DNA from: a virus
Lineage: Duplodnaviria > Heunggongvirae > Uroviricota > Caudoviricetes
Length of the DNA stretch: 35,721 bases
Reading direction: 5' to 3' (one strand)
IMG/VR virus record: IMGVR_UViG_2713896776_000006
The notes under the pieces: model-generated
Databases searched by the model: none
The model's input: only the letters and a program-made list of their open reading frames with translations
Told to the model about the DNA's origin: nothing
Program-made: the position numbers and the translations under genes
In this document: piece by piece, positions 1 through 35,721 of the stretch
Position numbering within the stretch: the first letter of the stretch is position 1
Layout of the letters: each line of letters begins with the position of its first letter

Positions 1-318
1 ATGAAAAAGATAGCTGCTATATCATTAATTAGTATTTTTATTATGTCTGGTTGTGCTGTGCATAATGATGAGACAAGTATCGGTAAATTTGGTCTTGCAT
101 ATAAAAGTAATATTCAGCGTAAACTCGATAACCAATACTACACCGAAGCCGAAGCTTCTTTAGCCAGGGGTAGAATATCTGGTGCAGAAAATATAGTAAA
201 AAATGATGCAACTCATTTCTGTGTTACTCAGGGCAAAAAAATGCAAATAGTTGAGCTGAAGACAGAAGGTGTAGGATTACATGGTGTCGCTCGTCTGACA
301 TTCAAATGTGGAGAGTGA
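1..318 (+). CDS. Small putative lipoprotein (host flank, left of prophage)
   Basis: 105-aa ORF with N-terminal signal-peptide-like hydrophobic segment and lipobox-like MSGC. Lies outside the att repeat. Size and position relative to yegQ/cyaR are consistent with E. coli yegR, but that is from memory of K-12 synteny, not verified. Confidence 0.55.
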   Translation: MKKIAAISLISIFIMSGCAVHNDETSIGKFGLAYKSNIQRKLDNQYYTEAEASLARGRISGAENIVKNDATHFCVTQGKKMQIVELKTEGVGLHGVARLTFKCGE

Positions 319-477
319 GAATATTTTTTGGTAAGCGTCAAATATGCGCGTTCTGGCTGTGCGTAGCCGGAACCTGTGGGAGCACGATGCCGATAAGTGA
401 AAGGCATCGTGCTATGAAGGAGGATTCTATCGATGTGGTCAATGGAAGACGGTTACCAGAGATAGGGCTTATGCATA

Positions 478-504
478 AAAAAATAAGCCCGTGTAAGGGA
501 GATT
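478..504. repeat. attL core: 27-bp direct repeat (aaaaaataagcccgtgtaagggagatt) identical to 34189..34215
   Basis: Exact 27-bp identity seen at both prophage ends; left copy is immediately adjacent to the integrase gene, as for P2 attP/int. Confidence 0.8.
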
Positions 505-583
505 TAGGGTGTCACCAGTAGGGGCTTTCAACGGTACAATGCGGGTTTGAGCGGCATAAATTACCACTGAAAGCCCTTAAACG

Positions 584-1597
584 TTACTCTACTGTGGACA
601 CTGTGTGGACACTCTCGGCCTCAGTACCACCTCTTAGCGGATTAAGAGAAATGGCGTCCTGAAGGTACTCTGGCGCAAAATGAGCGTAAACCATAGTTTG
701 CTCAATCCGCGTGTGACCTAGTATCCGTTGTAGCGTGATAATACTTCCTCCATTAATCATGAAATGAGTGGCAAAGCTGTGCCTTAGTGCATGTGTGGCT
801 TGCCCCATTGGCAAATCCGGTTTTATTGCTTTCATTGTTCGTCTGAAGCGAGGGTAATCAGCATCAGGGAATAAAAAACCTCGTTTGTTATCCGCGATCA
901 TTTTGGCAACAGCCTCTGAGATCGGGACGGTGCGTGGTTTGTTTGTTTTCGTTTTAACAAACGTGACGCGGTTATGGATGATATTTTCTGCTTTCAAACG
1001 AGCTGCTTCTCCCCAACGTGCTCCAGTACTCAGGCAAAGAATCGCAATCTTTTTGTTGTCGCCGTCAAGAGCAGCAAGCAGTAAGGCAATTTCTTCCTGC
1101 GTGAGATAGCCCGTGTCTGGTTTTTCCTCCTTAAGCCTTTTTGTCCCTCTGATAGGGTGCTCACCAAAGAATAACTCCGCTTCAATCAGGGCTGTAAACA
1201 TGCCGCTAATACATGTTAAATCACGATTGATACTCGAAGGTTTAATACCCTGACTTCTTCGGGTGGCGCAGTACTGGCTGATAAGCGATTTCGTAATTTG
1301 AAATGCGCATGGGTCATTCGTTATTTTTGTGAAGATTTCAATTTTTCCAAGATTAGATTTTCCATGCTCTTCGTGTTTACCCTTTAAATCCCACCAGATC
1401 TGTGTCAGCTCCGACAGACGTCGCTTGTCTGTTGGTTTTGATAGCCATTCTTTATTGTGGTGGTTGTACAACGTGTATTTCTCGAAAGCGACAGCTTCGC
1501 TTTTCTTATCAAACTTCCTACGGATGCGTTTTCCATTACGTCCAGTAGGGCGGATGTCCACTTCATATCGACCATCATCGAGTTTTTTGATTGCCAT
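584..1597 (-). CDS. int: Tyrosine integrase (P2 Int-like)
   Basis: 337-aa ORF adjacent to attL; C-terminal HxLRHxxAT...Y tyrosine-recombinase signature (ATHALRHSFATHF ... MVYAHF); same length as P2 Int. Confidence 0.95.
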   Translation of the reverse strand: MAIKKLDDGRYEVDIRPTGRNGKRIRRKFDKKSEAVAFEKYTLYNHHNKEWLSKPTDKRRLSELTQIWWDLKGKHEEHGKSNLGKIEIFTKITNDPCAFQITKSLISQYCATRRSQGIKPSSINRDLTCISGMFTALIEAELFFGEHPIRGTKRLKEEKPDTGYLTQEEIALLLAALDGDNKKIAILCLSTGARWGEAARLKAENIIHNRVTFVKTKTNKPRTVPISEAVAKMIADNKRGFLFPDADYPRFRRTMKAIKPDLPMGQATHALRHSFATHFMINGGSIITLQRILGHTRIEQTMVYAHFAPEYLQDAISLNPLRGGTEAESVHTVSTVE

Positions 1598-1712
1598 CAG
1601 AAAACCCTCCGAGTGGTGTGTTTTTTTGCGACTACTAATCGCTTTTTTCGTGGTGGCTGAAATTTAGCCACCAATAGTAGGCACTTGTGATGAATATATT
1701 CACGATGAATTG

Positions 1713-2012
1713 TTAACCAGTCTTTTGACCGGAGTGGGGCGACGTTGTTTCGTTTTGCCCAAAGTGTGCGAGAGCGGGCGCAATTTGCCCGGACTCAGGA
1801 GCGATCTGATTGGTCATGAACCATAAAGTGTATTTGGTGAATTGTGGGGTCTGCAGGATGTTCATCATGACATCTGTTGGAGGTGTTGAACGACCACTTT
1901 CATAGTAACTCAGCGTGCCATACGGAACCCCTGTTAAATCAGCAAGTTGTTGTCTGCTCAAATACTCTGATTTTCGCATTAAGACTATCTTCTCGCTTAT
2001 CGTGTTTGACAT
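1713..2012 (-). CDS. C: Immunity repressor (P2 C-like)
   Basis: 99-aa ORF divergent from cox, with HTH-like segment (LSRQQLADLTGVPYGTLSYYESG); same length and position as P2 C. Confidence 0.88.
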   Translation of the reverse strand: MSNTISEKIVLMRKSEYLSRQQLADLTGVPYGTLSYYESGRSTPPTDVMMNILQTPQFTKYTLWFMTNQIAPESGQIAPALAHFGQNETTSPHSGQKTG

Positions 2013-2015
2013 GGT

Positions 2016-2060
2016 GTTTAGATCTCAATAGTATTTGGTTTAGATGTAGATTGTTTAGTG
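2016..2060. promoter_or_regulatory. Divergent Pc/Pe promoter-operator region with direct repeats gtttagat (2016..2023, 2038..2045) and gtttagtg (2053..2060)
   Basis: 8-bp direct repeats 22 bp apart seen in the C-cox intergenic region; P2 C repressor is known to bind direct repeats flanking the early promoter. Exact operator boundaries not determined. Confidence 0.45.
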
Positions 2061-2126
2061 CTTGGATGTGGGCACTAAAAGGCATTATAAGACATTAAAC
2101 GCAATTCATGAGGGCTAGAGGACGAC

Positions 2127-2402
2127 ATGAGCAAGCAAGTAACACTCATGACTGATGCGATTCCTTATCAGGAGTTCGCAAAACTAATAGGAAAATCGAC
2201 AGGAGCGGTTCGTCGGATGATCGATAAAGGAAAGCTGCCTGTAATTGATATGACCGATCCACAATCAGCTTCAGGTCGTGCAGGTGAATATTGGGTATAC
2301 CTTCCGGCATGGAATAACGGACTAAAACTGGCTTATGAAAGCCGCCCTAAAGAGATTCGTGACGGCTGGTTGATGTGGTTAGGTCTCGGTGAACCACGTT
2401 AA
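2127..2402 (+). CDS. cox: Cox excisionase / early-promoter regulator
   Basis: 91-aa ORF, first gene of rightward early operon, divergent from C; same length as P2 Cox. Confidence 0.88.
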   Translation: MSKQVTLMTDAIPYQEFAKLIGKSTGAVRRMIDKGKLPVIDMTDPQSASGRAGEYWVYLPAWNNGLKLAYESRPKEIRDGWLMWLGLGEPR

Positions 2403-2412
2403 GGAGAACCGT

Positions 2413-2583
2413 ATGAATGAGCCTCGTTGTATTGCTCAGTTACTGCGTAACGAAAGCCCCAGGGCGATTGACTTCACCATCACCCACGGTAAGGGGCGTA
2501 AGGGTATCATTATCCGTACCAAAAAACAGAGTCCGTTAAAAAAGGCTCTGACCTTTCTGAAAAGCCGGAGGGTCTGGAAATGA
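2413..2583 (+). CDS. Small early protein (P2 orf78-like)
   Basis: 56-aa ORF starting at the ATG 6 nt downstream of AGGAG (2402..2406); sits between cox and B as in P2. Function unknown. Confidence 0.5.
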   Translation: MNEPRCIAQLLRNESPRAIDFTITHGKGRKGIIIRTKKQSPLKKALTFLKSRRVWK

Positions 2584-3080
2584 CAGTGATGACGCTTAAT
2601 CTCGTCGAAAAACAGCCAGCAGCTATGCGCCGGATAATTGGTAAGCATCTTGCCGTCCCTCGCTGGCAGGAGACATGCGATTATTATAATCAGATGATGG
2701 TACGCGAACGGCTAACGGTTTGCTTCCATGCGCAGTTAAAACAGCGTCACGCAACGATGCGTTTTGAAGAAATGAATGATGTCGAACGTGAACGACTGGT
2801 ATGTGCAATTGATGAATTGCGTGGGGCATTCTCAAAACGCCGTCAGGTTGGCGCAAGTGAGTATGCATATATTAGTTTTTTAACAGTCAGTCAGCGTCGT
2901 ACTTTATTTATGCATGCCGGATTGACTGAAAAAGAATTCAACCAGCCATACTGGCGAATTAATGAAGAATCATGTTACTGGCGTGATGCTTTATTCCGTG
3001 CATTACGTGAATTATTCAGCCTGTTTGAGTATGCACCGACAATTCTGACGTCGGTAAAACCAGAGCAATATCTGCATTAA
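2580..3080 (+). CDS. B: Replication protein B (helicase-loader-like)
   Basis: 166-aa ORF with GGAGGG SD upstream; same length and position as P2 gpB. Confidence 0.85.
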   Translation: MTVMTLNLVEKQPAAMRRIIGKHLAVPRWQETCDYYNQMMVRERLTVCFHAQLKQRHATMRFEEMNDVERERLVCAIDELRGAFSKRRQVGASEYAYISFLTVSQRRTLFMHAGLTEKEFNQPYWRINEESCYWRDALFRALRELFSLFEYAPTILTSVKPEQYLH

Positions 3081-3143
3081 GTAATTAACCAGAGTTTTTA
3101 ACGCACTTAATTGTGCGGGGCTTCTTTTTGCCTGGAGAAAGTC

Positions 3144-3368
3144 ATGCATACAGTTTCTGAAAATCAGTGCGGTAAATACGCATTACTGCTGCAACAGGCC
3201 AGAACCGAAGCACAGGCCGACGCAGCGACGCGCTTTTCTTCTCATCTTGACGCCATGATTCGCCACATCACAAAGGCGGAGTTATCCCGCGTGGAGATAG
3301 TCGAGCTGCTCAGTCAGGAGTCGGAAAAATTTCACAATATCGGATTGTCTCGCGGGGAGGTGCTTTGA
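3144..3368 (+). CDS. Early hypothetical protein (P2 orf80-like)
   Basis: ORF in early operon; start chosen at the ATG preceded by GGAGAAA. The six-frame track begins at 3111; start is uncertain. Confidence 0.45.
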
Positions 3369-3670
3369 TGTCCTGTTCTCGTTCAGTTGTATTACTGAAT
3401 AACGCCTTAAAAATCGCCGTTATGAGAAATGGCGATTTATCTCTTATTCAACTTGGTCTTGATAAAGAAAAACGCGAAATAACTGAGTCTGTTATCGCGA
3501 TTTATCAGAACGAATTAAATCTCCTGTCTGATGTGGTCAATTTACTTGTTAAACGCGCTGTATTTCACAAGCAAATCTCCTCCGTGGATGAACTGACGAA
3601 ATTAACGACAGAAATTGCCAGCTATTGCGCTGATGAATTTAAAAAACTTAACGACAAAAGGAGCTGGTAA
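3368..3670 (+). CDS. Early hypothetical protein (P2 orf81-like)
   Basis: 100-aa ORF from the first ATG, with GGGGAGG upstream; position conserved in P2 early operon. Confidence 0.5.
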   Translation: MSCSRSVVLLNNALKIAVMRNGDLSLIQLGLDKEKREITESVIAIYQNELNLLSDVVNLLVKRAVFHKQISSVDELTKLTTEIASYCADEFKKLNDKRSW

Positions 3671-3894
3671 TGCCGGACAACGTAGATTTTATTCAGGAAC
3701 AACAGGCTGAATTACTGGAGCGCCAGATTAACGCGGCAAGGGTAAAGCATTGCGGTGTTTCTGCGCTGGTTTGCGAAGAGTGTGACGCGCCAATACCTGC
3801 TGCCCGTCGTGCGGCTTATCCGTCAGCCACGCGTTGTGTTTCCTGCCAGTCAGTCTTTGAAGCAAAAAACAAACATTACCGGAGAACGTCATGA
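3670..3894 (+). CDS. TraR/DksA-family C4 zinc-finger protein (P2 orf82-like)
   Basis: 74-aa ORF with CxxC-N17-CxxC pattern (CEECDAPIPAARRAAYPSATRCVSC); GGAG SD upstream. Confidence 0.6.
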   Translation: MPDNVDFIQEQQAELLERQINAARVKHCGVSALVCEECDAPIPAARRAAYPSATRCVSCQSVFEAKNKHYRRTS

Positions 3895-4166
3895 GTATTC
3901 GTATTGAAATTGGCGAACGTTATGTCGTTACCAGTGACAGCTTTCAGTTTATTCTCCACGAGAAAAAGAGAGCTGAAAGCGGTAAAAACGCCGGTCAGGA
4001 ATGGCTGGCGGTGGTTGGTTATTACCCGAAATTAAGCCAGCTTGTTTCCGGCCTGATGCATCACGATATTCTGACCGGAAGCGCAAAGTCTTTTGCTGAT
4101 TTAAACGCGCAGGTTGAGCAACTCAGCAAGCGTTGTTCAGAGGCTTTTGGCTCATATGGCCGTTAA
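3891..4166 (+). CDS. Early hypothetical protein (P2 orf83-like)
   Basis: 91-aa ORF, GGAGAA SD; overlaps start of A as in P2. Confidence 0.5.
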   Translation: MSIRIEIGERYVVTSDSFQFILHEKKRAESGKNAGQEWLAVVGYYPKLSQLVSGLMHHDILTGSAKSFADLNAQVEQLSKRCSEAFGSYGR

Positions 4167-6432
4167 AGCCTCCGGGCGTTTTGTCCCTCCGTCAGCATTT
4201 GCCGCAGGCACCGGTGAGACGTTTACCGGTGCTTATGCATGGAACGCGCCACGCGAGGCCGTCGGGCGCGAAAGACCCCTTACACGTGACGAGATGCGTC
4301 AGGTGCAAGGTGTTTTATCCACGATTAATCGCCTGCCTTACTTTTTGCGCTCGCTGTTTACTTCACGCTATGACTACATCCGGCGCAATAAAAGCCCGGT
4401 GCACGGGTTTTATTTCCTCACATCCACTTTTCAGCGCCGTTTATGGCCGCGTATTGAGCGCGTGAATCAGCGCCATGAAATGAACACCGACGCGTCGTTG
4501 CTGTTTCTGGCAGAGCGTGACCATTATGCGCGTCTGCCGGGGATGAATGACAAGGAGCTGAAAAAGTTTGCCGCCCGTATCTCATCGCAGCTTTTCATGA
4601 TGTATGAGGAACTCTGCGATGCATGGGTTGATGCACATGGCGAGAAAGAATCGCTGTTTACAGATGAGGCGCAGGCGCATCTGTATGGTCATGTTGCTGG
4701 CGCTGCACGTGCTTTCAATATTTCCCCTCTCTACTGGAAAAAATACCGTAAAGGACAGATGACCACGAGGCAGGCATATTCTGCCATTGCCCGTCTGTTT
4801 AACGATGAGTGGTGGACTCATCAGCTTAAAGGCCAGCGTATGCGCTGGCATGAGGCGTTACTGATTGCTGTCGGGGAGGTCAATAAAGACCGTTCTCCTT
4901 ATGCCAGTAAACATGCCATTCGTGATGTGCGTGCACGCCGCCAGGCAAATCTGGAATTTCTTAAATCGTGTGACCTCGAAAACAGGGAAACCGGCGAGCG
5001 CATCGACCTTATCAGTAAGGTGATGGGCAGTATTTCTAATCCTGAAATTCGCCGGATGGAGCTGATGAACACCATCGCCGGTATTGAGCGTTACGCCGCC
5101 GCAGAGGGTGATGTGGGGATGTTTATCACTCTGACCGCGCCGTCAAAGTATCACCCGACACGTCAGGTCGGAAAAGGCGAAAGTAAAACCGTCCAGCTAA
5201 ATCACGGCTGGAATGATGAGGCATTTAATCCAAAGGATGCGCAGCGTTATCTCTGCCGCATCTGGAGCCTGATGCGCACGGCATTCAAGGATAATGATTT
5301 ACAGGTCTACGGTTTGCGAGTCGTCGAGCCACACCACGACGGAACGCCGCACTGGCATATGATGCTTTTTTGTAATCCACGCCAGCGTAACCAGATTATC
5401 GAAATCATGCGTCGCTATGCGCTCAAAGAGGATGGTGACGAAAGAGGAGCCGCGCGAAACCGTTTTCAGGCAAAACACCTTAACCGGGGCGGTGCTGCGG
5501 GATATATCGCGAAATACATCTCAAAAAACATCGATGGCTATGCACTGGATGGTCAGCTCGATAATGATACCGGCAGGCCGCTGAAAGACACTGCCGCGGC
5601 TGTTACCGCATGGGCGTCAACGTGGCGCATTCCGCAATTTAAAACGGTTGGCCTGCCGACAATGGGGGCTTACCGTGAACTACGCAAATTGCCTCGCGGC
5701 GTCAGCATTGCTGATGAGTTTGACGAGCGCGTCGAGGCTGCACGCGCCGCTGCAGACAGTGGTGATTTTGCGTTGTATATCAGCGCGCAGGGCGGGGCAA
5801 ATGTCCCGCGCGATTGCCAGACTGTCAGGGTCGCCCGTAGCCCGTCGGATGACGTTAACGAGTACGAGGAAGAAGTCGAGAGAGTGGTCGGCATTTACGC
5901 GCCGCATCTCGGCGCGCGTCATATTCATATCACCAGAACGACGGACTGGCGCATTGTTCCGAAAGTGCCGGTCGTTGAGCCTTTGACTTTAAAAAGCGGC
6001 ATCGCCGCGCCTCGGAGTCCTGTCAATAACTGTGGAAAGCTCACCGGTGGTGATACTTCGTTACCGGCTCCCACACCTTCTGAACACGCCGCAGCAGTGC
6101 TTAATCTGGTTGATGACGGTGTTATCGAATGGAATGACACGGAGGTCGTGAGGGCGCTCAGGGGGGCATTAAAACACGACCTGAGAACACCAAATCGTCA
6201 GCAAAGAAACGGAAGCCCGTTAAAACTACATGAAATTGCACCATCGGCCAGACTGACCCGGTCGGAAAGAATGCAAATTACCCGTATCCGCGTTGACCTT
6301 GCTCAGAACGGTATCAGGCCGCAGCGATGGGAGCTTGAGGCGCTGGCGCGTGGCGCGACCGTAAATTATTACGGGAAATATTTCAATTATCAGGTCGCTG
6401 ATGAGTGGCCTGGATTTTTGTTACCCATTTGA
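4156..6432 (+). CDS. A: Replication initiation protein A (rolling-circle nickase)
   Basis: About 758 aa from the first in-frame ATG (a TTG at 4147 would give 761 aa, the P2 gpA length); position after orf83; large basic replication protein typical of P2 gpA. Start uncertain by about 3 codons. Confidence 0.88.
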   Translation: MAVKASGRFVPPSAFAAGTGETFTGAYAWNAPREAVGRERPLTRDEMRQVQGVLSTINRLPYFLRSLFTSRYDYIRRNKSPVHGFYFLTSTFQRRLWPRIERVNQRHEMNTDASLLFLAERDHYARLPGMNDKELKKFAARISSQLFMMYEELCDAWVDAHGEKESLFTDEAQAHLYGHVAGAARAFNISPLYWKKYRKGQMTTRQAYSAIARLFNDEWWTHQLKGQRMRWHEALLIAVGEVNKDRSPYASKHAIRDVRARRQANLEFLKSCDLENRETGERIDLISKVMGSISNPEIRRMELMNTIAGIERYAAAEGDVGMFITLTAPSKYHPTRQVGKGESKTVQLNHGWNDEAFNPKDAQRYLCRIWSLMRTAFKDNDLQVYGLRVVEPHHDGTPHWHMMLFCNPRQRNQIIEIMRRYALKEDGDERGAARNRFQAKHLNRGGAAGYIAKYISKNIDGYALDGQLDNDTGRPLKDTAAAVTAWASTWRIPQFKTVGLPTMGAYRELRKLPRGVSIADEFDERVEAARAAADSGDFALYISAQGGANVPRDCQTVRVARSPSDDVNEYEEEVERVVGIYAPHLGARHIHITRTTDWRIVPKVPVVEPLTLKSGIAAPRSPVNNCGKLTGGDTSLPAPTPSEHAAAVLNLVDDGVIEWNDTEVVRALRGALKHDLRTPNRQQRNGSPLKLHEIAPSARLTRSERMQITRIRVDLAQNGIRPQRWELEALARGATVNYYGKYFNYQVADEWPGFLLPI

Positions 6433-6690
6433 GTAAAAATGCAGCGTGATTTTATATGCCTTTGAATGGATTATGCGAAGCGCCTCTAAGGCAGATGAGG
6501 AGCAATAGCATGCTGAAGTAGAAGGCTAAATTGTATTGAATCGCTAGCATGTAATTTAAGGCAGCTATTTGATTCGAGTCATAAAAGAGCATCTATTTCG
6601 GCTAATAAAACCATTGCGAGTGACCTTTTGTCGAAGCATAATTCATCTCGAGCGAAGTCTTGCTAGTCTTTCATCGGAATGATGACAGGC

Positions 6691-6723
6691 GCAAAAAAAC
6701 CACCCTGGCAGGTGGTTTTTTTG
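6691..6723. terminator. Bidirectional rho-independent terminator (accacc-ctggca-ggtggt between A-run and T-run)
   Basis: Seen directly: A7 - 6-bp GC-rich stem - 6-nt loop - stem - T7. Lies downstream of A (plus strand) and of the small minus-strand ORF. Confidence 0.6.
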
Positions 6724-6734
6724 TTTGAAGCATA

Positions 6735-6848
6735 CTAAAGAATAATACTTACATGGATATTACTGACGTTTACTGACAAACCACTTGGACTACCATATGG
6801 ATAGCCAAAGAGGGCCAGAACGAGAATGCAGTAATAGCACTTCTTCAT
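6735..6848 (-). CDS. Candidate small protein (37 aa, MKKCYYCILVLALFGYPYGSPSGLSVNVSNIHVSIIL)
   Basis: Not in the ORF track (<60 aa). Found by manual reverse-complement translation: AGGAGG SD 4 nt upstream of ATG, and the ORF ends about 12 nt before the terminator hairpin. Compact promoter-SD-ORF-terminator layout. Function unknown. Confidence 0.25.
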   Translation of the reverse strand: MKKCYYCILVLALFGYPYGSPSGLSVNVSNIHVSIIL

Positions 6849-7420
6849 ATCTCCTCCTGTAAGCAGAGGGCAATTTCCGCCGATATATGCGCTTCTGAGG
6901 CGGAGTTACTATTTAGCGAAGTCTTGCCCTGAAATAATGCTCTGTTTAAACGCAAAGTGATCTGGCATATCACCGAACAGAGAGCCTGAACAACACAACA
7001 TATAGTATGTCGTTGTTTCTGGTTGCATTTTATGTTGTGTAATACTGGTTTTGCATCAAGGATGTTTGAGCTTTTTTTGATATAGCTCAAAGTAAAAAGC
7101 AGGGACTACGGATGATAAGGTATTGAAAGCAATGTAAATTTTTTAAAGTTATTGGTGGCTAAAAAATGCACAGTTTCAATATGGCGGACTTAAATAAGCA
7201 ATTAAAAAAGTCATAAATATCACTAAAATCATGGTGTTACGTTTTTTTTGTGGGAGCTGCGGTGACGCTTAAGTTGATTTGTCATTAAATAAGCCGTGCA
7301 TGCAACAAGTGAATGTTTTTGCATGCGTCGGGGATGCCCGTTCCAGCTGCTCGCGGTCAGAGCTGGTGCGGATCCATAGTATCTATGCAACTGCATTAAA
7401 ACCGCCACATGAAGCGGGCG

Positions 7421-7439
7421 GGCGAGGCGGGGAAAGCAC
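7421..7439. other. Putative cos site (19-nt cohesive-end sequence ggcgaggcggggaaagcac)
   Basis: GC-rich 19-mer matching my recollection of the P2 cohesive end; located between A and Q where P2 cos lies in the prophage map. Recollection only, not verified. Confidence 0.45.
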
Positions 7440-7499
7440 TGCGCGTTAAAGATTTTATTATGGCTATTGACTTGCTTTGTGTTCAGAAATGAACTAACT

Positions 7500-9974
7500 A
7501 TGAAATCCCACTTAATTTATATGATAGGTTTTATAATGGATATTAATTTTACAGAGTTGATTATTAGCAAGCAAACTATTGATTATGCTAAACTAGTTAC
7601 AAATATTTGTTCTGGAAAGGCAATGTTGTTTTTGGGGGCGGGTTTCTCTAAAGAAGCTACGAATATTAATGATACTAATCCTTCTTCTTCAATAGAGCTA
7701 TCTCATATATTATGTGGTCTTTGTTCAATACCTAAAAATGATAATCTACGCTTTTCTTCTGATTATTACTTAGCAAAAAACTCGTCATTAAAATTAATAG
7801 AACTATTAATTTATAATTATTCTATAAAAACAACATCGGAGAACCAAAATATAATCGCATCGCTACCATGGAAACGTTGTTACACAACTAATTATGACCG
7901 ATGTTTTGAGATCGCAGCTGAATCATCCGGTAATAAATTCGAAACTATAGATCTTGAGCATAAAACAAAGGAATATTATAAGCGCAAGAATTTATGTATT
8001 CATCTTAATGGTTCAATTAATAATATTTCTACTGAAACGCTTGATGATTCATTCAAACTTTCTGATTCATCTTATTCAAGCCCTGACTCTTTTACTGACT
8101 CTGAATGGTTCTATTATTTTAAAAGAGATTTAGATAGGTGTGGCGCGATCGTTTTTATCGGTTATTCAATGTATGATATTGAAATAAAAAAAATCCTTTC
8201 TACCTTACCTCAATTAAAAGAGAAAACATTTTTTGTAACTAGTCTCAATCCTGATATCGAATTAGAATTTACTCTAGAAAAATTCGGTACCGTTTTGCCT
8301 ATAGGTTTGAGTGGTTTTGCCAATAGAATAAGAGATAATATTACTTCAGTATCAGAAGAGCAGGAGTATAAGCTACAGTCACTTTTTCTTCATGATATAA
8401 CCAATGAATCAAGTTCTATTAGAGATGAAGAGGTTGAAAAAATGTTGATGTATGGTGATTTGGATGATCATCATATTGATAATTTTATACTTGGTAATAC
8501 TAAGGTACCGTTTTTAGTAAAAAGAAGTGAAATTGATAAAGCTGTTTCATTAATTGAACAATCAAAAAATGTAATTATTTATTCGGCGCTTGGAAACGGA
8601 AAAACCATCTTATTGAAAGAGCTAAGGAGTGTTTTATCCGTCGGTGGTTATGATGTTTATACAGTGGCCGATATAGATGGTGATTTTATATCAGATATTG
8701 ACTATATAGCACAATCATCCATGAAAAATATCATATTACTTGATGGGTATGAGAAGAATCTTGAATTAATGGAACATGTGGGCAGAGCTGCTTACGAAAA
8801 TGTACTAATACTTGCTACTGCCCGTGTTGCAGATCATGAATATCACAGAGATGATTTGGAGCGCATAAAATTCAAATATTCTGAAATAAATATTGATATG
8901 TTAGATGAGGTAGAGTTAAAAGATTTTTCAAAAATAATAGATAACTTAGGTCTTTGGGGAGATAATGCAGGGCTTAGTGTAGAGCAAAAGGTAAGATATT
9001 TAGCTAATGAGAATAACAGTCAATTCTCAATTGCATTGCTTACTCTTTTGGAGTCGCCGCAAATAAAAAATAAGATAAGTGATTTAATTACCGGGATTAA
9101 AAAGAGTAAGAGTCATGAAAACACAATTATTTCAATTTGTCTTTGTCAAATACTTGGCATTGAAACGAATCGAGGGATTATATCTGATCTTGCAGGCAAT
9201 GATTTGATTTATGATCCGGATTTTACTAATAACAGTGCGTTTAAGGCAATATTTAATTTCCATGGCGGTAGGATCATTAACGGGTCTAGTTTATTTTGCA
9301 TACATCTAATAAAAAATAATTTCACTCCTACTGTTATTATAGAGCGAATGCTTACTATTGCATCAAGGTTTAATCAATTAAACTCTAAGGATTATGAACA
9401 GGATAGAATATTTAAAGCTATGCTCAGGTTTTCTTTTGTTGAGCAGCTGCTTCCTGAAAGTATGAAAATATCAACGCTACAACGATATTATGAAAAGTTA
9501 AAAATTGAAGTTCCATGGCTAAATTCAAACCCACACTTCTGGTTGCAATACGCAATGTGTTTTATTGCTTACAAAAATTACCCAAAAGCACAACAGTATA
9601 TTGACCAGGCATATGCGTTAGCTGAAAAGCGAGCAAAATATCACACGAACAATATTGATACCCAGCAAGCAAAAATATATTTGCTTTCAAGCGAAAAGAT
9701 ACCAGATGGTAATATTGTATTCTCTAATTTCGAAAAGGCAAACAACCTTCTTAGTAATTTGGATGTGGATATTTACTCTCTGAGGCAGTTTTCGAGATAT
9801 AAAGATTTTCATTTGTCAAATTACAATAAGCTATCGAAGAGTAATAAAGTTAAATATATGGAAGCATGTAAACAGTCTTTAAATAAAATATCTGAATATG
9901 AAGGAGATGGCGGCGTAAGTCAATCATATGTTGCTAAAGTGATTGAAATATTAAAGCATATTACAAAGGTATAA
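7500..9974 (+). CDS. Candidate anti-phage defence protein: N-terminal SIR2-like (SIR2_2-type) NADase domain fused to a P-loop NTPase and a C-terminal helical domain
   Basis: Long uninterrupted ORF (824 aa from the first ATG; track ORF starts at 7467 with TTG). SIR2-family motifs in canonical order: LFLGAGFS, CYTTNYD, IHLNGS, VFIGYSMYD. Downstream a Walker A-like SALGNGKT, Walker B-like NIILLDGYE, then ILATAR. Strongly AT-rich relative to flanking phage genes. Located at the P2 tin/old variable locus between cos and Q. Confidence 0.7.
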   Translation: MKSHLIYMIGFIMDINFTELIISKQTIDYAKLVTNICSGKAMLFLGAGFSKEATNINDTNPSSSIELSHILCGLCSIPKNDNLRFSSDYYLAKNSSLKLIELLIYNYSIKTTSENQNIIASLPWKRCYTTNYDRCFEIAAESSGNKFETIDLEHKTKEYYKRKNLCIHLNGSINNISTETLDDSFKLSDSSYSSPDSFTDSEWFYYFKRDLDRCGAIVFIGYSMYDIEIKKILSTLPQLKEKTFFVTSLNPDIELEFTLEKFGTVLPIGLSGFANRIRDNITSVSEEQEYKLQSLFLHDITNESSSIRDEEVEKMLMYGDLDDHHIDNFILGNTKVPFLVKRSEIDKAVSLIEQSKNVIIYSALGNGKTILLKELRSVLSVGGYDVYTVADIDGDFISDIDYIAQSSMKNIILLDGYEKNLELMEHVGRAAYENVLILATARVADHEYHRDDLERIKFKYSEINIDMLDEVELKDFSKIIDNLGLWGDNAGLSVEQKVRYLANENNSQFSIALLTLLESPQIKNKISDLITGIKKSKSHENTIISICLCQILGIETNRGIISDLAGNDLIYDPDFTNNSAFKAIFNFHGGRIINGSSLFCIHLIKNNFTPTVIIERMLTIASRFNQLNSKDYEQDRIFKAMLRFSFVEQLLPESMKISTLQRYYEKLKIEVPWLNSNPHFWLQYAMCFIAYKNYPKAQQYIDQAYALAEKRAKYHTNNIDTQQAKIYLLSSEKIPDGNIVFSNFEKANNLLSNLDVDIYSLRQFSRYKDFHLSNYNKLSKSNKVKYMEACKQSLNKISEYEGDGGVSQSYVAKVIEILKHITKV

Positions 9975-9975
9975 T

Positions 9976-10003
9976 AAAAAAGGCCGCTCTGCGGCCTTTT
10001 TTA
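9976..10003. terminator. Bidirectional rho-independent terminator between convergent defence gene and Q
   Basis: aaaaa-aggccgc-tct-gcggcct-tttttt seen directly after the defence ORF stop and after the Q stop on the opposite strand. Confidence 0.65.
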
Positions 10004-10007
10004 TAGG

Positions 10008-11042
10008 CTAATAATCCTCATCGCTAAGTTTGTAATTTTTAAAACATATTACTGATTCTCCTACCCAATGATTGACCTCACTGAGCCGGTTTTGGAGTGG
10101 AGTAAGTTCATTTCGCACGAATACTTTTGCCACTTTCTCAATATCACCCAGTGACCCGACATTCTCCGGCTTGCCGCCCATCAACTGAAAGGGGACGCGG
10201 TGTGCGTCCAGCAGGTCTGCGGCGCTGGCTTTTTTGATATTAAAAAAATCGTCCTTCGTTGCCACTTCACTGAGCGGGATAATTTTGATGCCGTCGGCTT
10301 TCCCCTGTGGGGCATAGAGAAACAGATTTTTAAAGTTGTTGCGGCCTTTCGACTTGACCATGTTTTCGCGAAGCATTTCGATATCGTTGCGATCCTGCAC
10401 GGCATCGGTGACGTACATGATGTATCCGGCATGAGCGCCATTTTCGTAATACTTTCGGCGGAACAGCGTGGCCGACTCATTCAGCCAGGCAGAATTAAGG
10501 GCGCTGAGATATTCCGGCAGGCCGTACAGCTCCTGATTAATATCCGGCTCCAGCAGGTGAAACACGGAGCCGGGCGTGAAGGCTGTCGGCTCGTTGAAGG
10601 ACGGCACCCACCAGTAAACATCCTCTTCCACACCACGGCGGGTATATTTTGCCGGTGAGGTTTCCAGTCTGATGACCTTACCGGTGGTGCTGTAACGCTT
10701 TTCCAGAAACGCATTACCGAACACCAGAAAATCCAGTACAAAGCGGCTGAAATCCTGCTGAGAAAGCCACGGATGCGGGATAAATGTTGAGGCCAGAATA
10801 TTACGTTTGACGTAAATCGGTGAGCTGTGATGCACGGCAGCACGCAGGCTTTTTGCCAGACCGGTAAAGCTGACCGGTGGCTCATACCATCTGCCGTTAC
10901 TGATGCACTCGACGTAATCCAGAATGTCACGGCGGTCGAGTACCGGCACCGGCTCACCAAAGGTGAATGCCTCCATTTTCGGGGCGCTGGCGGTCATTGT
11001 TTTTGCCGCAGGTCGCGGTGTTTTCCCTTTTTTCTTGCTCAT
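10008..11042 (-). CDS. Q: Portal protein
   Basis: 344-aa ORF, first gene of leftward late operon, stop/start overlap with P; same length as P2 gpQ. Confidence 0.93.
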   Translation of the reverse strand: MSKKKGKTPRPAAKTMTASAPKMEAFTFGEPVPVLDRRDILDYVECISNGRWYEPPVSFTGLAKSLRAAVHHSSPIYVKRNILASTFIPHPWLSQQDFSRFVLDFLVFGNAFLEKRYSTTGKVIRLETSPAKYTRRGVEEDVYWWVPSFNEPTAFTPGSVFHLLEPDINQELYGLPEYLSALNSAWLNESATLFRRKYYENGAHAGYIMYVTDAVQDRNDIEMLRENMVKSKGRNNFKNLFLYAPQGKADGIKIIPLSEVATKDDFFNIKKASAADLLDAHRVPFQLMGGKPENVGSLGDIEKVAKVFVRNELTPLQNRLSEVNHWVGESVICFKNYKLSDEDY

Positions 11043-12814
11043 CAGTAAAACTCCAGAATGGTGGATGTCAGTGGGGTGCTGATACCGGCGGTGAGTGGCT
11101 CATTTAACAGGGCGTGCATGGTCGCCCAGGCGAGGTCGGCGTGGCTGGCTTCCTCGCTGCGGCTGGCCTCATAGGTGGCGCTGCGTCCGCTGCTGGTCAT
11201 GGTCTTGCGGATAGCCATAAACGAGCTGGTGATGTCGGTGGCGCTGACGTCATATTCCAGACAGCCACGGCGGATAACGTCTTTTGCCTTGAGCACCATT
11301 GCGGTTTTCATTTCCGGCGTGTAGCGGATATCGCGCGCGGCGGGATAGAACGAGCGCACGAGCTGGAACACGCCGACACCGAGGCCGGTGGCATCAATAC
11401 CGATGTATTCGACGTTATATTTTTCGGTGAGTTTGCGGATGGATTCAGCCTGAGTGGCAAAGTCCATGCCTTTCCACTGGTGACGCTCAAGTATTCTGAA
11501 TTTGCCACCGGCCACCACCGGCGGTGCCAGCACCACGCATCCGGCGCTGTCGCCACGGTGTGACGGGTCGTAACCAATCCATACCGGGCGGGAACCGAAC
11601 GGATTGGCGGCAAAGGGTGCATAGTCTTCCCATTCTTCCAGCGTGTCGACCATGCAGCGTTGCAACTCCTCGAACGGGAACACCGACGCCTTGTCGTCAA
11701 CAAATTCACACATGAACAGGTTTTTAAAATCGTCGGCGCTGTTTTCGCGTTTGAGCTGTTCAATGTCGAACAGCGTGCAGCCACCTTTCAGGGCGTCCTC
11801 AATGGTGACAATCTGCCGCCACTGGCCGTCTGCACAGAGAAGCCCACCGGCAAGGGCGTTATGACTGACGTCGATTTCCACGCGTTCGGCGGCGCTGGCG
11901 CGTCCCCGGTTGAACAGTTCACCCGACCAGAACGGGTAGGCGTCGTGCGCCAGCGTGGACGGGGTGGAGAAATAGGTCGAGCGCAGGTGACTCTGTGAGG
12001 CCATACCTGATGCCACCTTACGCAGTACCTGAAAATTCGGGATCCAGAAAATCTCATCGACGTACAGGTCGCCGTTATGGCTCTGCGCGGTGTTGGAGTT
12101 GGTGCCGAGAAAAATCAGTTTTGCGCCGTTATTGCCCAGGACAATCGGGTCACCGGTCAGGTCAACGTCAACCAGCCGGGCAAAGGCGATGATGTATTCG
12201 CGGAACACATACGCCTGCGTTTTACTGGCCGACAGAAAAATCTGGTTATGACCGGTTTTCAGGGCGCGCAGCAGCGCCTCGCGGGAAAAATAAAACGTCG
12301 CGCCAATCTGGCGGGATTTCAGGATATCGCGGATGCGGTGCTCAAGCCCGGCGCGATACCAGTGCAACTGATAGTCGAAAGACTGCTCAAAGAAAATCTG
12401 CTCCAGCTTTTCGATGGCCTCGTCACTGAAAAAATTCTTTTTCGGTTTGCGACGCCCGCCTTTGTTGCGGTTAGCGACGTTCGGATTAAGGTCTGCCTCG
12501 TTGCCGGTCTGACTGTAGCGGTTGACCCGCGCCAGTCGTTCAATCTGGCGTCCCAGCAGGTCAATTTCCTTGAAGTCACCGCCGGTTTTCTGCGGTTTGA
12601 TGATGAGCTGGGTCAGCCGCGCTTCCAGACTCATTTCGACACGGCTGATGGGGGCAACGCTGTCCCAGCCGTCGCGCTGTTTCCAGCTCTGCACCGTCGG
12701 GCGTTTCATCTGCAACATGGCGGCAATCTGCGGCACGGAAAACCCCTGCCAGTACAGCAGCGCCGCCTGACGACGCGGATCGTGTAAAAGAGTGGTGTCT
12801 GTGGTGATGGTCAT
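11042..12814 (-). CDS. P: Terminase large subunit (ATPase)
   Basis: 590 aa from the internal ATG preceded by GGCGAGG (track ORF extends 10 codons further); same length as P2 gpP. Confidence 0.93.
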   Translation of the reverse strand: MTITTDTTLLHDPRRQAALLYWQGFSVPQIAAMLQMKRPTVQSWKQRDGWDSVAPISRVEMSLEARLTQLIIKPQKTGGDFKEIDLLGRQIERLARVNRYSQTGNEADLNPNVANRNKGGRRKPKKNFFSDEAIEKLEQIFFEQSFDYQLHWYRAGLEHRIRDILKSRQIGATFYFSREALLRALKTGHNQIFLSASKTQAYVFREYIIAFARLVDVDLTGDPIVLGNNGAKLIFLGTNSNTAQSHNGDLYVDEIFWIPNFQVLRKVASGMASQSHLRSTYFSTPSTLAHDAYPFWSGELFNRGRASAAERVEIDVSHNALAGGLLCADGQWRQIVTIEDALKGGCTLFDIEQLKRENSADDFKNLFMCEFVDDKASVFPFEELQRCMVDTLEEWEDYAPFAANPFGSRPVWIGYDPSHRGDSAGCVVLAPPVVAGGKFRILERHQWKGMDFATQAESIRKLTEKYNVEYIGIDATGLGVGVFQLVRSFYPAARDIRYTPEMKTAMVLKAKDVIRRGCLEYDVSATDITSSFMAIRKTMTSSGRSATYEASRSEEASHADLAWATMHALLNEPLTAGISTPLTSTILEFY

Positions 12815-12844
12815 GAATACCTCGCCGTGATGAATACACGGCAA

Positions 12845-12987
12845 GGCTACTGAGTCGCGCCCCGCGATTCGCTAAGGTGCTGTTGTGTCAGTGATAAGCC
12901 ATCCGGGACTGATGGCGGAGGATGCGCATCGTCGGGAAACTGATGCCGACATGTGACTCCTCTAATCACTATTCAGGACTCCTGACA
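12845..12987. promoter_or_regulatory. Divergent late promoter region (leftward Q-P operon and rightward O-N-M-L operon)
   Basis: Inferred from divergent gene arrangement identical to P2 PP/PO; I could not confidently place the Ogr-binding dyad by eye. Confidence 0.4.
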
Positions 12988-13842
12988 ATGGCAAAAAAAG
13001 CATCAAAATTCTTTCGTATCGGCGTTGAGGGTGACACCTGTGACGGGCGTGTCATCAGTGCGCAGGATATTCAGGAAATGGCCGAAACCTTTGACCCGCG
13101 AGTCTATGGTTGCCGCATTAACCTGGAACATCTGCGCGGCATCCTGCCTGACGGTATTTTTAAGCGTTATGGCGATGTGGTCGAACTGAAGGCCGAAAAG
13201 ATTGACGATGATTCGGCGCTGAAAGGCAAATGGGCGCTGTTTGCGAAAATCACCCCGACCGATGACCTTATCGCGATGAACAAGGCCGCGCAGAAGGTCT
13301 ATACCTCAATGGAAATTCAGCCGAACTTTGCCAATACAGGCAAATGTTATCTGGTGGGTCTGGCCGTCACCGATGACCCGGCAAGCCTCGGCACGGAATA
13401 CCTGGAATTCTGCCGCACGGCAAAACACAACCCCCTGAACCGCTTCAAATTAAGCCCTGAAAACCTGATTTCAGTGGCAACGCCCGTTGAGCTGGAATTT
13501 GAAGACCTGCCTGAAACCGTGTTCACCGCCCTGACCGAAAAGGTGAAATCCATTTTTGGCCGCAAACAGGCCAGCGATGACGCCCGTCTGAATGACGTGC
13601 ATGAAGCGGTGACCGCTGTTGCTGAACATGTGCAGGAAAAACTGAGCGCCACTGAGCAGCGCCTCGCTGAGATGGAAACCGCCTTTTCCGCACTTAAGCA
13701 GGATGTGACTGACAGGGCGGATGAAACCAGCCAGGCATTCACCCGCCTGAAAAACAGCCTCGACCACACCGAAAGTCTGACCCAGCAGCGCCGCAGCAAG
13801 GCCACCGGCGGTGGCGGTGACGCCCTGATGACGAACTGCTGA
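12988..13842 (+). CDS. O: Capsid scaffolding protein
   Basis: 284 aa from MAKKASKFF; same length as P2 gpO; coiled-coil-rich C-terminus. Confidence 0.9.
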   Translation: MAKKASKFFRIGVEGDTCDGRVISAQDIQEMAETFDPRVYGCRINLEHLRGILPDGIFKRYGDVVELKAEKIDDDSALKGKWALFAKITPTDDLIAMNKAAQKVYTSMEIQPNFANTGKCYLVGLAVTDDPASLGTEYLEFCRTAKHNPLNRFKLSPENLISVATPVELEFEDLPETVFTALTEKVKSIFGRKQASDDARLNDVHEAVTAVAEHVQEKLSATEQRLAEMETAFSALKQDVTDRADETSQAFTRLKNSLDHTESLTQQRRSKATGGGGDALMTNC

Positions 13843-13900
13843 CCGGCGTCAGTCAGTCCGGGAAAACCTTCACGATTAACCCTTAATTTCAGGAAAAACT

Positions 13901-14974
13901 ATGCGCCAGGAAACCCGCTTTAAATTTAATGCCTACCTGTCCCGTGTTGCCGAACTGAACGGCATCGACGCCGGTGATGTGTCGAAAAAATTCACCGTTG
14001 AACCGTCGGTCACCCAGACCCTGATGAACACCATGCAGGAGTCCTCTGATTTTCTGACCCGCATCAACATTGTGCCGGTCAGCGAAATGAAAGGGGAAAA
14101 AATTGGTATTGGTGTCACCGGCTCCATCGCCAGCACCACAGACACCGCCGGTGGCACCGAGCGTCAGCCGAAGGACTTCTCGAAGCTGGCGTCAAACAAG
14201 TACGAATGCGACCAGATTAACTTCGATTTTTATATCCGCTACAAAACGCTTGACCTGTGGGCGCGTTATCAGGATTTCCAGCTCCGTGTCCGTAACGCCA
14301 TTATCAAACGCCAGTCCCTTGATTTCATCATGGCCGGTTTTAACGGCGTGAGGCGTGCCGAAACCTCTGACCGCAGCAGCAATCCGATGCTGCAGGATGT
14401 GGCGGTCGGCTGGCTGCAGAAATACCGCAATGAAGCCCCGGCGCGCGTGATGAGCAAGGTTACTGACGAGGAAGGTCACACGACCTCTGAGGTCATCCGC
14501 GTGGGTAAGGGCGGTGATTATGCCAGCCTCGATGCACTGGTGATGGATGCGACCAACAACCTGATTGAGCCGTGGTATCAGGAAGACCCTGACCTTGTGG
14601 TGATTGTGGGGCGTCAGCTACTGGCGGACAAGTATTTCCCCATCGTCAACAAGGAGCAGGACAACAGCGAGATGCTGGCCGCTGACGTCATTATCAGCCA
14701 GAAACGCATCGGTAACCTGCCGGCGGTACGCGTCCCGTACTTCCCGGCGGATGCGATGCTCATCACGAAGCTGGAAAACCTGTCCATCTACTACATGGAT
14801 GACAGCCATCGCCGCGTGATTGTGGAAAACCCGAAACTCGACCGCGTGGAGAACTACGAGTCAATGAACATTGATTACGTGGTGGAAGACTACGCCGCCG
14901 GTTGTCTGGTGGAAAAAATTAAGGTCGGTGACTTCTCCACACCGACTAAAGTGACCGCAGAGCCGGGAGCGTAA
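13901..14974 (+). CDS. N: Major capsid protein
   Basis: 357-aa ORF following O; same length and order as P2 gpN. Confidence 0.93.
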   Translation: MRQETRFKFNAYLSRVAELNGIDAGDVSKKFTVEPSVTQTLMNTMQESSDFLTRINIVPVSEMKGEKIGIGVTGSIASTTDTAGGTERQPKDFSKLASNKYECDQINFDFYIRYKTLDLWARYQDFQLRVRNAIIKRQSLDFIMAGFNGVRRAETSDRSSNPMLQDVAVGWLQKYRNEAPARVMSKVTDEEGHTTSEVIRVGKGGDYASLDALVMDATNNLIEPWYQEDPDLVVIVGRQLLADKYFPIVNKEQDNSEMLAADVIISQKRIGNLPAVRVPYFPADAMLITKLENLSIYYMDDSHRRVIVENPKLDRVENYESMNIDYVVEDYAAGCLVEKIKVGDFSTPTKVTAEPGA

Positions 14975-14977
14975 CCG

Positions 14978-15721
14978 ATGACGAGTCCCGCACAGCGCCA
15001 CATGATGCGGGTCTCGGCAGCGATGACCGCGCAGCGGGACGCCGCCCCGCTGCGACATGCAACTGTCTATGAGCAGATGCTGGTCAAGCTGGCCGCAGAC
15101 CAGCGCACACTGAAAGCGATTTATTCAAAAGAGCTGAAGGCCGCGAAAAAACGCGAACTGCTGCCGTTCTGGTTGCCGTGGGTGAACGGCGTACTGGAGC
15201 AGGGCAAAGGTGCACAGGATGACATTCTGATGACAGTCATGCTGTGGCGTCTGGATACCGGCGATATTGCCGGTGCGCTGGAGATTGCCCGTTATGCCCT
15301 GAAGTACGGTCTGACCATGCCGGGTAAACACCGCCGCACCCCGCCGTACATGTTCACCGAGGAGGTGGCGCTCGCGGCCATGCGCGCCCACGCTGCCGGT
15401 GAGTCTGTGGATCCCCGCCTGCTGACGGACACCCTCGAACTGACCGCCACGGCTGACATGCCTGATGAAGTGCGCGCAAAGCTGCATAAAATCACCGGTC
15501 TGTTTCTGCGTGACGGTGGTGATGCCGCCAGTGCGCTGGCGCACCTGCAACGTGCGACACAGCTCGACTGTCAGGCCGGCGTCAAAAAAGAGATTGAACG
15601 GCTGGAGCGGGAGCTGAAACCGAAGCCGGAGCCGCAGCCCAAAGCGGCCACCCGTGTCCCGCGTAAGACCCGGAGCGTGACACCGGCAAAACGTGGACGC
15701 CCGAAAAAGAAAGCCAGTTAA
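14978..15721 (+). CDS. M: Terminase small (endonuclease) subunit
   Basis: 247-aa ORF with basic C-terminal tail; same length and order as P2 gpM. Confidence 0.9.
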   Translation: MTSPAQRHMMRVSAAMTAQRDAAPLRHATVYEQMLVKLAADQRTLKAIYSKELKAAKKRELLPFWLPWVNGVLEQGKGAQDDILMTVMLWRLDTGDIAGALEIARYALKYGLTMPGKHRRTPPYMFTEEVALAAMRAHAAGESVDPRLLTDTLELTATADMPDEVRAKLHKITGLFLRDGGDAASALAHLQRATQLDCQAGVKKEIERLERELKPKPEPQPKAATRVPRKTRSVTPAKRGRPKKKAS

Positions 15722-15820
15722 CAACCGAATGCGCCCCGCGCCAGGGCGGCACGCCGGTCAGTGAGGGTGAATCACCTGACACTGCACCGGCGTCCACCGC
15801 CCGACTTTTCAGAGGTAGTC

Positions 15821-16330
15821 ATGATGACGCTGATTATTCCGCGAAAGGAGGCTCCTGTATCCGGTGAGGGTACGGTGGTCATCCCGCAACCGGCAGGCGA
15901 CGAGCCGGTGATTAAAAACACGTTCTTTTTTCCCGATATCGACCCGAAGCGCGTCCGGGAACGTATGCGCCTTGAGCAGACCGTCGCCCCCGCCCGTCTG
16001 CGTGAGGCCATCAAGTCAGGCATGGCGGAGACGAATGCGGAGCTGTACGAGTACCGCGAACAGAAAATTGCCGCCGGTTTTACACGTCTGGCGGACGTCC
16101 CGGCGGACGACATCGACGGTGAAAGCATCAAAGTTTTTTACTACGAGCGCGCCGTGTGTGCGATGGCGACCGCGTCACTTTATGAACGTTATCGCGGTGT
16201 GGATGCCAGTGCGAAAGGCGACAAGAAGGCCGACAGCATTGACAGCACCATTGATGAGCTGTGGCGGGATATGCGCTGGGCAGTGGCGCGCATCCAGGAC
16301 AAGCCGCGCTGCATCGTGAGTCAAATCTGA
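15821..16330 (+). CDS. L: Head completion / stabilisation protein
   Basis: 169 aa from the ATG preceded by GAGG; same length as P2 gpL. Confidence 0.88.
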   Translation: MMTLIIPRKEAPVSGEGTVVIPQPAGDEPVIKNTFFFPDIDPKRVRERMRLEQTVAPARLREAIKSGMAETNAELYEYREQKIAAGFTRLADVPADDIDGESIKVFYYERAVCAMATASLYERYRGVDASAKGDKKADSIDSTIDELWRDMRWAVARIQDKPRCIVSQI

Positions 16331-16533
16331 TGAAGACCTTTGCGCTACAGGGCGACACGCTCGACGCCATTTGTGTCCGGTATTACGGGCGCACTGAGGG
16401 CGTGGTTGAGACCGTGCTCGCCGCAAATCCGGGACTGGCTGAACTGGGTGCGGTGCTGCCACACGGCACCGCCGTCGAACTGCCCGACGTTCAGACCGCG
16501 CCCGTGGCTGAAACTGTCAATCTGTGGGAGTAA
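16330..16533 (+). CDS. X: Tail protein X (LysM-like small protein)
   Basis: 67 aa from MKTFALQG, start overlapping the L stop (TGATG); same length as P2 gpX. Confidence 0.85.
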   Translation: MKTFALQGDTLDAICVRYYGRTEGVVETVLAANPGLAELGAVLPHGTAVELPDVQTAPVAETVNLWE

Positions 16534-16536
16534 CGC

Positions 16537-16818
16537 ATGACAGCAGAAGAAAAAAGCGTCCTGTCGCTTTTCATGATTGGGGTGCTGATTGTTGTCGGCA
16601 AGGTGCTTGCCGGTGGTGAACCCATCACCCCGCGTCTGTTTATCGGGCGCATGTTGCTCGGTGGTTTTGTCTCGATGGTTGCCGGTGTTGTTCTGGTGCA
16701 GTTCCCTGACCTGTCACTGCCTGCGGTGTGCGGCATCGGCTCCATGCTGGGTATCGCCGGTTATCAGGTGATTGAGATTGCCATTCAGCGCCGTTTTAAG
16801 GGCAGGGGGAAACCGTAA
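16537..16818 (+). CDS. Y: Holin
   Basis: 93-aa ORF with hydrophobic transmembrane segments, immediately upstream of endolysin; same length as P2 gpY. Confidence 0.85.
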   Translation: MTAEEKSVLSLFMIGVLIVVGKVLAGGEPITPRLFIGRMLLGGFVSMVAGVVLVQFPDLSLPAVCGIGSMLGIAGYQVIEIAIQRRFKGRGKP

Positions 16819-17315
16819 TGCCGGTTATTAACACGCATCAGAATATCGCTGCCTTTCTCGACATGCTGGCCGTGTCCGAAGGGACGGCGAATCATCCGCT
16901 GACGAAAAACCGGGGCTATGACGTGATAGTCACCGGACTGGACGGGAAGCCGGAAATTTTCACCGACTACAGTGACCACCCGTTCGCGTATGGCCGACCG
17001 GCGAAGGTGTTTAACCGTCGCGGTGAAAAATCCACGGCCTCCGGTCGCTATCAGCAGCTTTACCTGTTCTGGCCGCATTACCGCAAACAGCTTGCCCTGC
17101 CGGATTTCAGTCCGTTGTCACAGGACAGACTCGCCATTCAGTTGATCCGCGAACGCGGTGCACTGGATGACATCCGGGAGGGACGCATTGAGCGCGCCAT
17201 TTCACGCTGTCGCAATATCTGGGCGTCCCTGCCGGGTGCCGGTTACGGTCAGCGTGAGCATTCACTGGAAAAACTGGTCACCGTCTGGCGTACCGCTGGC
17301 GGCGTACCGGCTTAA
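16818..17315 (+). CDS. K: Endolysin (lysozyme-like)
   Basis: 165-aa ORF; conserved position after holin; same length as P2 gpK. Confidence 0.9.
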   Translation: MPVINTHQNIAAFLDMLAVSEGTANHPLTKNRGYDVIVTGLDGKPEIFTDYSDHPFAYGRPAKVFNRRGEKSTASGRYQQLYLFWPHYRKQLALPDFSPLSQDRLAIQLIRERGALDDIREGRIERAISRCRNIWASLPGAGYGQREHSLEKLVTVWRTAGGVPA

Positions 17316-17329
17316 ACGGAGTAAACACC

Positions 17330-17755
17330 ATGAAGAAATTATCCCTTTCACTGATGCTGAACGTGTCGCTGGCGCTGATGCTGGCACTGTCCCTGATTTA
17401 CCCGCAGAGCGTGGCCGTCAGTTTTGTCGCTGCCTGGGCGATTCTGGTGACGGTTATCTGTGTGGTTGCCGGTGGTGTCGGCGTGTATGCCACTGAGTAT
17501 GTGCTGGAACGCTACGGGCGGGAGCTGCCGCCGGAATCGCTGGCCGTGAAGATTGTCACGTCGCTGTTTTTGCAGCCGGTGCCGTGGCGCAGACGGGCGG
17601 CGGCTCTGGTAGTGGTGGTGGCGACGTTTATCTCGCTGGTCGCTGCCGGGTGGATTTTTACCGCGCTGATTTATCTTGTGGTGTCGCTGTTTTTCCGGCT
17701 GATACGTAAAGCCTGTCGTCAGCGTCTTGAGGGGCGGGAACTATGTCAAAGCTGA
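17330..17755 (+). CDS. lysA: Lysis regulatory membrane protein LysA
   Basis: 141-aa ORF with multiple hydrophobic helices; P2 order. Confidence 0.8.
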   Translation: MKKLSLSLMLNVSLALMLALSLIYPQSVAVSFVAAWAILVTVICVVAGGVGVYATEYVLERYGRELPPESLAVKIVTSLFLQPVPWRRRAAALVVVVATFISLVAAGWIFTALIYLVVSLFFRLIRKACRQRLEGRELCQS

Positions 17756-18168
17756 TGATTGTGCTGGTCGTGTTGCTATCGCTGGCGGTGGCCGGTCTGT
17801 TTCTGGCGAAGCATGAAAACGCCAGGCTGCGCGTCTCGCTGGACAGGGCGAACAATGTCGCCAGCGGGCAGCAGACGACCATCACCATGCTGAAAAATCA
17901 GCTTCATGTTGCGCTCACCAGGGCAGACAAAAACGAGCTGGCGCAGGTGGCACTGCGTCAGGAACTGGAGAACGCCGCGAAGCGTGAAGCACAGCGCGAG
18001 AAAACCATCACGAGGTTACTTAATGAAAACGAAGATTTTCGCCGCTGGTACGGTGCTGACCTGCCTGATGCTGTGCGCCGGTTGCACCAGCGCCCCGCCT
18101 GCACCGACGCCAGTGATTGTCGCCAACGCCTGCCCGAAAGTGAGTCTTTGCCCGATGCCGGGCAGTGA
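17743..18168 (+). CDS. lysB: Spanin inner-membrane subunit (Rz-like) LysB
   Basis: 141-aa ORF with N-terminal TM segment and coiled-coil; P2 order. Confidence 0.8.
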   Translation: MSKLMIVLVVLLSLAVAGLFLAKHENARLRVSLDRANNVASGQQTTITMLKNQLHVALTRADKNELAQVALRQELENAAKREAQREKTITRLLNENEDFRRWYGADLPDAVRRLHQRPACTDASDCRQRLPESESLPDAGQ

Positions 18169-18313
18169 CCCGGAGACGAACGGCGATTTAAGTGCCGATA
18201 TCCGGCAGCTTGAGAACGCGCTGGCACGCTGTGCCAGTCAGGTAAAAATGATTAAACACTGTCAGGACGAAAACGATGCTCAAACCCGACAGCCTGCGCA
18301 GGGCGCTGACTGA
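18023..18313 (+). CDS. lysC: Spanin outer-membrane lipoprotein subunit (Rz1-like) LysC, starting inside lysB in another frame
   Basis: 96 aa from MKTKIFAAGTVLTCLMLCAGC (lipobox LCAGC); embedded/overlapping arrangement as in P2 lysB/lysC. Confidence 0.7.
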   Translation: MKTKIFAAGTVLTCLMLCAGCTSAPPAPTPVIVANACPKVSLCPMPGSDPETNGDLSADIRQLENALARCASQVKMIKHCQDENDAQTRQPAQGAD

Positions 18314-18743
18314 TGCCGTCACGGTACTGAAAACTAACCCCGATATGCTGCGGATATTCGTGGATAACGGGAGTATTGCCTCCACACTGGCGACGTCGCT
18401 GTCATTCGAAAAGCGTTACACGCTCAATGTCATTGTGACCGACTTTACCGGTGATTTTGACCTGCTCATCGTGCCGGTGCTGGCGTGGCTGCGGGAAAAT
18501 CAGCCCGACATCATGACCACCGACGAAGGCCAGAAAAAGGGCTTCACGTTTTATGCAGACATCAACAATGACAGCAGCTTTGATATCAGCATCAGCCTGA
18601 TGCTGACCGAGCGCACGCTGGTCAGTGAGGTGGACGGCGCGCTGCATGTGAAGAATATCCCGGAACCCCCGCCGCCGGAGCCGGTCACCCGCCCGATGGA
18701 GCTTTATATCAATGGTGAACTGGTGAGTAAGTGGGATGAATGA
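18276..18743 (+). CDS. R: Tail completion protein R
   Basis: 155-aa ORF; P2 length and order. Confidence 0.85.
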   Translation: MLKPDSLRRALTDAVTVLKTNPDMLRIFVDNGSIASTLATSLSFEKRYTLNVIVTDFTGDFDLLIVPVLAWLRENQPDIMTTDEGQKKGFTFYADINNDSSFDISISLMLTERTLVSEVDGALHVKNIPEPPPPEPVTRPMELYINGELVSKWDE

Positions 18744-19188
18744 GTTTAAGCGTTTTGAAGACCGGCTGACCGGACTGATTGAGTCGCTGTCACCGTCAGG
18801 GCGTCGGCGACTGAGCGCCGAACTGGCGAAACGTCTGCGTCAGAGTCAGCAGCGCCGGGTGATGGCACAGAAAGCCCCGGACGGCACACCCTACGCACCA
18901 CGCCAGCAGCAGAGCGCCAGAAAAAAGACCGGTCGCGTTAAGCGAAAAATGTTTGCGAAACTTATCACCAGTCGTTTTTTGCATATCCGCGCCAGCCCTG
19001 AACAGGCATCAATGGAGTTTTACGGCGGGAAGTCACCGAAAATAGCCAGTGTGCATCAGTTCGGTCTGTCGGAAGAAACCCGGAAAGACGGTAAGAAAAT
19101 TGATTATCCGGCGCGTCCTCTGCTCGGCTTTACCGGTGAGGATGTGCAGATGATTGAAGAGATTATCCTGGCTCACCTCGACCGTTAG
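18736..19188 (+). CDS. S: Tail completion protein S
   Basis: 150-aa ORF; P2 length and order. Confidence 0.85.
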   Translation: MNEFKRFEDRLTGLIESLSPSGRRRLSAELAKRLRQSQQRRVMAQKAPDGTPYAPRQQQSARKKTGRVKRKMFAKLITSRFLHIRASPEQASMEFYGGKSPKIASVHQFGLSEETRKDGKKIDYPARPLLGFTGEDVQMIEEIILAHLDR

Positions 19189-19254
19189 TTGTGCCATTCC
19201 CGACACCTCATCGTCACATTGCCGCCGGTATGACCCGGCGGCATCCTTCCCGTT

Positions 19255-19890
19255 ATGAACACTCTCGCAAATATCCAGGAACTCGCGCGCGCACTGCGCA
19301 ACATGATTCGCACCGGCCTTGTCGTCGAAACCAACCTTAAAGCCGGTCGCTGCCGTGTGCAGACCGGCGGCATGTGCACCGACTGGCTTCAGTGGCTGAC
19401 CTGTCGTGCCGGGCGTTCGCGCACATGGTGGGCACCTTCCGTGGGGGAGCAGGTGCTGATTCTGGCCGTGGGCGGTGAACTTGACACGGCGTTTGTTCTG
19501 CCGGGGATTTATTCCAGCGATAACCCCGCGCCGTCTGCGTCGGCGGATGCCCTGCATATCCGTTTCCCTGACGGGGCGGTGATTGAGTATGAACCCGAAA
19601 CCAGTGCACTCACGGTAAGCGGAATTAAAACGGCCAGCGTGACGGCTTCTGATTCTGTTACTGCCACGGTGCCGGTGGTCATGGTGAAAGCGTCAACCCG
19701 CATCACCCTGGACACACCGGAGGTGGTCTGCACCAACAGGCTGATTACCGGCACGCTGGAAGTGCAGAAGGGCGGAACGATGCACGGCAACATTGAACAT
19801 ACCGGTGGTGAACTCTCATCAAACGGTAAGGTACTGCATACCCATAAACACCCCGGCGACAGTGGCGGCACAACAGGGGGACCTCTATGA
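19255..19890 (+). CDS. V: Baseplate central spike protein
   Basis: 211-aa ORF, first gene after the S-V intergenic (late promoter) gap; P2 length. Confidence 0.9.
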   Translation: MNTLANIQELARALRNMIRTGLVVETNLKAGRCRVQTGGMCTDWLQWLTCRAGRSRTWWAPSVGEQVLILAVGGELDTAFVLPGIYSSDNPAPSASADALHIRFPDGAVIEYEPETSALTVSGIKTASVTASDSVTATVPVVMVKASTRITLDTPEVVCTNRLITGTLEVQKGGTMHGNIEHTGGELSSNGKVLHTHKHPGDSGGTTGGPL

Positions 19891-20234
19891 CTGCGCGTTA
19901 TCTCGGAATGAATCGCAGTGATGGCCTGACTGTCACTGACCTTGAGCATATCAGCCAGAGTATCGGCGATATCCTGTGTACCCCCGTCGGCTCACGGGTG
20001 ATGCGTCGAGATTACGGCTCGTTGCTGGCGTCAATGATTGACCAGCCGCAGACTCCGGCGCTTGAGTTGCAGATTAAGGTCGCCTGTTACATGGCTGTGC
20101 TGAAATGGGAACCCCGCGTCACCCTGTCATCCGTCACCACTGAGCGCGGTTTTGACGGGCGAATGACGGTCACGTTAACCGGCCAGCACAACGACACCGG
20201 CCAGCCACTTTCGTTAACCATCCCTGTGAGTTGA
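19887..20234 (+). CDS. W: Baseplate wedge protein W (gp25-like)
   Basis: 115-aa ORF; P2 length and order. Confidence 0.9.
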   Translation: MTARYLGMNRSDGLTVTDLEHISQSIGDILCTPVGSRVMRRDYGSLLASMIDQPQTPALELQIKVACYMAVLKWEPRVTLSSVTTERGFDGRMTVTLTGQHNDTGQPLSLTIPVS

Positions 20235-20238
20235 AACC

Positions 20239-21147
20239 ATGCCGATTATCGACCTGAACCAGCTACCCGCACCGGATGTGGTCGAGGAGCTGGACTTTGA
20301 AACCATTCTTGCCGAACGCAAGGCGACACTGATTTCCCTTTACCCGGAAGACCAGCAGGAGGCGGTCGCCCGTACCCTGACGCTGGAATCTGAGCCTCTC
20401 GTCAAACTGCTGGAGGAAAATGCTTATCGTGAGCTTATCTGGCGTCAGCGTGTGAATGAGGCTGCACGGGCGGTGATGCTGGCCTGTGCAGCCGGTAATG
20501 ACCTTGATGTGATTGGTGCCAATTACAACACCACGCGCCTGATTATCACCCCGGCAGATGATTCGACCATCCCGCCGACACCGGCAGTGATGGAATCTGA
20601 CACCGATTATCGTCTGCGTATTCAGCAGGCGTTTGAAGGTTTAAGCGTCGCCGGGTCGGTGGGTGCCTATCAGTATCATGGCCGCAGTGCCGACGGGCGT
20701 GTCGCGGATATCTCTGTCACCAGTCCGTCTCCGGCCTGCGTCACCATCTCTGTGCTGTCACGTGAGAATAACGGTGTGGCATCCGAAGACCTGCTGGCTG
20801 TGGTGCGTAACGCCCTTAATGGCGAGGATGTCAGGCCGGTGGCCGACCGCGTGACCGTGCAGTCTGCCGCCATCGTTGAATACCAGATAAACGCCACGCT
20901 TTACCTTTACCCTGGCCCCGAAAGCGAACCCATCCGCGCTGCCGCCGTGAAAAAACTGGAAGCGTATATCACGGCACAGCACCGGCTGGGGCGCGACATC
21001 CGTCTGTCTGCCATTTATGCCGCTTTGCATGTGGAAGGCGTGCAGCGTGTCGAACTGGCTGCACCACTGGCCGACATTGTGCTCAACAGTACGCAGGCGT
21101 CTTTCTGTACAGAATACCGCGTCGTGACCGGAGGCTCGGATGAGTGA
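20239..21147 (+). CDS. J: Baseplate wedge protein J
   Basis: 302-aa ORF; P2 length and order. Confidence 0.9.
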   Translation: MPIIDLNQLPAPDVVEELDFETILAERKATLISLYPEDQQEAVARTLTLESEPLVKLLEENAYRELIWRQRVNEAARAVMLACAAGNDLDVIGANYNTTRLIITPADDSTIPPTPAVMESDTDYRLRIQQAFEGLSVAGSVGAYQYHGRSADGRVADISVTSPSPACVTISVLSRENNGVASEDLLAVVRNALNGEDVRPVADRVTVQSAAIVEYQINATLYLYPGPESEPIRAAAVKKLEAYITAQHRLGRDIRLSAIYAALHVEGVQRVELAAPLADIVLNSTQASFCTEYRVVTGGSDE

Positions 21148-21670
21148 TTCGCGACTGCTGCCGACCGGCTCATCACCGCTTGAGGTTGCTGCTGCAAAAG
21201 CCTGTGCGGAAATTGAAAAAACGCCGGTCAGTATTCGTGAGCTGTGGAACCCGGACACCTGTCCGGCAAATCTGCTGCCGTGGCTGGCGTGGGCGTTTTC
21301 GGTCGACAGGTGGGATGAAAAGTGGCCGGAAGCGACAAAACGCGCCGTTATCCGCGATGCCTATTTCATCCACTGTCATAAAGGCACTATCGGTGCAATC
21401 CGGCGTGTGGTGGAGCCGCTCGGCTATCTCATCAACGTGACGGAGTGGTGGGAAAACAGTGACCCGCCCGGCACCTTCCGGCTTGATATTGGTGTACTGG
21501 AAAGCGGTATCACAGAGGCAATGTATCAGGAAATGGAACGGCTGATTGCCGATGCCAAACCCGCAAGTCGCCACCTTATCGGCCTGAACATTATCCAGGA
21601 CATTCCCGGCTATCTGTATACAGGCGGTGTGGTCTGTGATGGTGATGTTATTACTGTTTATCCCGGATAA
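21140..21670 (+). CDS. I: Baseplate protein I
   Basis: 176-aa ORF; P2 length and order. Confidence 0.9.
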   Translation: MSDSRLLPTGSSPLEVAAAKACAEIEKTPVSIRELWNPDTCPANLLPWLAWAFSVDRWDEKWPEATKRAVIRDAYFIHCHKGTIGAIRRVVEPLGYLINVTEWWENSDPPGTFRLDIGVLESGITEAMYQEMERLIADAKPASRHLIGLNIIQDIPGYLYTGGVVCDGDVITVYPG

Positions 21671-21680
21671 GTGAGAAACA

Positions 21681-23975
21681 ATGAGCACGAAATTTAAAAC
21701 CGTTATCACTACTGCCGGAGCCGCGAAGCTGGCAGCCGCCACTGTTCCCGGCGGGAAAAAAGTAAACCTGTCTGCAATGGCCGTGGGTGACGGTAATGGC
21801 AAATTGCCGGTGCCGGATGCCGGTCAGACGAAACTGGTGCATGAGGTCTGGCGTCACGCTCTGAATAAAGTCAGCGTGGATAACAAGAATAAAAACTATA
21901 TCGTGGCTGAACTGGTTGTACCGCCCGAAGTGGGCGGCTTCTGGATGCGTGAGCTTGGCCTGTACGATGATGCGGGAACGCTAATTGCCGTGGCGAACAT
22001 GGCCGAAAGTTATAAACCCGCTCTTGCCGAAGGCTCAGGGCGTTCGCAGACCTGCCGCATGGTCATCATCGTCAGCAGTGTGGCCTCAGTGGAGCTGACC
22101 ATTGACACCACAACGGTGATGGCGACGCAGGATTACGTTGATGACAAAATTGCAGAGCATGAACAGTCACGACGTCACCCGGACGCCTCGCTGACCGCAA
22201 AAGGTTTTACTCAGTTAAGCAGTGCGACCAACAGCACGTCTGAAACACTGGCCGCAACGCCGAAAGCGGTAAAGGCCGCCTATGACCTTGCTAACGGGAA
22301 ATATACTGCGCAGGATGCCACCACGGCGCGAAAAGGCCTTGTTCAGCTCAGTAGTGCGACCAACAGCACGTCTGAAACGCTCGCCGCAACGCCGAAAGCG
22401 GTAAAGGCCGCCTATGACCTTGCTAACGGGAAATACACTGCACAGGACGCCACCACCGCGCGAAAAGGTCTTGTCCAGCTCAGTAGCGCCACCAACAGCG
22501 ATTCTGAAACGCTTGCGGCAACACCAAAGGCGGTTAAGACAGCGTATGACCTTGCTAACGGGAAATACACTGCACAGGATGCCACCACGGCGCGAAAAGG
22601 TCTTGTCCAGCTCAGTAGCGCCACCAACAGTGATTCTGAAACCCTCGCGGCAACGCCAAAAGCGGTGAAGTCTGCCTATGACAATGCTGAAAAACGTCTT
22701 CAGAAAGATCAGAACGGTGCGGATATTCCGGGAAAGGATACCTTCACGAAAAATATCGGTGCCTGTCGTGCTTATAGCGGCGCTTTGAGCACTGAAGCCG
22801 GAAACTGGACAACCGCTCAGTTTATTGAATGGCTGGATTCCCGTGGTGCATTTAATCATCCGTACTGGATGTGCAAAGGCTCCTGGTCATATGCAAATAA
22901 CAAAATCATTACGGATACCGGATGTGGTGATATCCACCTGGCTGGTTGTGTCGTCGAAGTCATGGGAACAAAATCTGCAATCACTATTCGAGTGACCACG
23001 CCGACAACATCAAGCGGTGGCGGTACAACCAGCGCGCAATTCACTTACATTAATCATGGGGACGGCTACTCCCCCGGCTGGCGTCGTGACTGGAATCGTC
23101 AGGGCGACGCAATGACCGGAACGATTAATCAGGATGGCGGAAGCCAGAATGCCTATATGTCTACGGCCTTATGTTCAGGCACCAGAGGCGGCAAAAAATA
23201 TCTCAGAAAGTTTCGTGGTGGAGAAGGAGACACTATCTGGCATGAAACAGTGCAGGGCGGGGTAATTCGCTGGGCGACAGGAAACTATGACGATCAGGAA
23301 GAATTATCACTCAGCTCCGCTTATGGTCTCCGTTCTAGAGGTGAAATTACATCACTCAGTGCTAATGGTCTGCGCATTGCTTATGGCAATTATGGATTCT
23401 TTATCAGGAATGATGGCGGCAGCACATATTTAATGCTGACGGCCTCTGGCGATAAATTTGGGACATGGAACGGTTTAAGACCGCTGACTATCAATAACGC
23501 TAATGGCGGAGTGTCAATGGGGCATGGCCTGAGTGTTACTGGTGATATTGCCTCAAGTACCAAAGTACGCGCCGGTAGCGGGAAAAAGTTCACGGTCAGC
23601 AGCAGTAATACATCCACGAAGGAAGCCGCATTCAATTTGTGGGGAAACTCAAGTCGTCCGGTGGTGGCTGAATTAGGTGATGATGCAGGCTGGCATTTTT
23701 ACAGTCAGAGAAATACAGATAACAGCATCACTTTTGCTGTTAACGGTCAGGTATCACCATCTAACTATAGTAATTTTGATTCCCGTTATGTACGCGATAT
23801 CCGGCTTGGGACTCGAGTTGTCCAGACCATGCAGAAAGGGGTGATGTATGAGAAAGCAGGGCACGTAATTACCGGGCTTGGTATTGTCGGTGAAGTCGAT
23901 GGTGATGACCCCGCAGTATTCAGACCAATACAAAAATACATCAATGGCACATGGTATAACGTCGCACAGGTGTAA
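21681..23975 (+). CDS. H: Tail fibre protein (longer than P2 gpH; contains internal tandem repeats)
   Basis: 764-aa ORF between I and G; conserved N-terminus, repeated SSATNS..TLAATPKAVK..YDLANGKY motif, divergent C-terminal (receptor-binding) half. Confidence 0.9.
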   Translation: MSTKFKTVITTAGAAKLAAATVPGGKKVNLSAMAVGDGNGKLPVPDAGQTKLVHEVWRHALNKVSVDNKNKNYIVAELVVPPEVGGFWMRELGLYDDAGTLIAVANMAESYKPALAEGSGRSQTCRMVIIVSSVASVELTIDTTTVMATQDYVDDKIAEHEQSRRHPDASLTAKGFTQLSSATNSTSETLAATPKAVKAAYDLANGKYTAQDATTARKGLVQLSSATNSTSETLAATPKAVKAAYDLANGKYTAQDATTARKGLVQLSSATNSDSETLAATPKAVKTAYDLANGKYTAQDATTARKGLVQLSSATNSDSETLAATPKAVKSAYDNAEKRLQKDQNGADIPGKDTFTKNIGACRAYSGALSTEAGNWTTAQFIEWLDSRGAFNHPYWMCKGSWSYANNKIITDTGCGDIHLAGCVVEVMGTKSAITIRVTTPTTSSGGGTTSAQFTYINHGDGYSPGWRRDWNRQGDAMTGTINQDGGSQNAYMSTALCSGTRGGKKYLRKFRGGEGDTIWHETVQGGVIRWATGNYDDQEELSLSSAYGLRSRGEITSLSANGLRIAYGNYGFFIRNDGGSTYLMLTASGDKFGTWNGLRPLTINNANGGVSMGHGLSVTGDIASSTKVRAGSGKKFTVSSSNTSTKEAAFNLWGNSSRPVVAELGDDAGWHFYSQRNTDNSITFAVNGQVSPSNYSNFDSRYVRDIRLGTRVVQTMQKGVMYEKAGHVITGLGIVGEVDGDDPAVFRPIQKYINGTWYNVAQV
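22200..22690 (+). repeat. About 3.7 tandem copies of a 132-nt (44-aa) repeat inside H
   Basis: Repeat unit KG(F/L)(T/V)QLSSATNS(T/D)SETLAATPKAVKAAYDLANGKYTAQDATTAR seen three times in full plus a partial fourth copy; period measured as 132 nt (22203 to 22335). Confidence 0.85.
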
Positions 23976-23978
23976 TTT

Positions 23979-24506
23979 ATGCAACATTTAAAAAATATTA
24001 CTGCGGGTAATCCAAAAACTGTTGCCCAATATCAACTGACAAAAAATTTTGATGTTATCTGGTTATGGTCCGAAGAGGGAAAAAACTGGTATGAGGAAGT
24101 AAGTAATTTTCAGGAGGACACGATAAAGATTGTTTACGACGAGAATAATATAATTGTCGGCATCACCCGAGATGCTTCAACGCTTAACCCTGAAGGTTTT
24201 AGCGTTGTTGAGGTTCCTGATATTACTGCCAACCGACGTGCTGATGACTCAGGTAAATGGATGTTTAAGGATGGTGCCGTGATTAAGCGGATTTATACGG
24301 CAGACGAACAGCAGCAACTGGCAGAATCACAAAAGGCAACTTTGCTTTCCGAAGCCGAATCCGTGATTTTGCCGCTGGAGCGCGCTGTCAGGCTGAATAT
24401 GGCAACAGATGAGGAGCGTAGCCGACTGGATGCATGGGAGCGTTACAGCGTTCTGGTCAGTCGTGTGGATCCTGCAAATCCTGAATGGCCGGAAATGCCG
24501 CAATAA
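23979..24506 (+). CDS. G: Tail fibre assembly chaperone
   Basis: 175-aa ORF immediately after H; same length as P2 gpG. Confidence 0.9.
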
Positions 24507-24752
24507 GTTGTATGAGCTCTGGTGTGAGCTTACATATCTATGGCACAGAGTAAAGACTAATCTGACAGTCCGCTCTGTGCCAGAAGCGGACCTTCCAACA
24601 AGCTATATAGGAGCTAAAAAATCCTCATTGATCCAGGCTTTGAGCTTGTAAATTACCATTCCTAAAAGTTACATAATAAGTTCTATAATGTGTAGCATGG
24701 ATGATTAATATAGTTGTTTTAAGTTAAGTCCCTACAGGATATGGAGTTTTTT

Positions 24753-25205
24753 ATGTTACAACAACTGGCCTGTGAGTTTTTTATTGAGTTTTCACGATAT
24801 GAATATTGCCTTAAGGCATGTGGGATTTTAATCAATGGAGGCCATTTAAAAGCTGACTGGAATGGATATTCCGATCAGGTGCGTGACGTTATCGAAAACC
24901 CGTCTACCCCTAAACTTAATGAAGCGATTCATTACTTCGAAGAGCATCCCCCTAAAAAACAGATTTACGGTGAAAAAGGGATCATGTGGTCGGAAAAACT
25001 ACCGAGTTCCCGGCACCGGGCTGAACTAATTTTACTGCTGGTCTGTCGAGTAAGAAACAATCTCTTTCACGGCGGAAAATTCAATGGTAATTGGTTTGAA
25101 CCGGAACGCAGTGAGCAGTTAATCCGGCACGCCCTCACCATCCTACGGGCCTGTGCGGAGAAACACGCCGGAGTGAAAGATGCCTATGAGAACAAACACT
25201 TCTGA
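24753..25205 (+). CDS. Cargo hypothetical protein with HEPN-like Rx4-6H motif (RVRNNLFHGG)
   Basis: 150 aa from the ATG preceded by GGAG with 6-nt spacer (track ORF starts 4 codons earlier). AT-rich. Only a single short motif supports the HEPN idea. Confidence 0.5.
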   Translation: MLQQLACEFFIEFSRYEYCLKACGILINGGHLKADWNGYSDQVRDVIENPSTPKLNEAIHYFEEHPPKKQIYGEKGIMWSEKLPSSRHRAELILLLVCRVRNNLFHGGKFNGNWFEPERSEQLIRHALTILRACAEKHAGVKDAYENKHF

Positions 25206-25311
25206 GACGGGTCACTGCTACAACCCAGCCCATAACGGCAACTCTGACAGAATCATTAAAGGTTACTAGTACATTAAAAGAAATCGCTAAAGCAGTCGGA
25301 TTTATGTCTAT

Positions 25312-25357
25312 GGGGAGCAGGTCAAGACGAAGCTAGCCCTGCTCCCCGTGATTTTTA
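25312..25357. terminator. Bidirectional terminator-like hairpin between convergent cargo genes
   Basis: 10-bp stem ggggagcagg/cctgctcccc with 16-nt loop, followed by gtgattttta. Confidence 0.5.
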
Positions 25358-25383
25358 TATACCCACCACGGAGGCATTAGGCC

Positions 25384-26109
25384 CTATTGCCTTTTTTTCA
25401 GGTCATCAAGAATGCTCTGCTTTTCGGCAACCAACATTTTGTACACATCATCATCACTTTTAAGATTAAATTTGAAATGCGATCGTCCCACAGATATGCC
25501 GGATACGCCTTCAATCCACATATCCTTGGCTATTTTTTCATCTGAGTCATCTAGGGCATTTTCAGAAATCTTATCAAGGGATGAGAGGATATCCCCATGC
25601 AACTGTAACAATTTTTTATATGTGATTGATGGCGAATTTTCCTTCCTCCGAGAGATCAAGCTTAGATCATTAATCTGGGCGTTAACGCGATCAATAATAC
25701 CAAAAACTCCTAAGCGAGCCTCAACTGACTTGCGCTCAGATTTATGTTTTGCGCCTGTTTGAAATAACAGCTCGGAGTTAATATACGAACCTAGATCATG
25801 TGCATCTTTCACCATGGTTCTAACACCCTCACTAAAGTGTGGGTATCCGATAACTAGCCCCCCCAGTAGTGGGATGATCTTACCGTAAGCGGTGATTTTC
25901 GCGATGATTGAGCCTTCAGAGAACTCAACTGTTATCTCTACCTCACTTCCAATAAAAAAAGGTATTCGGCTCTTCGCAAAGGCAGTTATTTGCTTCTCAA
26001 TCTCATTGATTCTTAGTTTCTTATCTTGAGGGGTCGCATTTTTTAACCACTCAGGATTAACATGAACATACGATTGAGAAATGATATTCCCTGATACATA
26101 GTTTGCCAT
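25384..26109 (-). CDS. Cargo hypothetical protein (241 aa), unknown function
   Basis: ORF with GGAG SD 5 nt upstream of ATG; AT-rich; no motif I can assign. Confidence 0.6.
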   Translation of the reverse strand: MANYVSGNIISQSYVHVNPEWLKNATPQDKKLRINEIEKQITAFAKSRIPFFIGSEVEITVEFSEGSIIAKITAYGKIIPLLGGLVIGYPHFSEGVRTMVKDAHDLGSYINSELLFQTGAKHKSERKSVEARLGVFGIIDRVNAQINDLSLISRRKENSPSITYKKLLQLHGDILSSLDKISENALDDSDEKIAKDMWIEGVSGISVGRSHFKFNLKSDDDVYKMLVAEKQSILDDLKKRQ

Positions 26110-26292
26110 TCTTACTCCATTAACAAGTTACTTTAGCCACCTAGTAATACCCCTAATTTCAGGAGATATCGATATCATTCGCAACGATTGACCTGTTCCC
26201 AGTTGATTGATACACGACATTGTGAGCAAGATCTATGGCAACTCAAGTACGAACGTCTGCTGATCGCTCAGAGCGGACGGCCTTCGTGGAAG

Positions 26293-27102
26293 TTAGTCTT
26301 GTTGTGGTGGCTCTTTCCAGCGCCATTGCAAGACATTCTCATCGCTGAGAATAAACAGTCCTGACCAAATTGCCGTCCAAAACTGGACATTCAGACACCA
26401 TGGGCGTGTCATAAACCAGCGTAACGGTTTTGCTTCAAACAGATGAATACCTTTTCGCGATGGTGAATATAACGGGGGGCGTCCCACTAACGGCAGACAA
26501 AAGCCCCATTTCCAATATTCAGCAATACGCCTTCGGGCAAATTCAATTGCATTACAGTTCCAGATGATACCCCAACGCCGTTTCCATGTATCATTGAGAC
26601 ACCAGTTTTGCATTAGCGAATATTTGGGCGAATTGTCAATAGATATACTTTCACCAGTCATTAAATTTATCGTGCAATATTTTAACTGGTACTGTTCAAC
26701 CGTAAATGCGAATCCATCATCTAGAATAAGTACATCAAGTGTAGGAATATTTGAAAGCGTTAATATTATCGGTGAGTTATTTACATCATGAATGCATAGT
26801 GTTTCTTGGTAGCGTAAGCCACTGCCAATGGCTTCAAAAACAAGTTCAACTTGTTGCAGTGGTTCCTCTTTGCTTCTGAAAGCAATACGTGAACAACGAG
26901 GTTCTTTATCTGTCAACTGAGCAAATCGTAGACTGTACTCCAAATAATTCCCTAAGGAATGCCAGCTCGCCCCTAGCCTGTGTCTCACTGCCCAGCGCTC
27001 ATGTGAGAGTTGATAAGTTTTTATCAGCATTATCTGGGTAAGAGTAGACCAGCATTTCTTCACTACTGTAACAATTGCACCAAAAGGAACAGGAAGTGAC
27101 AT
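26293..27102 (-). CDS. Cargo hypothetical protein (269 aa, Trp-rich), unknown function
   Basis: ORF upstream of and co-oriented with the 241-aa gene (183-bp gap); weak GGGG SD; AT-rich; start uncertain (alternative internal Met). Confidence 0.5.
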   Translation of the reverse strand: MSLPVPFGAIVTVVKKCWSTLTQIMLIKTYQLSHERWAVRHRLGASWHSLGNYLEYSLRFAQLTDKEPRCSRIAFRSKEEPLQQVELVFEAIGSGLRYQETLCIHDVNNSPIILTLSNIPTLDVLILDDGFAFTVEQYQLKYCTINLMTGESISIDNSPKYSLMQNWCLNDTWKRRWGIIWNCNAIEFARRRIAEYWKWGFCLPLVGRPPLYSPSRKGIHLFEAKPLRWFMTRPWCLNVQFWTAIWSGLFILSDENVLQWRWKEPPQQD

Positions 27103-27361
27103 TACTAAACCCCTACAAATATCAGATAATTAGGTTTTATATCATTTCAGTCAGTGTAATCAAATGATAATCAGGATTGGGGCTAATCTTGAACGCCACT
27201 AAAGATCGGCAACAATGGGGATCCAATGTTTCGTTAGTGATTTTTCGCATTAGCAGATACATGCTTACTTCCGCTCCTCGCTCAAAGCAGACTGTCAGAT
27301 TTGATAGCGTTTGGGCTATGTAAATTGTCAGTTGGAAAATGAGTGAGTGCAAATCAGGACA

Positions 27362-27388
27362 GGCGGGCGAATTGCCCGCCTTTTCTTT
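27362..27388 (+). terminator. Terminator-like hairpin (ggcgggc-gaatt-gcccgcc-tttt) upstream of FI
   Basis: 7-bp GC stem with 5-nt loop and T-rich tail seen directly; would insulate the FI late promoter from cargo-island transcription. Confidence 0.4.
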
Positions 27389-27484
27389 ATCTGTTGTTTC
27401 ATCCACTGACCAGCCAGGTCAAATAGCGTCTCATGCTCTGCACAACAGAAAATAGTTGCACCCATTAACCACGGAGTTAAACGG

Positions 27485-28675
27485 ATGAGTGACTATCATC
27501 ACGGCGTGCAGGTGCTGGAGATTAACGACGGCACCCGCGTCATTTCCACCGTATCCACCGCCATTGTCGGCATGGTCTGCACGGCCAGCGATGCGGATGC
27601 GGAAACCTTCCCCCTCAATAAACCGGTGCTGATTACCAATGTGCAGAGCGCAATTGCAAAGGCCGGTAAAAAAGGCACGCTGGCGGCATCGTTGCAGGCC
27701 ATCGCTGACCAGTCAAAACCGGTCACCGTTGTCGTGCGCGTGGAAGACGGCACCGGCGACGACGAGGAAACGAAACTCGCGCAGACCGTTTCCAATATCA
27801 TCGGCACCACCGACGAAAACGGTCAGTACACCGGACTGAAAGCCCTGCTGGCGGCGGAGTCGGTAACCGGTGTTAAACCTCGCATTCTCGGCGTGCCGGG
27901 ACTGGACACCAAAGAGGTGGCGGTTGCACTGGCATCAGTCTGTCAGAAGCTGCGCGCTTTCGGGTATATCAGCGCATGGGGCTGTAAAACCATTTCCGAG
28001 GTGAAAGCTTACCGCCAGAATTTCAGCCAGCGTGAGCTGATGGTCATCTGGCCGGATTTCCTCGCATGGGATACGTTCACCAGTACCACTGCCACCGCGT
28101 ATGCCACCGCCCGTGCGCTGGGTCTGCGTGCCAAAATCGACCAGGAGCAGGGCTGGCATAAAACGCTGTCCAACGTCGGGGTGAACGGTGTTACCGGCAT
28201 CAGCGCATCTGTATTCTGGGATTTGCAGGAGTCCGGCACCGATGCTGACCTGTTGAACGAGTCAGGCGTCACTACGATTATTCGCCGCGACGGTTTCCGA
28301 TTCTGGGGTAACCGTACCTGCTCTGATGACCCGCTGTTCCTCTTTGAAAACTACACCCGCACCGCGCAGGTGCTGGCCGACACGATGGCTGAGGCGCACA
28401 TGTGGGCGGTGGACAAGCCCATCACCGCAACGCTGATTCGCGACATCGTTGACGGCATCAATGCCAAATTCCGTGAGCTGAAAACAAACGGCTATATCGT
28501 GGATGCGACCTGCTGGTTCAGCGAAGAATCCAACGATGCGGAAACCCTCAAGGCCGGAAAACTGTATATCGACTATGACTATACCCCGGTGCCTCCTCTC
28601 GAAAACCTGACCCTGCGCCAGCGTATTACTGATAAATACCTGGCAAATCTGGTCACCTCGGTTAACAGCAATTAA
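27485..28675 (+). CDS. FI: Contractile tail sheath protein
   Basis: 396-aa ORF; same length and order as P2 gpFI. Confidence 0.95.
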   Translation: MSDYHHGVQVLEINDGTRVISTVSTAIVGMVCTASDADAETFPLNKPVLITNVQSAIAKAGKKGTLAASLQAIADQSKPVTVVVRVEDGTGDDEETKLAQTVSNIIGTTDENGQYTGLKALLAAESVTGVKPRILGVPGLDTKEVAVALASVCQKLRAFGYISAWGCKTISEVKAYRQNFSQRELMVIWPDFLAWDTFTSTTATAYATARALGLRAKIDQEQGWHKTLSNVGVNGVTGISASVFWDLQESGTDADLLNESGVTTIIRRDGFRFWGNRTCSDDPLFLFENYTRTAQVLADTMAEAHMWAVDKPITATLIRDIVDGINAKFRELKTNGYIVDATCWFSEESNDAETLKAGKLYIDYDYTPVPPLENLTLRQRITDKYLANLVTSVNSN

Positions 28676-28687
28676 GGAGCCTGACCG

Positions 28688-29206
28688 ATGGCAATGCCGC
28701 GCAAACTCAAGTTAATGAACGTCTTTCTGAACGGCTACAGCTATCAGGGCGTTGCAAAGTCCGTCACGCTACCAAAACTGACCCGTAAGCTCGAAAACTA
28801 TCGCGGTGCGGGGATGAACGGCAGCGCACCGGTAGACCTCGGCCTTGATGACGATGCGCTGTCAATGGAGTGGTCGCTCGGTGGCTTCCCGGATTCGGTT
28901 ATCTGGGAGCTTTACGCCGCAACCGGTGTGGATGCCGTACCGATTCGTTTTGCAGGCTCTTACCAGCGCGACGATACCGGCGAAACGGTGGCCGTCGAGG
29001 TGGTCATGCGTGGACGTCAGAAAGAAATCGACACCGGCGAGGGCAAACAGGGAGAAGACACCGAGTCGAAAATCTCCGTGGTCTGCACCTATTTCCGGCT
29101 GACGATGGACGGTAAGGAGCTGGTCGAAATCGACACCATCAACATGATTGAGAAGGTGAACGGCGTCGACCGGCTGGAGCAACACCGCCGCAATATCGGC
29201 CTGTGA
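28688..29206 (+). CDS. FII: Tail tube protein
   Basis: 172-aa ORF; same length and order as P2 gpFII. Confidence 0.95.
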   Translation: MAMPRKLKLMNVFLNGYSYQGVAKSVTLPKLTRKLENYRGAGMNGSAPVDLGLDDDALSMEWSLGGFPDSVIWELYAATGVDAVPIRFAGSYQRDDTGETVAVEVVMRGRQKEIDTGEGKQGEDTESKISVVCTYFRLTMDGKELVEIDTINMIEKVNGVDRLEQHRRNIGL

Positions 29207-29262
29207 TTTTCATCCGGTCAGCCTGGCTGACCGGTTAACCCCGATTCAGAAGTGAGAAAACC

Positions 29263-29538
29263 ATGAACAAAGAAAATGTGATTACCCTGGACAATCCGGT
29301 CAAGCGTGGTGAGCAGGTTATCGAACAGGTCACGCTGATGAAACCTAATGCCGGGACGCTGCGCGGTGTCAGTCTGGCTGCGGTCGCAAACTCCGAAGTC
29401 GATGCACTGATTAAAGTGCTGCCGCGCATGACGGCACCGATGCTGACCGAGCAGGAGGTCGCCGCACTGGAACTGCCTGACCTTGTGGCGCTGGCCGGTA
29501 AGGTGGTCGGTTTTTTGTCGCCGAACTCGGTGCAGTGA
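29263..29538 (+). CDS. E: Tail assembly chaperone E
   Basis: 91-aa ORF between FII and T; P2 length. Confidence 0.85.
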   Translation: MNKENVITLDNPVKRGEQVIEQVTLMKPNAGTLRGVSLAAVANSEVDALIKVLPRMTAPMLTEQEVAALELPDLVALAGKVVGFLSPNSVQ

Positions 29539-29690
29539 CGTTCCCGAAAAATCTCTCGGTCGATGACCTGATGGCGGATGTGGCAGTGATATTTCACTGG
29601 CCGCCATCAGAACTGTATCCCATGAGCCTGACCGAACTCATCACATGGCGCGAAAAGGCGCTCCGGCGAAGCGGAAACACGAATGAGTAA
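29263..29690 (+). CDS. Tail assembly chaperone E+E' (predicted -1 programmed frameshift product)
   Basis: TTTTTTG heptamer at 29511..29517 near the end of E; the -1 frame stays open to a TAA at 29688..29690 overlapping the T start, giving about 142 aa as in P2 E+E'. Confidence 0.6.
29511..29517 (+). promoter_or_regulatory. Slippery heptamer TTTTTTG (candidate -1 ribosomal frameshift site)
   Basis: Seen directly; conserved mechanism for tail chaperone pairs (P2 E/E+E', lambda G/GT). Confidence 0.6.
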
Positions 29691-32130
29691 CAATGTAAAA
29701 TTACAGGTATTGCTCAGGGCTGTTGACCAGGCATCCCGCCCGTTTAAATCCATCCGCACAGCGAGTAAGTCGCTGTCGGGGGATATCCGGGAAACACAAA
29801 AATCACTGCGCGAGCTGAACGGTCAGGCATCCCGTATTGAGGGGTTTCGCAAGACCAGTGCACAGCTCGCCGTGACTGGTCATGCACTTGAAAAGGCACG
29901 GCAGGAGGCTGAAGCACTTGCCACACAGTTTAAAAACACTGAACGTCCGACCCGTGCTCAGGCGAAAGTGCTGGAATCCGCAAAGCGTGCGGCGGAGGAC
30001 TTACAGGCGAAATATAACCGCCTGACGGATTCCGTTAAACGCCAGCAGCGGGAACTGGCCGCTGTGGGAATTAATACCCGCAATCTTGCACATGATGAGC
30101 AGGGGCTGAAAAACCGTATCAGTGAAACCACCGCACAGCTTAACCGGCAGCGTGACGCGCTGGCGCGTGTCAGTGCACAACAGGCAAAACTTAACGCAGT
30201 CAAACAGCGTTATCAGGCAGGAAAAGAACTTGCCGGAAATATGGCCTCAGTGGGCGCTGCCGGTGTGGGGATTGCGGCGGCGGGAACGATGGCCGGAGTT
30301 AAGCTGCTGATGCCCGGTTATGAGTTTGCGCAGAAAAACTCAGAATTGCAGGCCGTGCTCGGTGTGGCAAAAGATTCCGCCGAAATGGCCGCGCTCCGCA
30401 AACAGGCGCGCCAGCTCGGCGACAATACTGCCGCCTCGGCGGATGATGCTGCCGGTGCGCAGATTATCATTGCGAAAGCCGGTGGGGATGTTGATGCCAT
30501 TCAGGCGGCAACGCCGGTCACGCTGAATATGGCGCTGGCGAACCGCCGCACGATGGAAGAAAACGCCGCCCTGCTGATGGGGATGAAATCCGCCTTTCAG
30601 CTTTCAAACGATAAGGTCGCTCATATCGGGGATGTTCTCTCCATGACGATGAACAAAACCGCCGCCGATTTTGACGGTATGAGCGATGCGCTGACCTATG
30701 CCGCACCAGTGGCAAAAAATGCCGGTGTCAGCATTGAAGAAACCGCCGCAATGGTCGGGGCGCTGCATGACGCAAAAATTACCGGTTCAATGGCGGGGAC
30801 GGGAAGCCGTGCCGTGTTAAGCCGCCTGCAGGCACCGACGGGAAAAGCATGGGATGCACTGAAAGAGCTTGGTGTGAAAACCTCAGACAGCAAGGGAAAC
30901 ACCCGACCAGTATTTACCATTCTGAAAGAAATGCAGGCCAGTTTTGAGAAAAACCGGCTCGGTACTGCCCAGCAGGCTGAATACATGAAAACCATTTTCG
31001 GGGAGGAGGCCAGCTCAGCCGCCGCTGTGCTGATGACTGCCGCCTCAACCGGAAAGCTGGACAAACTGACCGCTGCGTTTAAAGCCTCAGACGGGAAGAC
31101 CGCAGAGCTGGTAAATATCATGCAGGACAACCTCGGCGGTGACTTTAAGGAGTTTCAGTCCGCTTATGAGGCGGTGGGGACTGACCTGTTTGACCAGCAG
31201 GAAGGCGCACTGCGTAAGCTCACGCAGACGGCCACAAAGTATGTGTTAAAACTCGACGGCTGGATCCAGAAAAACAAATCACTGGCGTCAACCATTGGCC
31301 TCATTGCCGGTGGCGCGCTGGCACTTACTGGCATCATCGGTGCCATTGGTCTTGTAGCCTGGCCGGTTATCACCGGCATCAATGCCATCATCGCGGCAGC
31401 AGGCGCAATGGGGGCAATCTTCACGACGGTTGGCAGTGCTGTTATGACGGCCATCGGGGCGATTAGCTGGCCGGTTGTGGCCGTGGTGGCCGCCATTGTC
31501 GCCGGGGCGTTGCTTATCCGTAAATACTGGGAGCCTGTCAGCGCATTCTTTGGCGGTGTGGTGGAAGGGCTGAAAGCGGCATTTGCGCCGGTGGGGGAAC
31601 TGTTCACGCCACTTAAACCGGTGTTTGACTGGCTGGGTGAAAAGTTACAGGCCGCGTGGCAGTGGTTTAAAAACCTGATTGCCCCGGTCAAAGCCACCCA
31701 GGACACCCTGAATCGTTGCCGTGACACGGGCGTCATGTTCGGGCAGGCACTGGCTGACGCGTTGATGCTGCCGCTTAGTGCGTTCAACAAACTGCGCAGT
31801 GGTATTGACTGGGTACTGGAAAAACTCGGTGTTATCAACAAAGAGTCTGACGCACTTGACCAGACTGCCGCCAGAACTCATGCCGCCACGTATGGCACCG
31901 GTGGTTATATTCCGGCGACCAGCTCTTATGCAGGCTATCAGGCTTATCAGCCGGTTACGGCACCGGCTGGCCGCTCTTATGTGGACCAGAGTAAAAACGA
32001 ATATCACATCAGTCTGACGGGCGGTACTGCGCCGGGGACTCAGCTCGACCGCCAGTTACAGGATGCGCTCGAAAAATACGAGCGGGATAAACGTGCGCGC
32101 GCCCGTGCCAGCATGATGCATGACGGTTAA
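29683..32130 (+). CDS. T: Tail tape measure protein
   Basis: 815-aa ORF, coiled-coil N-terminus and Gly/Ala-rich hydrophobic middle; P2 length. Confidence 0.92.
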   Translation: MSNNVKLQVLLRAVDQASRPFKSIRTASKSLSGDIRETQKSLRELNGQASRIEGFRKTSAQLAVTGHALEKARQEAEALATQFKNTERPTRAQAKVLESAKRAAEDLQAKYNRLTDSVKRQQRELAAVGINTRNLAHDEQGLKNRISETTAQLNRQRDALARVSAQQAKLNAVKQRYQAGKELAGNMASVGAAGVGIAAAGTMAGVKLLMPGYEFAQKNSELQAVLGVAKDSAEMAALRKQARQLGDNTAASADDAAGAQIIIAKAGGDVDAIQAATPVTLNMALANRRTMEENAALLMGMKSAFQLSNDKVAHIGDVLSMTMNKTAADFDGMSDALTYAAPVAKNAGVSIEETAAMVGALHDAKITGSMAGTGSRAVLSRLQAPTGKAWDALKELGVKTSDSKGNTRPVFTILKEMQASFEKNRLGTAQQAEYMKTIFGEEASSAAAVLMTAASTGKLDKLTAAFKASDGKTAELVNIMQDNLGGDFKEFQSAYEAVGTDLFDQQEGALRKLTQTATKYVLKLDGWIQKNKSLASTIGLIAGGALALTGIIGAIGLVAWPVITGINAIIAAAGAMGAIFTTVGSAVMTAIGAISWPVVAVVAAIVAGALLIRKYWEPVSAFFGGVVEGLKAAFAPVGELFTPLKPVFDWLGEKLQAAWQWFKNLIAPVKATQDTLNRCRDTGVMFGQALADALMLPLSAFNKLRSGIDWVLEKLGVINKESDALDQTAARTHAATYGTGGYIPATSSYAGYQAYQPVTAPAGRSYVDQSKNEYHISLTGGTAPGTQLDRQLQDALEKYERDKRARARASMMHDG

Positions 32131-32144
32131 GGAGGTGACGAAAA

Positions 32145-32624
32145 ATGATGCTCGCGTTAGGTATGTTTGTTTTTATGCGCCAGACGCTGCCACACCAGAC
32201 CATGCAGCGCGAATCAGATTATCGCTGGCCGTCAAATTCCCGTATCGGTAAACGGGATGCCTTTCAGTTTCTCGGTGTGGGTGAGGAAAACATGACGCTT
32301 GCCGGCGTGCTTTATCCCGAACTGACCGGCGGGAAGCTGACGATGACCACGCTCAGGCTGATGGCAGAGGAAGGCCGGGCGTGGCCGTTGCTGGATGGCA
32401 CCGGCATGATTTACGGCATGTATGTCATCAGCAGGGTGAGTGAAACAGGGAGTATTTTCTTTGCAGACGGCACACCCCGGAAAATTGATTTTACGCTGTC
32501 GCTCACCCGCGTTGATGAATCACTGGCCGCGCTTTATGGCGATATCGGTAAACAGGCGGAATCGCTCATCGGTAAGGCTAGCAGTATGGCGACCAGATTC
32601 ACGGGTATGACGGGGGCGGGATAA
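32145..32624 (+). CDS. U: Tail protein U
   Basis: 159-aa ORF; P2 length and order. Confidence 0.9.
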   Translation: MMLALGMFVFMRQTLPHQTMQRESDYRWPSNSRIGKRDAFQFLGVGEENMTLAGVLYPELTGGKLTMTTLRLMAEEGRAWPLLDGTGMIYGMYVISRVSETGSIFFADGTPRKIDFTLSLTRVDESLAALYGDIGKQAESLIGKASSMATRFTGMTGAG

Positions 32625-33787
32625 TGCTGGATGCGCTGACATTTGATGCAGGCAGTACGCTGACGCCGGATTACATGCTGATGCTCGACAGCAGGGATAT
32701 TACCGGCAATATCAGTGACCGTCTGATGAGCATGACCCTGACGGATAACCGGGGCTTTGAGGCTGACCAGCTTGATATTGAACTGAACGATGCCGACGGG
32801 CAGGTCGGGCTGCCGGTTCGTGGCGCTGTCCTGACGGTGTATATCGGCTGGAAAGGTTTTGCCCTGGTATGCAAGGGGAAATTCACCGTTGATGAGGTTG
32901 AACACCGGGGCGCACCGGATGTGGTCACCATCCGCGCCCGGAGTGCAGATTTTCGTGGCACGCTCAATTCCCGCCGGGAAGGCTCCTGGCATGACACCAC
33001 GCTCGGTGCGATTGTTGAGGCGATTGCCTCCCGTAACAGGCTGGAAGCCAGTGTCGCTCCGTCACTGGCCGGAATTAAAATCCCGCACATCGACCAGTCG
33101 CAGGAGTCTGATGCGAAATTCCTGACCCGTCTTGCTGAACGCAACGGCGGTGAGGTGTCGGTAAAAATGGGAAAACTGCTGTTTCTCAAAGCGGGGCAGG
33201 GGGTGACGGCCAGCGGTAAAAAAATCCCGCAGATTACCATCACCCGCAGCGACGGCGACCGTCATCATTTTGCGATTGCTGACCGTGGAGCCTACACAGG
33301 CGTAACGGCAAAGTGGTTACACACCAAAGACCCGAAGCCACAAAAGCAGAAGGTAAAACTGAAACGCAAAAAGAAAGAGAAACACCTGCGCGCACTGGAG
33401 CACCCGAAAGCGAAACCGGTCACGCAGAAGAAAGCGCCAAAAGTACCGGAAGCGCGCGAAGGTGAATACATGGCCGGTGAGGCTGACAACGTTTTTGCCC
33501 TGACCACGGTATATGCCACGAAAGCGCAGGCCATGCGCGCCGCTCAGGCGAAGTGGGATAAACTGCAACGGGGCGTTGCGGAGTTCTCCATCAGCCTGGC
33601 TACCGGTCGTGCAGATATTTACACGGAAACACCGGTCAAAGTGTCAGGCTTTAAGCGCGTCATAGACGAGCAGGACTGGACAATCACTAAGGTGACACAT
33701 TTTCTGAATAATAGCGGCTTCACGACGTCCCTGGAGCTTGAGGTCAGGCTTTCTGATGTGGAGTACGAAACAGAAGATGACGAGTGA
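32624..33787 (+). CDS. D: Tail protein D (late gene control / tail assembly)
   Basis: 387-aa ORF; P2 length and order. Confidence 0.9.
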   Translation: MLDALTFDAGSTLTPDYMLMLDSRDITGNISDRLMSMTLTDNRGFEADQLDIELNDADGQVGLPVRGAVLTVYIGWKGFALVCKGKFTVDEVEHRGAPDVVTIRARSADFRGTLNSRREGSWHDTTLGAIVEAIASRNRLEASVAPSLAGIKIPHIDQSQESDAKFLTRLAERNGGEVSVKMGKLLFLKAGQGVTASGKKIPQITITRSDGDRHHFAIADRGAYTGVTAKWLHTKDPKPQKQKVKLKRKKKEKHLRALEHPKAKPVTQKKAPKVPEAREGEYMAGEADNVFALTTVYATKAQAMRAAQAKWDKLQRGVAEFSISLATGRADIYTETPVKVSGFKRVIDEQDWTITKVTHFLNNSGFTTSLELEVRLSDVEYETEDDE

Positions 33788-33868
33788 TGTTTTTATTTTA
33801 TCTATTTGTTTTATAAGGATAAATTAACTAAAATGGCACCATCAACAAAACCGGAAGAGGTGCTCGCG

Positions 33869-34087
33869 ATGTTTCATTGTCCTTTATGCCAGCATGCCGC
33901 ACATGCGCGTACAAGCCGCTATATCACTGACACGACAAAAGAGCGTTATCACCAGTGTCAGAACGTGAATTGCAGTGCCACGTTCATCACTTATGAGTCG
34001 GTACAGCGATACATCGTGAAGCCGGGAGAAGTCCACGCCGTAAGGCCGCACCCGTTGCCATCAGGGCAGCAAATTATGTGGATGTAA
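33869..34087 (+). CDS. ogr: Ogr zinc-finger late transcription activator
   Basis: 72 aa from MFHCPLCQHAAHARTSRYITDTTKERYHQCQNVNCSATF (CxxC...CxxxxC zinc finger), GAGG SD; last phage gene before attR as in P2. Confidence 0.9.
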   Translation: MFHCPLCQHAAHARTSRYITDTTKERYHQCQNVNCSATFITYESVQRYIVKPGEVHAVRPHPLPSGQQIMWM

Positions 34088-34097
34088 TTACAAACAG

Positions 34098-34125
34098 AAA
34101 GCCCCTCAGTCGAGGGGCTTTTTTG
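34098..34125 (+). terminator. Rho-independent terminator after ogr
   Basis: gcccctc-agtc-gaggggc followed by tttttt, seen directly. Confidence 0.7.
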
Positions 34126-34188
34126 TCGATGTGGTCAATGTGTGGACGTGACCAGAAATAAATCCTTTTATTTCAATTTGTTGTACGT

Positions 34189-34215
34189 AAAAAATAAGCC
34201 CGTGTAAGGGAGATT
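34189..34215. repeat. attR core: 27-bp direct repeat identical to 478..504
   Basis: Exact identity with the left copy; overlaps the 3' terminator of the sRNA gene on the minus strand. Confidence 0.8.
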
Positions 34216-34275
34216 ACACAGGCTAAGGAGGTGGTTCCTGGTACAGCTAGCATTTTATGGGTTATGTTTTTCAGC
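34189..34275 (-). ncRNA. cyaR: CyaR (RyeE) Hfq-dependent sRNA
   Basis: Reverse complement reads gctgaaaaacataacccataaaatgctagctgtaccaggaaccacctccttagcctgtgtaatctcccttacacgggcttatttttt, which matches my recollection of E. coli CyaR, including the terminal hairpin and U-tract. It lies between yegQ and P2-like prophage DNA as in E. coli K-12. Recollection only, not alignment-verified. Confidence 0.6.
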
Positions 34276-34359
34276 GAAACGGATGATAACCTTAATAAAT
34301 GCAGCTGTATGTGATCGGTTTCTAAGAATTTTCCATCCGGGAAAAATAATCGAAATTAA

Positions 34360-35721
34360 TCACTTACCGTGTGGGTTACGCGTGGTTTCCCCGGAGAAAT
34401 TACGCATCAGCAGAGCGTAATTGAGCTCAAGATCCTGCGGGACCGGGAGCCACACAGTATAACCATCGCCTGGTGCGACCGGCATCGCTTCACCTTTGGC
34501 GTTTTCCATGTGCTCAAGGGTAAAGTTAATGTTGCCTTGCGGCGTCATCAGCTCAAGGCTGTCGCCAACGGAGAATTTATTTTTCACCGCTACCGCCGCG
34601 AGGTCCCCCTTGCGCTCACCGGTAAACTCACCAACAAACTGCTGGCGGTCAGAAACTGAATAACCGTATTCGTAGTTCTGATAATCGTCGTGAGTATGAC
34701 GACGCAGGAAACCTTCGGTATAGCCACGATGCGCCAGACCTTCCAGAGTTTCCAGCAGGCTGGTATCGAACGGTTTGCCCGCAGCGGCGTCATCGATAGC
34801 TTTACGGTAAACCTGTGCGGTGCGTGCGCAATAGTAGAAAGATTTAGTACGGCCTTCGATTTTCAGCGAATGCACGCCCATTTTGGTCAGGCGTTCTACA
34901 TGGGCGATGGCGCGCAGATCTTTCGAGTTCATGATGTAAGTGCCGTGCTCATCTTCAAACGCGGTCATATACTCGCCCGGACGCTGGGCTTCTTCGATCA
35001 TAAACACTTTGTCGGTTGGCGCGCCGATACCCAGCGTCGGCTCAACATTTTGCACCGGAATCGGCTCGTACTTGTGTACGATGTTGCCAACGTCATCTTC
35101 TTTCCCTTCCTGGACGTTGTACTCCCAGCGGCAGGCGTTGGTGCAGGTACCCTGGTTCGGATCGCGCTTGTTGATATAGCCAGAGAGCAGGCAGCGACCG
35201 GAGTAGGCCATGCACAGTGCGCCGTGAACGAAGATCTCGATCTCCATATCCGGCACCTGATTGCGGATCTCTTCAATCTCTTCCAGCGACAGCTCGCGAG
35301 AGAGGATCACGCGGGTCAGGCCCATTTGCTGCCAGAATTTCACCGTCGCCCAGTTTACGGCGTTAGCCTGCACCGAGAGGTGGATCGGCATTTCAGGGAA
35401 GTGCTCACGCACCAGCATAATCAGCCCTGGATCGGACATAATCAGCGCATCCGGCCCCATTTCCACCACCGGTTTCAGGTCACGGATAAAGGTTTTCAGC
35501 TTGGCGTTGTGCGGTGCAATGTTGACCACGACATAAAACTTTTTCCCCAGCGCGTGGGCTTCATTGATGCCGAGCTGAAGATTTTCGTGGTTGAATTCGT
35601 TGTTGCGCACACGCAGGGAGTAACGCGGCTGGCCCGCATAAACAGCATCTGCGCCATAAGCGAAAGCGTAACGCATATTTTTCAGCGTTCCCGCCGGGGA
35701 AAGGAGTTCCGGTTTAAACAT
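34360..35721 (-). CDS. yegQ: Peptidase U32-family protein YegQ (tRNA U34 hydroxylation, TrhP)
   Basis: 453-aa ORF, complete with its start at the window edge; sequence (MFKPELLSPAGTLKNMRYAFAYGADAVYAGQPRY...) recognised as E. coli YegQ; host gene outside the prophage. Confidence 0.88.
   Translation of the reverse strand: MFKPELLSPAGTLKNMRYAFAYGADAVYAGQPRYSLRVRNNEFNHENLQLGINEAHALGKKFYVVVNIAPHNAKLKTFIRDLKPVVEMGPDALIMSDPGLIMLVREHFPEMPIHLSVQANAVNWATVKFWQQMGLTRVILSRELSLEEIEEIRNQVPDMEIEIFVHGALCMAYSGRCLLSGYINKRDPNQGTCTNACRWEYNVQEGKEDDVGNIVHKYEPIPVQNVEPTLGIGAPTDKVFMIEEAQRPGEYMTAFEDEHGTYIMNSKDLRAIAHVERLTKMGVHSLKIEGRTKSFYYCARTAQVYRKAIDDAAAGKPFDTSLLETLEGLAHRGYTEGFLRRHTHDDYQNYEYGYSVSDRQQFVGEFTGERKGDLAAVAVKNKFSVGDSLELMTPQGNINFTLEHMENAKGEAMPVAPGDGYTVWLPVPQDLELNYALLMRNFSGETTRNPHGK

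Follow-up and report, generated by a model that had tools for sequence, protein, structure and literature searches.

In bacteriophage P2, the immunity repressor C targets two 8-bp direct repeats, O1 and O2, which lie 22 bp apart (center to center) and flank the -10 hexamer of the early promoter Pe (PMC1904268). When O1 was changed to ATCCGAGT, a multi-base mutant, C binding and repression were both lost, and a lone half-site was not bound by P2 C (PMC1904263). Taken together, these two results indicate that C binds cooperatively. With point mutations in O1 and O2, repression remained, with CAT activity at 24% of the fully derepressed level, and the gel shifts were unchanged (PMC1904268), which leaves room for additional contacts. 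The crystal structure of C is a symmetric dimer, and in the accompanying model each half-site is occupied by one dimer, one HTH of which recognizes the octamer; the contacts of the other HTH, about one turn away, are less specific (PMC2995052). As summarized in an earlier report, the DNase footprint of C takes in both half-sites and continues for about 12 nt beyond O2, which corresponds to about +16 of Pe; it consists of four patches, which were read as four monomers, and the patch past O2 was ascribed there to the dimer bound at O2, as its second monomer, and not to a third operator (PMC1904263). That report puts the overlap between the transcripts from Pe and from the opposing promoter Pc at about 35 nt (PMC1904263). 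C is reported to upregulate Pc at low concentrations and to downregulate it at high concentrations (PMC3448106), and the downregulation at high C has so far been explained only by proximity. Cox, the second regulator of the switch, recognizes boxes with the consensus TTAAA(G/C)NC(A/C) and a phasing of 10 to 11 bp (PMC3936717). For the question of how direct repeats are read by a symmetric HTH dimer, P2 C serves as the model.

The DNA analyzed here, which we call the window, is a single stretch of 35,721 nucleotides. Alignment revealed that positions 1600 to 2420 of the window are 99.9% identical to bacteriophage P2 (AF063097/NC_001895) and that the sole differing base in the 191-bp switch is at 2037. 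The 27-bp P2 att core is found at 478-504 and again at 34189-34215; with an att core at both ends, the window contains a complete integrated P2-type prophage, whose length between the att cores is about 33.7 kb. Identity to P2 ends on the left at position 477. On the host side, just outside the left att core, positions 1 to 318 encode a 105-aa putative lipoprotein whose signal peptide ends with a Cys motif resembling a lipobox. Within the prophage, the gene for the tyrosine integrase (584-1597) lies to the left of the C immunity repressor gene, an open reading frame of 99 aa on the minus strand (1713-2012; Pfam HTH_3). The encoded repressor shows 100% identity to P2 C (tblastn) and matches the "C protein" of PDB 2XCJ/2L49 over its full length. 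The cox gene, an open reading frame of 91 aa on the plus strand (2127-2402), matches Pfam Phage_Cox with an E value of 5.5e-48, and its product matches PDB 4LHF over the full length. These data confirm the window as a P2 prophage whose switch is intact and wild type.

The gap between C and cox measures 114 bp and contains the repeats that are the subject of this analysis. On the plus strand, GTTTAGAT occurs at 2016-2023 and at 2038-2045, 22 bp from start to start, and it is absent elsewhere on both strands of the 35.7-kb window. By number alone this is unremarkable, since at least two exact copies of an 8-mer per window were found in 19 of 100 shuffles; it is the placement of the two octamers, not their copy number, that matters. 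Transfer of coordinates from the GenBank P2 record by alignment (window coordinates are those of locus L001 plus 99) brought the AF063097 features "O1 repressor binding site" (25894-25901) to 2016-2023 and "O2 repressor binding site" (25916-25923) to 2038-2045. A preliminary description of this DNA, made from its letters, had reported the repeat twice at 22 bp and had proposed that a P2-type repressor binds such direct repeats. The copies proved to be exact, and binding of P2 C to two 8-bp direct repeats is documented (PMC1904268, PMC1904263, PMC2995052). Comparison with the P2 immunity region placed the repeats exactly at O1 and O2 of AF063097, and we saw no misalignment that would speak against the assignment. 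We conclude, with a probability of about 0.9, that the two GTTTAGAT octamers are the O1 and O2 operator half-sites of the C repressor in a P2 prophage immunity switch and that a third, similar copy farther downstream is neither a separate operator nor a Cox box. The identification of O1 and O2 is already known, as these are experimentally mapped and annotated textbook sites; with the octamers, one of the most thoroughly studied immunity operators outside the lambdoid phages has been found again, and nothing new is added to it.

The promoters can be placed around these half-sites with the same annotation. The Pe -35 hexamer, TTGACA, lies at 2006-2011 on the plus strand (AF063097 annotation by alignment and a consensus scan), and its 3' end shares two base pairs with the C start codon, which lies on the opposite strand. 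The Pe -10 hexamer, TAGTAT, lies between O1 and O2 at 2029-2034 on the plus strand (GenBank annotation and consensus scan). An independent consensus scan returned Pe as TTGACA-17-TAGTAT. The start of Pe is at about 2042, a position that follows from equating about 12 nt downstream of O2 with about +16, as given in PMC1904263, and that is contained in O2. On the minus strand, the AF063097 annotation gives the Pc -10 hexamer (TATAAT) at 2084-2089 and the Pc -35 hexamer at 2104-2109, and Pc starts near 2076 of the window. The two octamers had originally been described as lying between divergent C and cox; this is right for the genes, but the promoters Pe and Pc converge and stand face to face.

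How would C act at this switch? C binding, repression of Pe, cooperativity, and the footprint are taken here from the literature on the P2 sequence, to which the switch is identical save for position 2037, outside the half-sites, and the same behavior is to be expected by analogy. Two C dimers would bind cooperatively, one per half-site, 22 bp or two helical turns apart and on the same face of the DNA, and would thereby straddle the Pe -10 hexamer and start site. The dimers would bend the DNA and block Pe, so that cox and the lytic genes are kept off. A second, less specific HTH contact made by each dimer would give rise to the four-patch footprint, with patches at O1, at the spacer, at O2, and over the ~12 nt past O2. 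On the window, this last patch would correspond to approximately 2046-2057, based on the distance of about 12 nt given in PMC1904263.

At the other promoter, we observed three phased Cox boxes on the plus strand that together span 2076-2103 and cover the Pc -10 hexamer: TAAAAGGCA at 2076-2084 with one mismatch to the consensus, TATAAGACA at 2086-2094 with two, and TTAAACGCA at 2095-2103 with none. Position 2054 roughly keeps the phase of the boxes starting at 2076, 2086, and 2095, but the positions in between do not match. As a separate observation, the reverse complements of O1 and O2 on the minus strand, CTAAACACC (2013-2021) and CTAAACCAA (2035-2043), fit the Cox-box consensus with one and two mismatches, respectively; such Cox-like matches might help Cox to spread onto Pe at high concentrations.

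For comparison across relatives, we assembled a set from IMG/VR and metagenome searches, comprising about 100 P2-class loci and about six related lineages. The C proteins of these lineages are 82 to 87% identical to P2 C, with residues 13 to 50, including the HTH, essentially invariant and showing minor substitutions only, and they remain colinear with window positions 2000 to about 2100. O1 matched at 8 of 8 positions in all relatives except one locus, and O2 matched at 7 or 8 of 8 in all. Position 2037, which lies immediately 5' of O2 between the Pe -10 hexamer and the start site, is G in the window and A in reference P2. The G is a minority natural allele, carried by 4 of the 100 P2-class loci, and in the related lineages the base is G, A, or T; G at 2037 is most likely neutral. 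Two further positions vary commonly among the P2-class loci: 2092, the N position of the second Cox box, is A or G (G in 46 of 100), and 2117, in the ribosome-binding region of cox, is likewise A or G (CTAGAGGA versus CTGGAGGA; G in 39 of 100). Over a longer range, the mismatches between the window and reference P2 cluster in int (1025-1115) and resume from 2505, after cox, with 2037 as the only difference in 1362-2504. This clustering is suggestive of mosaic exchange surrounding an immunity module with near identity to that of P2. A scan of 596 Gb of contigs with the 15-mer GTTTAGATCTCAATA was discarded, as it gave at least 120 chance matches in unrelated taxa and the pattern was too short.

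The preliminary description had also noted a third variant of the repeat 15 bp after O2 and had offered two explanations for it, an extra operator or part of the Cox site. The variant is indeed there: GTTTAGTG lies at 2053-2060 on the plus strand, 15 bp after O2 and 37 bp from O1, inside the ~35-nt stretch in which the Pe and Pc transcripts overlap. It is out of helical phase with the 22-bp pair formed by O1 and O2. A match of 6 of 8 positions anywhere in the 81 bp from O2 to the cox ATG occurred in 45% of shuffles, and the exact hexamer GTTTAG in that 81-bp interval occurred in 3.3%; all three plus-strand copies of GTTTAG in the window fall within the switch. The resemblance thus measured is weakly beyond chance. 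In the related lineages, the octamers at 2053 are GTTCGGTG, GTTTGATG, GTTAAGTG, GTTGGGTG, GTTAGGTG, GTTTTGTG, and GCTTTGTG, with 4 or 5 of 8 positions matching; over all relatives, the range is 4 to 6 of 8. Among the 100 P2-class loci, singleton SNPs numbered three in the third copy (all different), one in O1, and none in O2. Neither of the two explanations offered is supported by these data, for reasons that we return to below.

What, then, accounts for the sequence at 2053-2060? Most of it overlaps a perfect 8-bp inverted repeat, in which 2054-2061 (TTTAGTGC) is complementary to 2072-2079 (GCACTAAA). On the plus strand, the repeat can be drawn as a stem-loop at 2054-2079 in which TTTAGTGC(T), at 2054-2062, pairs with (G)GCACTAAA, at 2071-2079, around a loop at 2063-2070. 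This places it between about +13 and +38 in the leader of the Pe (cox) transcript, with its core at the 5' end of the Pc transcript. We scored covariation over 19 distinct P2-group sequences, which represent few independent lineages: in the 9-pair stem (2054-2062 with 2071-2079), 87.7% of cells were paired, compared to at most 54% in controls in which one arm was slid. Compensatory double changes were found at three pairs, 2057-2076 (AU, GU, GC, and UA), 2058-2075 (GC, AU, and GU), and 2061-2072 (UA and CG), and the observed covariation score was reached by none of 500 shuffles. RNAalifold recovered the stem, which is also present in the minimum free energy fold of the Pe leader. The fold z-score was about -3 for a 58-nt stretch (in P2 and in lineages L089 and L111) and -1.36 for the whole 90-nt leader. 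We found no Rfam family matches within 1600-2500 at E values up to 1, and no description of the stem-loop in the accessible literature.

These results support the idea that the stem-loop is kept paired by compensatory changes across P2-group lineages. Its role would most likely be that of an RNA hairpin in the early (cox) leader; since its core would also lie at the extreme 5' end of the Pc RNA, either strand is possible. The sequence of the third copy is, more likely, mainly the 5' arm of this conserved inverted repeat. Two other functions for the inverted repeat were considered and rejected. Its arms are 18 bp apart from center to center, compared to the ~10 to 11 bp of a palindromic site for a single C dimer, and it does not resemble a terminator, as it lacks a T-run and the scan found no terminator.

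The alternative that best survives alongside this reading is that the third copy has no function and resembles O1 and O2 by chance, in a leader that is rich in A and T and in G and T. We consider this possible, but a minority reading. In its favor, nearly half of the shuffles of the 81-bp interval contain a match of equal quality, and the third copy is variable in relatives and in natural P2 prophages. However, its bases belong to an inverted repeat that is kept by compensatory changes, and the stretch is probably constrained for that reason, though not as a C site.

A different octamer in the same region fits the spacing of the operators better. Exactly 22 bp after O2, at 2060-2067 on the plus strand, lies GCTTGGAT, a candidate degenerate third half-site that matches at 6 of 8 positions and is, for now, hypothetical. 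One potential reading is that this in-phase octamer is a weak C half-site that would be occupied by a third dimer at high C and, lying at +10 to +17 of Pc, would mediate negative autoregulation of Pc. Several comparisons are consistent with such a site. At the same position, relatives carry GTTTAGAA (L111 to L116), GTTTAGTA (the L090 group), or GTTTAAAA (L089 and L092), which match at 6 or 7 of 8 positions while the flanks diverge. In each P2-group lineage, the in-phase position ranks first or second among about 75 downstream offsets; for this analysis, the automated picker of O1/O2 pairs, which was run on about 30 immunity classes and returned non-operator pairs in many of them, was used for the P2 operator group only. 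The octamer is free of SNPs in the 100 P2-class loci. In L287, a more distant class with a C protein 70% identical, O2 reads ATCTAGAT and the octamer at the in-phase position reads ATCTAGTG, so that the octamer covaries with its own O2, and in L291 three sites are spaced 21 plus 21 bp, the third being GGTTGGAT. Such a site could also underlie the reported downregulation of Pc by high C (PMC3448106).

Other observations weigh against an in-phase site. The published C footprint ends at about 2057, short of 2060 (PMC1904263), and the authors of that report call secondary sites very unlikely, though they say so for WPhi. The octamer overlaps the stem and loop of the hairpin, which could alone explain its conservation. 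The lineages share descent and do not count as independent; L287 and L291 each stand for a single example, and a search for informative further relatives of these two found none. There are also other immunity classes without a third copy. An in-phase third site is described in no open-access paper. On balance, the existence of an undescribed weak third half-site, embedded in the stem-loop between O2 and the start of Pc, seems doubtful to us, and we put it forward as a tentative reading of sequence comparisons; the stem-loop may also tune the early mRNA or the C mRNA. If true, the in-phase half-site and the leader stem-loop would be concrete, testable elements for how C dimers read DNA and how Pc is autoregulated. 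For P2 specialists, the stem-loop and the in-phase repeat are modest leads.

In immunity classes outside the P2 group, inspection by eye revealed varied extra elements downstream of the second repeat in the C-cox intergenic region (L292/L293/L296/L299, L317, L301, and L294). In L292, an inverted copy appears to form a 10-bp inverted repeat with O2; in L317, O2 appears to be one arm of a tight palindrome, GTTGTTGG-TAAA-CCAACAAC; and in L301 and L294 there appear to be three direct repeats about 19 to 20 bp apart.

A genuine third C half-site at 2053-2060 itself, that is, an extra operator extending the repressor array, is highly unlikely. In its favor, the third copy shares GTTTAG with O1 and O2, and the three plus-strand copies of this hexamer are confined to the switch. 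The published footprint continues past O2 to about 2057 and covers the first five bases alone of the third copy, which could make a weak contribution to C binding, and residual repression and binding are retained when O1 and O2 carry point mutations (PMC1904268). However, an offset of 15 bp from O2, about 1.4 turns, means that the third copy does not face the same side of the helix as O1 and O2. Relatives in which the HTH of C is invariant and O1 and O2 are conserved vary in their octamer at 2053, and natural P2-class prophages carry three different SNPs in it. Destruction of O1 abolishes all C binding, in a construct that may or may not have contained the third copy (PMC1904263), and a third repeat is absent from the operators of WPhi, L-413C, and phiT5282H, each of which consists of two perfect copies.

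Least likely of all is that the third copy belongs to a specific Cox binding site, even though Cox protection extends over 70 bp or more around Pc and spreads toward Pe at high concentrations (PMC3936717) and the first good Cox box (2076-2084) shares bases with the 3' arm of the inverted repeat. The region 2053-2060 has at least three mismatches to TTAAA(G/C)NC(A/C) on either strand, and no 9-mer overlapping it comes within two mismatches of the consensus. Good boxes occur instead at 2076-2103, and Cox would reach 2053-2060 only through nonspecific spreading of its filament at high Cox and not by recognition.

The closest known system is the O1/O2 operator of phage P2 (immunity class I, P2-like coliphages), which has the same half-sites, the same 22-bp spacing, the same flanking of the Pe -10 hexamer, the same C and Cox, and the same convergent Pe and Pc; the window differs from it at 2037 alone. 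The Cox-box array of P2 at Pc occupies the same intergenic region, with three phased boxes at 2076-2103 as described in PMC3936717, and the third copy lies upstream of that array, without a match to the consensus. WPhi and P2 Hy dis follow the same principle, in which a small HTH repressor acts on two direct repeats by Pe, opposite a Cox-controlled Pc (PMC1904268). The half-site sequences of both differ from that of P2, and in WPhi the half-site is 10 bp long and the spacing is 34 bp (PMC1904268); we confirmed the WPhi repeats, TATTGGTGAC, as two copies in the sequence. WPhi C also binds a single half-site, whereas P2 C does not (PMC1904263). In P2 Hy dis, the spacing is 26 bp and, unlike in P2, the repeats flank the -35 hexamer (PMC1904268). 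More distantly, OR and OL of lambda, with CI and Cro, likewise form a bistable lysis-lysogeny switch in which a repressor binds cooperatively to adjacent sites that overlap an early promoter. Lambda has three 17-bp inverted-repeat operators common to CI and Cro, and its promoters are divergent (PMC1904263). No lambda-type inverted-repeat sites of about 17 bp were found at the switch in the window, where the only inverted repeat is that at 2054-2079. P2 differs from lambda in having two direct 8-bp repeats for C, a separate array of Cox boxes, and promoters that stand face to face (PMC1904263).

Follow-up and report, generated by a model that had tools for sequence, protein, structure and literature searches.

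A 13-bp direct repeat in a P2-like phage marks a candidate type I toxin-antitoxin-like module with an nrdDG-like promoter

The 13-bp direct repeat AGCGAAGTCTTGC at positions 6651-6663 and 6915-6927 of the window, by which we mean the whole 35,721-nucleotide stretch of viral DNA that was analyzed, probably represents the two interaction sites of a convergent sRNA/mRNA pair forming a type I toxin-antitoxin-like module. The sRNA (about 73 nt) would be transcribed from TTGCGA-17-CATAAT with a start near 6650 on the + strand, carry copy 1 as its first 13 to 17 nt and end at the terminator at 6692-6723. The mRNA (about 330 nt) would be driven on the − strand by a promoter copied from that of the host nrdDG, with its start near 7019, carry copy 2 as GCAAGACUUCGCU in a 171-nt 5' UTR, encode a hydrophobic peptide of 37 aa and stop at this terminator, reached from the opposite side. 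Because the copies would be transcribed in opposite directions, the direct repeat in the DNA would become complementarity between the two RNAs.

The repeat pair in the window and in related elements

The two copies lie on the same strand, 264 bp apart from start to start, and bracket the terminator (arms 6692-6704/6711-6723) and the 37-aa ORF (6848..6735, − strand), in agreement with the initial annotation. The window contains the 13-mer twice and no further exact copy of it. Among dinucleotide-preserving shuffles, 16% of those made from the whole window (mean 0.22) and 0.5% of those made from the 1034-bp intergenic stretch alone held one or more exact 13-mer direct repeats with copies no more than 300 bp apart. 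From the window alone the repeat is not significant; its significance comes through comparison with relatives. Both copies were conserved in relatives with 73% overall identity, and in every relative they held fixed positions with respect to promoter, terminator and ORF. The repeat was 14-18 bp long in most relatives, and copy 2 of the window lacks the first G (T at 6914). Coincidence, one of the explanations offered initially, would fit the 16% of whole-window shuffles that hold such a repeat, but the conservation and co-variation of both copies already refute it, and the probability that we leave to a functionless chance repeat is negligible.

The module is about 600 bp long (about 6545-7145). 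Of 5426 complete E. coli genomes, 150 (about 3%) carry it, and it also occurs on 434 plasmid records, 396 of them from Klebsiella and 351 conjugative. Carriers include E. coli E24377A, W/KO11FL and an ST131 strain, and plasmids of Klebsiella KPNIH10 and KPNIH27. P2-like phages and prophages conserve the module as a whole, and the plasmid copies, about 73% identical, occur in unrelated gene contexts. Insertion of a cassette consisting of terminator and ORF, through a target-site duplication or a recombination scar, would also produce direct repeats around a small unit. The mobile unit, however, extends about 100 bp to the left of copy 1 and about 220 bp to the right of copy 2, so that both copies are internal to it, and no relative contained either an empty site or a single copy (0 of each); every E. 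coli match (150/150) covered at least 80% of the module. Furthermore, a neutral scar would be expected to decay over such divergence (about 73% identity or less), whereas the repeats persist and co-vary. The footprint of an inserted mini-cassette, as initially considered, thus found no support, and we regard a scar as barely credible.

On the phage side the module is located in the P2 cos-proximal defence hotspot, and on pGN-2 it adjoins another type I system (AgrB). The module had no match in Rfam, Pfam or NCBIfam, RefSeq annotates nothing at its position on Klebsiella conjugative plasmids, and literature searches with the peptide, seed and terminator strings and for type I systems of P2-like phages, FNR-regulated type I systems and those of Klebsiella plasmids did not retrieve it. 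The "novel type I" system on pOXA-48 corresponds to DqlB/AgrB, a different family. The nearby ORFs 6569..6682 (+), 6909..7028 (−) and 6845..7090 (−) were rejected as genes, none being kept across variants; the first of them spans the spacer of the sRNA promoter, the length of which varies between 17 and 18 nt.

Two predicted convergent RNAs and their pairing

The predicted sigma-70 promoter of the antisense sRNA (6614..6642, + strand), located by a consensus scan, consists of a −35 element TTGCGA (6614-6619), a 17-nt spacer and a −10 element CATAAT (6637-6642). TTGC(G) and GCATAAT were kept in the plasmid and other relatives around a spacer of 17-18 nt that had wholly diverged, and GCATAAT was also present in L012, L013 and L014, the three family members among the loci of the terminator-only pattern. 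Copy 1 (6651..6663, +) follows the −10 hexamer by 8-9 nt and lies at the predicted start, where it would form the 5' seed of the sRNA. The predicted sRNA (about 73-75 nt, 6650..6724, +) is made up of this seed, a stem-loop 1 and the terminator, with a fold energy of −31.6 kcal/mol (z = −4.67). Stem-loop 1 (6666..6690, +) was found at the same position in nearly all variants, with stems unrelated between them (GUCU.UCAUC/GAUGA.AGGC, GUUCGGGUCU/AGGUCUGAAC, GUCACC/GGUGGC).

The shared intrinsic terminator (6692..6723) is predicted to act on both strands; its arms are complementary at 13 of 13 positions, with an A-run and a T-run as flanks, and enclose the loop CTGGCA on the + strand (6705-6710). 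Including the loop, it was invariant in relatives found by BLAST at 73% overall identity, and the hairpin was kept in all 21 unique variants; two of the scans demanded an exact −10 and terminator, so that in the loci they yielded these elements are invariant by construction and the sample covers the less divergent members. The terminator hairpins at the 3' ends of sRNA and mRNA would be fully complementary to each other. None of the Rfam families tisB/IstR, zorO/OrzO, shoB/OhsC, dinQ/AgrB, timP(ryfA)/TimR, hok/sok and others reached its gathering score in the module, the window or six relatives. Sub-threshold matches (RNAI, Phe leader) rest on the terminator hairpin and were rejected as module homology. 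A near-identical terminator hairpin adjoins the RNAI region of a ColE1-like Klebsiella plasmid.

For the predicted peptide mRNA (about 330 nt, 6691..7019, −) the start was placed by homology to the mapped nrdDG promoter and the end at the shared terminator; the fold of the whole mRNA gave z = −2.76. A 5'-terminal hairpin (6989..7017, −) begins 1-2 nt downstream of the predicted start in every variant, although the sequences that form it differ (GAAACAAC.., GCCCC..GGGGC, GACCCA..). Hairpin 1 of the 5' UTR (6940..6982, −) exposes a conserved loop UGCCAG (6967-6962), complementary to the CUGGCA loop of the sRNA terminator; five of its seven outer-stem pairs and two of its five inner-stem pairs were changed on both sides with the loop motif kept. 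From the matching loops we infer a possible loop-loop contact UGCCAG/CUGGCA, for which co-variation provides no support since both loops are invariant. In hairpin 2 (UCCGCC/GGCGGA; 6876..6904, −) 3/6 pairs change on both sides, as in the L003 group with CCACC/GGUGG. Comparison between variants establishes these predicted hairpins of the sRNA and the UTR. That both RNAs are made is suggested by analogy with par/Fst-RNAII, tisB/IstR-1 and zorO/OrzO.

As read from the sequence, the Shine-Dalgarno (SD) motif AGGAGG (6858-6853) forms a small hairpin (6853..6870, −) with an upstream anti-SD CCCUCUG (6870-6864). The SD was predicted to be mostly paired (mean unpaired probability of 0.23 in 35 variants), and compensatory variants of this hairpin exist, for example CCCCG...CGGGAGG in L013. 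By analogy with known systems, pairing with the sRNA may repress translation by a standby-site or structural effect on the sequestered SD and/or by RNase III cleavage. A switch model was dropped as the stated mechanism; it supposed that UUGCCCU (6873-6868), once released by binding of the sRNA, closes the hairpin between anti-SD and SD. When the 35 variants were folded by partition function with an open target imposed, the accessibility of the SD showed no consistent change (0.23 versus 0.26), and simple folding therefore does not explain the mechanism of repression. A long-range helix of the GGGCAA/UUGCCC type seemed to co-vary by eye, with register shifts that prevented a clean count.

Copy 2 (6915..6927, −) would be the target of the sRNA in the mRNA 5' UTR, 67-79 nt upstream of the AUG. 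Nowhere else in the window was the seed predicted to pair as strongly (−25.6 kcal/mol, against −20.9 kcal/mol for the next best site); the host nrdD leader was rejected as a further target, its best duplex reaching only −13.3 kcal/mol. Across the family the RNA-RNA complementarity extends over 13-17 bp with −25.6 to −33.3 kcal/mol, and the duplex of the window, 13 bp plus one wobble, is the weakest. Three seed alleles were seen: GAGCGAAGTCTTGCC; GAGCAAAGCCTTACC, in which both copies differ at three positions (in copy 1 these correspond to G6655A, T6659C and G6663A); and GAGCGAAGTCTTGTCAC. Over the 17-pair intermolecular helix in 18 distinct variants 96% of the cells were paired, compared with only 35-48% in slid controls. 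Double changes were seen at four helix pairs, with wobble intermediates (U·G, G·U) at the same positions, among seed haplotypes that number only three or four; the three double changes between the two main alleles could represent one lineage split.

The polarity of the pairing was read from the one-sided changes. With copy 1 as + strand RNA and copy 2 as − strand RNA 269/270 core cells pair; in the opposite polarity 259/270 do, and all 10 one-sided changes turn into A·C. The predicted pairing of the copies and its polarity are established by this comparison. Since one-sided changes that keep G·U fit only one strand polarity, we read the sites as RNA rather than DNA sites. Of the paired regulatory sites proposed in the initial annotation, the regulatory pairing came close in spirit, but the sites appear to lie at the level of RNA, not DNA.

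Two identical, conserved and co-varying sites 264 bp apart could also serve one protein, as paired operators or in looping, and so regulate the terminator region or the ORF. Binding of a protein to DNA would not account for the single polarity in which 10 of 10 one-sided differences keep G·U. Moreover, the site is not palindromic and the module encodes no regulator. The spacing between the copies is not conserved either, being 263-270 bp in the majority of relatives but 1187 bp in L012, and copy 1 is situated exactly at the start of the promoter-to-terminator unit on the + strand. We consider such DNA sites very unlikely. In L012 a 217-aa gene separates the copies, which are nevertheless identical, and the predicted RNA pairing is therefore independent of distance.

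The nrdDG-like promoter and the peptide

By comparison, the putative promoter of the peptide gene is homologous to the host nrdDG promoter between about −130 and +1, a stretch that takes in both FNR sites and the −10. The −10 hexamer TAAAAT (7027..7032, −) aligns with that of nrdDG, giving a predicted start at G7019 or A7020, and every variant retained TA(A/G)AAT with constant spacing to FNR site 1. The homologue of FNR site 1, TTGATGCAAAACCA (7046..7059, −), is equivalent to the nrdDG site at −33.5 and that of site 2, TTGAGCTATATCAA (7077..7090, −; 9/10 to TTGATnnnnATCAA), to the site at −64.5. Between variants the half-sites of site 2 were kept and its spacer varied. The published nrdDG FNR probe is TACTTTGAGCTACATCAAAAAAAGCTCAAACATCCTTGATGCAAAG, with sites at −64.5 and −33.5, and the − strand promoter of the window reads TACTTTGAGCTATATCAAAAAAAGCTCAAACATCCTTGATGCAAAA. 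The marks of an nrdDG-type promoter, namely two FNR boxes 31 bp apart, site 1 with its centre 33.5 bp ahead of the start and a −10 at the corresponding distance, were all found here, and FNR dependence is putative. By analogy, transcription of the mRNA would be induced through FNR when oxygen is absent.

Upstream of these sites a distal nrdDG-promoter-like region (7091..7145, −; to about −125), aligned with the upstream regions of nrdD from K-12, K. pneumoniae and Salmonella, ends with AAAAAATTTACAT at the right edge of the mobile module, where the homology between phage and plasmids stops (about 7145). The promoter is matched to the host, the window agreeing at 54/59 positions with E. coli nrdD and a K. 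variicola plasmid at 59/59 with K. pneumoniae nrdD. NrdR box 1, CACTATATATAG, was kept in plasmid variants but is not conserved in the P2-type variant of the window (CCAGTATTACAC). Box-like palindromes at 7040-7025 and 7008-6993 agree at 12/16 and 14/16 positions with the NrdR consensus, and coincide with the 5' hairpin of the mRNA. The known nrdDG promoter drives a ribonucleotide reductase, whereas here a 37-aa ORF on a mobile element is found behind it, and past +1 the sequence bears no relation to the nrdD leader.

The ORF (6735..6848, −), taken from the ORF list, encodes a small hydrophobic peptide of 37 aa, MKKCYYCILVLALFGYPYGSPSGLSVNVSNIHVSIIL, a putative toxin. An ORF of 37-39 aa was present at the same position in all relatives, with a dN/dS of 0.14-0.3 and a GRAVY of 0.5-0.9, and judged from these sequences it is coding. 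The peptide had no match in Pfam (E ≤ 1), NCBIfam (E ≤ 10), PHROGs or PADLOC, and every database name for it is 'hypothetical'. An exhaustive search of representative proteins returned only eight matches at E ≤ 0.001, the strongest from the same small-ORF family and the weakest including partial matches to two proteins of about 500 aa. A type I system is defined by a gene for a small (<60 aa) hydrophobic protein, to which the ORF of 37-39 aa corresponds, and by an adjacent or overlapping antisense RNA gene whose product pairs with the toxin mRNA, to which the predicted unit on the opposite strand corresponds. The definition further asks that over-production of the protein be toxic and that the RNA stop its synthesis; by analogy the peptide would be a membrane toxin. 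Its hydrophobic segment is N-terminal and signal-like, in contrast to the central helix of most type I toxins, and the peptide may be non-toxic at native levels.

The same sRNA-mRNA pair could control a regulated small membrane protein, a 'moron' beneficial under anaerobiosis or at low dNTP, with the sRNA setting only the threshold of expression. Such a role would agree with a promoter copied from nrdDG, a physiological anaerobic gene, and with the likeness in size and N-terminal hydrophobic segment to TimP, which permits growth at native levels. It agrees less well with a selfish unit of 600 bp that moves between phages and conjugative plasmids in unrelated contexts, or with the position of the module beside the AgrB system on pGN-2 and in the P2 hotspot; in addition, a sequestered SD and a dedicated antisense RNA are typical of toxic products. 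A non-toxic product is an unlikely alternative to the toxin-antitoxin-like module.

Relation to known systems and biological meaning

[quoted passage not shown] The predicted module has this architecture, with convergent promoters, a shared bidirectional intrinsic terminator and repeats transcribed both ways. [quoted passage not shown] In contrast to par, the peptide is unrelated to Fst/Ldr and lacks the charged C-terminal tail of Fst, one long repeat takes the place of DRa plus DRb, the host is enterobacterial and the toxin promoter is a copy of that of nrdDG. The repeat also lies upstream of the AUG and does not overlap the initiation region as it does in par; pairing at such a distance ahead of the RBS has precedents among antitoxin RNAs.

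The predicted module resembles tisB/IstR-1, zorO/OrzO, shoB/OhsC and dinQ/AgrB of E. coli in that the sRNA uses a short stretch at its 5' end (13-21 nt) to pair with the toxin 5' UTR at a site distant from the RBS, the SD is sequestered, and a toxin promoter under a stress or condition regulator stands next to an apparently constitutive antitoxin promoter. Those systems, however, are divergent and have no shared terminator, their regulator is LexA where known instead of FNR/NrdR, and the peptides are unrelated. TimP of timP/TimR (ryfA, RF00126; Salmonella, E. coli) is likewise a peptide of 38 aa with an N-terminal signal-like hydrophobic part, and the 5' end of TimR pairs with the mRNA leader; timP/TimR differs in being a divergent, chromosomal core locus that has neither a shared terminator nor an nrdDG-type promoter, and RF00126 had no match in the window even at E ≤ 1. 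We know of no earlier system of this kind with an FNR/NrdR-type promoter, and to our knowledge it would be the first.

By analogy the module would stabilize its replicon or aid phage exclusion in the P2 cos-proximal hotspot. A further-reaching reading, which we put forward tentatively and hold to be possible rather than probable, is that of an unrecognized mobile family of sRNA-gated membrane toxins whose promoter is repeatedly re-copied from host nrdDG, as the E. coli and Klebsiella cases would suggest, serving as a gut-specific addiction or abortive-infection device. Such a module would read the anaerobiosis (FNR) and dNTP (NrdR) signals of its host, and would act in the P2 defence hotspot as well as on Klebsiella resistance and virulence plasmids.

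In summary, a trivial-looking repeat marks an unannotated regulatory module in E. coli genomes and on several hundred conjugative plasmids of Klebsiella, in which a mobile element has captured a promoter matched to its host. If confirmed, the module would represent a new type I toxin-antitoxin family of enterobacteria, built on the par-type plan that has been described so far in Firmicutes. Such a family would bear on the persistence of plasmids in the anaerobic gut and on what, other than protein-coding systems, makes up the cargo of the P2 cos-proximal 'defence hotspot', where protein-based hotspot surveys would miss such a module.

The repeat and the unit that carries it

The 13-bp direct repeat AGCGAAGTCTTGC described in the initial annotation occurs exactly twice in the window, at 6651–6663 (copy 1) and 6915–6927 (copy 2), and the copies do bracket a terminator with a perfect 13-bp stem (6692–6704/6711–6723) and a 37-aa ORF (6848..6735, minus strand). 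In the chance check that had been proposed, 16% of dinucleotide-preserving shuffles of the whole window contained a 13-mer recurring within 300 bp, and shuffling of the 1034-bp intergenic stretch alone gave an exact direct repeat of this kind in 0.5% of cases. Taken by itself, the window gives no compelling case for the repeat. Almost every other 13-mer repeat at short range in the window stems from long direct repeats with a 132-bp period (22221–22618, plus strand) internal to a 764-aa ORF (21681..23975), probably the tail-fibre gene judging by where it stands in the order of P2 genes.

The window is a P2-like prophage. To one side of the repeat lies a 772-aa ORF (4114..6432) annotated in close relatives as the gpA replication endonuclease. 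To the other, the sequence that we take to be the P2 cos 19-mer, GGCGAGGCGGGGAAAGCAC, is matched exactly at 7421–7439 (plus strand), and the roughly 60 nt around it (7385–7445) have matches in 2128 of 5426 E. coli genomes. An 835-aa protein (7467..9974, plus strand) encoded between cos and the portal gene (10008..11042, minus strand, named after an annotated homologue) combines an N-terminal SIR2-like domain (PF13289; ThsA-like SIR2 in PADLOC), a STAND NTPase and TPR repeats, and is likely an Avs-type or SIR2-STAND defence gene of the P2 hotspot. These neighbors place the repeat module in the cos-proximal region from gpA to gpQ, a described hotspot for accessory and defence genes of P2-like phages. 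Elsewhere, three ORFs at 24741–27102 (154 aa, plus; 241 and 269 aa, minus), which had no PADLOC match, occupy what looks like the Z/fun accessory locus going by P2 gene order. Past the last phage-like ORFs, near the right end, lies a CyaR/RyeE sRNA gene (RF00112, 100.7 bits; 34192–34277, minus strand), which therefore probably marks the flanking chromosome.

Another P2 isolate, a Salmonella phage and E. coli prophages keep the sequence that runs from the end of gene A to about 7200; in these relatives both copies were invariant against a background identity of 87–94%. The core (6560–7150) was found in 150 of 5426 complete E. coli genomes, essentially complete in every case and with no RefSeq feature beneath it. 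At about 73% identity it (6569–7141) also occurs on 434 plasmid records, 396 from Klebsiella and 351 conjugative, where the adjoining genes are unrelated between plasmids. The mobile unit is thus about 600 bp long (about 6545–7145). Since both copies are internal to it, a target-site duplication is excluded, and the proposal that the repeats are the footprint of an inserted mini-cassette was abandoned. About 550 bp from the module, the K. pneumoniae plasmid pGN-2 carries an AgrB antitoxin RNA (RF02891, 45.1 bits; 4129–4216, minus strand) that belongs to a dinQ-like type I system, so that two RNA-controlled toxin-type loci are clustered there. A metagenome contig (Ga0268256_1001162) holds two module copies about 2.9 kb apart, at 3354 and 6276, with slightly different seeds (…CTTGTCAG and …CTTGCCCG).

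Covariation of the two copies

Scanning contigs from genomes, viruses and metagenomes for sequence patterns, and adding the BLAST-found loci, yielded 80 instances (49 unique), with three core alleles: GAGCGAAGTCTTGCC, GAGCAAAGCCTTACC, in which three positions are altered in both copies, and GAGCGAAGTCTTGTCAC. When the predicted sRNA of each of 18 distinct variants was joined to its own mRNA leader, the resulting 17-pair intermolecular helix was 96% paired, with double-sided changes at four pairs, whereas slid controls were only 35–48% paired. The doubly changed positions also show wobble intermediates (U·A via U·G to C·G; G·C via G·U to A·U; C·G via U·G to U·A). Only with copy 1 as plus-strand RNA and copy 2 as minus-strand RNA does each of the 10 one-sided differences leave a G·U pair; in this polarity 269 of 270 core cells are paired, compared with 259 of 270 in the opposite one. 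In an Enterobacter MAG contig (4573–5800) the copies are 1187 bp apart and still identical 15-mers; a duplicated terminator and a 217-aa gene (4767..5420, minus strand; predicted membrane protein) separate the sRNA half from the peptide half.

This pattern is what the sequences of an RNA duplex would be expected to display. Neither the covariation nor the strand-polar wobble is expected of a pair of DNA operators or a recombination scar, or from gene conversion, and coincidence was rejected. The suggestion of paired regulatory sites was right in spirit, with RNA rather than DNA as the probable level of action. We consider an antisense sRNA–mRNA pair to be the likely explanation of the repeat.

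The predicted RNAs and the promoter of the peptide gene

Copy 1 begins 8–9 nt downstream of a promoter-like site, TTGCGA-17-CATAAT (6614–6642). Its hexamers are kept, also in the three family members among loci retrieved with a terminator-only pattern, while plasmid variants have an entirely different 17–18-nt spacer between them. The unit that starts at 6650 and ends with the terminator folds at −31.6 kcal/mol (z = −4.67), its 5′ seed unpaired or weakly paired and followed by a stem-loop (6666–6690) and the terminator. The middle stem has unrelated sequences across 21 unique sRNAs and forms a hairpin in nearly all. About 75 bp upstream of the predicted start, a conserved TTGATTCGAGTCAT (6569–6582, plus strand) matches the FNR consensus TTGATnnnnATCAA at 8 of 10 positions; the plasmid variants from Klebsiella retain it in the form TTGAT-N4-GTCAT. 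On a Klebsiella sp. WOUb02 plasmid (L010/L015) the hairpin AAAAAACCACCCTGGCAGGTGGTTT is duplicated and adjoins ColE1-type RNAI/ori-like sequence, which explains a weak Rfam RNAI match on the module terminator.

On the minus strand, the leader of the peptide mRNA comprises a 5′-terminal hairpin, hairpin 1 (6982–6940), in which 7 of 12 stem pairs change on both sides and the loop UGCCAG is kept, the sRNA target site (6927–6915), a co-varying hairpin 2 (6904–6876) and an anti-SD/SD hairpin. The strong SD, AGGAGG (6858–6853), is predicted to be mostly paired (mean unpaired probability 0.23). The ORF encodes 37–39 aa in every variant, stops 12–18 nt from the terminator and is under purifying selection (dN/dS 0.14–0.3). 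Its product follows the pattern M-[KND]-[KR]-x4-C-hydrophobic stretch-G-x-[QP]-S-G-[WL], after which polar and hydrophobic residues alternate. It had no match among Pfam, PHROGs, NCBIfam or PADLOC models, and its database names are "hypothetical" throughout. An exhaustive search of 1.8 billion representatives returned only 8 matches at E ≤ 0.001, the strongest from the same small-ORF family and the weakest including partial matches to two proteins of about 500 aa.

The lead was a weak BLAST match immediately 5′ of nrdD on the E. coli chromosome. By alignment, the peptide-gene promoter is a copy of the host nrdDG promoter, and its homology to the K-12 upstream region extends from about −130 as far as the transcription start. 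In the published FNR probe of nrdDG, TACTTTGAGCTACATCAAAAAAAGCTCAAACATCCTTGATGCAAAGCACTATAT, the FNR sites lie at −64.5 and −33.5; the corresponding minus-strand sequence of the window is TACTTTGAGCTATATCAAAAAAAGCTCAAACATCCTTGATGCAAAACCAGTATT. The homology gives coordinates for FNR site 2 (7090–7077), FNR site 1 (7059–7046), the −10 hexamer TAAAAT (7032–7027) and, at G7019 or A7020, a predicted transcription start, which in every variant falls directly at the foot of the 5′ hairpin. Both FNR boxes are kept 31 bp apart in all variants while the spacers vary; NrdR box 1 (CACTATATATAG), part of the published NrdR probe, is kept in plasmid variants but not in the window's variant. Over the 59-nt FNR core, the window agrees with E. 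coli nrdD at 54 positions, with that of Salmonella at 46 and with that of K. pneumoniae at 43; a plasmid copy from K. variicola, by contrast, agrees with K. pneumoniae nrdD at all 59 and with E. coli nrdD at 46. Across the sequences compared (window 7046–7145, minus strand, with the loci L005, L006, L086 and L085), the promoter copies are host-matched in sequence, which suggests either that the module has repeatedly exchanged its promoter with that of the resident nrdD or that the latter was captured independently on separate occasions.

Proposed working and known systems

Comparison of the variants shows the sequence pattern of two convergent transcription units with a shared bidirectional terminator, of an sRNA 5′ end pairing with the mRNA leader, and of a coding peptide ORF. 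Both RNAs would be made; FNR would induce the peptide mRNA under anaerobic conditions, and release from NrdR repression may contribute in plasmid variants. Binding of the sRNA would block translation and/or trigger cleavage; the predicted duplex reaches −25.6 kcal/mol in the window, where copy 2 is the best seed site overall, and down to −33.3 kcal/mol elsewhere. Further contacts are possible between the fully complementary 3′ terminator hairpins of the two RNAs and between the sRNA terminator loop CUGGCA and the UGCCAG loop of hairpin 1, both unproven because neither varies. Folding did not support a simple switch model, with the SD hairpin closing upon sRNA binding, and our working analogy is therefore standby-site control or processing of the tisB/IstR-1 and zorO/OrzO type, or else cleavage by RNase III. 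Once the sRNA is outnumbered or lost, the peptide may damage the membrane. Such a toxin–antitoxin function, within the antisense-pair reading, is somewhat favored and less certain than the pairing.

The par locus of pAD1 has convergent promoters, a shared bidirectional terminator, direct repeats read oppositely and an SD within a stem-loop, and the module matches all four traits. However, its peptide is unrelated to Fst/Ldr and its repeat lies off the initiation region, and membership of the par family was rejected on these grounds. Short pairing that targets the leader is shared with tisB, zorO, shoB and dinQ, whose divergent layout and RNA families are absent from the module; the peptide type is shared with TimP, but ryfA (RF00126) has no match to the module. 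In open-access papers and bioRxiv we found neither the peptide, seed and terminator strings nor, for P2-like phages or for plasmids of Klebsiella, a description of such a system. An nrdDG promoter host-matched to its carrier is unusual for such a module.

Follow-up and report, generated by a model that had tools for sequence, protein, structure and literature searches.

A probable type I toxin-antitoxin-like cassette in P2-like prophages and on IncF plasmids

An open reading frame (ORF) of 37 codons in an otherwise featureless stretch of prophage DNA raises the question of whether it is a gene at all and, if so, whether the DNA around it makes up a small toxin locus. An ORF of this length preceded by a Shine-Dalgarno (SD) sequence could on its own be due to chance, and it is conservation that argues beyond chance. 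The window analysed here (the whole stretch of DNA, 35,721 nt, IMG/VR record IMGVR_UViG_2713896776_000006) is an Escherichia coli P2-like prophage, and several complete E. coli chromosomes match the intergenic stretch under study at 99.9% identity. Next to the locus is a P2 gpA-type replication endonuclease gene ending at 6432 (the syntenic gene in related records is annotated "replication endonuclease"), and the locus itself occupies a 1-kb "empty" stretch with gpA on one side and an 835-aa cargo gene on the other. Elsewhere in the window, the portal gene is found at 10008-11042 on the minus strand, and CyaR at 34192-34277 (Rfam, gathering threshold, whole window).

Coding status and properties of the 37-codon ORF

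The original prediction had placed a minus-strand ORF for a 37-aa product at 6848..6735, opening with AGGAGG-AGAT-ATG. Coordinates and translation were both reproduced, as was the position of AGGAGG (6858..6853, 4 nt before the ATG).

6735..6848, minus strand: ORF of 37 codons plus stop, candidate toxin or small membrane protein (MKKCYYCILVLALFGYPYGSPSGLSVNVSNIHVSIIL); start ATG at 6848, stop TAG at 6737-6735.
6853..6858, minus strand: Shine-Dalgarno sequence AGGAGG, followed by AGAT and then ATG (4 nt spacing).

We assessed whether the reading frame is conserved in related copies, a check that had been proposed with the prediction, and found that it is. Each of the 19 distinct module variants tabulated, which came from P2-like prophages, Klebsiella and Salmonella IncF plasmids, and metagenomes, retained the frame and length of the ORF, its SD and the terminator, down to about 60% DNA identity. 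The ORF was 37-39 codons long (39 in one clade) across copies 60-95% identical in DNA, and 11 distinct peptide variants kept frame and length; variant peptides include MNRLCLCILVLTLFGYPVGSQSGWSVNVSHINVNISL from Klebsiella plasmids, MDRRDCMCLFILTLISHLITGQESWMVYLNHISLTVQFY from a Salmonella plasmid, and MKRLSYCIILLTLLGYPLGSQSGWSVDISNISVSIVM. Pairwise dN/dS ranged from 0.12 to 0.41 in 15 of 15 pairs of six variants (Nei-Gojobori), with substitutions concentrated at third codon positions and a significant synonymous excess (Fisher p = 0.0002-0.02). In the alignment, indels occurred in flanking non-coding DNA and none fell in the ORF, and a GGAGG, GGUGG or GGAGA motif was present at the same SD position in all variants, with fixed SD-ATG spacing. 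This comparative sequence analysis shows the coding status of the ORF: it is a genuine protein-coding gene on which purifying selection acts, and no chance ORF.

The same observations bear on a reading in which what is conserved is the structure of a non-coding minus-strand RNA, the 37-codon ORF being there incidentally. The mRNA leader is clearly under RNA-structure selection (see below), and the ORF has almost never been called: it has only 2 entries among 5.8 billion protein clusters (padded query), the cassette stretch carries no RefSeq annotation in any E. coli record listed or in PLSDB plasmids, and the sole phage record to call the same 37-aa ORF (Salmonella phage MET_P1_103_31) describes it as a "hypothetical protein". 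We nevertheless regard this reading as very improbable, given the low dN/dS and third-position excess, the confinement of indels to the flanks, the SD and ATG held at fixed spacing, and a peptide pattern that is kept at about 20% identity between classes A and B of the module. The locus also displays what non-coding conservation looks like locally, and it differs from that of the ORF. A uORF-like frame in the leader (MPDHFAFKQ...) was rejected as a gene; because its first, second and third codon positions are all conserved, and because compensatory RNA changes take its place in one clade (L040), its conservation is taken to be RNA-level and not coding. A 46-aa hydrophobic minus-strand ORF at 6452-6592 was also set aside, being unconserved in related prophages.

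The peptide encoded by the 37-codon gene has a basic N-terminus, a 13-15-residue hydrophobic core and then a G/S-rich turn, after which a conserved Trp follows (Leu in the prophage form). Its C-terminal half is uncharged, with hydrophobic and polar residues alternating, and the last 12 residues contained 0-1 charged residues in 9 of 9 variants scored. The GRAVY score was 0.5-0.9, making the peptide less hydrophobic than the reference sequences of classical pore-forming type I toxins, and an AlphaFold single-sequence model returned two helices at low confidence (pLDDT 70). From this layout we infer that the product is a small membrane-directed peptide. No Pfam, NCBIfam, PHROG or PADLOC match was obtained for the peptide among the four variants scanned (none at E<=10 in NCBIfam/Pfam), a PDB profile search with it gave nothing significant, and neither the peptide nor the repeat strings described below were found in the literature searched; a preprint on a "Pas sRNA" proved unrelated.

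The predicted convergent sRNA, the mRNA leader and their proposed pairing

A convergent small RNA (sRNA) with its own conserved promoter is predicted on the plus strand, facing the ORF. This partner had been overlooked in the original prediction, and its sequence suggests that it silences the ORF.

6614..6642, plus strand: predicted sigma-70 promoter of the sRNA, with -35 TTGCGA (6614-6619), a 17-nt spacer and -10 CATAAT (6637-6642); 9/12 promoter-scan match.
≈6649..6727, plus strand: predicted sRNA, candidate antitoxin, ~78 nt, with a 5' single-stranded seed, a variable hairpin (~6666-6690), and a terminator hairpin and U-run.
6651..6664, plus strand: sRNA seed AGCGAAGTCTTGC plus T, direct repeat of 6915-6928.
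6692..6723, both strands: bidirectional intrinsic terminator common to sRNA and mRNA; perfect 13-nt inverted repeat 6692-6704 / 6711-6723 with a 6-nt loop.
6915..6928, minus strand: predicted sRNA target site GGCAAGACUUCGCU in the mRNA leader, 67-80 nt upstream of the ATG.

An A/T-rich block, TAATAAA, lies ahead of the sRNA promoter. Copies with an overall identity of 60-73% had invariant TTGCG and GCATAAT promoter boxes and a spacer of diverging sequence; the terminator was likewise identical in BLAST-retrieved copies otherwise 60-73% identical. Many homologs came from pattern searches in which the terminator and the sRNA -10 box were fixed, so the invariance of these two elements is partly by construction; the BLAST-retrieved lineages (window type, L004/L039 and L040) are free of this bias, and they show the same pattern of co-variation (below). 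Comparison among copies shows both the promoter and the terminator of the sRNA to be conserved. The terminator is bidirectional because A7-CCACC...GGTGG-T7 reads on both strands. On this point the original prediction was right, but the hairpin it gave (6698..6716) is only the core of the full 6692-6723 structure, and the ORF stop lies 11 nt before the terminator, compared with the approximately 12 nt proposed. A simple terminator scan missed 6692-6723 because its stem includes the A/T runs.

The minimum free energy of the predicted sRNA was -31.9 kcal/mol, with a z score of -4.1 relative to shuffled sequences. A consensus fold of 15 variants leaves the seed unpaired; compensatory changes occur in the middle hairpin, and the terminator, whose loop reads CUGGCA in the sRNA, does not vary. 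The 5' repeat copy is placed 9 nt downstream of the promoter-like site and ~30 nt upstream of the terminator. At the other end of the molecule, the 3' ends of sRNA and mRNA would overlap and be fully complementary over ~34 nt (duplex -58.5 kcal/mol). No Rfam family was matched by the sRNA or the leader (gathering threshold for the whole window, E-value mode for 6400-7480), and sub-threshold matches, such as RNAI and Phe leader, were terminator-driven.

The seed AGCGAAGTCTTGC is an exact 13-nt direct repeat, at 6651-6663 and 6915-6927 with 264-nt spacing, and these are the only two copies in the window. As the ORF mRNA is made from the opposite strand, copies repeated in the same orientation in the DNA become complementary to each other once they are part of the sRNA and the mRNA. 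The 17-bp sRNA/target duplex was 95% paired over 12 distinct pairs, compared with 24-46% in slid-register controls, and its covariation score was reached by 0 of 500 shuffles. Four seed/target positions had changed on both sides, although few lineages account for this: one clade has three of them, with GAGCGAAGTCTTGCC turned into GAGCAAAGCCTTACC in both copies (L040, L042, L045 and L060), and another has the fourth, C to T in both copies (L067). One-sided differences in the core were all T in the sRNA copy versus C in the leader copy, that is, an sRNA-U:mRNA-G wobble, which is the expected intermediate of compensatory evolution. These differences place the sRNA on the plus strand and the mRNA on the minus strand, because only in that orientation do they give U:G, and they would be mismatches if it were reversed. 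A RNAduplex prediction of the sRNA 5' half against the mRNA was matched by 16 of 500 shuffles, long looped duplexes being dominant. Co-variation between sRNA and leader is shown by the comparison of variants.

Identical repeats flanking a 264-bp segment can also come from duplication, and co-variation is possible via binding by one protein or gene conversion. The 13-nt repeats might, in that case, be DNA-level elements (binding sites of one protein, or duplication/insertion footprints) that involve no RNA-RNA pairing, a reading we consider exceedingly improbable. The core copies differ only as T (sRNA) versus C (leader), which is U:G in the proposed orientation; the sRNA copy lies exactly at the 5' end of a promoter-to-terminator unit; the leader copy lies unpaired, with covarying hairpins on either side; and the DNA between the copies holds a gene and a terminator and no mobile-element body. 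We therefore favour pairing between the sRNA and the leader, the predicted features of which are as follows.

6994..7020, minus strand: predicted mRNA 5' end (~7020) with a 5'-terminal hairpin (alignment; centroid fold).
6940..6982, minus strand: two-tier leader hairpin CUCUGUU..GGUGAU...AUCAC..AACAGAG, strongly conserved, helices 94-97% paired.
6876..6904, minus strand: leader hairpin UCCGCC...GGCGGA between the sRNA target and the SD, the 5' arm of which holds a distal anti-SD (per-sequence folds).
7027..7067, minus strand: predicted weak mRNA promoter, with -10 TAAAAT (7032-7027) and -35-like TGCAAA (7055-7050), within invariant box AAACATCCTTGATGCAAA.
7062..7090, minus strand: alternative mRNA promoter, with -35 TTGAGC (7090-7085) and -10 AAACAT (7067-7062).

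The leader had been put at about 100 nt in the original prediction, and is probably ~172 nt instead, with a predicted start near 7020. A TA[AG]AATG motif was present in 36 of 36 unique module sequences, and the predicted start is 7 nt after the TA[AG]AAT box. The mRNA promoter went undetected by a consensus promoter scan, and its provisional assignment is drawn from the conserved boxes. A LexA box at this promoter was considered and rejected, as no conserved CTG-N10-CAG motif was seen by eye.

Variation among copies of the leader followed the predicted folds. The 5'-terminal hairpin is kept in position and differs in sequence among variants (L040 has AGCCCCUACAGGUAGGGGCU there). In the two-tier hairpin, 7 of 13 pairs were changed on both sides, and the G-U pairs fit minus-strand RNA only. 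The UCCGCC/GGCGGA hairpin occurs in compensatory versions, UCCACC/GGUGGA in L021 and UCCUUCAG/CUGAAGGA in L026. The SD is predicted to pair with upstream CCUCU (6869-6865) or CUCC (6905-6902), and in per-sequence folds 15 of 16 variants had it paired to a CCUC-type anti-SD close by. The consensus fold of 16 variants aligned from ~7020 comprised the two-tier hairpin and the anti-SD/SD helix; its 18 pairs were 93% paired, 10 of them with two-sided changes, a result matched by 0 of 500 shuffles (slid controls 37-54%). These comparisons show the leader to be structured. The layout that the original prediction had likened to type I toxin loci thereby gains support at the sequence level, in the form of a coding ORF and a predicted convergent sRNA complementary to, and co-varying with, a structured leader in which the SD is masked in predicted folds.

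Spread of the cassette and its possible function

The region from 6433 to ~7210 was conserved at 91%-99% in approximately 152 of 5426 complete E. coli genomes (~3%), and was also present in the "Peduovirus P2" record and 31 IMG/VR P2-like contigs; the downstream cargo varies among genomes that carry it. Carriers include E. coli E24377A (cassette at NC_009801 1006578-1007591), lysogens of a P2 of the NC_070905 type, and Klebsiella strains whose plasmid resembles NZ_CP026752. Diverged copies of the cassette were detected on 416 PLSDB plasmids (395 Klebsiella; 352 of conjugative IncF types), and further diverged copies on Salmonella IncF plasmids and metagenome contigs. For Klebsiella pneumoniae MGH 78578, a strain with dRNA-seq and RIL-seq data, the full plasmid pKPN3 was checked and lacks the cassette. 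A 19-mer from the leader had a single match among genome contigs, in Collimonas, which was taken as chance, and locus L030 was discarded as unrelated, having the terminator alone in common and resembling a ColE1-type origin.

The position of the cassette corresponds to the edge of the P2 prophage cargo/defence hotspot, and its occurrence with different neighbouring cargo in prophages and plasmids is what one would expect of an addiction or defence module. Window positions 6560-7140 are likely to constitute a self-contained, mobile type I toxin-antitoxin-like cassette of ~580 bp. Generic type I systems, by definition, have a short mRNA of 150-400 nt for a small hydrophobic or membrane protein of ~20-60 aa (PMC8594479), and the locus has a 37-aa ORF with a 13-15-residue hydrophobic core on a predicted mRNA of ~325 nt. 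The antisense RNA pairing with the toxin mRNA that is typical of type I systems has its counterpart, at the sequence level, in 13-17 nt of co-varying complementarity, and the structured mRNA in SD/anti-SD sequestration (15 of 16 variants, predicted folds) and a terminator stem-loop. Two further marks of type I systems, a protein that is toxic when over-produced and neutralised by the RNA, and an antitoxin RNA shorter-lived than the toxin mRNA, belong here to the proposed mechanism.

In the mechanism we propose, a weak promoter near 7030 would give rise to a ~325-nt minus-strand mRNA made up of the 172-nt structured leader, the 37-codon ORF and the terminator (6723-6692). This mRNA would be made translationally closed, its SD masked by the intramolecular anti-SD. 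The stronger promoter at 6614-6642 would produce the convergent ~78-nt sRNA, ending at the same bidirectional terminator, and the sRNA 5' end would bind the leader over 13-17 nt at the target site, 67-80 nt ahead of the AUG, with the complementary terminator hairpins as a possible first contact. Pairing may keep the mRNA untranslated, by blocking activation or a standby site, and/or may trigger cleavage by RNase III. On loss of the cassette, or if transcription in general were shut off, the sRNA would be the first to decay; the peptide would then be made and would damage the membrane. The outcome might be stabilisation of the prophage or plasmid (addiction) or abortive phage infection; the hotspot-edge position and the spread on conjugative plasmids fit either role. 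Within this scheme, we infer both transcripts and their ends, the toxicity of the peptide, the relative stability of the two RNAs and the biological role.

A different view of the product accepts both the small membrane protein and the sRNA that regulates it, but takes the protein to be non-toxic: an accessory membrane peptide of the mobile element, for instance an exclusion factor or one that modulates a membrane complex of the host, with the sRNA tuning its level. The hydrophobic core is short and signal-sequence-like and, as noted above, falls short of the hydrophobicity of classical pore-forming toxins; in a related case, TimP permits growth at native expression levels (PMC7667032). We consider a non-toxic product unlikely, since the locus combines a folded leader and masked SD with an antisense RNA, a terminator used by both genes, and a weak mRNA promoter set against a better one for the sRNA, a set typical of genes that must stay off, and since the cassette travels among plasmids and prophages as a two-gene unit, like addiction modules. 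A toxin-antitoxin-like function is the reading we prefer.

Comparison with known type I systems

The locus shares features with two groups of known systems: its layout resembles that of par/Fst of Gram-positive bacteria, and the position of the sRNA target resembles that of zorO/orzO. The par locus of pAD1 has convergent promoters, a shared bidirectional terminator, oppositely transcribed direct repeats and an SD-sequestering stem (PMC7472228). As in par (Fst and RNA I-RNA II of Enterococcus faecalis pAD1, with Firmicute relatives including SprA1/SprA1as), the two genes of the window locus are convergent, share a terminator and would have complementary 3' hairpins (PMC7472228; PMC8594479). The window locus has predicted convergent promoters on either side of the bidirectional terminator, that of the mRNA being the more tentative, and its leader masks the SD by an intramolecular stem in predicted folds, as par does. 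However, par has two repeats (DRa/DRb) that cover the initiation region, whereas the window locus has one, 67-80 nt upstream of the AUG. The window peptide also differs from the Fst/Ldr signature (PMC7472228) in having neither a charged C-terminal tail nor a PXXXG motif in the helix. Furthermore, par hosts are Gram-positive, whereas those of the window cassette are Enterobacteriaceae, and T1TAdb lists the 3'-overlapping organisation for Gram-positive families only (PMC8594479).

Among enterobacterial systems, the 5' end of OrzO pairs 73-91 nt upstream of the zorO start codon, and this pairing recruits RNase III (PMC3919570). In zorO-orzO (E. coli O157:H7), tisB/istR-1, shoB/ohsC and dinQ/agrB, the sRNA 5' end pairs with a long toxin 5'UTR far from the RBS, as predicted for the window locus. 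Sequence variants of the pairing region exist in zorO-orzO and could set specificity (PMC3919570). The window locus also has seed variants, and those of classes A and B may be separate specificity groups. By contrast, the sRNA genes of Zor/Orz, TisB/IstR-1, ShoB/OhsC, DinQ/AgrB and TimP/TimR are 5', divergent and non-overlapping, whereas the window sRNA is 3', convergent and overlapping at the terminator, and the window locus has no toxin or RNA homology to any of these five systems (NCBIfam/Pfam none at E<=10; Rfam none above threshold). The peptide is most readily compared with timP-timR (the ryfA locus of Salmonella and E. coli), which encodes a peptide of ~38 aa with its hydrophobicity in a signal-sequence-like N-terminal part, like the window peptide, and in which an adjacent sRNA pairs with the 5'UTR (PMC7667032), again as proposed here; but TimR is divergent and upstream. 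The timP RNA is Rfam family RF00126, whereas the window region falls below every Rfam threshold, and timPR is chromosomal core DNA, whereas the window cassette is carried on prophages and plasmids. Hok/Sok is also a poor fit: there was no match to a Hok model, the leader ORF is not conserved as coding in the way of mok, and the sRNA lies outside the mRNA 5' region.

On balance, we think it probable that the cassette represents a new family of type I toxin-antitoxin-like modules. Whether three attributes coincide in it, namely a toxin unlike known ones, an RNA architecture so far catalogued only in Gram-positive par/Fst-type loci, and an unannotated addiction or abortive-infection cassette of P2-like prophages and epidemic Klebsiella IncF resistance plasmids, we rate as an even proposition. 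The natural co-variation supplies ready-made compensatory mutants, and a cassette of ~580 bp is easily cloned. The locus also illustrates the blindness of standard annotation to genes of fewer than 50 codons and their RNA partners. Two dozen type I toxin-antitoxin families are known; if confirmed, the cassette would enlarge this set by a further toxin family with a new layout of its regulation, and would extend the par-type design of convergent transcripts, shared terminator and direct-repeat pairing beyond the Firmicutes. It would also mean that approximately 400 sequenced Klebsiella conjugative plasmids carry an unannotated stability or defence determinant, and that ~3% of complete E. coli genomes have the same determinant at the margin of the defence hotspot of a P2 prophage.

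Terminator loop and predicted mRNA promoter

The bidirectional terminator common to the predicted sRNA and the ORF mRNA (6692-6723), including its loop, was 100% identical in all homologs, even in copies only 60-73% identical overall, an invariance that is partly by construction, as many homologs were retrieved by patterns fixing the terminator, and unbiased in the lineages retrieved by BLAST. Because this identity persists in diverged copies, and because the sRNA loop (CUGGCA) has a YUNR-like CUGG within it, the sequences suggest that terminator and loop are constrained beyond termination, possibly through a kissing-loop contact of the kind present in par. A repeat was found at the other end of the predicted mRNA:

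6993-7002 / 7031-7040, perfect 10-nt inverted repeat spanning the predicted mRNA -10 box and start

This repeat could be an operator. Alternatively, if transcription starts from the alternative upstream promoter (-10 AAACAT, 7067-7062), the mRNA could carry the repeat as a longer 5' hairpin.

Variant copies of the cassette

In the Klebsiella-type plasmid pJ53-KPC_Vir (L004, NZ_CP157326), the cassette lies at about 2950-3370 and a type I toxin gene annotated as dinQ at 4346-4483, roughly 1 kb away, and the two type I-like loci are grouped between IS elements. Two cassette copies were present 2.9 kb apart on metagenome contig Ga0268256_1001162 (L064; 3354-3778 and 6276-6698), differing in both seed variant (the sRNA 5' end predicted to pair with the mRNA leader) and peptide; this arrangement recalls zorO/zorP and other duplicated type I loci. 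Among prophages, L021-type copies (e.g., 9844-10268 in L021) are missing the stop 5' of the 37-aa ATG, and through this loss the frame stays open back to an ATG in the leader; the resulting 77-aa reading frame encloses the 37-aa peptide, with the internal Shine-Dalgarno and ATG kept.

Surroundings of the cassette and the prophage edge

We considered four further features of the window:

6452-6592, minus strand, 46-aa hydrophobic ORF just past the terminator, toxin-like in appearance
7269-7445, segment of ~180 bp
7467-9974, plus strand, 835-aa ORF directly downstream of the cassette, with a PADLOC match
34192-34277, minus strand, CyaR sRNA (Rfam RF00112, 100.7 bits)

The 46-aa ORF is probably spurious as a gene, since its conservation was looked for in related prophages and not found. 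CyaR lies ~100 nt past the last phage-like ORFs listed (which reach ~34087), and the prophage therefore appears to adjoin cyaR. The 7269-7445 segment was far commoner than the cassette, occurring in 2128 E. coli genomes and also in Yersinia, Klebsiella and Salmonella phages that are P2/186-like, frequently close to the genome right end; one possibility is that this segment is a conserved element, regulatory or cos-proximal, bounding the cargo hotspot. The N-terminal ~210 aa of the 835-aa ORF matched PADLOC ThsA/STALD (SIR2-like) models (E = 3e-12), and cargo at this position differs in related prophages (e.g., an AAA ATPase in E24377A). The ORF, which lies in the P2 hotspot flanked by gpA and the portal gene, is a candidate cargo gene for defence against phages.

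Follow-up and report, generated by a model that had tools for sequence, protein, structure and literature searches.

The 35,721-nt stretch of viral DNA analysed here (the window) carries one long AT-rich gene between A and Q, adjoining cos, at a position whose content varies among otherwise syntenic prophages. What this gene encodes, and whether its product belongs to a described anti-phage system, is the question raised by the locus. The first-pass annotation had read it as a SIR2/NTPase fusion and as a candidate for an undescribed architecture. The analyses presented below indicate that the gene, which a P2-like prophage carries as cargo at its gpA-gpQ hotspot near cos, very probably encodes an EfAvs5-type Avs5 protein (AVAST type 5), an NLR-like sensor of phages that consists of a single polypeptide. 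The gene, hereafter avs5, and the features that delimit it are as follows.

4114..6432, + strand: replication gene A, left flank of the hotspot (Pfam Phage_GPA, E 2.7e-124)
7421..7439, + strand: P2-type cos 19-mer, left bound of the cargo (exact match to GGCGAGGCGGGGAAAGCAC)
7536..9974, + strand: avs5 coding sequence with its probable start, 812 aa plus stop (RefSeq WP_157846090.1; homolog starts)
9974..10004, no strand assigned: bidirectional intrinsic-terminator-like hairpin common to avs5 and Q (inverted repeat, A- and T-runs)
10008..10098, - strand: 3' end of Q, last ~30 codons, part of the cargo module (GC, homology, distribution)
10008..11042, - strand: portal gene Q, right flank of the hotspot (Pfam Phage_portal; RefSeq 'phage portal protein')
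11042-12844, - strand: terminase (Pfam search of flanking genes)

Both bounds of the cargo were recovered as initially described. On the left, GGCGAGGCGGGGAAAGCAC, which we take to be the P2 cos (cohesive-end) sequence, was found at 7421-7439 with 0 mismatches and was matched in 0 of 100 shuffles. On the right, an inverted-repeat search detected ATAAAAAAGGCCGC and GCGGCCTTTTTTAT as the perfectly matching 14-nt arms of an inverted repeat, separated by a loop of 3 nt (9974-10004). This hairpin, bordered by an A-run and a T-run on opposite sides, lies between the stop of avs5 (9974) and that of Q (10008), in agreement with a bidirectional terminator common to both genes; a consensus terminator scan made no call at this site.

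The longest frame of the ORF listing covers 7467..9974 on the + strand (TTG start, 835 aa), and an in-frame ATG at 7500 gives an 824-aa product. In RefSeq, the identical gene starts at ATG 7536 and encodes the 812-aa protein WP_157846090.1, whose product name is only 'SIR2 family protein'. Because the N-terminus of 19 of 19 aligned homologs coincides with the residue matching ATG 7536, this codon is probably the true start. The open reading frame first proposed (7500..9974, ~824 aa) is intact, but its start codon is likelier to be 7536. An unbroken frame together with invariant catalytic residues ruled out a pseudogene or a frameshifted gene. As had been noticed, the coding sequence is far more AT-rich than the phage backbone, with a GC content of 0.314 versus 0.559 in the late genes and 0.533 in gene A. 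A promoter scan gave no match better than expected from shuffled sequence, and none on the + strand from cos to the start codon, where no convincing sigma-70 promoter was thus seen. When the whole window was compared to Rfam, CyaR alone reached the gathering score, and an E-value scan of 6400-7560 returned sub-threshold, chance-level matches only.

In order to place the protein, it was compared to sequences and structures of the PDB. A phmmer search retrieved chain 9JAP_A (E 3.9e-130, query 13-783 aligned to chain 41-826), which corresponds to the published filament structure of EfAvs5 from Escherichia fergusonii (Wang et al., Nat Commun 2025, PMC11897194). Identity to EfAvs5 is 34% over 766 aligned columns that include all domains (38% in SIR2, 26% in the linker, 29% in the NOD and 36% in the C-terminus). 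A profile built from 56 family members matched 9JAP with an E-value of 3.5e-251 over profile positions 11-820. The same chain was the best Foldseek match in the PDB (9jap_A, E 1.8e-54, TM 0.57), followed by 9nc9 ('AVAST5 filament'), human SAMD9 and DSR2. The second match, 9nc9, has a structural-alignment identity of ~14% and was found in neither PDB sequence search (single sequence or family profile). Human SAMD9/SAMD9L, third in fold (E 5e-12, 11% identity, TM ~0.3), are much larger proteins with other effector domains, and no homology to WP_157846090.1 was detected at the sequence level; a structural kinship of the Avs5 sensor and overall fold with SAMD9 has been reported (PMC12931631 among the sources). 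More than 120 full-length homologs (806-859 aa) are spread over Gammaproteobacteria.

The protein has a tripartite architecture, SIR2, STAND/NOD and helical C-terminus, and is homologous to EfAvs5 over its full length. Its three parts are encoded as follows.

7572..8345, + strand: SIR2 NADase effector domain, aa ~13-270 (Pfam SIR2_2, conserved NAD+ pocket)
8541..9335, + strand: STAND/NOD NTPase module with NBD, helical and winged-helix subdomains, aa ~336-600 (EfAvs5 alignment; bounds approximate)
9336..9971, + strand: C-terminal all-helical repeat domain, presumed sensor, aa ~601-812 (model, EfAvs5 alignment)

All seven motifs quoted in the first-pass annotation (LFLGAGFS, CYTTNYD, IHLNGS, VFIGYSMYD, SALGNGKT, NIILLDGYE and ILATAR) were found. 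An N-terminal SIR2 domain had been expected from profile searches, and Pfam SIR2_2 indeed matched there with an E-value of 1.2e-13 and 51.8 bits, above the curated cut-off of 24.5; its motifs map to 7635-7649 (GAGFS), 7884-7898 (TTNYD), 8001-8012 (HLNG) and 8160-8168 (GYS). The central P-loop NTPase of STAND type is equally borne out, as it aligns with the EfAvs5 NOD including Walker A (GNGKT, 8592-8606), the Walker B Asp (LLD, 8736-8744) and the sensor Arg (ATAR, 8814-8825). The Pfam nSTAND3, nSTAND5 and nSTAND6 matches of this part are sub-threshold (below the curated cut-offs), and nSTAND3 and nSTAND5 are on record for many homologs. In the AlphaFold2 model of WP_157846090.1 (pLDDT 87.6, pTM 0.79), strands and helices alternate in the NBD and are followed by helical subdomains. 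The model further supports the helical C-terminal region that had been described: residues ~600-812 are all-helical with a pLDDT mostly >90. Weak Pfam TPR_19 and TPR_14 matches fall in this domain. HFWLQYAM, NIDTQQA and FRQ are invariant motifs within it, and its conservation is on a par with that of SIR2.

The order of domains is that of EfAvs5 (SIR2, NOD, helical C-terminal sensor) and the TTR-type Arg is identical, while EfAvs5 is longer (849 aa versus 812 aa) and has extra insertions in its SIR2 small domain. At the level of single residues, the seven NAD+-pocket positions of EfAvs5 (A41, T140, N141, Y142, N180, Y202 and S233) are all identical, and so are H178, K379, D426 and R453, the last three corresponding in the alignment to K356 (GNGKT), D403 (LLD) and R430 (ATAR). 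Across 56 homologs, each of these 11 residues shows no variation or a conservation of at least 90%. In EfAvs5, defence is abolished by N141A, K379A, D426A or deletion of the C-terminus, each alone, and R537 touches an ATP phosphate, which was proposed as the reason for the absent ATPase activity (PMC11897194). The residue at the R537 position is Lys in WP_157846090.1.

Other Avs5 clades, which include PaAvs5-1, -2, -3 and EcAvs5 (PMC12931631; Gao et al. 2020 cited therein), are alike in their SIR2-STAND-repeat architecture and single-gene make-up. Four clades have been published, with an inter-clade identity of 18-21% and EfAvs5 in clade 3 (PMC12931631). From these identity levels (34% versus 18-21%), we infer that WP_157846090.1 would group with EfAvs5. 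Table S1 of the same study, a PSI-BLAST list, is without clade labels and lacks WP_157846090.1. The suggestion of an undescribed architecture has to be withdrawn: SIR2-STAND proteins of ~800-850 aa are AVAST type 5, and the protein is a full-length EfAvs5 homolog. The same length range answers the remark that the protein is shorter than Avs proteins. Both the architecture and the accession were already known, the latter from a published hotspot catalogue.

While catalytic positions are conserved, only one of the 12 mutationally defined dimer and filament contacts of EfAvs5 is identical here (K241). The others (T262, H362, K461, D164, R185, I303, E307, E404, K552, H622 and K623) differ, so that the geometry of the oligomer may differ from that of EfAvs5. 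As interfaces can drift at 34% identity, these substitutions argue neither for nor against filamentation. Within the Avs5 assignment, it is conceivable, albeit with a rather low probability, that the enterobacterial ~810-aa sub-lineage of EfAvs5-type proteins is functionally distinct, with a different conserved trigger and/or an oligomer other than a filament bundle. The grounds for this reading are that the EfAvs5 filament contacts are almost all missing, that the C-terminal domain is unusually conserved for a sensor and that the cos-Q slot recurs in E. coli and Proteus prophages (a Proteus mirabilis homolog, 49% identical, occupies the same gpA-gpQ slot in a P2-like prophage). A protein of a competing P2/P4-type element or of a jumbo phage would be an example of such a trigger; among other Avs5 clades, activity against jumbo phages and a JADA trigger have been reported (PMC12931631).

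The protein was also submitted to PADLOC v2.0.0, which returned matches of ThsA models to the SIR2 part and a weak Dsr1 match, and no Avs model. In a control, EfAvs5 itself and two other homologs likewise remained without an Avs model. The silence of PADLOC is thus a gap of the library, since the type protein is missed as well, and its reading as a sign of novelty was dropped. NCBIfam contained no family matched by WP_157846090.1, and no PHROGs family was assigned. No match was obtained when 50,697 phage records were searched by tblastn, i.e. the protein is absent from the sequenced free phages of that collection.

One may ask whether these proteins form a separate, undescribed SIR2-STAND family that shares with Avs5 the effector and the NTPase only and has another sensor and another mode of activation. 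The missing PADLOC match, the sub-threshold STAND matches, the changed dimer and filament interfaces and the modest identity to EfAvs5 would fit such a family. We nevertheless regard it as improbable, given that homology to EfAvs5 runs from end to end and that the C-terminal domain has 36% identity and the motifs HFWxQYAM, NIDTQ and YRQ in common with it. Moreover, the family profile scores EfAvs5 with the E-value given above, the two best fold matches are Avs5 structures, published Avs5 clades diverge far more from one another, and PADLOC misses EfAvs5 too.

Other SIR2-based systems were considered and rejected. ThsA, DSR1/DSR2, SIR2-HerA and KomC each have an NADase domain of SIR2_2 type that is homologous to that of WP_157846090.1, with identical catalytic Asn and His residues. 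Thoeris, in which ThsA joins SIR2 to a C-terminal SLOG domain that binds cADPR isomers and is accompanied by the TIR protein ThsB, is excluded, as the ThsA models align at 12-211 of 478 only, no SLOG domain was matched in Pfam (as the first-pass annotation had stated) and no TIR gene is adjacent. DSR1 and DSR2 consist of a SIR2 domain followed by a long helical, non-NTPase domain, in about 1000-1300 aa, and are not known to contain a P-loop STAND module. They are ruled out here by the invariant Walker A and Walker B motifs and by a Dsr1 model match of E 0.015 that is confined to the SIR2 part; DSR2 structures rank after Avs5 and SAMD9 in Foldseek. SIR2-HerA, a two-gene operon of a SIR2 protein and a HerA helicase, was discarded since a single gene lies between cos and the Q terminator, with no HerA or other partner gene.

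If the protein works as its characterized relatives do, the following sequence of events can be proposed by analogy to EfAvs5 and PaAvs5. In the uninfected cell, it would be an ATP-bound inactive monomer. During infection, a protein of the incoming phage would be recognized through the C-terminal helical domain, and the NOD and SIR2 domains would then drive oligomerization, into filaments in the case of EfAvs5, bringing SIR2 into an active dimeric state. SIR2 would hydrolyse NAD+ to ADP-ribose and nicotinamide, and the loss of NAD+ would stop phage replication, protecting the lysogen population and hence the prophage. NADase activity and a T7 trigger (gp1.7) have been published for EfAvs5 (PMC11897194), and NAD+ hydrolysis upon sensing of a phage protein for the single-gene PaAvs5 (Muralidharan et al., Mol Cell 2026, PMC12931631); in both cases, anti-phage protection with NAD+ hydrolysis triggered by infection has been shown. 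The NAD+-depleting defence function put forward initially thus remains a likely one by analogy. The term abortive infection appears too strong, because EfAvs5 was reported not to be a canonical Abi system, infected cells surviving (PMC11897194). The protein raises no mechanistic question beyond those existing for Avs5, namely the triggering phage proteins and the role of ATP.

The gpA-gpQ interval is a validated P2 hotspot of swappable anti-phage systems (Rousset et al., Cell Host Microbe 2022, PMC9122126). WP_157846090 is listed in Table S5A of that study as a one-gene 'SIR2_2' entry, 'SIR2_2 + DUF87' being a separate arrangement; this agrees with the single-gene system in a defence hotspot that was first suggested. 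Eight hotspot systems were cloned in that study; the systems that its text names as showing defensive activity do not include the gene. The value of the present assignment lies mainly in annotation, in that a RefSeq 'SIR2 family protein' can confidently be named Avs5 and the PADLOC v2.0.0 copy used misses the EfAvs5-type proteins tested, the type protein included. In addition, the locus provides a clear-cut natural case of a temperate phage that carries an NLR-like NADase beside its packaging site.

Among 5426 complete E. coli genomes, avs5 is carried by four, whereas the 1 kb upstream of the cargo occurs in 183. Three copies are intact and 99.8-100% identical in unrelated strains (pangolin, food and flour), and in one strain the gene is interrupted by ISKpn26. 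One of the genomes has an intact, 100% identical avs5 in an otherwise badly degraded prophage. This rarity and the IS disruption, together with the strong AT-richness and the lack of a clear promoter, could be taken to mean that avs5 is a decaying or silent passenger, i.e. a recently acquired gene that is H-NS-silenced or non-functional and brings no benefit. We consider this very improbable: the 812 codons are uninterrupted with all catalytic residues intact, the near-identical copies come from unrelated strains, the gene stays intact even where the surrounding prophage has decayed, and it has its own terminator. Moreover, defence cargo is usually low in GC. A housekeeping-type sirtuin, acting as an ATPase-regulated NAD+-dependent deacylase or ADP-ribosyltransferase in phage or host regulation, is hardly credible despite the RefSeq name and the catalytic His and Asn of sirtuins, as the Pfam match is to SIR2_2 and not to classical SIR2, the nearest relatives in sequence and structure are the defence NADases EfAvs5, KomC, ThsA and DSR2, and the gene sits within a validated defence hotspot.

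The edge of the avs5 module was located inside the portal gene. The 3' end of Q (10008..10098) has a GC content of 0.363 versus 0.524 in the remainder of the gene, and nucleotide homology with Q of other P2-like phages starts only at ~10099. The segment 9975-10110, which includes this 3' end, is present solely in the same four avs5-bearing E. coli genomes. These data show that the last ~30 codons of Q move together with the cargo module. Old and tin of P2 and other gpA-gpQ cargo occupy the same cos-proximal variable region and encode unrelated proteins. The avs5 cargo is placed between cos and Q, on the Q side, and comes with a terminator of its own plus the ~30 terminal codons of Q. In a P2 record (NC_070905), accessory genes are found on the A side, where they occupy the stretch from A to the right end of the linear genome. 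A module edge that falls within the terminal part of Q and a Proteus homolog in the same slot are both useful for understanding the exchange of defence cargo between P2-like phages.

The avs5 reading frame runs without interruption on the plus strand and ends at position 9974 of the window. Three candidate starts were listed for it:

7467, plus strand: TTG, giving 835 aa
7500, plus strand: ATG, giving 824 aa, the start called in the first-pass annotation
7536, plus strand: ATG, giving 812 aa

The identical gene of E. coli M172-1 and EC2001 (WP_157846090.1, RefSeq "SIR2 family protein") has a start equivalent to 7536, and the first residue in 19 of the 19 homologs of a first alignment is the one aligned with this codon. 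Because both agree, avs5 was taken as 7536-9974. Its CDS has a GC content of 31.4%, compared to 55.9% in the late-gene backbone. The surrounding features are as follows:

4114-6432: gene A, one flank of the hotspot
7421-7439: the 19-mer GGCGAGGCGGGGAAAGCAC, which we take to be the cohesive-end sequence of P2 (0 mismatches; matched in 0 of 100 shuffles)
9974-10004: perfect 14-nt inverted repeat flanked by A- and T-runs, between the stops of avs5 and the convergent Q
10008-11042, minus strand: portal gene Q, on the other flank
11042-12844, minus strand: terminase gene P, on the same flank as Q

The intact frame, its low GC content and the inverted repeat bear out the earlier description of an AT-rich ORF lying between a cos-like 19-mer and a terminator common to Q, and every protein motif quoted with that description was found.

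In Pfam searches, SIR2_2 was detected at residues 128-242 (824-aa numbering) with an E-value of 1.2e-13, above the curated cut-off, while nSTAND3, nSTAND5 and nSTAND6 around the P-loop were sub-threshold only and TPR matches toward the C-terminus were weak. A search of solved-structure sequences was decisive: 9JAP_A aligned end to end with the protein (query 13-783, chain 41-826, E 3.9e-130). This chain comes from EfAvs5, the Escherichia fergusonii AVAST type 5 protein, solved by cryo-EM as a filament (PMC11897194). The two proteins share 34% identity over 766 aligned columns (38% in SIR2, 26% in the linker, 29% in the central STAND-type NTPase module or NOD, and 36% in the C-terminal domain). 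EfAvs5 was scored by a 56-member family profile at E 3.5e-251 over profile positions 11-820 and is therefore simply one member of the same family. The AlphaFold2 model built from the 56-member alignment was confident (pLDDT 87.6, pTM 0.79), and Foldseek against the PDB ranked 9jap_A first (E 1.8e-54, TM 0.57) and 9nc9, entitled "Helical assembly of AVAST5 filament", second (E 7e-19), followed by human SAMD9 and DSR2. Similarity to SAMD9 is also reported in the Avs5 literature (PMC12931631). That the TM-score to 9JAP is only moderate and the rmsd large may be because a compact predicted monomer is being compared with an assembled filament subunit. All the defining features of Avs5 that can be tested from sequence were present. 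Since published Avs5 clades are only 18-21% identical to one another and EfAvs5 belongs to clade 3 (PMC12931631), we infer from the 34% identity that the window protein groups with EfAvs5.

Hence, the SIR2 and NTPase domains had been read correctly in the first-pass annotation, on the evidence of both the SIR2_2 match and the end-to-end alignment. Its proposal of an undescribed architecture has to be abandoned: SIR2-STAND proteins of ~800-850 aa are AVAST type 5, and both the structure and the mechanism of a homolog at 34% identity have been worked out. Three other SIR2 systems were rejected: DSR1/2 because the protein has a P-loop NOD, SIR2-HerA because that system has a partner gene and avs5 has none, and ThsA because its SLOG domain and its ThsB partner are both absent here. 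The Avs models of PADLOC-DB v2.0.0 matched neither the window protein, nor EfAvs5 (chain residues 41-826), nor two other family members; the models that did match were those for ThsA and generic SIR2 only. Because this copy fails on EfAvs5 itself, the search is powerless as a test for Avs5, and scans relying on these models would miss EfAvs5-type proteins.

Functional residues were compared after correcting a chain-to-native offset of 20 residues in EfAvs5 (verified on K379, D426, R453 and N141). The window protein has all seven NAD+-pocket residues of EfAvs5 (A41=A35, T140=T118, N141=N119, Y142=Y120, N180=N158, Y202=Y180 and S233=S211, in 812-aa numbering), as well as H178 (H156), Walker A K379 (K356), Walker B D426 (D403) and the "TTR" R453 (R430). 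Among 56 homologs, down to 34% identity, nine of these 11 residues are invariant and the other two, A35 and D403, are conserved in at least 90%. In EfAvs5, N141A, K379A, D426A or deletion of the C-terminal domain each abolishes defence (PMC11897194). Given these identical and conserved catalytic and nucleotide-binding residues, avs5 of the window is very probably functional. Of the 12 dimer and filament contact residues defined by mutagenesis in EfAvs5, K241 alone is identical. R537 of the WHD, which in EfAvs5 touches the ATP phosphate and is the proposed reason for the absent ATPase activity of that protein (PMC11897194), is replaced by lysine. The oligomer geometry and ATPase behaviour of EfAvs5 thus cannot be assumed for the window protein. 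The majority-residue frequency is 0.58 in the C-terminal domain, 0.60 in SIR2 and 0.51 in the NBD. What is new is modest, namely an ortholog with a diverged oligomer interface and a well-conserved C-terminal domain.

Architecture, homology, conserved catalytic and nucleotide-binding residues and hotspot location are directly established; the mechanistic steps are drawn from EfAvs5 (PMC11897194) and PaAvs5 (PMC12931631). The resting protein would be an ATP-bound monomer whose C-terminal helical domain senses a phage protein; NOD and SIR2 contacts would drive higher-order assembly, and the SIR2 domain would then hydrolyse NAD+ and halt phage development. By analogy with the 34%-identical homolog, the function first suggested, an NTPase-gated NADase, is probably right. 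"Abortive infection" is too strong a term and should be softened, since EfAvs5 reportedly leaves infected cells alive and does not behave as a canonical Abi system (PMC11897194). The trigger of EfAvs5 is T7 gp1.7 (PMC11897194) and that of three Pseudomonas Avs5 clades is the jumbo-phage protein JADA (PMC12931631).

The 3' end of Q (10008-10098, minus strand, the last ~30 codons) has a GC content of 0.36 versus 0.52 in the remaining gene. By megablast, nucleotide matches to the Q gene of other P2-like phages begin only at ~10099, and 9975-10110, which includes these codons, was found only in the four avs5-carrying E. coli genomes. Together, these results indicate that the module extends into Q; a Q C-terminus and a terminator of its own apparently travel with it, and the recombination boundary would then lie within an essential gene.

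The window is P2-like prophage throughout, between yegS and yegQ/cyaR. The CyaR/RyeE sRNA (34192-34277, minus strand; Rfam RF00112, 100.7 bits) lies between yegQ and the ORF at the prophage end (33806-34087; ogr by position, with an ogrK annotation in the syntenic EC2001 locus), so that the prophage occupies the yegS/cyaR-yegQ locus. Of 5426 complete E. coli genomes, four carry avs5 DNA, in each case on the chromosome. The M172-1 copy belongs to an intact P2-like prophage arranged as in the window. The EC2001 prophage (L001, 6182-14796) is heavily degraded, with cox, A, terminase and capsid pseudogenes, but it still carries an intact, 100% identical avs5, a pattern that fits retention of the defence gene while the prophage decays. 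In NMBU-W12E19 (L002, 2580-6253), an ISKpn26 (IS5-like) insertion splits the gene, which is annotated as fragments.

More than 120 full-length homologs (806-859 aa) were found across Gammaproteobacteria, including Citrobacter, Pantoea, Serratia, Cronobacter, Vibrio, Photobacterium, Aeromonas, Proteus, Pseudomonas and others. In Proteus mirabilis, a homolog with 49% identity (loci L005 and L006, 7001-9451) holds the gpA-portal position of a Proteus P2-like prophage, as avs5 does in the window, and is present in 71 blocks of the collection searched, so the arrangement is not limited to Escherichia. This prophage adjoins a gene matching tRNA-synt_2 and tRNA_anti-codon (class II aminoacyl-tRNA synthetase). 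The Citrobacter homolog (65%) adjoins a P4-type integrase. Rousset et al. 2022 (PMC9122126) defined the stretch from gpA to gpQ in P2-like prophages of E. coli as a defence hotspot. WP_157846090 appears on two contigs in their Table S5A, classed as a one-gene "SIR2_2" arrangement, so that both avs5 and its position had been catalogued before. The hotspot systems that the accessible text names as showing defensive activity do not include WP_157846090.

In the ~1 kb between the gene A stop and cos (6433-7420), where the GC content is 0.405, no long ORF was convincing. The stretch is conserved, with 80-100% identity, in 183 of the 5426 complete E. coli genomes, and in the records listed the matches overlap nothing annotated. 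Conservation extends to a P2 record and to a Salmonella phage. Rfam gave sub-threshold matches only. An unannotated 37-codon ORF, MKKCYYCILVLALFGYPYGSPSGLSVNVSNIHVSIIL (6735-6848, minus strand), is preceded at canonical spacing by an AGGAGG Shine-Dalgarno sequence and followed by a strong hairpin, AAAAAAACCACCCTGGCAGGTGGTTTTTTT (~6693-6722). It had no Pfam match and looks like a gene for a small hydrophobic or signal-peptide-like peptide.

A second AT-rich island (~24550-27450, ~24.5-27.4 kb; GC 0.41-0.44), at the Z/fun position of the P2 map, lies between a tail-fibre assembly gene (23979-24506) and an ORF at 27485-28675 (putative sheath gene FI by position). It holds three ORFs of no assigned function:

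24741-25205, plus strand: 154 aa, phrog_19013, unknown function
25384-26109, minus strand: 241 aa, phrog_31894, unknown function
26293-27102, minus strand: 269 aa, no match in Pfam, PADLOC or PHROGs

The 154-aa product matched no HEPN profile and contains RNNLFH, a HEPN-domain-like Rx4H motif. The complete three-ORF arrangement occurs in only 5 of the 5426 E. coli genomes.

Follow-up and report, generated by a model that had tools for sequence, protein, structure and literature searches.

Why does the tail-fibre gene H in the viral DNA analysed here (IMG/VR record IMGVR_UViG_2713896776_000006, a stretch of 35,721 nucleotides, hereinafter the window) contain a 132-nt segment in several tandem copies, and is this array a fresh expansion, a hypervariable locus, an assembly error, or a regular part of the fibre? 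The answer that we favour, with a probability of roughly 0.85, is that the array consists of four tandem Phage_fiber_2 modules in the proximal shaft of the trimeric gpH of a P2-like (Peduovirus) prophage, that it changes by gain and loss of whole units, and that the units would function as shaft segments and as a joint for module exchange.

Tandem array of 44-aa units in gene H of a P2-like prophage

The first-pass annotation of this DNA, made from the sequence alone, reported three full copies and a partial fourth of a 132-nt (44-aa) unit within H, and this description was borne out, with correct coordinates and counts. Tandem Repeats Finder detected a single strong array in the H region (22227-22682; period 132, 3.5 copies, 89% matches, no indels, score 688), and a second repeat search recovered three in-register copies spaced by 132 nt. 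A self dot-plot of H, performed as a lag scan, likewise revealed tandem periodicity, with best identities in a 264-nt window of 0.909, 0.758, and 0.496 at lags 132, 264, and 396, respectively, against at most 0.386 at every other lag from 3 to 699 (mean 0.31, standard deviation 0.02). The 132-nt periodicity of gene H is far above chance, and the lag scan detected none elsewhere in the 35.7-kb window. Altogether, the array (22200-22688) encompasses three full 44-aa units and a fourth, 31-aa unit that runs on into the conserved junction ...AYDNAEKRLQKDQNGADIPGKDTFTKNIG (Table 1).

The element that carries this gene is a P2-like prophage of Escherichia coli that adjoins yegQ and retains the complete P2 gene order, from the integrase to ogr; in the accessory hotspot that separates genes A and Q, the window differs from E. 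coli UTAK-3. The conserved tail-fibre motif that had been noticed at the core of each unit is that of the Pfam family PF03406 (Phage_fiber_2, “Phage tail fibre repeat”), which matches H in four stretches (257 bits against a cut-off of 22; total E=4.6e-78). These stretches span almost all of the 42 positions in the model, the best one extending over positions 1-41. The protein belongs to this family both by the score of the family HMM, which exceeds the gathering score, and by the presence of tandem 44-aa units in a tail-fibre protein; it belongs to the P2-type (Peduovirus) gpH by its PF12571 N-terminus and by the position of the gene between I and G in a P2-like prophage. An identical E. coli gene is annotated ‘tail fiber protein’. 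Given that H, with its PF03406 array, is flanked by the genes for the Tail_P2_I and Caudo_TAP proteins, the repeat represents an already named and curated family that is found here in its usual context.

Table 1. Coordinates of gene H, its domains and repeat units, the adjacent genes, and the antisense ORFs (positions in the window)
Feature	Coordinates	Strand	Evidence and remarks
Gene I, baseplate protein holding the fibre	21140..21670	+	Tail_P2_I PF09684, E=6e-56
Gene H, tail-fibre protein, 764 aa	21681..23975	+	Pfam PF12571, PF03406 x4, PF21446
N-terminal baseplate-adaptor domain, aa 1-151	21681..22133	+	Phage_tail_fib PF12571, E=3.1e-58
Repeat unit 1	22200..22331	+	aa 174-217
53-nt exact stretch, unit 1	22251..22303	+	holds crossover interval of the 132-nt difference from STW0522-31
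Repeat unit 2	22332..22463	+	aa 218-261
Repeat unit 3	22464..22595	+	aa 262-305
Repeat unit 4, partial	22596..22688	+	aa 306-336; motif kept for 31 aa
First distal module, aa 337-490, Mu S' / P1 Sv' / lambdoid side-tail-fibre type	22689..23150	+	PDB 8ju3
T4 gp34 knob-like trimerisation domain, aa 541-604	23301..23492	+	Gp34_trimer PF21446, E=9.2e-26; PDB 4uxe, 5nxf, 5yvq
Distal tip, P2/Mu-type, aa 626-764	23556..23972	+	P2 gpH; Mu S C-terminus in 5yvq
Gene G, tail-fibre assembly chaperone	23979..24506	+	Caudo_TAP PF02413, E=1.3e-34; P2 G position
Antisense ORF, 214 aa, ATG start, spurious	22215..22859	-	repeat read backwards
Antisense ORF, 71 aa, spurious	22412..22627	-	wholly inside the repeat, another antisense frame

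Modular relationships of gpH with the fibres of P2, Mu, and Yersinia phages

The gpH of P2 (NP_046775) is encoded in the same place of the operon (V W J I H G) and, as the first-pass annotation had it, consists of 669 aa compared with 764 aa here. The identity between the two proteins varies from module to module. The N-terminal adaptor (aa 1-151) is 87% identical, and the linker together with unit 1 (aa 152-217) is 100% identical as protein; the middle part (aa 337-625) consists of unrelated modules, with 18-23% identity (23% in the first distal module, aa 337-490); and the distal tip (aa 626-764) is 76% identical over 139 aligned residues. At the position where H has four PF03406 units, P2 gpH has two, one full and one partial. 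The P2 protein forms a homotrimeric fibre that is attached to gpI through a gpI-gpH contact and binds the lipopolysaccharide (LPS) core; the fibre is described as ~54 nm long in a 2026 study by cryo-EM and AF3, the model from which comprises an adaptor, “two repeat domains”, an extension and an anchor, a knob similar to gp34, and a tip resembling that of Mu (bioRxiv 10.64898/2026.09.14.750843). In another P2-like coliphage, P88, the determinants of host range have been mapped to a pair of hypervariable regions within the C-terminal portion of the fibre (PMC5285337). The claim that the C-terminal half of H diverges from that of P2 therefore needs to be divided: it holds for aa 337-625 but not for the tip. 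With a tip so similar to that of P2, the further inference of a different receptor specificity, which had been drawn from this divergence, is weak and cannot be considered established.

Downstream of the repeats, H is a mosaic in which a module similar to Mu S' and P1 Sv' is combined with a domain that resembles the T4 gp34 knob. Residues 333-487 match the variable part of Mu S' (PDB 8ju3, domain E=2.4e-69; residues 176-332 of the chain). P1 Sv' and the lambdoid side tail fibres show 80-85% identity to the first 138-146 aa of the distal half, which starts at aa 337. Further on, the T4 gp34 knob and Mu S (4uxe, 5nxf, 5yvq) have their counterpart in aa 548-624, with the region of the knob and tip corresponding to residues 264-503 of Mu S. 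In Mu S and S' (5yvq, 8ju3) as well as P1 S and Sv', one repeat copy is followed by the same ...NGADIP.K..F..N.G junction, and unit 4 of H aligns to the single repeat of Mu S (residues 111-154). The fibres of Mu and P1 have another N-terminus, and their distal parts are switched by site-specific inversion, whereas in H, both kinds of Mu-type distal modules are present in series within one gene.

Among isolated phages, Yersinia phage vB_YpM_46 (YP_010107789), of which only passing mentions were found in the literature, encodes a fibre of the same architecture (764 aa, 2295 nt, four units), with 94.9% DNA identity over the whole gene and 99.8% protein identity in the distal half; the two genes differ by point differences only, mainly in the N-terminal domain. 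The fibre of Yersinia phage P37 (720 aa) is encoded by the same gene with three units, one fewer than here. More broadly, the distal half of H is 96-99.8% identical, at the protein level, to the fibres of vB_YpM_46, VB-YPM-4, P37, vB_YpM_115, and vB_YpM_117. All these are P2-like phages isolated on Yersinia pestis EV76 (vB_YpM_46 and P37 as phages plated on this strain), unlike the window, which represents a prophage of E. coli.

Structural information on the repeat itself is scarce. A profile of the 44-aa unit, when searched against PDB sequences, retrieved the Mu S and S/S' chains only (5yvq/9ki1, 8ju3), all other hits having E>=0.79; in the Mu virion paper, only the N-terminus of gp49 was built, and the C-terminal crystal structure was fitted. 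The PF03406 family was listed in 2021 among the repeat families without a known structure (PMC8078820), the sources searched yielded no experimental structure of this repeat, and the papers found on the family contained neither a structure nor a functional test of it. An AlphaFold2 model of aa 151-360, computed from a 23-sequence alignment for a monomer of this trimeric fibre segment, was all helical and unusable, with a mean pLDDT of 40 and pTM of 0.22.

Repeat units are diverged at the DNA level

The copies had been described as near-identical at the nucleotide level, which is wrong: near-identity is found only in the protein. The peptides of the full units have 41-44 of the 44 residues in common (unit 2 differs from unit 1 in two of the 44), whereas the DNA identity is 90% between units 1 and 2, 86% between units 2 and 3, and 82% between units 1 and 3. 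Between the full units, pS amounts to 0.27-0.50 compared with pN of 0.035-0.076, that is, pN/pS of about 0.1-0.15. Such strong purifying selection, which affects every unit, implies that each copy is a functional piece of the protein. Units 1 and 2 contain the motif ‘NSTSE’, and units 3 and 4, ‘NSDSE’. Neighbouring units have exact runs of 26-53 nt in common; the longest run common to two units is the 53-nt identity between 22251-22303 in unit 1 and 22383-22435 in unit 2.

Comparison with other phages bears on the age of the array. Over the first 81 nt, unit 1 shows 99% identity to its P2 counterpart, as against only 89% to unit 2 of the same gene; for unit 4, the identity is 95% to the corresponding unit of vB_YpM_46, as against 89% to the neighbouring unit 3. 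Because the orthologous units are closer to each other than the paralogous ones, the duplications predate the divergence of these phages. Thus, the units are old paralogues evolving under purifying selection, not the products of a recent event, as the term ‘expansion’ in the first-pass annotation would suggest; a fresh expansion was considered and rejected given the high pS between the units and the closer similarity of the orthologues.

Copy number changes by whole units

The expectation that the number of copies changes within the array was upheld by two pairs of near-identical E. coli prophage alleles that differ by exactly 132 nt. Apart from one SNP, at 23293, gene H of strain STW0522-31 differs from that in the window solely in being exactly 132 nt shorter. 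The junction may fall at any position in 22251-22303, and the surviving unit is a hybrid that consists of the 5' part of unit 1 and the 3' part of unit 2. A single in-register deletion would explain the origin of the STW0522-31 allele from the window allele, and in the opposite direction, additional steps would be required, given that unit 1 of the window differs from the hybrid in its 3' part. In the second pair, gene H of YZ22PE244 is that of E302 minus exactly 132 nt, with 0 mismatches. The junction in this case maps to nt 820-833 of the gene, in units 3/4, and involves 13 nt of exact identity, such that a RecA-dependent crossover is not the sole possible route. The two pairs represent independent one-unit changes at different units. 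Similarly, P37, with its three units, differs from the four-unit relatives by one unit in the region of units 2-4.

Copy number also varies among the related prophages and phages, with two units in P2, three in P37, four in the window, and 0-6 among 228 H proteins with this N-terminus (120 database hits, 104 related loci from collections of viral and species-representative genomes, and four references), a survey that gives the range rather than frequencies because it is biased, being composed of top-scoring hits from 90%-identity clusters, many of them partial. The spacing of the units is 44 aa in the homologues with at least two copies, the exception being one 43-aa spacing (in L062). Among the 74 proteins in this biased set that have the same downstream module, 1 has two copies, 33 have three, 36 have four, and 4 have six.

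That H has four units and P2 has two is a real difference, but one of an ordinary kind that sequenced phages already display. Public records contain the family, its tandem arrangement, the mosaicism of fibre genes, and the exact 764-aa protein; the two allele pairs that differ by exactly one unit illustrate such changes neatly but are not a discovery. The consequences of the array beyond annotation are small; it provides a documented example of whole-unit steps combined with module exchange at a conserved joint.

Proposed role of the array and alternative explanations

Under the explanation that we favour, units would be gained and lost by unequal homologous recombination or by replication slippage between neighbouring units. 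Each unit would add one segment to the trimeric fibre shaft, and extra units would plausibly lengthen it, in keeping with the P2 model, in which the two repeat domains are located between the adaptor and the distal domains; the number of copies would then set the distance from the baseplate to the tip, with tip binding unaltered. The repeat together with the ...NGADIP.K..F..N.G junction would act as a homologous joint for swapping distal modules among Mu S/S', P1 Sv', lambdoid stf, and P2. In the engineering of P2 or R-pyocin fibre chimeras, the repeat and junction could serve as a natural fusion point, with the number of units as a length variable.

The role of the joint could be taken further, to the proposition that the repeats are mainly a recombination linker for the exchange of receptor-binding modules and that copy number is a neutral by-product without an effect on fibre function. 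At least six different distal modules are found behind the same repeat and NGADIP junction, the terminal unit with the junction resembles Mu S, in which the variable part comes after a single repeat, and the split between the NSTSE and NSDSE units along with the 99% identity of unit 1 to that of P2 is compatible with an array assembled by recombination; the strong purifying selection on every unit argues against this proposition, which we regard as possible but rather doubtful. It is compatible with the favoured explanation and does not exclude it. In an opposite extension, the number of units would be an adaptive length dial, with in-register gain and loss, by recombination via the 26-53 nt runs, yielding fibres of unequal reach and with selection of particular copy numbers by the depth at which the LPS-core receptor lies under the O-antigen or capsule of the local hosts; this appears unlikely. 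Still less credible is a contingency-type hypervariable locus, in which copy number would change at high frequency within a population to yield mixed fibre lengths, a form of bet-hedging. The existence of two independent exact one-unit differences between alleles that are otherwise identical or nearly so (the window and STW0522-31, with one SNP; E302 and YZ22PE244), and the range of 2-6 copies with the same distal module, are what such a locus would produce, but the units of known contingency loci are near-perfect whereas those of H are only 82-90% identical, with exact runs of no more than 53 nt. Furthermore, many unrelated strains stably retain the four-unit allele, with 94-100% identity, and the orthologous units are conserved between phages, indicating that turnover is slow relative to point divergence. 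Variable in-frame tandem copies in a tail-fibre gene have been described in Enterococcus phage EfV12-phi1, where they are linked to the response to host resistance (PMC6365445); those duplications are 1.8 kb long and arose within days in the laboratory, whereas the units in the window are 132 nt long, old, and diverged.

The two remaining alternatives concern the data and the opposite strand. The concern, raised in the first-pass annotation, that the copy number is an artefact of assembly, the array having been expanded or collapsed, is almost completely refuted by independent complete genomes. The same 2295-nt gene is found, with 100% identity, in E. coli UTAK-3 and LR-64-2 and, with 99.8% identity, in PCP06022; dozens of other complete genomes carry a 2295-nt allele at 94-95% identity; and the isolated phage vB_YpM_46 has a gene of equal length. 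Many of the homologues in the databases are indeed ‘partial’ proteins that stop at contig ends inside H, indicating that short-read assemblies often break in this gene, and the repeat may account for many such records. In the gene analysed here, the units differ at 10-18% of the positions, and the longest exact run is 53 nt, so that ordinary reads place each unit uniquely; a true copy number different from four is, accordingly, highly improbable.

Finally, the repeat accounts for the spurious antisense ORFs in the annotation, both of which exist as reported and were rightly called spurious. The alternative of a real antisense gene that constrains the repeat concerns the 214-aa ORF, which has an ATG start and a frame that is open also in vB_YpM_46. 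This frame, however, is broken in P37 and P2, and its product, a reverse reading of the repeat, is of low complexity and rich in Arg, Gly, and Cys. Moreover, the synonymous sites of H diverge freely between the units (pS up to 0.50), which argues against a second coding constraint. We consider the chance that this ORF is a gene to be negligible. As for the 71-aa ORF, the open stretch in the corresponding frame of vB_YpM_46 has other limits.

Gene H architecture in viral contigs and sequence collections

The sample of viral contigs (L035-L114) comprised 80 contigs, 72 of them with a complete H gene. In 63 of the 72, H encodes a single repeat unit within a much longer protein (840-928 aa), and the junction, that is, the conserved stretch right after the repeat array, is NGADIQDKSAFLDNVGVTSL. 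Given this predominance, and given that most of the one-unit proteins are 94-96% identical to the N-terminal domain of the window's H, a single unit combined with a long distal part is the commonest architecture in this collection for those phages whose adaptor domain is the most similar.

In the protein collection, most of the top-scoring H homologs among the matches listed (P0001-P0120) are labeled partial and end at contig ends within H, and fragments of 404 aa make up one cluster with 358 members. Evidently, short-read assemblies are often broken inside H. The breaks could be caused either by the repeats or by the presence of several P2-like prophages in one genome, the latter being consistent with the median of two places matching H per genome.

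The enterobacterial P2-type N-terminus of H is also present in records titled Vagococcus sp. WN89Y (L016; labeled as a Firmicute) and Chryseobacterium sp. 18061 (L021; labeled as a Bacteroidete), at 75-79% amino acid identity and in contigs of 180-420 kb. Both assemblies are probably contaminated or mislabeled.

Accessory hotspots

The interval between genes A and Q, which in P2 is the old/tin accessory hotspot, holds a single ORF in the window (see table). This 835-aa product contains a SIR2_2 domain (PF13289; Pfam, E=1.1e-13) followed by weak STAND-NTPase matches under the Pfam cut-off, and the match to the PADLOC ThsA-type SIR2 models is confined to its N-terminal part. The ORF reads as a candidate SIR2-STAND (Avs-like) single-gene defense system. 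In the prophage of Escherichia coli UTAK-3, with the same H as the window, a SacI-family restriction-modification system occupies this position instead.

Accessory ORFs of the window and their locations
ORF	Coordinates	Strand	Location
835 aa	7467..9974	+	A-Q hotspot, sole ORF; between gene A (replication; 4114..6432) and gene Q (portal; 10008..11042)
154 aa	24741..25205	+	Z/fun hotspot, between fiber-assembly gene G and sheath gene FI
241 aa	25384..26109	-	Z/fun hotspot, between G and FI
269 aa	26293..27102	-	Z/fun hotspot, between G and FI

At the G-FI position, where the window has three ORFs, P2 carries fun(Z), whereas the Yersinia phage vB_YpM_46 has a different hypothetical gene and its fellow Yersinia phage P37 has no gene there. 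The GC content of the three ORFs is 0.37-0.47, compared to 0.55-0.60 in the adjoining tail genes, and none of the three has a Pfam or PADLOC match; they may represent uncharacterized defense or conversion cargo. The 241-aa ORF of the window was compared with locus L005, 23705-24429. Both the window and E. coli STW0522-31 have it in intact form. In UTAK-3, it is annotated as two separate genes, of 432 and 255 nt, which suggests that the ORF is disrupted there.

Follow-up and report, generated by a model that had tools for sequence, protein, structure and literature searches.

The stretch of DNA analysed here (35,721 nt, referred to as the window) is as a whole a P2-like prophage, whose genes include Int, GPA and portal. 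Between its tail-fibre assembly gene G and its sheath gene FI lies an insert of 2,978 bp (24507-27484). The insert holds three ORFs, called A, B and C below, together with two hairpins and three copies of a short palindromic site (Table 1). An earlier note, made from the letters alone, had described a lower-GC insert of about 3 kb between G and FI, and the insert is present, as are the three ORFs, intact and on the strands and coordinates given there, and both hairpins, which are strong by their folding energies. The GC content of the insert is 0.38-0.47 as against 0.55-0.59 in FI and downstream, but since the tail-fibre genes upstream themselves reach only 0.45-0.50, the step is sharp on the FI side only.

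Table 1. Genes, sites and hairpins of the G/FI insert and its flanks (positions in the window)
Feature	Position	Strand	Remarks
G (tail-fibre assembly)	23979-24506		PF02413 Caudo_TAP, E 1.3e-34
Left boundary site, G-proximal type	24568..24591	+	GTCCGCTC-TGTGCCAG-AAGCGGAC, 8-8-8 imperfect palindrome
ORF A, 150 aa	24753-25205	+	Small stand-alone HEPN-like protein
Hairpin and U-run between convergent A and B	25312..25357 (stem 25312-25347)	+	Folding
ORF B, 241 aa	25384-26109	-	GGAG Shine-Dalgarno; phrog_31894, unannotated
Internal boundary site, FI-proximal type	26255..26278	-	Spacer TGAGCGAT; divides A+B from C cassette
ORF C, 269 aa	26293-27102	-	Unannotated, Trp-rich (5.6% Trp)
Right boundary site, FI-proximal type	27269..27292	-	GTCTGCTT-TGAGCGAG-GAGCGGAA
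Canonical intrinsic terminator upstream of FI, just outside the cargo	27361..27389	+	Terminator scan and folding
FI (sheath)	27485-28675		Domains PF04984, PF17482, PF22671

All three ORFs are real genes, since each keeps its full length in homologues down to 27-40% identity and is under purifying selection (dN/dS 0.22 for A, 0.10 for B and 0.21 for C). An alternative ATG for A at 24741 has poor Shine-Dalgarno spacing, and RefSeq also calls a product of 150 aa. None of the three resembles a virion or lysis protein, as had been remarked before: Pfam, NCBIfam and PADLOC (PADLOC-DB v2 component models, E up to 1) gave no matches, and PHROGs gave only families of unknown function, for A and B. A search of the island against Rfam with E up to 1 found no RNA element. 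Read on the plus strand, the hairpin and U-run between A and B (-26.5 kcal/mol, z -4.6) resemble an intrinsic terminator that would serve A; the minus-strand hairpin is stable (-22.9 kcal/mol, z -3.6) and lacks a U-tail. The hairpin at 27361-27381, followed by UUUUCUUU (-20.1 kcal/mol, z -4.3) and called as a terminator by the scan, belongs to the conserved backbone, and this right flank is common to hundreds of E. coli genomes whatever their cargo.

The island is a variable accessory (moron) locus. The G/FI junction of P2-like phages is a documented moron region (PMC6823313) and a secondary defence hotspot inside the tail genes (bioRxiv 10.64898/2026.02.27.708500), and the flanks of the present insert match 1,213 E. 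coli genomes and 68 phage records, nearly all by the flanks alone. Only five of these E. coli genomes share the cargo, and the phage records cover at most about 10% of the island, that part being flank only. The proposal that the junction is an exchangeable accessory locus is thus borne out by more than 1,200 E. coli genomes with common flanks and differing contents; across about 28 P2-like loci the cargo measures 1.1-6.1 kb. The island is found whole in a prophage remnant of NCTC9100 that is otherwise heavily deleted. The P2 Z/fun locus (fun(Z); Z-region records AJ512676-AJ512685) has the same position between G and FI, the same conserved flanks, inverted repeats and conserved terminator before FI, and its contents are likewise exchangeable and unrelated between phages, whereas the cargo described here is unrelated to the contents of other sequenced P2-like phages.

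The palindromic sites follow a 24-nt consensus, GTCYGCTY / TG[T or A]GC[C or G]AR / RAGCRGAM, which occurs in the 35.7 kb only at 24568, 26255 and 27269, with 0.03 matches expected by chance. The left copy lies 65 nt past the G stop, and the same site, in the same orientation and at the same distance (53 or 65 nt), is present in 22 other P2-like loci that carry differing cargo. Among the approximately 28 P2-like loci surveyed the G-side site is always on the plus strand, with the spacer TGTGC in 22 of 22 and TGTGCCAR in 19. The FI-side site is always on the minus strand and 215 nt before the FI start in all 12 loci in which a site was detected (the window counted), and its spacer is TGAGCGAR or, where the A+B cassette abuts FI, TGAGCGAT. 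An extended outer arm of the left site, AATCTGACAGTCC, begins at 24559, and positions 24559-24590 and 27270-27301 form a 32-nt inverted repeat (84% complementary); matching inverted repeats are annotated in Z-region records AJ512676 and AJ512682. A search of IMG/VR with a loose form of the pattern returned many chance matches and was filtered by G/FI context. We rejected a role for the sites as RNA hairpins or terminators because only the left one forms a significantly stable hairpin, and they more likely act at the level of DNA.

These sites divide the island into two tandem and independently mobile cassettes, A+B (approximately 24557-26278) and C (approximately 26255-27298), each bounded by copies of the palindrome, and the break-points of blastn alignments coincide with the sites. 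Most of the surveyed Z/fun loci hold a single cassette, whereas two stand in tandem here with a site between them. The A+B cassette, corresponding to 24557/24572-26278 of the window, is found at 98.2-99.6% identity in UPEC132, at the P2 junction and without C; in EC14, where it adjoins a type II restriction-modification system and a P4-type integrase; and in SCU-101, in a chromosomal hotspot downstream of dynamin, RdcB and patatin genes. The C cassette (26255-27298, 98.8%) occupies that same chromosomal hotspot in clone D i2 and FDAARGOS_1255, and recurs at 89.6% (26253-27292) in a Salmonella conjugative element. At the internal site the homology to A+B ends in three loci (L025, L026 and L027) and that to the C cassette starts in three others (L002, L003 and L008), while in UPEC132 and two IMG/VR contigs (L029 and L030) A+B directly abuts the FI flank. 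Both cassettes therefore recur, with unchanged ends, in unrelated mobile or hotspot contexts. Alignment of the junctions further shows that the outer arms are locus-specific and the inner arms cassette-specific, such that the outer half of a junction site remains with the host locus and the inner half moves with the cassette. Even in the EC14 insertion, where the outer arms are degenerate, the break-points still fall at the palindrome centre.

When it is asked whether the three ORFs travel together across prophages, a check that the earlier note had suggested, the answer is that they rarely do: in complete E. coli genomes A occurs in 12, B in 12 and C in 229, and all three in just five. Distant homologues of A, B and C are never adjacent, and their neighbours are neither shared nor related. 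We infer that the three act independently of one another. The note had raised the possibility that the 269-aa and 241-aa proteins make up a defence or exclusion system of two genes, to which A might or might not belong, and B and C, both unannotated, are indeed neighbours that run the same way on the minus strand, 183 bp apart; they are also identical to entries #166 (B) and #167 (C) of Table S5B of Rousset et al. (2022), each with no Pfam domain and with 10 occurrences, a number compatible with co-occurrence there. That table enters them separately as single proteins, however, and a boundary site falls between them, C is missing from seven of the 12 genomes carrying B and is itself far more widely distributed, A+B sits on the FI flank on its own in the three loci named above, and distant homologues of B lack C nearby and vice versa. 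The two-gene model is largely refuted by this distribution and we consider it very improbable, so that of the interpretation in the note the exchangeable cargo at the P2 G/FI (Z/fun) junction stands and the C+B system does not.

The association of A with B is closer, as the two are found together in 12 of 12 E. coli genomes and again in IMG/VR contigs, at a constant distance and down to 95.6% nucleotide identity, within one site-bounded cassette and with the central hairpin in common. This might suggest that the two work together, say as a HEPN toxin for which B serves as neutraliser or sensor, but all of the co-occurrences represent one recent cassette lineage (at least 95.6% identical), A is absent from the neighbourhood of B homologues at 70% identity or less, no B turned up in a sample of more than 600 A-family clusters, and the two genes are convergent and do not share an operon. 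Moreover, a 1-bp deletion that shifts the frame of B is common to four E. coli records (three strains), mapping to 25961 in two of them; EC14 and SCU-101 share it while their A is 100% identical, and B is thus not an essential antitoxin. We regard a working A-B pair as decidedly unlikely. A type II toxin-antitoxin arrangement of A with B, or with any other neighbour, was likewise rejected, given the convergent genes, the lack of a conserved neighbour and the disruption of B alongside an intact A. Relatives of A are also carried on plasmids of about 5 kb from which a conserved partner is absent, indicating that A is tolerated without a cognate antitoxin.

ORF A is probably a small, metal-independent RNase of the HEPN type whose catalytic Arg and His lie within RNNLxH, to judge from its conserved residues. 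The HEPN signature combines Ex3[KR] with R-[polar]-x3-H or Rx4-6H (PMC3710099), and A matches it with a polar residue after the Arg, the Rx4-6H spacing and an upstream Ex3[KR], the motifs being E17-Y-C-L-K21 (Ex3K) and R101-N-N-L-F-H106 within RNNLxHGxK. In alignments of 27 close members and 19 members down to 27% identity, E17, K21, R101, N102, N103, L104, H106, G107 and K109 are invariant, and the family extends to more than 625 clusters in several phyla. Sequence searches point the same way at sub-threshold levels throughout: HEPN_Apea was the only recurrent Pfam family (two A-family members, E 0.05 and 0.15, below the gathering score), PDB profile searches gave only the C-terminal domain of one CRISPR-associated protein (8y7f, 8y75 and 8y6z; weak E values of 0.19-0.29) with RNNLFHGGK of A in register with RNSVAHGGR, and one cluster of the family is labelled 'Apea-like HEPN domain-containing' in UniRef. 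No significant sequence match was found between A and 3jrt or any solved HEPN structure.

Like the HEPN RNases ApeA, AbiD/F-type Abi_2 and Csm6/Csx1, A has R-N-x3-H and an upstream E-x3-K; it is small and, to judge by its sequence, probably helical, and it resides on mobile elements near restriction-modification and defence genes, but it differs in having no CARF, MNT or ATPase partner. ApeA consists of a beta-rich N-terminal domain of about 300 aa fused to an Apea-type HEPN (PMC3710099), whereas A, at 150 aa, lacks this domain and matches no PADLOC model at E up to 1, so we rejected its assignment as an ApeA system. A precedent for a stand-alone HEPN on a gene cassette is provided by an integron-cassette family (PMC3710099; PDB 3jrt). 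Relatives of A adjoin Hachiman at the P4 int-psu hotspot, a Type ISP restriction-modification system with an HNH gene, and VapBC with a GIY-YIG nuclease; another lies between a restriction enzyme and an alkaline-phosphatase-domain gene, and one is near a RES toxin. No neighbour is conserved across the family. Most likely A would be latent in the lysogen and would cleave RNA upon infection by another phage, and as an abortive-infection or defence effector it would also benefit the prophage. BREX-like genes are also seen among the neighbours of the A family.

For B and C no recognisable fold or domain was found with Pfam, NCBIfam, PADLOC or PHROGs, and profile searches of the PDB returned only noise (L36, CorA and CdtB fragments, E >= 0.016). 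B has a strictly conserved N-terminus (MANYxxGNIxSQSY) and is modelled as an N-terminal beta-hairpin followed by a helical bundle (mean pLDDT 66, with generic fold matches only). Its relatives are found at the other P2 hotspot beside DprA-PRTase and as solitary morons in other phages, and BLASTP detected no similarity of B either to the 'ETEC_3214 family' protein beside C or to the products of genes that lie upstream of homologues of A. B may be dispensable or in decay, since it is pseudogenised in several strains and the closest comparison gives a dN/dS of about 1. The C family comprises 197 representatives at 50% identity; its model begins with a long helix, continues in an Ig-like beta-sandwich that is confidently predicted (residues 48-155) and ends in Trp-rich helices, with a mean pLDDT of 65 and generic fold matches only. 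Integral membrane superinfection-exclusion proteins were considered and rejected for both, neither having a clear transmembrane helix or signal peptide: in a 19-residue Kyte-Doolittle window B peaks at 1.53, in the segment modelled as the beta-hairpin, and the family-wide mean for C peaks near 1.0, which lends no support to a membrane protein. B is probably a stand-alone accessory protein, helical with a conserved N-terminal element, and C likewise a stand-alone one, perhaps a peripheral, oligomerising or binding protein built on the Ig-like sandwich; most likely both are phage-exclusion or host-fitness morons. Relatives of C occur as conjugative-element cargo beside DUF3800 and in an integrase island beside a Lamassu-like LmuB_C/MC3/CTD7 cluster, and C itself is mostly fixed at one chromosomal location, where an iron-uptake cluster adjoins it, in Nissle 1917 and other B2-type strains. 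With 229 complete E. coli genomes carrying it, Nissle 1917 and CFT073-type strains among them, any function of C would matter for well-studied strains.

The reading that we consider more likely than not is that the island consists of two independently acquired cassettes with three independent genes, A being a small HEPN-type RNase or defence effector and B and C stand-alone accessory proteins. The cassettes may have moved by conservative site-specific recombination at the palindromic sites. C looks like a single insertion, the sites on either side of it being of one type and directly oriented, while A+B could have entered by a double-crossover exchange between the two heterotypic inverted sites. 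A paper of 2004 reportedly proposed site-specific recombination at this locus, and the cassette-exchange point is thus a refinement and not a discovery. Integron attC cassettes and Xer-dependent pdif modules likewise have short imperfect palindromes with a spacer exactly at the cargo ends, carry the same cassette with identical ends in different replicons and stack in tandem, and in engineered lox/FRT cassette exchange two heterotypic inverted sites also flank the locus. In contrast to these systems no integrase is linked to the locus or to the cassettes, and in place of a uniform site array the sites here run +, -, -; recombination at them is proposed on sequence grounds. The site sequence is not known to resemble attC, dif or P2 attP.

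An extension of this reading, tentative and on the whole less likely than otherwise, is that the palindromes are the core sites of a trans-acting recombinase that shuttles promoter-containing cassettes among P2-like prophages, the chromosomal hotspot, conjugative elements and satellite-adjacent islands, and that A founds a widespread group of partner-less HEPN RNases of about 150 aa acting as single-gene anti-phage effectors. If true, it would represent natural cassette exchange with no integrase linked to it and would account for the very fast swapping of defence genes lately reported for P2, where the recombination process at the hotspot was still to be elucidated according to a 2026 survey. 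Should A protect alone, few known RNase defence effectors would be smaller, and one would have to ask how a HEPN that has no partner stays silent.

A defence role is plausible for the three genes, and for A above all, on the sequence evidence given here; the genomic context speaks for defence or exclusion by A and C and says nothing either way on B. The genes might instead have no anti-phage function, being neutral or host-fitness morons (surface, stress or virulence-related) or selfish passengers in a tolerant hotspot, with the sites as conserved backbone that provides short homology for RecA- or phage-mediated exchange. In keeping with this, A, B and C match no known defence model in PADLOC, B decays in several strains, C is mostly fixed beside its iron-uptake cluster, P2 hotspots also hold genes that have no part in defence, among them partition systems and cytolethal distending toxin (PMC9122126), and only 15-32% of the unknown genes in P2 hotspots are predicted to be antiviral (2026 preprint). 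The nuclease-type signature of A is invariant, however, and its restriction, Hachiman and toxin-antitoxin neighbours recur across phyla; C lies beside Lamassu-like genes and in cargo regions of mobile elements, all three genes are under purifying selection, and break-points at the palindrome centre despite degenerate outer arms do not suit exchange by backbone homology. We therefore think it unlikely that none of the genes serves against phages. About one-fifth of complete E. coli genomes carry P2-like prophages, whose hotspots have already yielded new immune systems; the island adds three candidate genes to this repertoire, and its conserved boundary sites offer a concrete handle on cargo swapping at the hotspot.

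A, B and C are uncharacterised and bear no relation to one another. Across the literature and the parts of the supplements of three papers that were available, queried with protein accessions and peptides, the entries in the catalogue of Rousset et al. (2022) were the only ones found. A did not appear in the portion of their table covered, and peptides of A, B and C matched nothing among the cloned systems in the portion covered, which gave no sequence match to the validated 'HP + HP + HP' system, described at the gpA-gpQ hotspot (PMC9122126). Within that portion #166 and #167 are catalogue entries only and are not among the cloned systems, and the catalogue was compiled for the gpA-gpQ hotspot, whereas B and C are found here at the G/FI junction.

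The island between the tail genes G (tail-fibre assembly) and FI (sheath) of this P2-like prophage is made up of two stacked cassettes holding three autonomous genes rather than one system, and is plausibly defensive cargo. The prophage is complete, running from the integrase through replication protein A, portal and capsid to the tail genes, and is integrated in the yegR/yegQ interval. G and FI lie 2,978 bp apart, with a GC content of 0.38-0.47 between them as against 0.55-0.59 downstream. The island typifies the P2 G/FI junction, a known moron and defence hotspot (PMC6823313; bioRxiv 10.64898/2026.02.27.708500), and the earlier view of it as hotspot cargo is borne out by its position and by the variable contents of this junction in approximately 28 P2-like loci. 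The three ORFs, here termed A, B and C, agree in coordinates, strand and length with those first read from the sequence, and both hairpins noted at that time are real, with the folding energies tabulated below. The ATG start of A has a GGAG at good spacing and is the start used in RefSeq for identical copies. Homologues of all three proteins keep their full length even at 27-40% identity, and the dN/dS values are 0.22 for A, 0.10 for B and 0.21 for C, so these are genuine genes. An Rfam search of the island gave no family matches.

Features of the prophage and of the G/FI island (window coordinates)
Feature	Position	Strand	Remark
Integrase	584-1597		prophage start
Replication gene A	4114-6432		left of gpA-portal hotspot
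SIR2_2-domain gene, 835 aa	7467-9974	+	in gpA-portal hotspot
Portal gene	10008-11042		right of gpA-portal hotspot
H, tail fibre	21681-23975	+
G, tail-fibre assembly	23979-24506		PF02413
Palindromic site	24568	+
ORF A, 150 aa	24753-25205	+
Hairpin	25312-25347	+	then U-run; -26.5 kcal/mol, z -4.6
ORF B, 241 aa	25384-26109	-
Palindromic site	26255	-
ORF C, 269 aa	26293-27102	-
Palindromic site	27269	-
Hairpin	27361-27381		canonical terminator; -20.1 kcal/mol, z -4.3
FI, sheath	27485-28675

The cargo boundaries are marked by a 24-nt imperfect palindrome, GTCCGCTC-TGTGCCAG-AAGCGGAC, and its variants, in which 8-bp inverted arms surround an 8-bp spacer; the 35.7-kb window holds three copies alone, where 0.03 would be expected by chance. 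Two heterotypic sites, inverted with respect to each other, flank the locus, and C is placed between two same-type sites in direct orientation. Junction alignments show that the outer arm, AATCTGACAGTCYGCTYTG, is that of the recipient locus and that the inner arm, beginning WGCSAKNAGCRGAC, moves with the cassette; at the EC14 insertion the outer arms are weakly similar. On single-strand folding, the left site alone of the three forms a significantly stable hairpin. The arm and spacer geometry, the inverted heterotypic sites and the direct same-type sites around C suggest a site-specific recombination step carried out by a putative recombinase. Conservative recombination at these sites would leave the geometry seen, with C acquired as an insertion and A+B by a double-crossover exchange.

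The survey of approximately 28 independent P2-like G/FI loci, drawn from IMG/VR and individual records and oriented, gave cargo lengths of 1.1-6.1 kb. The G-side site is in the plus orientation every time and lies 53 or 65 nt past G (22 cases), its spacer starting with TGTGC in 22/22 and with TGTGCCAR in 19 of the 22. The FI-side site is in the minus orientation every time, 215 nt ahead of FI in 12/12, and has the spacer TGAGCGAR, or TGAGCGAT in three loci where an A+B cassette abuts FI; an additional internal minus site occurs only in the window and in its derivative in Escherichia coli NCTC9100. Left and right inverted repeats are also annotated in the P2-like Z-region records AJ512676 and AJ512682, and thus the idea of site-specific recombination at G/FI is not new; the exact architecture of the sites and the reading as tandem cassettes refine it. 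So sharply defined a boundary site could make the mechanism of G/FI cargo swapping, explicitly called unresolved in the 2026 preprint, testable.

When the window is compared with other records by blastn, the ends of homology coincide with the sites. The A+B cassette (window 24557/24572 to 26278) is present in three other settings: in UPEC132 (98.2%) at the same P2 junction without C, the internal site being joined straight to the FI flank; in EC14 (99.4%) adjoining a type II restriction-modification system and a P4-type integrase; and in SCU-101 (99.6%) in a chromosomal hotspot downstream of dynamin/RdcB/patatin genes. The C cassette (window 26255 to 27298) is found in two settings: clone D i2 and FDAARGOS_1255 carry it in that same chromosomal hotspot (98.8%), and a Salmonella conjugative element has it (89.6%) with the same ends, 26253-27292. 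That chromosomal hotspot is built like the P2 junction, the order in clone D i2 (NC_017651.1, 4789-9038) being left-type site (+), cargo, right-type site (-), C and right-type site (-), where the first cargo comprises a 366-aa hypothetical gene, an integrase fragment and an 'ETEC_3214 family' gene; in SCU-101 (locus L027, 4185-5894) the A+B cassette occupies that position instead. The clone D i2 copy of C (8039-8848) differs from that of the window by four nonsynonymous and zero synonymous changes, numbers too small to interpret.

The earlier note had further suggested that B and C might form a two-gene system, with or without A, and this part found no support. A was detected in 12 of 5,426 complete E. 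coli genomes, B in those same 12, and C in 229, Nissle 1917 among them; five genomes have all three. These counts, together with the solitary occurrence of distant B and C relatives, largely rule out a B+C pair, and the cassette boundary likewise speaks against a system of two or three genes. Only A and B travel together, as parts of one young cassette whose copies are at least 95.6% identical at the nucleotide level. At partner loci, tblastn revealed no copy of A, B or C that had escaped gene calling, and the neighbour genes of the three families showed no relatedness between the sets. An essential antitoxin role of B towards A is also excluded, since shortened, frameshifted B genes occur in four records from three strains (EC14, 19AR0656 and SCU-101), and EC14 and SCU-101 share the same 1-bp deletion at 25961 beside an A that is 100% identical in both. 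A fourth strain, UTAK-3, has a B copy of 725 bp. B and C themselves are already known as catalogue entries without function: Rousset et al. (2022) list their exact sequences separately, as entries #166 and #167 of one protein each, with 10 occurrences apiece and no Pfam domain, and tested neither.

At 90% identity the A family falls into more than 625 clusters, and we found no description of it in the literature. Residues E17, K21, R101, N102, N103, L104, H106, G107 and K109, among others, are invariant in 27 close members and again in a set of 19, from cyanobacteria, alpha- and beta-proteobacteria and phages, whose identity falls as low as 27%. They fit both parts of the HEPN signature, Ex3[KR] followed by an Rx4-6H in which the arginine precedes a polar residue (Anantharaman et al., 2013; PMC3710099). 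HEPN_Apea is the sole recurring Pfam family, matching two members below threshold (E 0.05 and 0.15), and one cluster is labelled 'Apea-like HEPN' in UniRef. Against the PDB, a broad A profile matched nothing but the C-terminal domain of one CRISPR-associated protein (E 0.19-0.29), with RNNLFHGGK of A opposite RNSVAHGGR; the name of the PDB entry is silent, and we read the domain as HEPN from its motif. Identity with ApeA itself was rejected, as A is without the N-terminal domain and does not match the PADLOC ApeA model. Overall, A is probably a HEPN RNase that stands alone and lacks constitutive toxicity, and we lean slightly towards its being an infection-triggered defence or abortive-infection effector.

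Relatives of A adjoin Hachiman in the P4 int-psu hotspot, or a Type ISP restriction-modification system and an HNH gene; others lie near VapBC/GIY-YIG and RES genes, or on plasmids of approximately 5 kb, and there is no conserved partner. A family of such minimal HEPN proteins, lacking a partner and strongly associated with defence islands, could prove more interesting. On Planktothrix agardhii plasmid4 (AP017995.1, 2459-2968), an A-family gene 34% identical to A is flanked on the same strand by a large 'putative restriction enzyme' gene and an 'alkaline phosphatase domain-containing' gene, and the small HEPN may belong to a cyanobacterial BREX- or PglZ-like cluster as an accessory component.

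Some distant homologues of B adjoin a PIN gene or an integrase, and others are embedded among Pectobacterium metabolic genes or in a myovirus tail cluster. One that is 70% identical lies in the gpA-portal hotspot of a P2-like prophage of Rahnella aquatilis (JMPO01000015.1, 2930-6729), and therefore B-family genes use both P2 hotspots; it directly adjoins a DprA-like and HAD/PRTase gene pair matching DprA-PRTase, a system that Rousset et al. (2022) validated. The unannotated C family has 197 representatives at 50% identity, nearly all of 250-300 aa with full-length matches; no Pfam domain was found in it, even in the longest remote members, nor any clear transmembrane helix in family-wide hydropathy. 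C homologues adjoin a DUF3800 gene within conjugative-element cargo and a Lamassu-like LmuB_C/MC3/CTD7 cluster within an integrase island, and are also present on a 51-kb phage contig. Because B and C recur in the cargo of mobile elements and in islands rich in defence genes, we take exclusion or defence to be their most likely role, with low confidence.

The second P2 hotspot of the window, between the replication gene A and the portal gene, has a single SIR2_2-domain gene, set in very AT-rich DNA (GC approximately 0.30), that is probably a SIR2-type NAD-depleting defence gene; no palindromic site of the G/FI type was found in this hotspot. A heavily deleted derivative of the prophage lies at the yegR/yegQ site of NCTC9100 (NZ_LR134239.1, 1691446-1702423), where window segments 1-371, 11321-11673, 22049-27850, 29473-29838 and 33320-35721 are left. 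Its tail-fibre genes and entire A-B-C island are intact, at 99.7-100% identity, and the cargo has thus been kept in a 'grounded' prophage; at the same locus in K-12 just ogrK remains. The tail-fibre gene H contains four tandem Phage_fiber_2 repeats of approximately 42 aa, especially at 22196-22682, with the pattern SSATNS[TD]SETLAATPKAVK.AYDLANGKYTAQDATTARKGLVQL, and self-matches offset by approximately 131 bp indicate that their copy number is apparently different in NCTC9100.

Follow-up and report, generated by a model that had tools for sequence, protein, structure and literature searches.

Anti-phage systems are known to be stored in P2-like phages and their satellites, where they occupy a few hotspots. 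The mechanism by which genes turn over at these loci has been stated to be an open question (Rousset et al. 2022, PMC9122126). At positions 24541-24591 of the window, the 35,721-nucleotide stretch of a Caudoviricetes genome (IMG/VR record IMGVR_UViG_2713896776_000006) analysed here, two overlapping inverted repeats stand directly behind gene G at the edge of a variable island. What are these repeats, and what do they have to do with the genes that come and go beside them?

Organization of the locus between genes G and FI

The features of the locus, with the strand where one applies, are the following.

23979..24506, plus strand: backbone gene G on the upstream side, tail fibre assembly, 175 aa (open reading frame list; TAA at 24504-24506)
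24502..24508: left copy of a decayed 7-bp target-site duplication, AATAAGT, which includes the G stop codon (empty-site comparison)
24509..24594, plus strand: L-type end, 86 nt, TGTATGAGCTC...AGCGGACCTT, the 'left inverted repeat' of the P2 Z/fun region
24541..24582, plus strand: dyad 1, stem of 10 bp around a loop of 22 nt, whose conservation and covariation were seen in 35 L-type ends
24568..24591, plus strand: dyad 2, inner 24-bp palindrome GTCCGCT-N10-AGCGGAC, which abuts the cargo
24595..26254: cargo of cassette A, two open reading frames and a convergent terminator hairpin
24741-25205, plus strand: cassette A open reading frame, 154 aa (open reading frame list)
25312-25347: convergent terminator hairpin of cassette A, followed by a T-run
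25384-26109, minus strand: cassette A open reading frame, 241 aa (open reading frame list)
26255..26281: internal R-end remnant, AAC GTCTGCT GATCGCTCAG AGCGGAC, at the junction of cassettes A and B
26282..27267: cargo of cassette B, one open reading frame
26293-27102, minus strand: cassette B open reading frame, 269 aa (open reading frame list)
27268..27351, minus strand: R-type end, reading TGCACTCACTC...AATCTGACAGTCTGCTTTGAGCGAGGAGCGGAAG on that strand, the 'right inverted repeat'
27352..27358: right copy of the decayed target-site duplication, AATCAGG, a 5/7 match to the left copy
27361..27391, plus strand: rho-independent terminator, AGGCGGGCGAATTGCCCGCCT then TTTCTTTATC (terminator scan)
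27485..28675, plus strand: downstream backbone gene FI (tail sheath, 396 aa)

The DNA of gene G was 85.7-97.7% identical to tail fibre assembly genes of P2, Wphi, L-413C and other Peduovirus (homologues are called gene G where they are so labelled, and tail fibre assembly gene otherwise), and the FI protein, which corresponds to the annotation of P2 (NC_001895), was 86-99% identical in 80 IMG/VR contigs.

Structure and conservation of the dyads

Both inverted repeats that a preliminary description had noticed in the sequence were present. Dyad 1, which begins 35 nt past the TAA stop codon of gene G, is formed by TGGCACAGAG (24541-24550) and its complement CTCTGTGCCA (24573-24582; 10 nt, 100%, 22 nt between the arms). 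Dyad 2 is formed by GTCCGCT (24568-24574) and AGCGGAC (24585-24591); its arms measure 7 nt, not the 6 nt originally quoted, and lie 10 nt apart. The two dyads overlap at 24573-24574. The earlier statement that they do not make a classic intrinsic terminator was borne out: no T-run follows the dyad (GAAGCGGACCTTCCAACA), the sequence directly 3' of the stem being GAAGCGGACCTTCCAACAAGC, and a terminator scan of 23900-27600 called no intrinsic terminator at either dyad, the loops measuring 22 and 10 nt as against the 3-8 nt required.

Perfect 10-mer inverted repeats with loops of 3-40 nt occurred in the window in 16 instances at 9 loci, and simulation with a first-order Markov model yielded an expectation of 1.8 ± 1.9. 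One or two such dyads per window are thus expected by chance, and dyad 1 considered alone is statistically unremarkable; it is its conservation, and not the dyad itself, that makes the stem real. Across 35 distinct L-type ends from unrelated contexts, 84% of the cells of the dyad 1 stem were paired, compared to 23-46% in a control with the partner columns slid. RNAalifold independently predicted the same stem, and one pair alternates between G-C in 19 sequences and C-G in 7. The covariation rests largely on this pair, and its 7 C-G sequences may share a single-event origin; stem changes outside the switching pair were one-sided or pair-breaking. Most family members have 11 pairs in the stem, the eleventh in the window (24551/24572) being T.G. 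Among the P2-like phages alone, the 40 variants of the left repeat were too similar to one another, with changes that were mostly disruptive or wobble, and a useful covariation signal came only with the wider family.

The 10-bp dyad is kept in L-type ends only and is absent from R-type ends. Dyad 2 was paired in 69% of cells across the family, two of its seven pairs being unpaired in 22-23 of the 35 ends; the 7-bp palindrome is therefore specific to a subfamily, unlike the AGCGGAC arm and the boundary, which are general. Folded as RNA, the 121-nt region that holds the dyads was more stable than its shuffles on both strands (z = -3.5 for the plus and -3.2 for the minus strand). Changes to G.U in the stem outnumbered those to A.C on the top strand by 24 to 13, a weak bias (p = 0.10), and a search of 23900-27600 on both strands found no Rfam 15 match at E <= 1.

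Occupied and empty sites in P2-like phages

In a blastn search with 24507-24740, query positions 1-84 to 1-100 matched GenBank entries AJ512676-AJ512685 at 86-95% identity, and window positions 24507-24594 were 86-98% identical to the start of these entries; in them the homologous stretch 3..115, which runs from the end of gene G, is annotated 'left inverted repeat'. At the other side, window positions 27271-27361 correspond to positions 3166-3256 of AJ512680, annotated as a 91-nt 'right inverted repeat' before FI. The ten entries are said to go with the work of Nilsson, Karlsson and Haggard-Ljungquist (2004, Mol Biol Evol 21:1). In sequence and place, the repeat with the dyads is the known left inverted repeat of P2, and the P2 repeats had thus been known and annotated in 2003-2004. 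The two repeats are inverted partners: the reverse complement of 24529-24590 aligned with 27270-27331 (26 of 31 nucleotides identical in a 31-nt core), with an alignment score of 47 versus 20.9 ± 4.0 for shuffles.

All 48 occupied sites, namely the window and 47 relatives, share the sequence 24507-~24594 on the left and ~27268-27358 on the right, with boundaries sharp to ~3 nt, and carry 33 unrelated cargo groups between these blocks. Alignment of the junctions thus supports the suggestion that the dyad might be a recombination boundary, as the dyad is conserved at the edge in the 47 related contigs and similarity stops within ~3 nt of 24591-24594.

Four further relatives (L010, L034, L042 and L072) have empty sites, with neither repeat nor cargo. 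Here the stop codon of gene G is followed, after 2 nt, directly by the operon terminator hairpin; the sequence reads AATAAAT (L010, L034 and L072) or AATAAAC at the G stop, and then ACAGGCGGGC...TTTTCTTT. Comparison with these sites identifies the terminator at 27361-27391 as the one that first served the V-W-J-I-H-G operon and that the element has since parted from gene G. The dyad had been described as lying at the junction of conserved late genes and the island. Its position is confirmed, for it coincides with the very border of the variable G-FI island; the dyad is not, however, part of the late-gene backbone but of the insert, because relatives with empty sites lack the repeat and the same repeat pair flanks cargo outside P2. 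A backbone feature is ruled out by the absence of both repeats from the empty sites.

The same ends flank unrelated cargo outside P2-like phages

L- and R-type ends of the same kind flank unrelated cargo in plasmids, tRNA-linked islands and lambdoid prophages, and in many Enterobacterales. An exact 22-mer of the inner end was found in 23 species-representative genomes, 22 of them without P2 tail genes nearby, and the R-end consensus in 69 plasmids and in 1364 of 5426 E. coli genomes (at a coverage of at least 80% in 544). The outer edge of the ends is sharp at TGTATTAGCTCAG: the copies start with TGTAT(T/G)AGCTC, the sequence upstream of this start is unrelated between loci, and the motif ATCTGACRGT is repeated sub-terminally in the ends. 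Compared to the generic consensus sequences, the L end of the window was 83.7% identical over 86 nt and the inner 36 nt of its R end were 100% identical; its R terminus reads TGC and not TGT.

Each of 29 end pairs consisted of one L-type and one R-type end. The 7-bp sequences flanking these pairs were duplicated at 7/7 positions in 14 pairs (9 distinct sequences), for which the chance expectation is ~0.002 in 29 pairs, at 6/7 in three and at 5/7 in three. The other 15 pairs had no perfect duplication, and may in part represent ends wrongly paired with each other or elements that have been rearranged. Element lengths were 731-6257 bp; the elements hold one to seven open reading frames of at least 90 aa in 28 of 29 cases (L190, of 1295 bp, holds none) and often adjoin P4-type integrase genes. 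Directly outside the R flank, a terminator-like hairpin was present in 19 of 44 distinct flanks, versus 4 of 38 on the L side (Fisher p = 0.0012), and the window has the same layout, with the terminator just beyond the R end. Inverted termini with a sharp outer edge, a target duplication of fixed length and empty sites are three marks of a transposon, and each of them was found. In the window, the duplication matches at 5/7 positions (AATAAGT versus AATCAGG), which together with the TGC terminus suggests that this copy may never move.

Cargo and its probable exchange

Cassette A matched PHROG 19013 and PHROG 31894, both families of unknown function, and the 269-aa product of cassette B matched no PHROGs family; the open reading frames of both cassettes had no match in Pfam, PADLOC or NCBIfam. 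The combined A and B cargo was present at a coverage of at least 80% in only 5 of the 5426 E. coli genomes, all five being listed at 100%. A further 231 E. coli genomes contained less than 80% of it; among the matches listed, H223-H229 end at 26270-26278. Cassette A is also present in E. coli UPEC132, where a complete R end comes after it. The cassette A of the window is followed by a 27-nt remnant of the inner R end only, which is the inner palindrome at 26255-26281 with two A-to-G changes in or beside its right arm, and then by cassette B. Internal palindromic junctions were seen in L001, L051 and L054/56 as well, among others, and internal end remnants in nine P2-like islands.

Within groups that share the same cargo, the diversity per site was 0.027 at the 3' end of gene G. 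Within the L end it was 0.042 for the outer 40 nt and fell to 0.007 for the inner 48 nt, and the cargo stood at 0.006; this drop inside the repeat places the crossovers there. Differing cargo between the same ends was also observed at two sites outside P2 (CTATATC and GCTAACT), and one P2 cargo gene was 82% identical to cargo of a non-P2 element with a perfect target duplication. At the non-P2 sites, repeated independent insertion at a preferred site could lie behind the occurrence of different cargo at the same site. For P2 such insertion is no explanation, since all cargo types there have the diverged outer ends in common. An invertible segment of the Gin/Cin/Hin type was rejected, as no minus-strand cargo match of at least 150 nt was found in the 48 islands.

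A probable transposon-like cassette with exchangeable cargo

No transposase was found among the cargo open reading frames of the 29 complete elements, among 630 clustered open reading frames on either side of 191 ends, among 75 representative inward open reading frames, near ends that share only the outer 19-mer (for example L160), or in the annotated plasmid and E. coli contexts; the sole transposases met belonged to unrelated IS30, IS3 and IS5 insertions. In the window, 24595-27267 holds no recombinase open reading frame, and no integrase lies between G and FI. The family is therefore non-autonomous, and transposition is proposed on the strength of three things only: its ends, the duplicated target sequences and the empty sites.

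Taken together, these data indicate that the dyad is probably a cis-acting, sub-terminal hairpin in the left end of a 2.84-kb transposase-less, transposon-like cassette (24509-27351), which is a fossil in P2 and exchanges its cargo at the inner ends. The cassette sits directly after the G stop codon and ahead of the operon's terminator, and its ends would be putative cis-acting sites for a transposase supplied in trans. Such an enzyme would make staggered cuts of 7 bp and would tell L from R, which would account for the landing in one orientation between gene and terminator. To go by TG termini and duplication length only, DDE enzymes of the IS21-like, IS481-like and Tn552-like kinds would be candidates. 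The L-specific 10-bp dyad is the most obvious candidate for the mark of the L end, and that the hairpin has a role in end recognition is our guess. The P2 copy would be a fossil in view of its diverged outer termini, its 5/7 duplication and its one fixed site in all relatives. Its cargo would change by recombination within the ends, mainly in the inner 40-50 nt, where the dyads and the AGCGGAC boundary lie; a second route would be that more cassettes are added. With the exchange taking place inside the ends, the dyad would mark the switch from backbone-linked to cargo-linked sequence.

Alternative explanations

It is possible, though on balance unlikely, that a dedicated recombinase (site-specific, tyrosine-type) acts on the repeats, with the inner 24-bp palindromes as core sites. 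This is reportedly what Nilsson et al. proposed in 2004, as we understand their work, and it would be compatible with the transposon-like cassette, of which it would cover the cargo-exchange layer. The palindromes, GTCCGCT-N10-AGCGGAC on the left and GTCTGCT-N10-AGCGGAC on the right, can be read as 9-6-9 with differing spacers, and L x L plus R x R exchange would swap cassettes precisely and without inversion, in line with boundaries sharp to ~3 nt in 33 cargo groups, with the pairing of one L-type and one R-type end in every case and with the finding that no cargo was seen in both orientations. The internal junction of the window is likewise a single palindrome, which agrees in its left arm and spacer with the R end that UPEC132 has behind cassette A, while its right arm reads as an inward-facing AGCGGAC end; the junctions of L051 and L054 retain just two inner palindromes, ~18 nt apart. 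The repeats have also been said in a review to 'enable site-specific recombination' (PMC8987985). No recombinase is linked to the P2 locus, however, and the left-arm palindrome is missing from most L-type ends. Crossovers on the left lie around position 40 of the L end and are spread over the repeat rather than gathered at one point, and homology of 40-90 nt could serve ordinary or phage-mediated homologous recombination. The frequent P4-type integrase neighbours, which would fit a recombinase, may merely reflect a target preference close to terminators.

We consider improbable a role at the level of RNA, in which the dyad would be a protective 3' stem-loop or a processing site of the G transcript, or would insulate the cargo from read-through. 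Late-operon transcription from gene G would enter the L end; the real terminator now lies 2.8 kb away, and the stem lies on the sense strand of gene G. The native terminator is displaced beyond the R end, and an L end that always faces the upstream gene would suit such a role; in some elements (L104, O157:H7), however, it is the R end and not the L end that faces the neighbouring gene. The region folds well as RNA, but the opposite strand folds equally well, and the excess of G.U over A.C in the stem is not significant. ERIC elements, a different family of repeats in enterobacteria, have been reported to affect the stability of co-transcribed mRNA (PMC2229807); the dyad itself has neither an Rfam match nor a U-tract.

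Still less probable by far is that the dyad serves as an operator for the regulator of the adjacent cargo gene, or that it is a functionless product of chance. It does lie ~160-200 nt upstream of the open reading frame at 24741-25205, yet the same dyad precedes 33 unrelated cargo sets and occurs in non-P2 elements; and although a perfect 10-nt dyad or two would arise by chance in a window of this size, the extent of pairing across the 35 divergent ends argues against such an origin. It is hardly credible that the V-W-J-I-H-G operon is terminated, weakly or in an atypical way, by the dyad: its stem is stable and starts 35 nt past the operon's last stop codon, but it has a 22-nt loop and no T-run and was not called by the scan, real terminators lie downstream (25312-25347 with its T-run, and 27361-27391), the annotated operon terminator of P2 is inside the island and not at the repeat, and the empty-site relatives end at the hairpin now at 27361.

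Implications of the proposed transposon-like cassette

In its narrow form the finding is modest: the dyad is real but lies within a repeat that had been annotated in 2003-2004. If the G-FI hotspot is a resident transposon shell with ends that take in and exchange cassettes, it would provide a concrete and testable mechanism for gene turnover at this locus. The 86-nt ends would then be a search handle for cargo, and with it for new defence candidates, in phages, plasmids and islands, and a transposition system would exist that targets the gap between gene and terminator in one orientation. Cassettes related to this one bring accessory and defence genes to phages, plasmids and genomic islands in a wide range of enterobacteria.

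We tentatively extend the transposon-like cassette to a broader proposal, to which we give somewhat less than an even chance. The G-FI hotspot might be the fossil of a widespread, unnamed family of non-autonomous cargo transposons, with asymmetric 86-nt ends, 7-bp duplications and insertion in one orientation between gene and terminator. Their inner palindromes might be points of exchange and so form an integron-like platform that has no integrase linked to it; a transposase, perhaps together with a recombinase, would drive the family. Such elements might be a common vehicle that seeds and refreshes accessory- and defence-gene hotspots in P2-like and lambdoid phages, tRNA-linked islands and plasmids, in Enterobacterales and beyond. 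Keyword searches of the literature found no described family with such properties, and a search of the literature for the repeat sequence as text returned nothing relevant.

Comparison with known systems

REP and ERIC elements and intrinsic terminators share with the dyad a stem-loop just past the last gene of an operon. Unlike these, the dyad has a 22-nt loop and no U-tract, and it always belongs to one of two 86-nt ends around cargo. To our knowledge of the ERIC and REP consensus sequences, there is no sequence relation to them except for a 10-nt coincidence, GAGCTTACAT.

With integron attC cassettes and the pdif modules of Acinetobacter plasmids, the elements have in common promoter-poor or self-contained cassettes of unrelated genes and precise boundaries at imperfect palindromes. 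Palindromic junctions between cassettes, as at 26255-26281 of the window and in L051 and L054, recall integron arrays, and may stem either from site-specific exchange or from decay of ends that came to abut. Unlike integrons, they have no adjacent integron integrase and possess transposon-type termini and target duplications. No RYYYAAC or GTTRRRY core sites were found by inspection of the boundaries, which read GGAC-N-TT|cargo|AA-N-GTCC; we know of no resemblance of these boundaries to the dif consensus, nor of a dif-like 28-mer in them.

Tn7 inserts at attTn7 after glmS, in a specific orientation downstream of the gene and in or near its terminator. We know of no detectable sequence similarity between the present ends and those of Tn7. 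Tn7 generates a 5-bp duplication, as against the 7 bp seen here, and the present elements are 0.7-6.3 kb long with no tnsABC(D/E) inside. Features shared with Tn7-like elements are TGT termini, unlike left and right ends with repeated motifs, orientation-specific insertion and frequent defence cargo (for a survey of Tn7-like cargo, see PMC8649781).

The P2 Z/fun repeats agree with the present ends in sequence and place, and variable foreign genes lie between the repeats in both. To their annotation, the present analysis adds empty sites without repeats, sharp TGTAT termini and 7-bp duplications outside P2, an asymmetry between the ends in which only L has the hairpin, a terminator beyond R, and islands of composite build that keep internal remnants of ends.

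Close parallels in architecture are mobile insertion cassettes, of which MIC231 of Bacillus cereus is an example, and MITE-like elements. Terminal inverted repeats, a target duplication, passenger genes, the lack of a transposase gene and a presumed mobilisation in trans are common to these and to the present elements. Unlike MIC and MITE-like cases, we know of no parent insertion sequence or transposase for the family described here. It differs from mobile insertion cassettes further in its asymmetric 86-nt ends, its ATCTGACRGT motifs, its apparent orientation-specific insertion on the terminator side and the exchange of cargo within fixed ends. MITEs are smaller than ~0.5 kb and free of open reading frames; with lengths of 731-6257 bp and open reading frames in 28 of 29 elements, the present family is better described as one of mobile insertion cassettes.

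Two overlapping dyads follow gene G

The 10-bp inverted repeat singled out in the preliminary description (dyad 1) was found at 24541-24550 (TGGCACAGAG) and 24573-24582 (CTCTGTGCCA). The arms are perfect complements, are spaced by 22 nt and begin 35 nt 3' of the TAA stop codon of gene G. The second repeat (dyad 2) is likewise real, but its arm, described as 6 bases, comprises 7: GTCCGCT (24568-24574) pairs with AGCGGAC (24585-24591) across 10 nt, and the two dyads overlap at 24573-24574. The G ORF shares 85.7-97.7% DNA identity with the tail fibre assembly genes of P2-like phages, which carry the label G in P2, Wphi and L-413C. As had been claimed, the dyad is not a classic intrinsic terminator: a T-run is absent on its 3' side, and a terminator scan makes no call there. 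RNA folding, the check proposed for this region, gave values that beat shuffled sequences on both strands (z of about -3.2 to -3.5). A perfect 10-nt dyad is by itself not rare; the window contains 16 instances at 9 loci, with 1.8 ± 1.9 expected from first-order Markov simulations.

Features of the region between G and the tail sheath gene FI
23979-24506: gene G, ORF of 175 aa with a TAA stop, from the ORF list and DNA similarity
24509-24594: left-type (L) end of the element
24741-25205, + strand: cargo ORF 1, PHROG 19013, function unknown
25312-25360: terminator-like hairpin between convergent cargo ORFs, GGGGAGCAGG-N16-CCTGCTCCCC then GTGATTTTTAT
25384-26109, - strand: cargo ORF 2, PHROG 31894, function unknown
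26255-26281: R-end remnant of 27 nt at the junction of cassettes A and B, AAC-GTCTGCT-GATCGCTCAG-AGCGGAC
26293-27102, - strand: cargo ORF 3, no PHROG match
27268-27351: right-type (R) end of the element

Further perfect inverted repeats of at least 10 nt with short loops are present at 381-413, 6692-6723, 9974-10004, 29568-29610 and 34098-34121. Several of these five are flanked by A/T runs on either side and probably act as terminators in both directions.

The repeats delimit an insert between G and its terminator

Similarity to more than 60 P2-like phages extends through G to about 24591-24594 and ends there abruptly. In ten GenBank records entitled 'P2-ECxx proviral Z-region' the homologous stretch, 3..115, is annotated as 'left inverted repeat', and the 91-nt 'right inverted repeat' of the same records corresponds to 27271-27361 of the window. 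The reverse complement of 24529-24590 aligns with 27270-27331, with 26 of 31 core positions identical, and the alignment of left and right repeats scores 47 versus 20.9 ± 4.0 for shuffles. Given the GenBank annotation of the homologous stretch, the dyad is part of an already described feature, the P2 Z/fun left inverted repeat, both defining features of which were found here. The source paper for these repeats is that of Nilsson et al., as summarized in a review. A 234-nt query (24507-24740) also matches 24 records of Stx1a- or Stx2c-converting phages, in which the matching part is probably an L-type end; the 60-80% identity band of that search holds 24 records, which may be the Stx phage records.

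Among 80 IMG/VR contigs collected through the sheath protein FI, 47 display the layout G, repeat, cargo, repeat. Together with the window they provide 48 distinct inserts in 33 unrelated cargo groups. The left block common to all 48 inserts reaches ...AGCGGAC-N-TT, the right block starts at about ..TCCGCT, and similarity breaks off at the same positions within about 3 nt; no cargo was seen in both orientations among these inserts. The alignment of G-FI junctions, on which the idea of a conserved island edge had been made to depend, thus finds the dyad block kept at the edge of the variable locus in all 48 inserts. Four contigs (L010, L034, L042 and L072) lack both repeats and cargo: the same G allele is followed by 2 nt and then by a hairpin, ACAGGCGGGC..GCCCGCCTTTTCTTT, whose counterpart in the window is 27359-27391. 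As judged from these four sites, the repeats are part of the insert, which is located between the G stop codon and the operon terminator. About 18 further contigs carry other tail-fibre modules with no trace of the repeats. In the P2-like contig L040, FI is preceded by a pair of G-like tail fibre assembly genes that face opposite ways (5515-6036, + strand; 6628-6056, - strand), and the repeats of this end family are absent; this region may be an invertible or duplicated tail-fibre module.

The ends belong to a family with 7-bp target duplications

An exact 22-mer from the inner repeat matches 23 species-representative genomes, including those of Morganella, Pantoea, Erwinia, Xenorhabdus, Yersinia, Pectobacterium, Klebsiella, Kosakonia, Acinetobacter and Neptunicella; in 22 of the 23, no P2 tail gene was found near the match within the 8 kb examined. 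The aligned copies form an 86-nt unit with a sharp outer edge at TGTATTAGCTCAG... and a sharp inner edge at ...AGCGGAC-R-TT, and complete pairs show perfect 7-bp flanking direct repeats (GCTAACT, CACTATT, GCTAATA, CTTAATA). Enlarging the sample by more than 120 further viral contigs yielded 29 end pairs, every one of which comprises one L-type and one R-type end. The flanking duplications match at 7/7 positions in 14 pairs (9 distinct), at 6/7 in three and at 5/7 in three; by chance, about 0.002 perfect duplications are expected versus the 14 observed. The R-end consensus is present in 69 plasmids and in 1364 of 5426 complete E. coli genomes (near-full coverage in 544). The window element spans 24509-27351; its flanks, AATAAGT and AATCAGG, match at 5 of 7 positions, and the empty-site counterpart reads AATAAAT.

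In reconstructed target sites, a rho-independent terminator starts 0-30 nt outside the R end. Such terminators stand beside 19 of 44 distinct R flanks versus 4 of 38 L flanks (Fisher p = 0.0012), and the first cargo ORFs mostly read from L to R. The window has the matching order of G stop, L end, cargo, R end and terminator. Insertion would appear to be orientation-specific and aimed at the space between a gene and its terminator.

Family elements also adjoin integrase genes. Two copies, in an O157:H7 tRNA-Leu island (locus L229, 7001-7084) and an O8:H28 tRNA-Gly island (L230, 7001-7086), lie directly downstream of the island integrase genes, and elements are often immediate neighbours of tyrosine integrase genes, P4-type or other, in tRNA-linked islands (also in loci L093, L103 and L104); this proximity may be functional or may stem just from the terminator preference. 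In about 58 IMG/VR loci, many of them near-identical contigs (L136, with its outer end at 6067, and L199 are examples), a degenerate R-type end is situated 21 nt away from the end of a PilV-like gene of ~600 aa (shufflon-type pilus tip). Finally, an insertion sequence of the IS30 family, with a 386-aa transposase and the inverted repeat TGTGAGTTCAACCG..., occurs inside family ends at the same position, between ...GTCTGCTTTGAGC and TGTGAG, close to the middle of the inner palindrome of 24 bp. Copies are seen in L088 (2418-3640), L084, L089, L091, L098, L100, L106 and L158, in at least 8 genera, and a scar in L050 (island positions ~140-165), which suggests that this element specifically targets the inner palindrome.

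The hairpin is specific to L-type ends

The outer 20 nt and the inner ATCTGACAG...AGCGGAC are common to L and R ends, which differ in the middle; dyad 1 is confined to L-type ends. When its stem is taken as 11 pairs, pairing holds in 84% of cells over 35 distinct L ends, versus 23-46% in slid controls. At one pair, 19 sequences have G-C, 7 have C-G and 4 have G.U. The covariation score was matched by none of 500 shuffles, and RNAalifold independently recovers 8 of the 11 pairs. Folded as single-stranded DNA, the window L end gives z values of -3.2 and -3.45, the R end -1.6 and -1.0. Dyad 2 is paired in 69% of cells, with two pairs unpaired in most ends; the L-side palindrome is therefore specific to a subfamily including P2, whereas the AGCGGAC arm, which adjoins the cargo, occurs across the family as a whole. 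G.U and A.C changes in the dyad stem number 24 versus 13, a difference that is not significant, so the structure may form on either strand and as DNA or RNA. The hairpin may have an RNA role as part of the 3' untranslated region of G, which would be compatible with its reading as a transposon end.

Cargo is replaced inside fixed ends

Among P2-like phages, both ends have diverged from the family consensus in their outer parts, and in the same way with any cargo, and the insertion site and its decayed duplication are constant; this points to a single old insertion whose contents were replaced many times. Within same-cargo groups, the final 150 nt of G have a per-site diversity of 0.027. For the L end the values are 0.042 (outer 40 nt) and 0.007 (inner 48 nt), and the initial 112 nt of cargo give 0.006. 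The drop within the L end argues for crossovers inside it, close to the dyad's 5' arm; on the right side, diversity shifts at or within the inner R end. Internal end remnants are present in 9 P2-like islands, the typical junction (L051, L054) consisting of an R-inner palindrome separated by ~18 nt from an L-inner one; inside the L050 island lies a generic R end whose terminus is intact.

Five E. coli genomes contain the entire window cargo. Another 231 have under 80% of it, with the match ending at 26270-26278 among the matches listed, and in the E. coli genome UPEC132 cassette A is followed by a complete R end. In the window just the remnant at 26255-26281 is left of that end; it carries two A-to-G changes in or beside its right arm and is followed by the second cassette. 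On this sequence evidence, the window cargo is a composite of two cassettes. Over 1 kb, one P2 cargo gene shares 82% identity with cargo from a non-P2 element that is flanked by a perfect duplication. Different cargo between near-identical ends with the same duplication is found at site CTATATC (L119, L135, L192, L195; 1035, 1111 and 1916 bp) and at site GCTAACT (L090, L159; 4153 and 6257 bp); with two such non-P2 sites, turnover inside fixed ends is not peculiar to P2. The earlier idea of a recombination boundary was essentially right: breakpoints and cassette junctions lie inside the ends, and the sequences document that cassettes accrete and are exchanged at inner ends. Exchange may proceed either by homologous recombination on the 40-90-nt ends or by a site-specific enzyme on the inner palindromes.

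The cargo of the family is diverse, comprising pPIWI-associated nuclease and DUF4365 proteins, helix-turn-helix proteins, a ClC channel, an outer-membrane protein with an MscS-like channel and a sulfatase-like enzyme, and many products of unknown function. Pfam, PADLOC and NCBIfam returned no match for the three window cargo ORFs; NCBIfam is blank even for the well-known FI and G, so its blank for the cargo carries little weight. From their location, the three ORFs are candidate lysogenic-conversion or anti-phage genes. The hairpin at 25312-25360 is a probable terminator that would halt read-through from G and ORF 24741-25205; a comparable terminator is annotated within the island of P2. The 29 complete elements, the ORFs beside 191 ends and the annotated contexts yielded no transposase; the family is therefore non-autonomous.

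Proposed mechanism and comparison with known systems

Collectively, the alignments place the dyad within the L end of an insert bounded by inverted repeats, place end pairs with 7-bp duplications in unrelated replicons, reveal insert-free sites and a conserved L-specific stem, and put the terminator usually beside the R end. We propose that a DDE-type transposase acting in trans would make 7-bp staggered cuts and read the L/R asymmetry, to which the hairpin would add. The P2 copy would be immobile and serve as a docking platform for cargo.

The P2 repeats are already known, and the dyad itself is a modest feature with an existing annotation. In the searchable literature, outside which the key 2004 paper lies, the family was nowhere found described as a transposon. 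The wider context is a widespread cassette transposon beside terminators, without a transposase, that would underlie a phage defence hotspot; this is directly testable. Precise palindromic boundaries and arrays recall integron cassettes, but an integrase and attC core sites are absent. With Tn7 the family shares TGT termini, asymmetric ends and terminator-proximal oriented insertion, but it falls outside Tn7 by its 7-bp duplication and the absence of tns genes. In its working, the P2 Z/fun left repeat resembles an end of a mobile insertion cassette or non-autonomous transposon.
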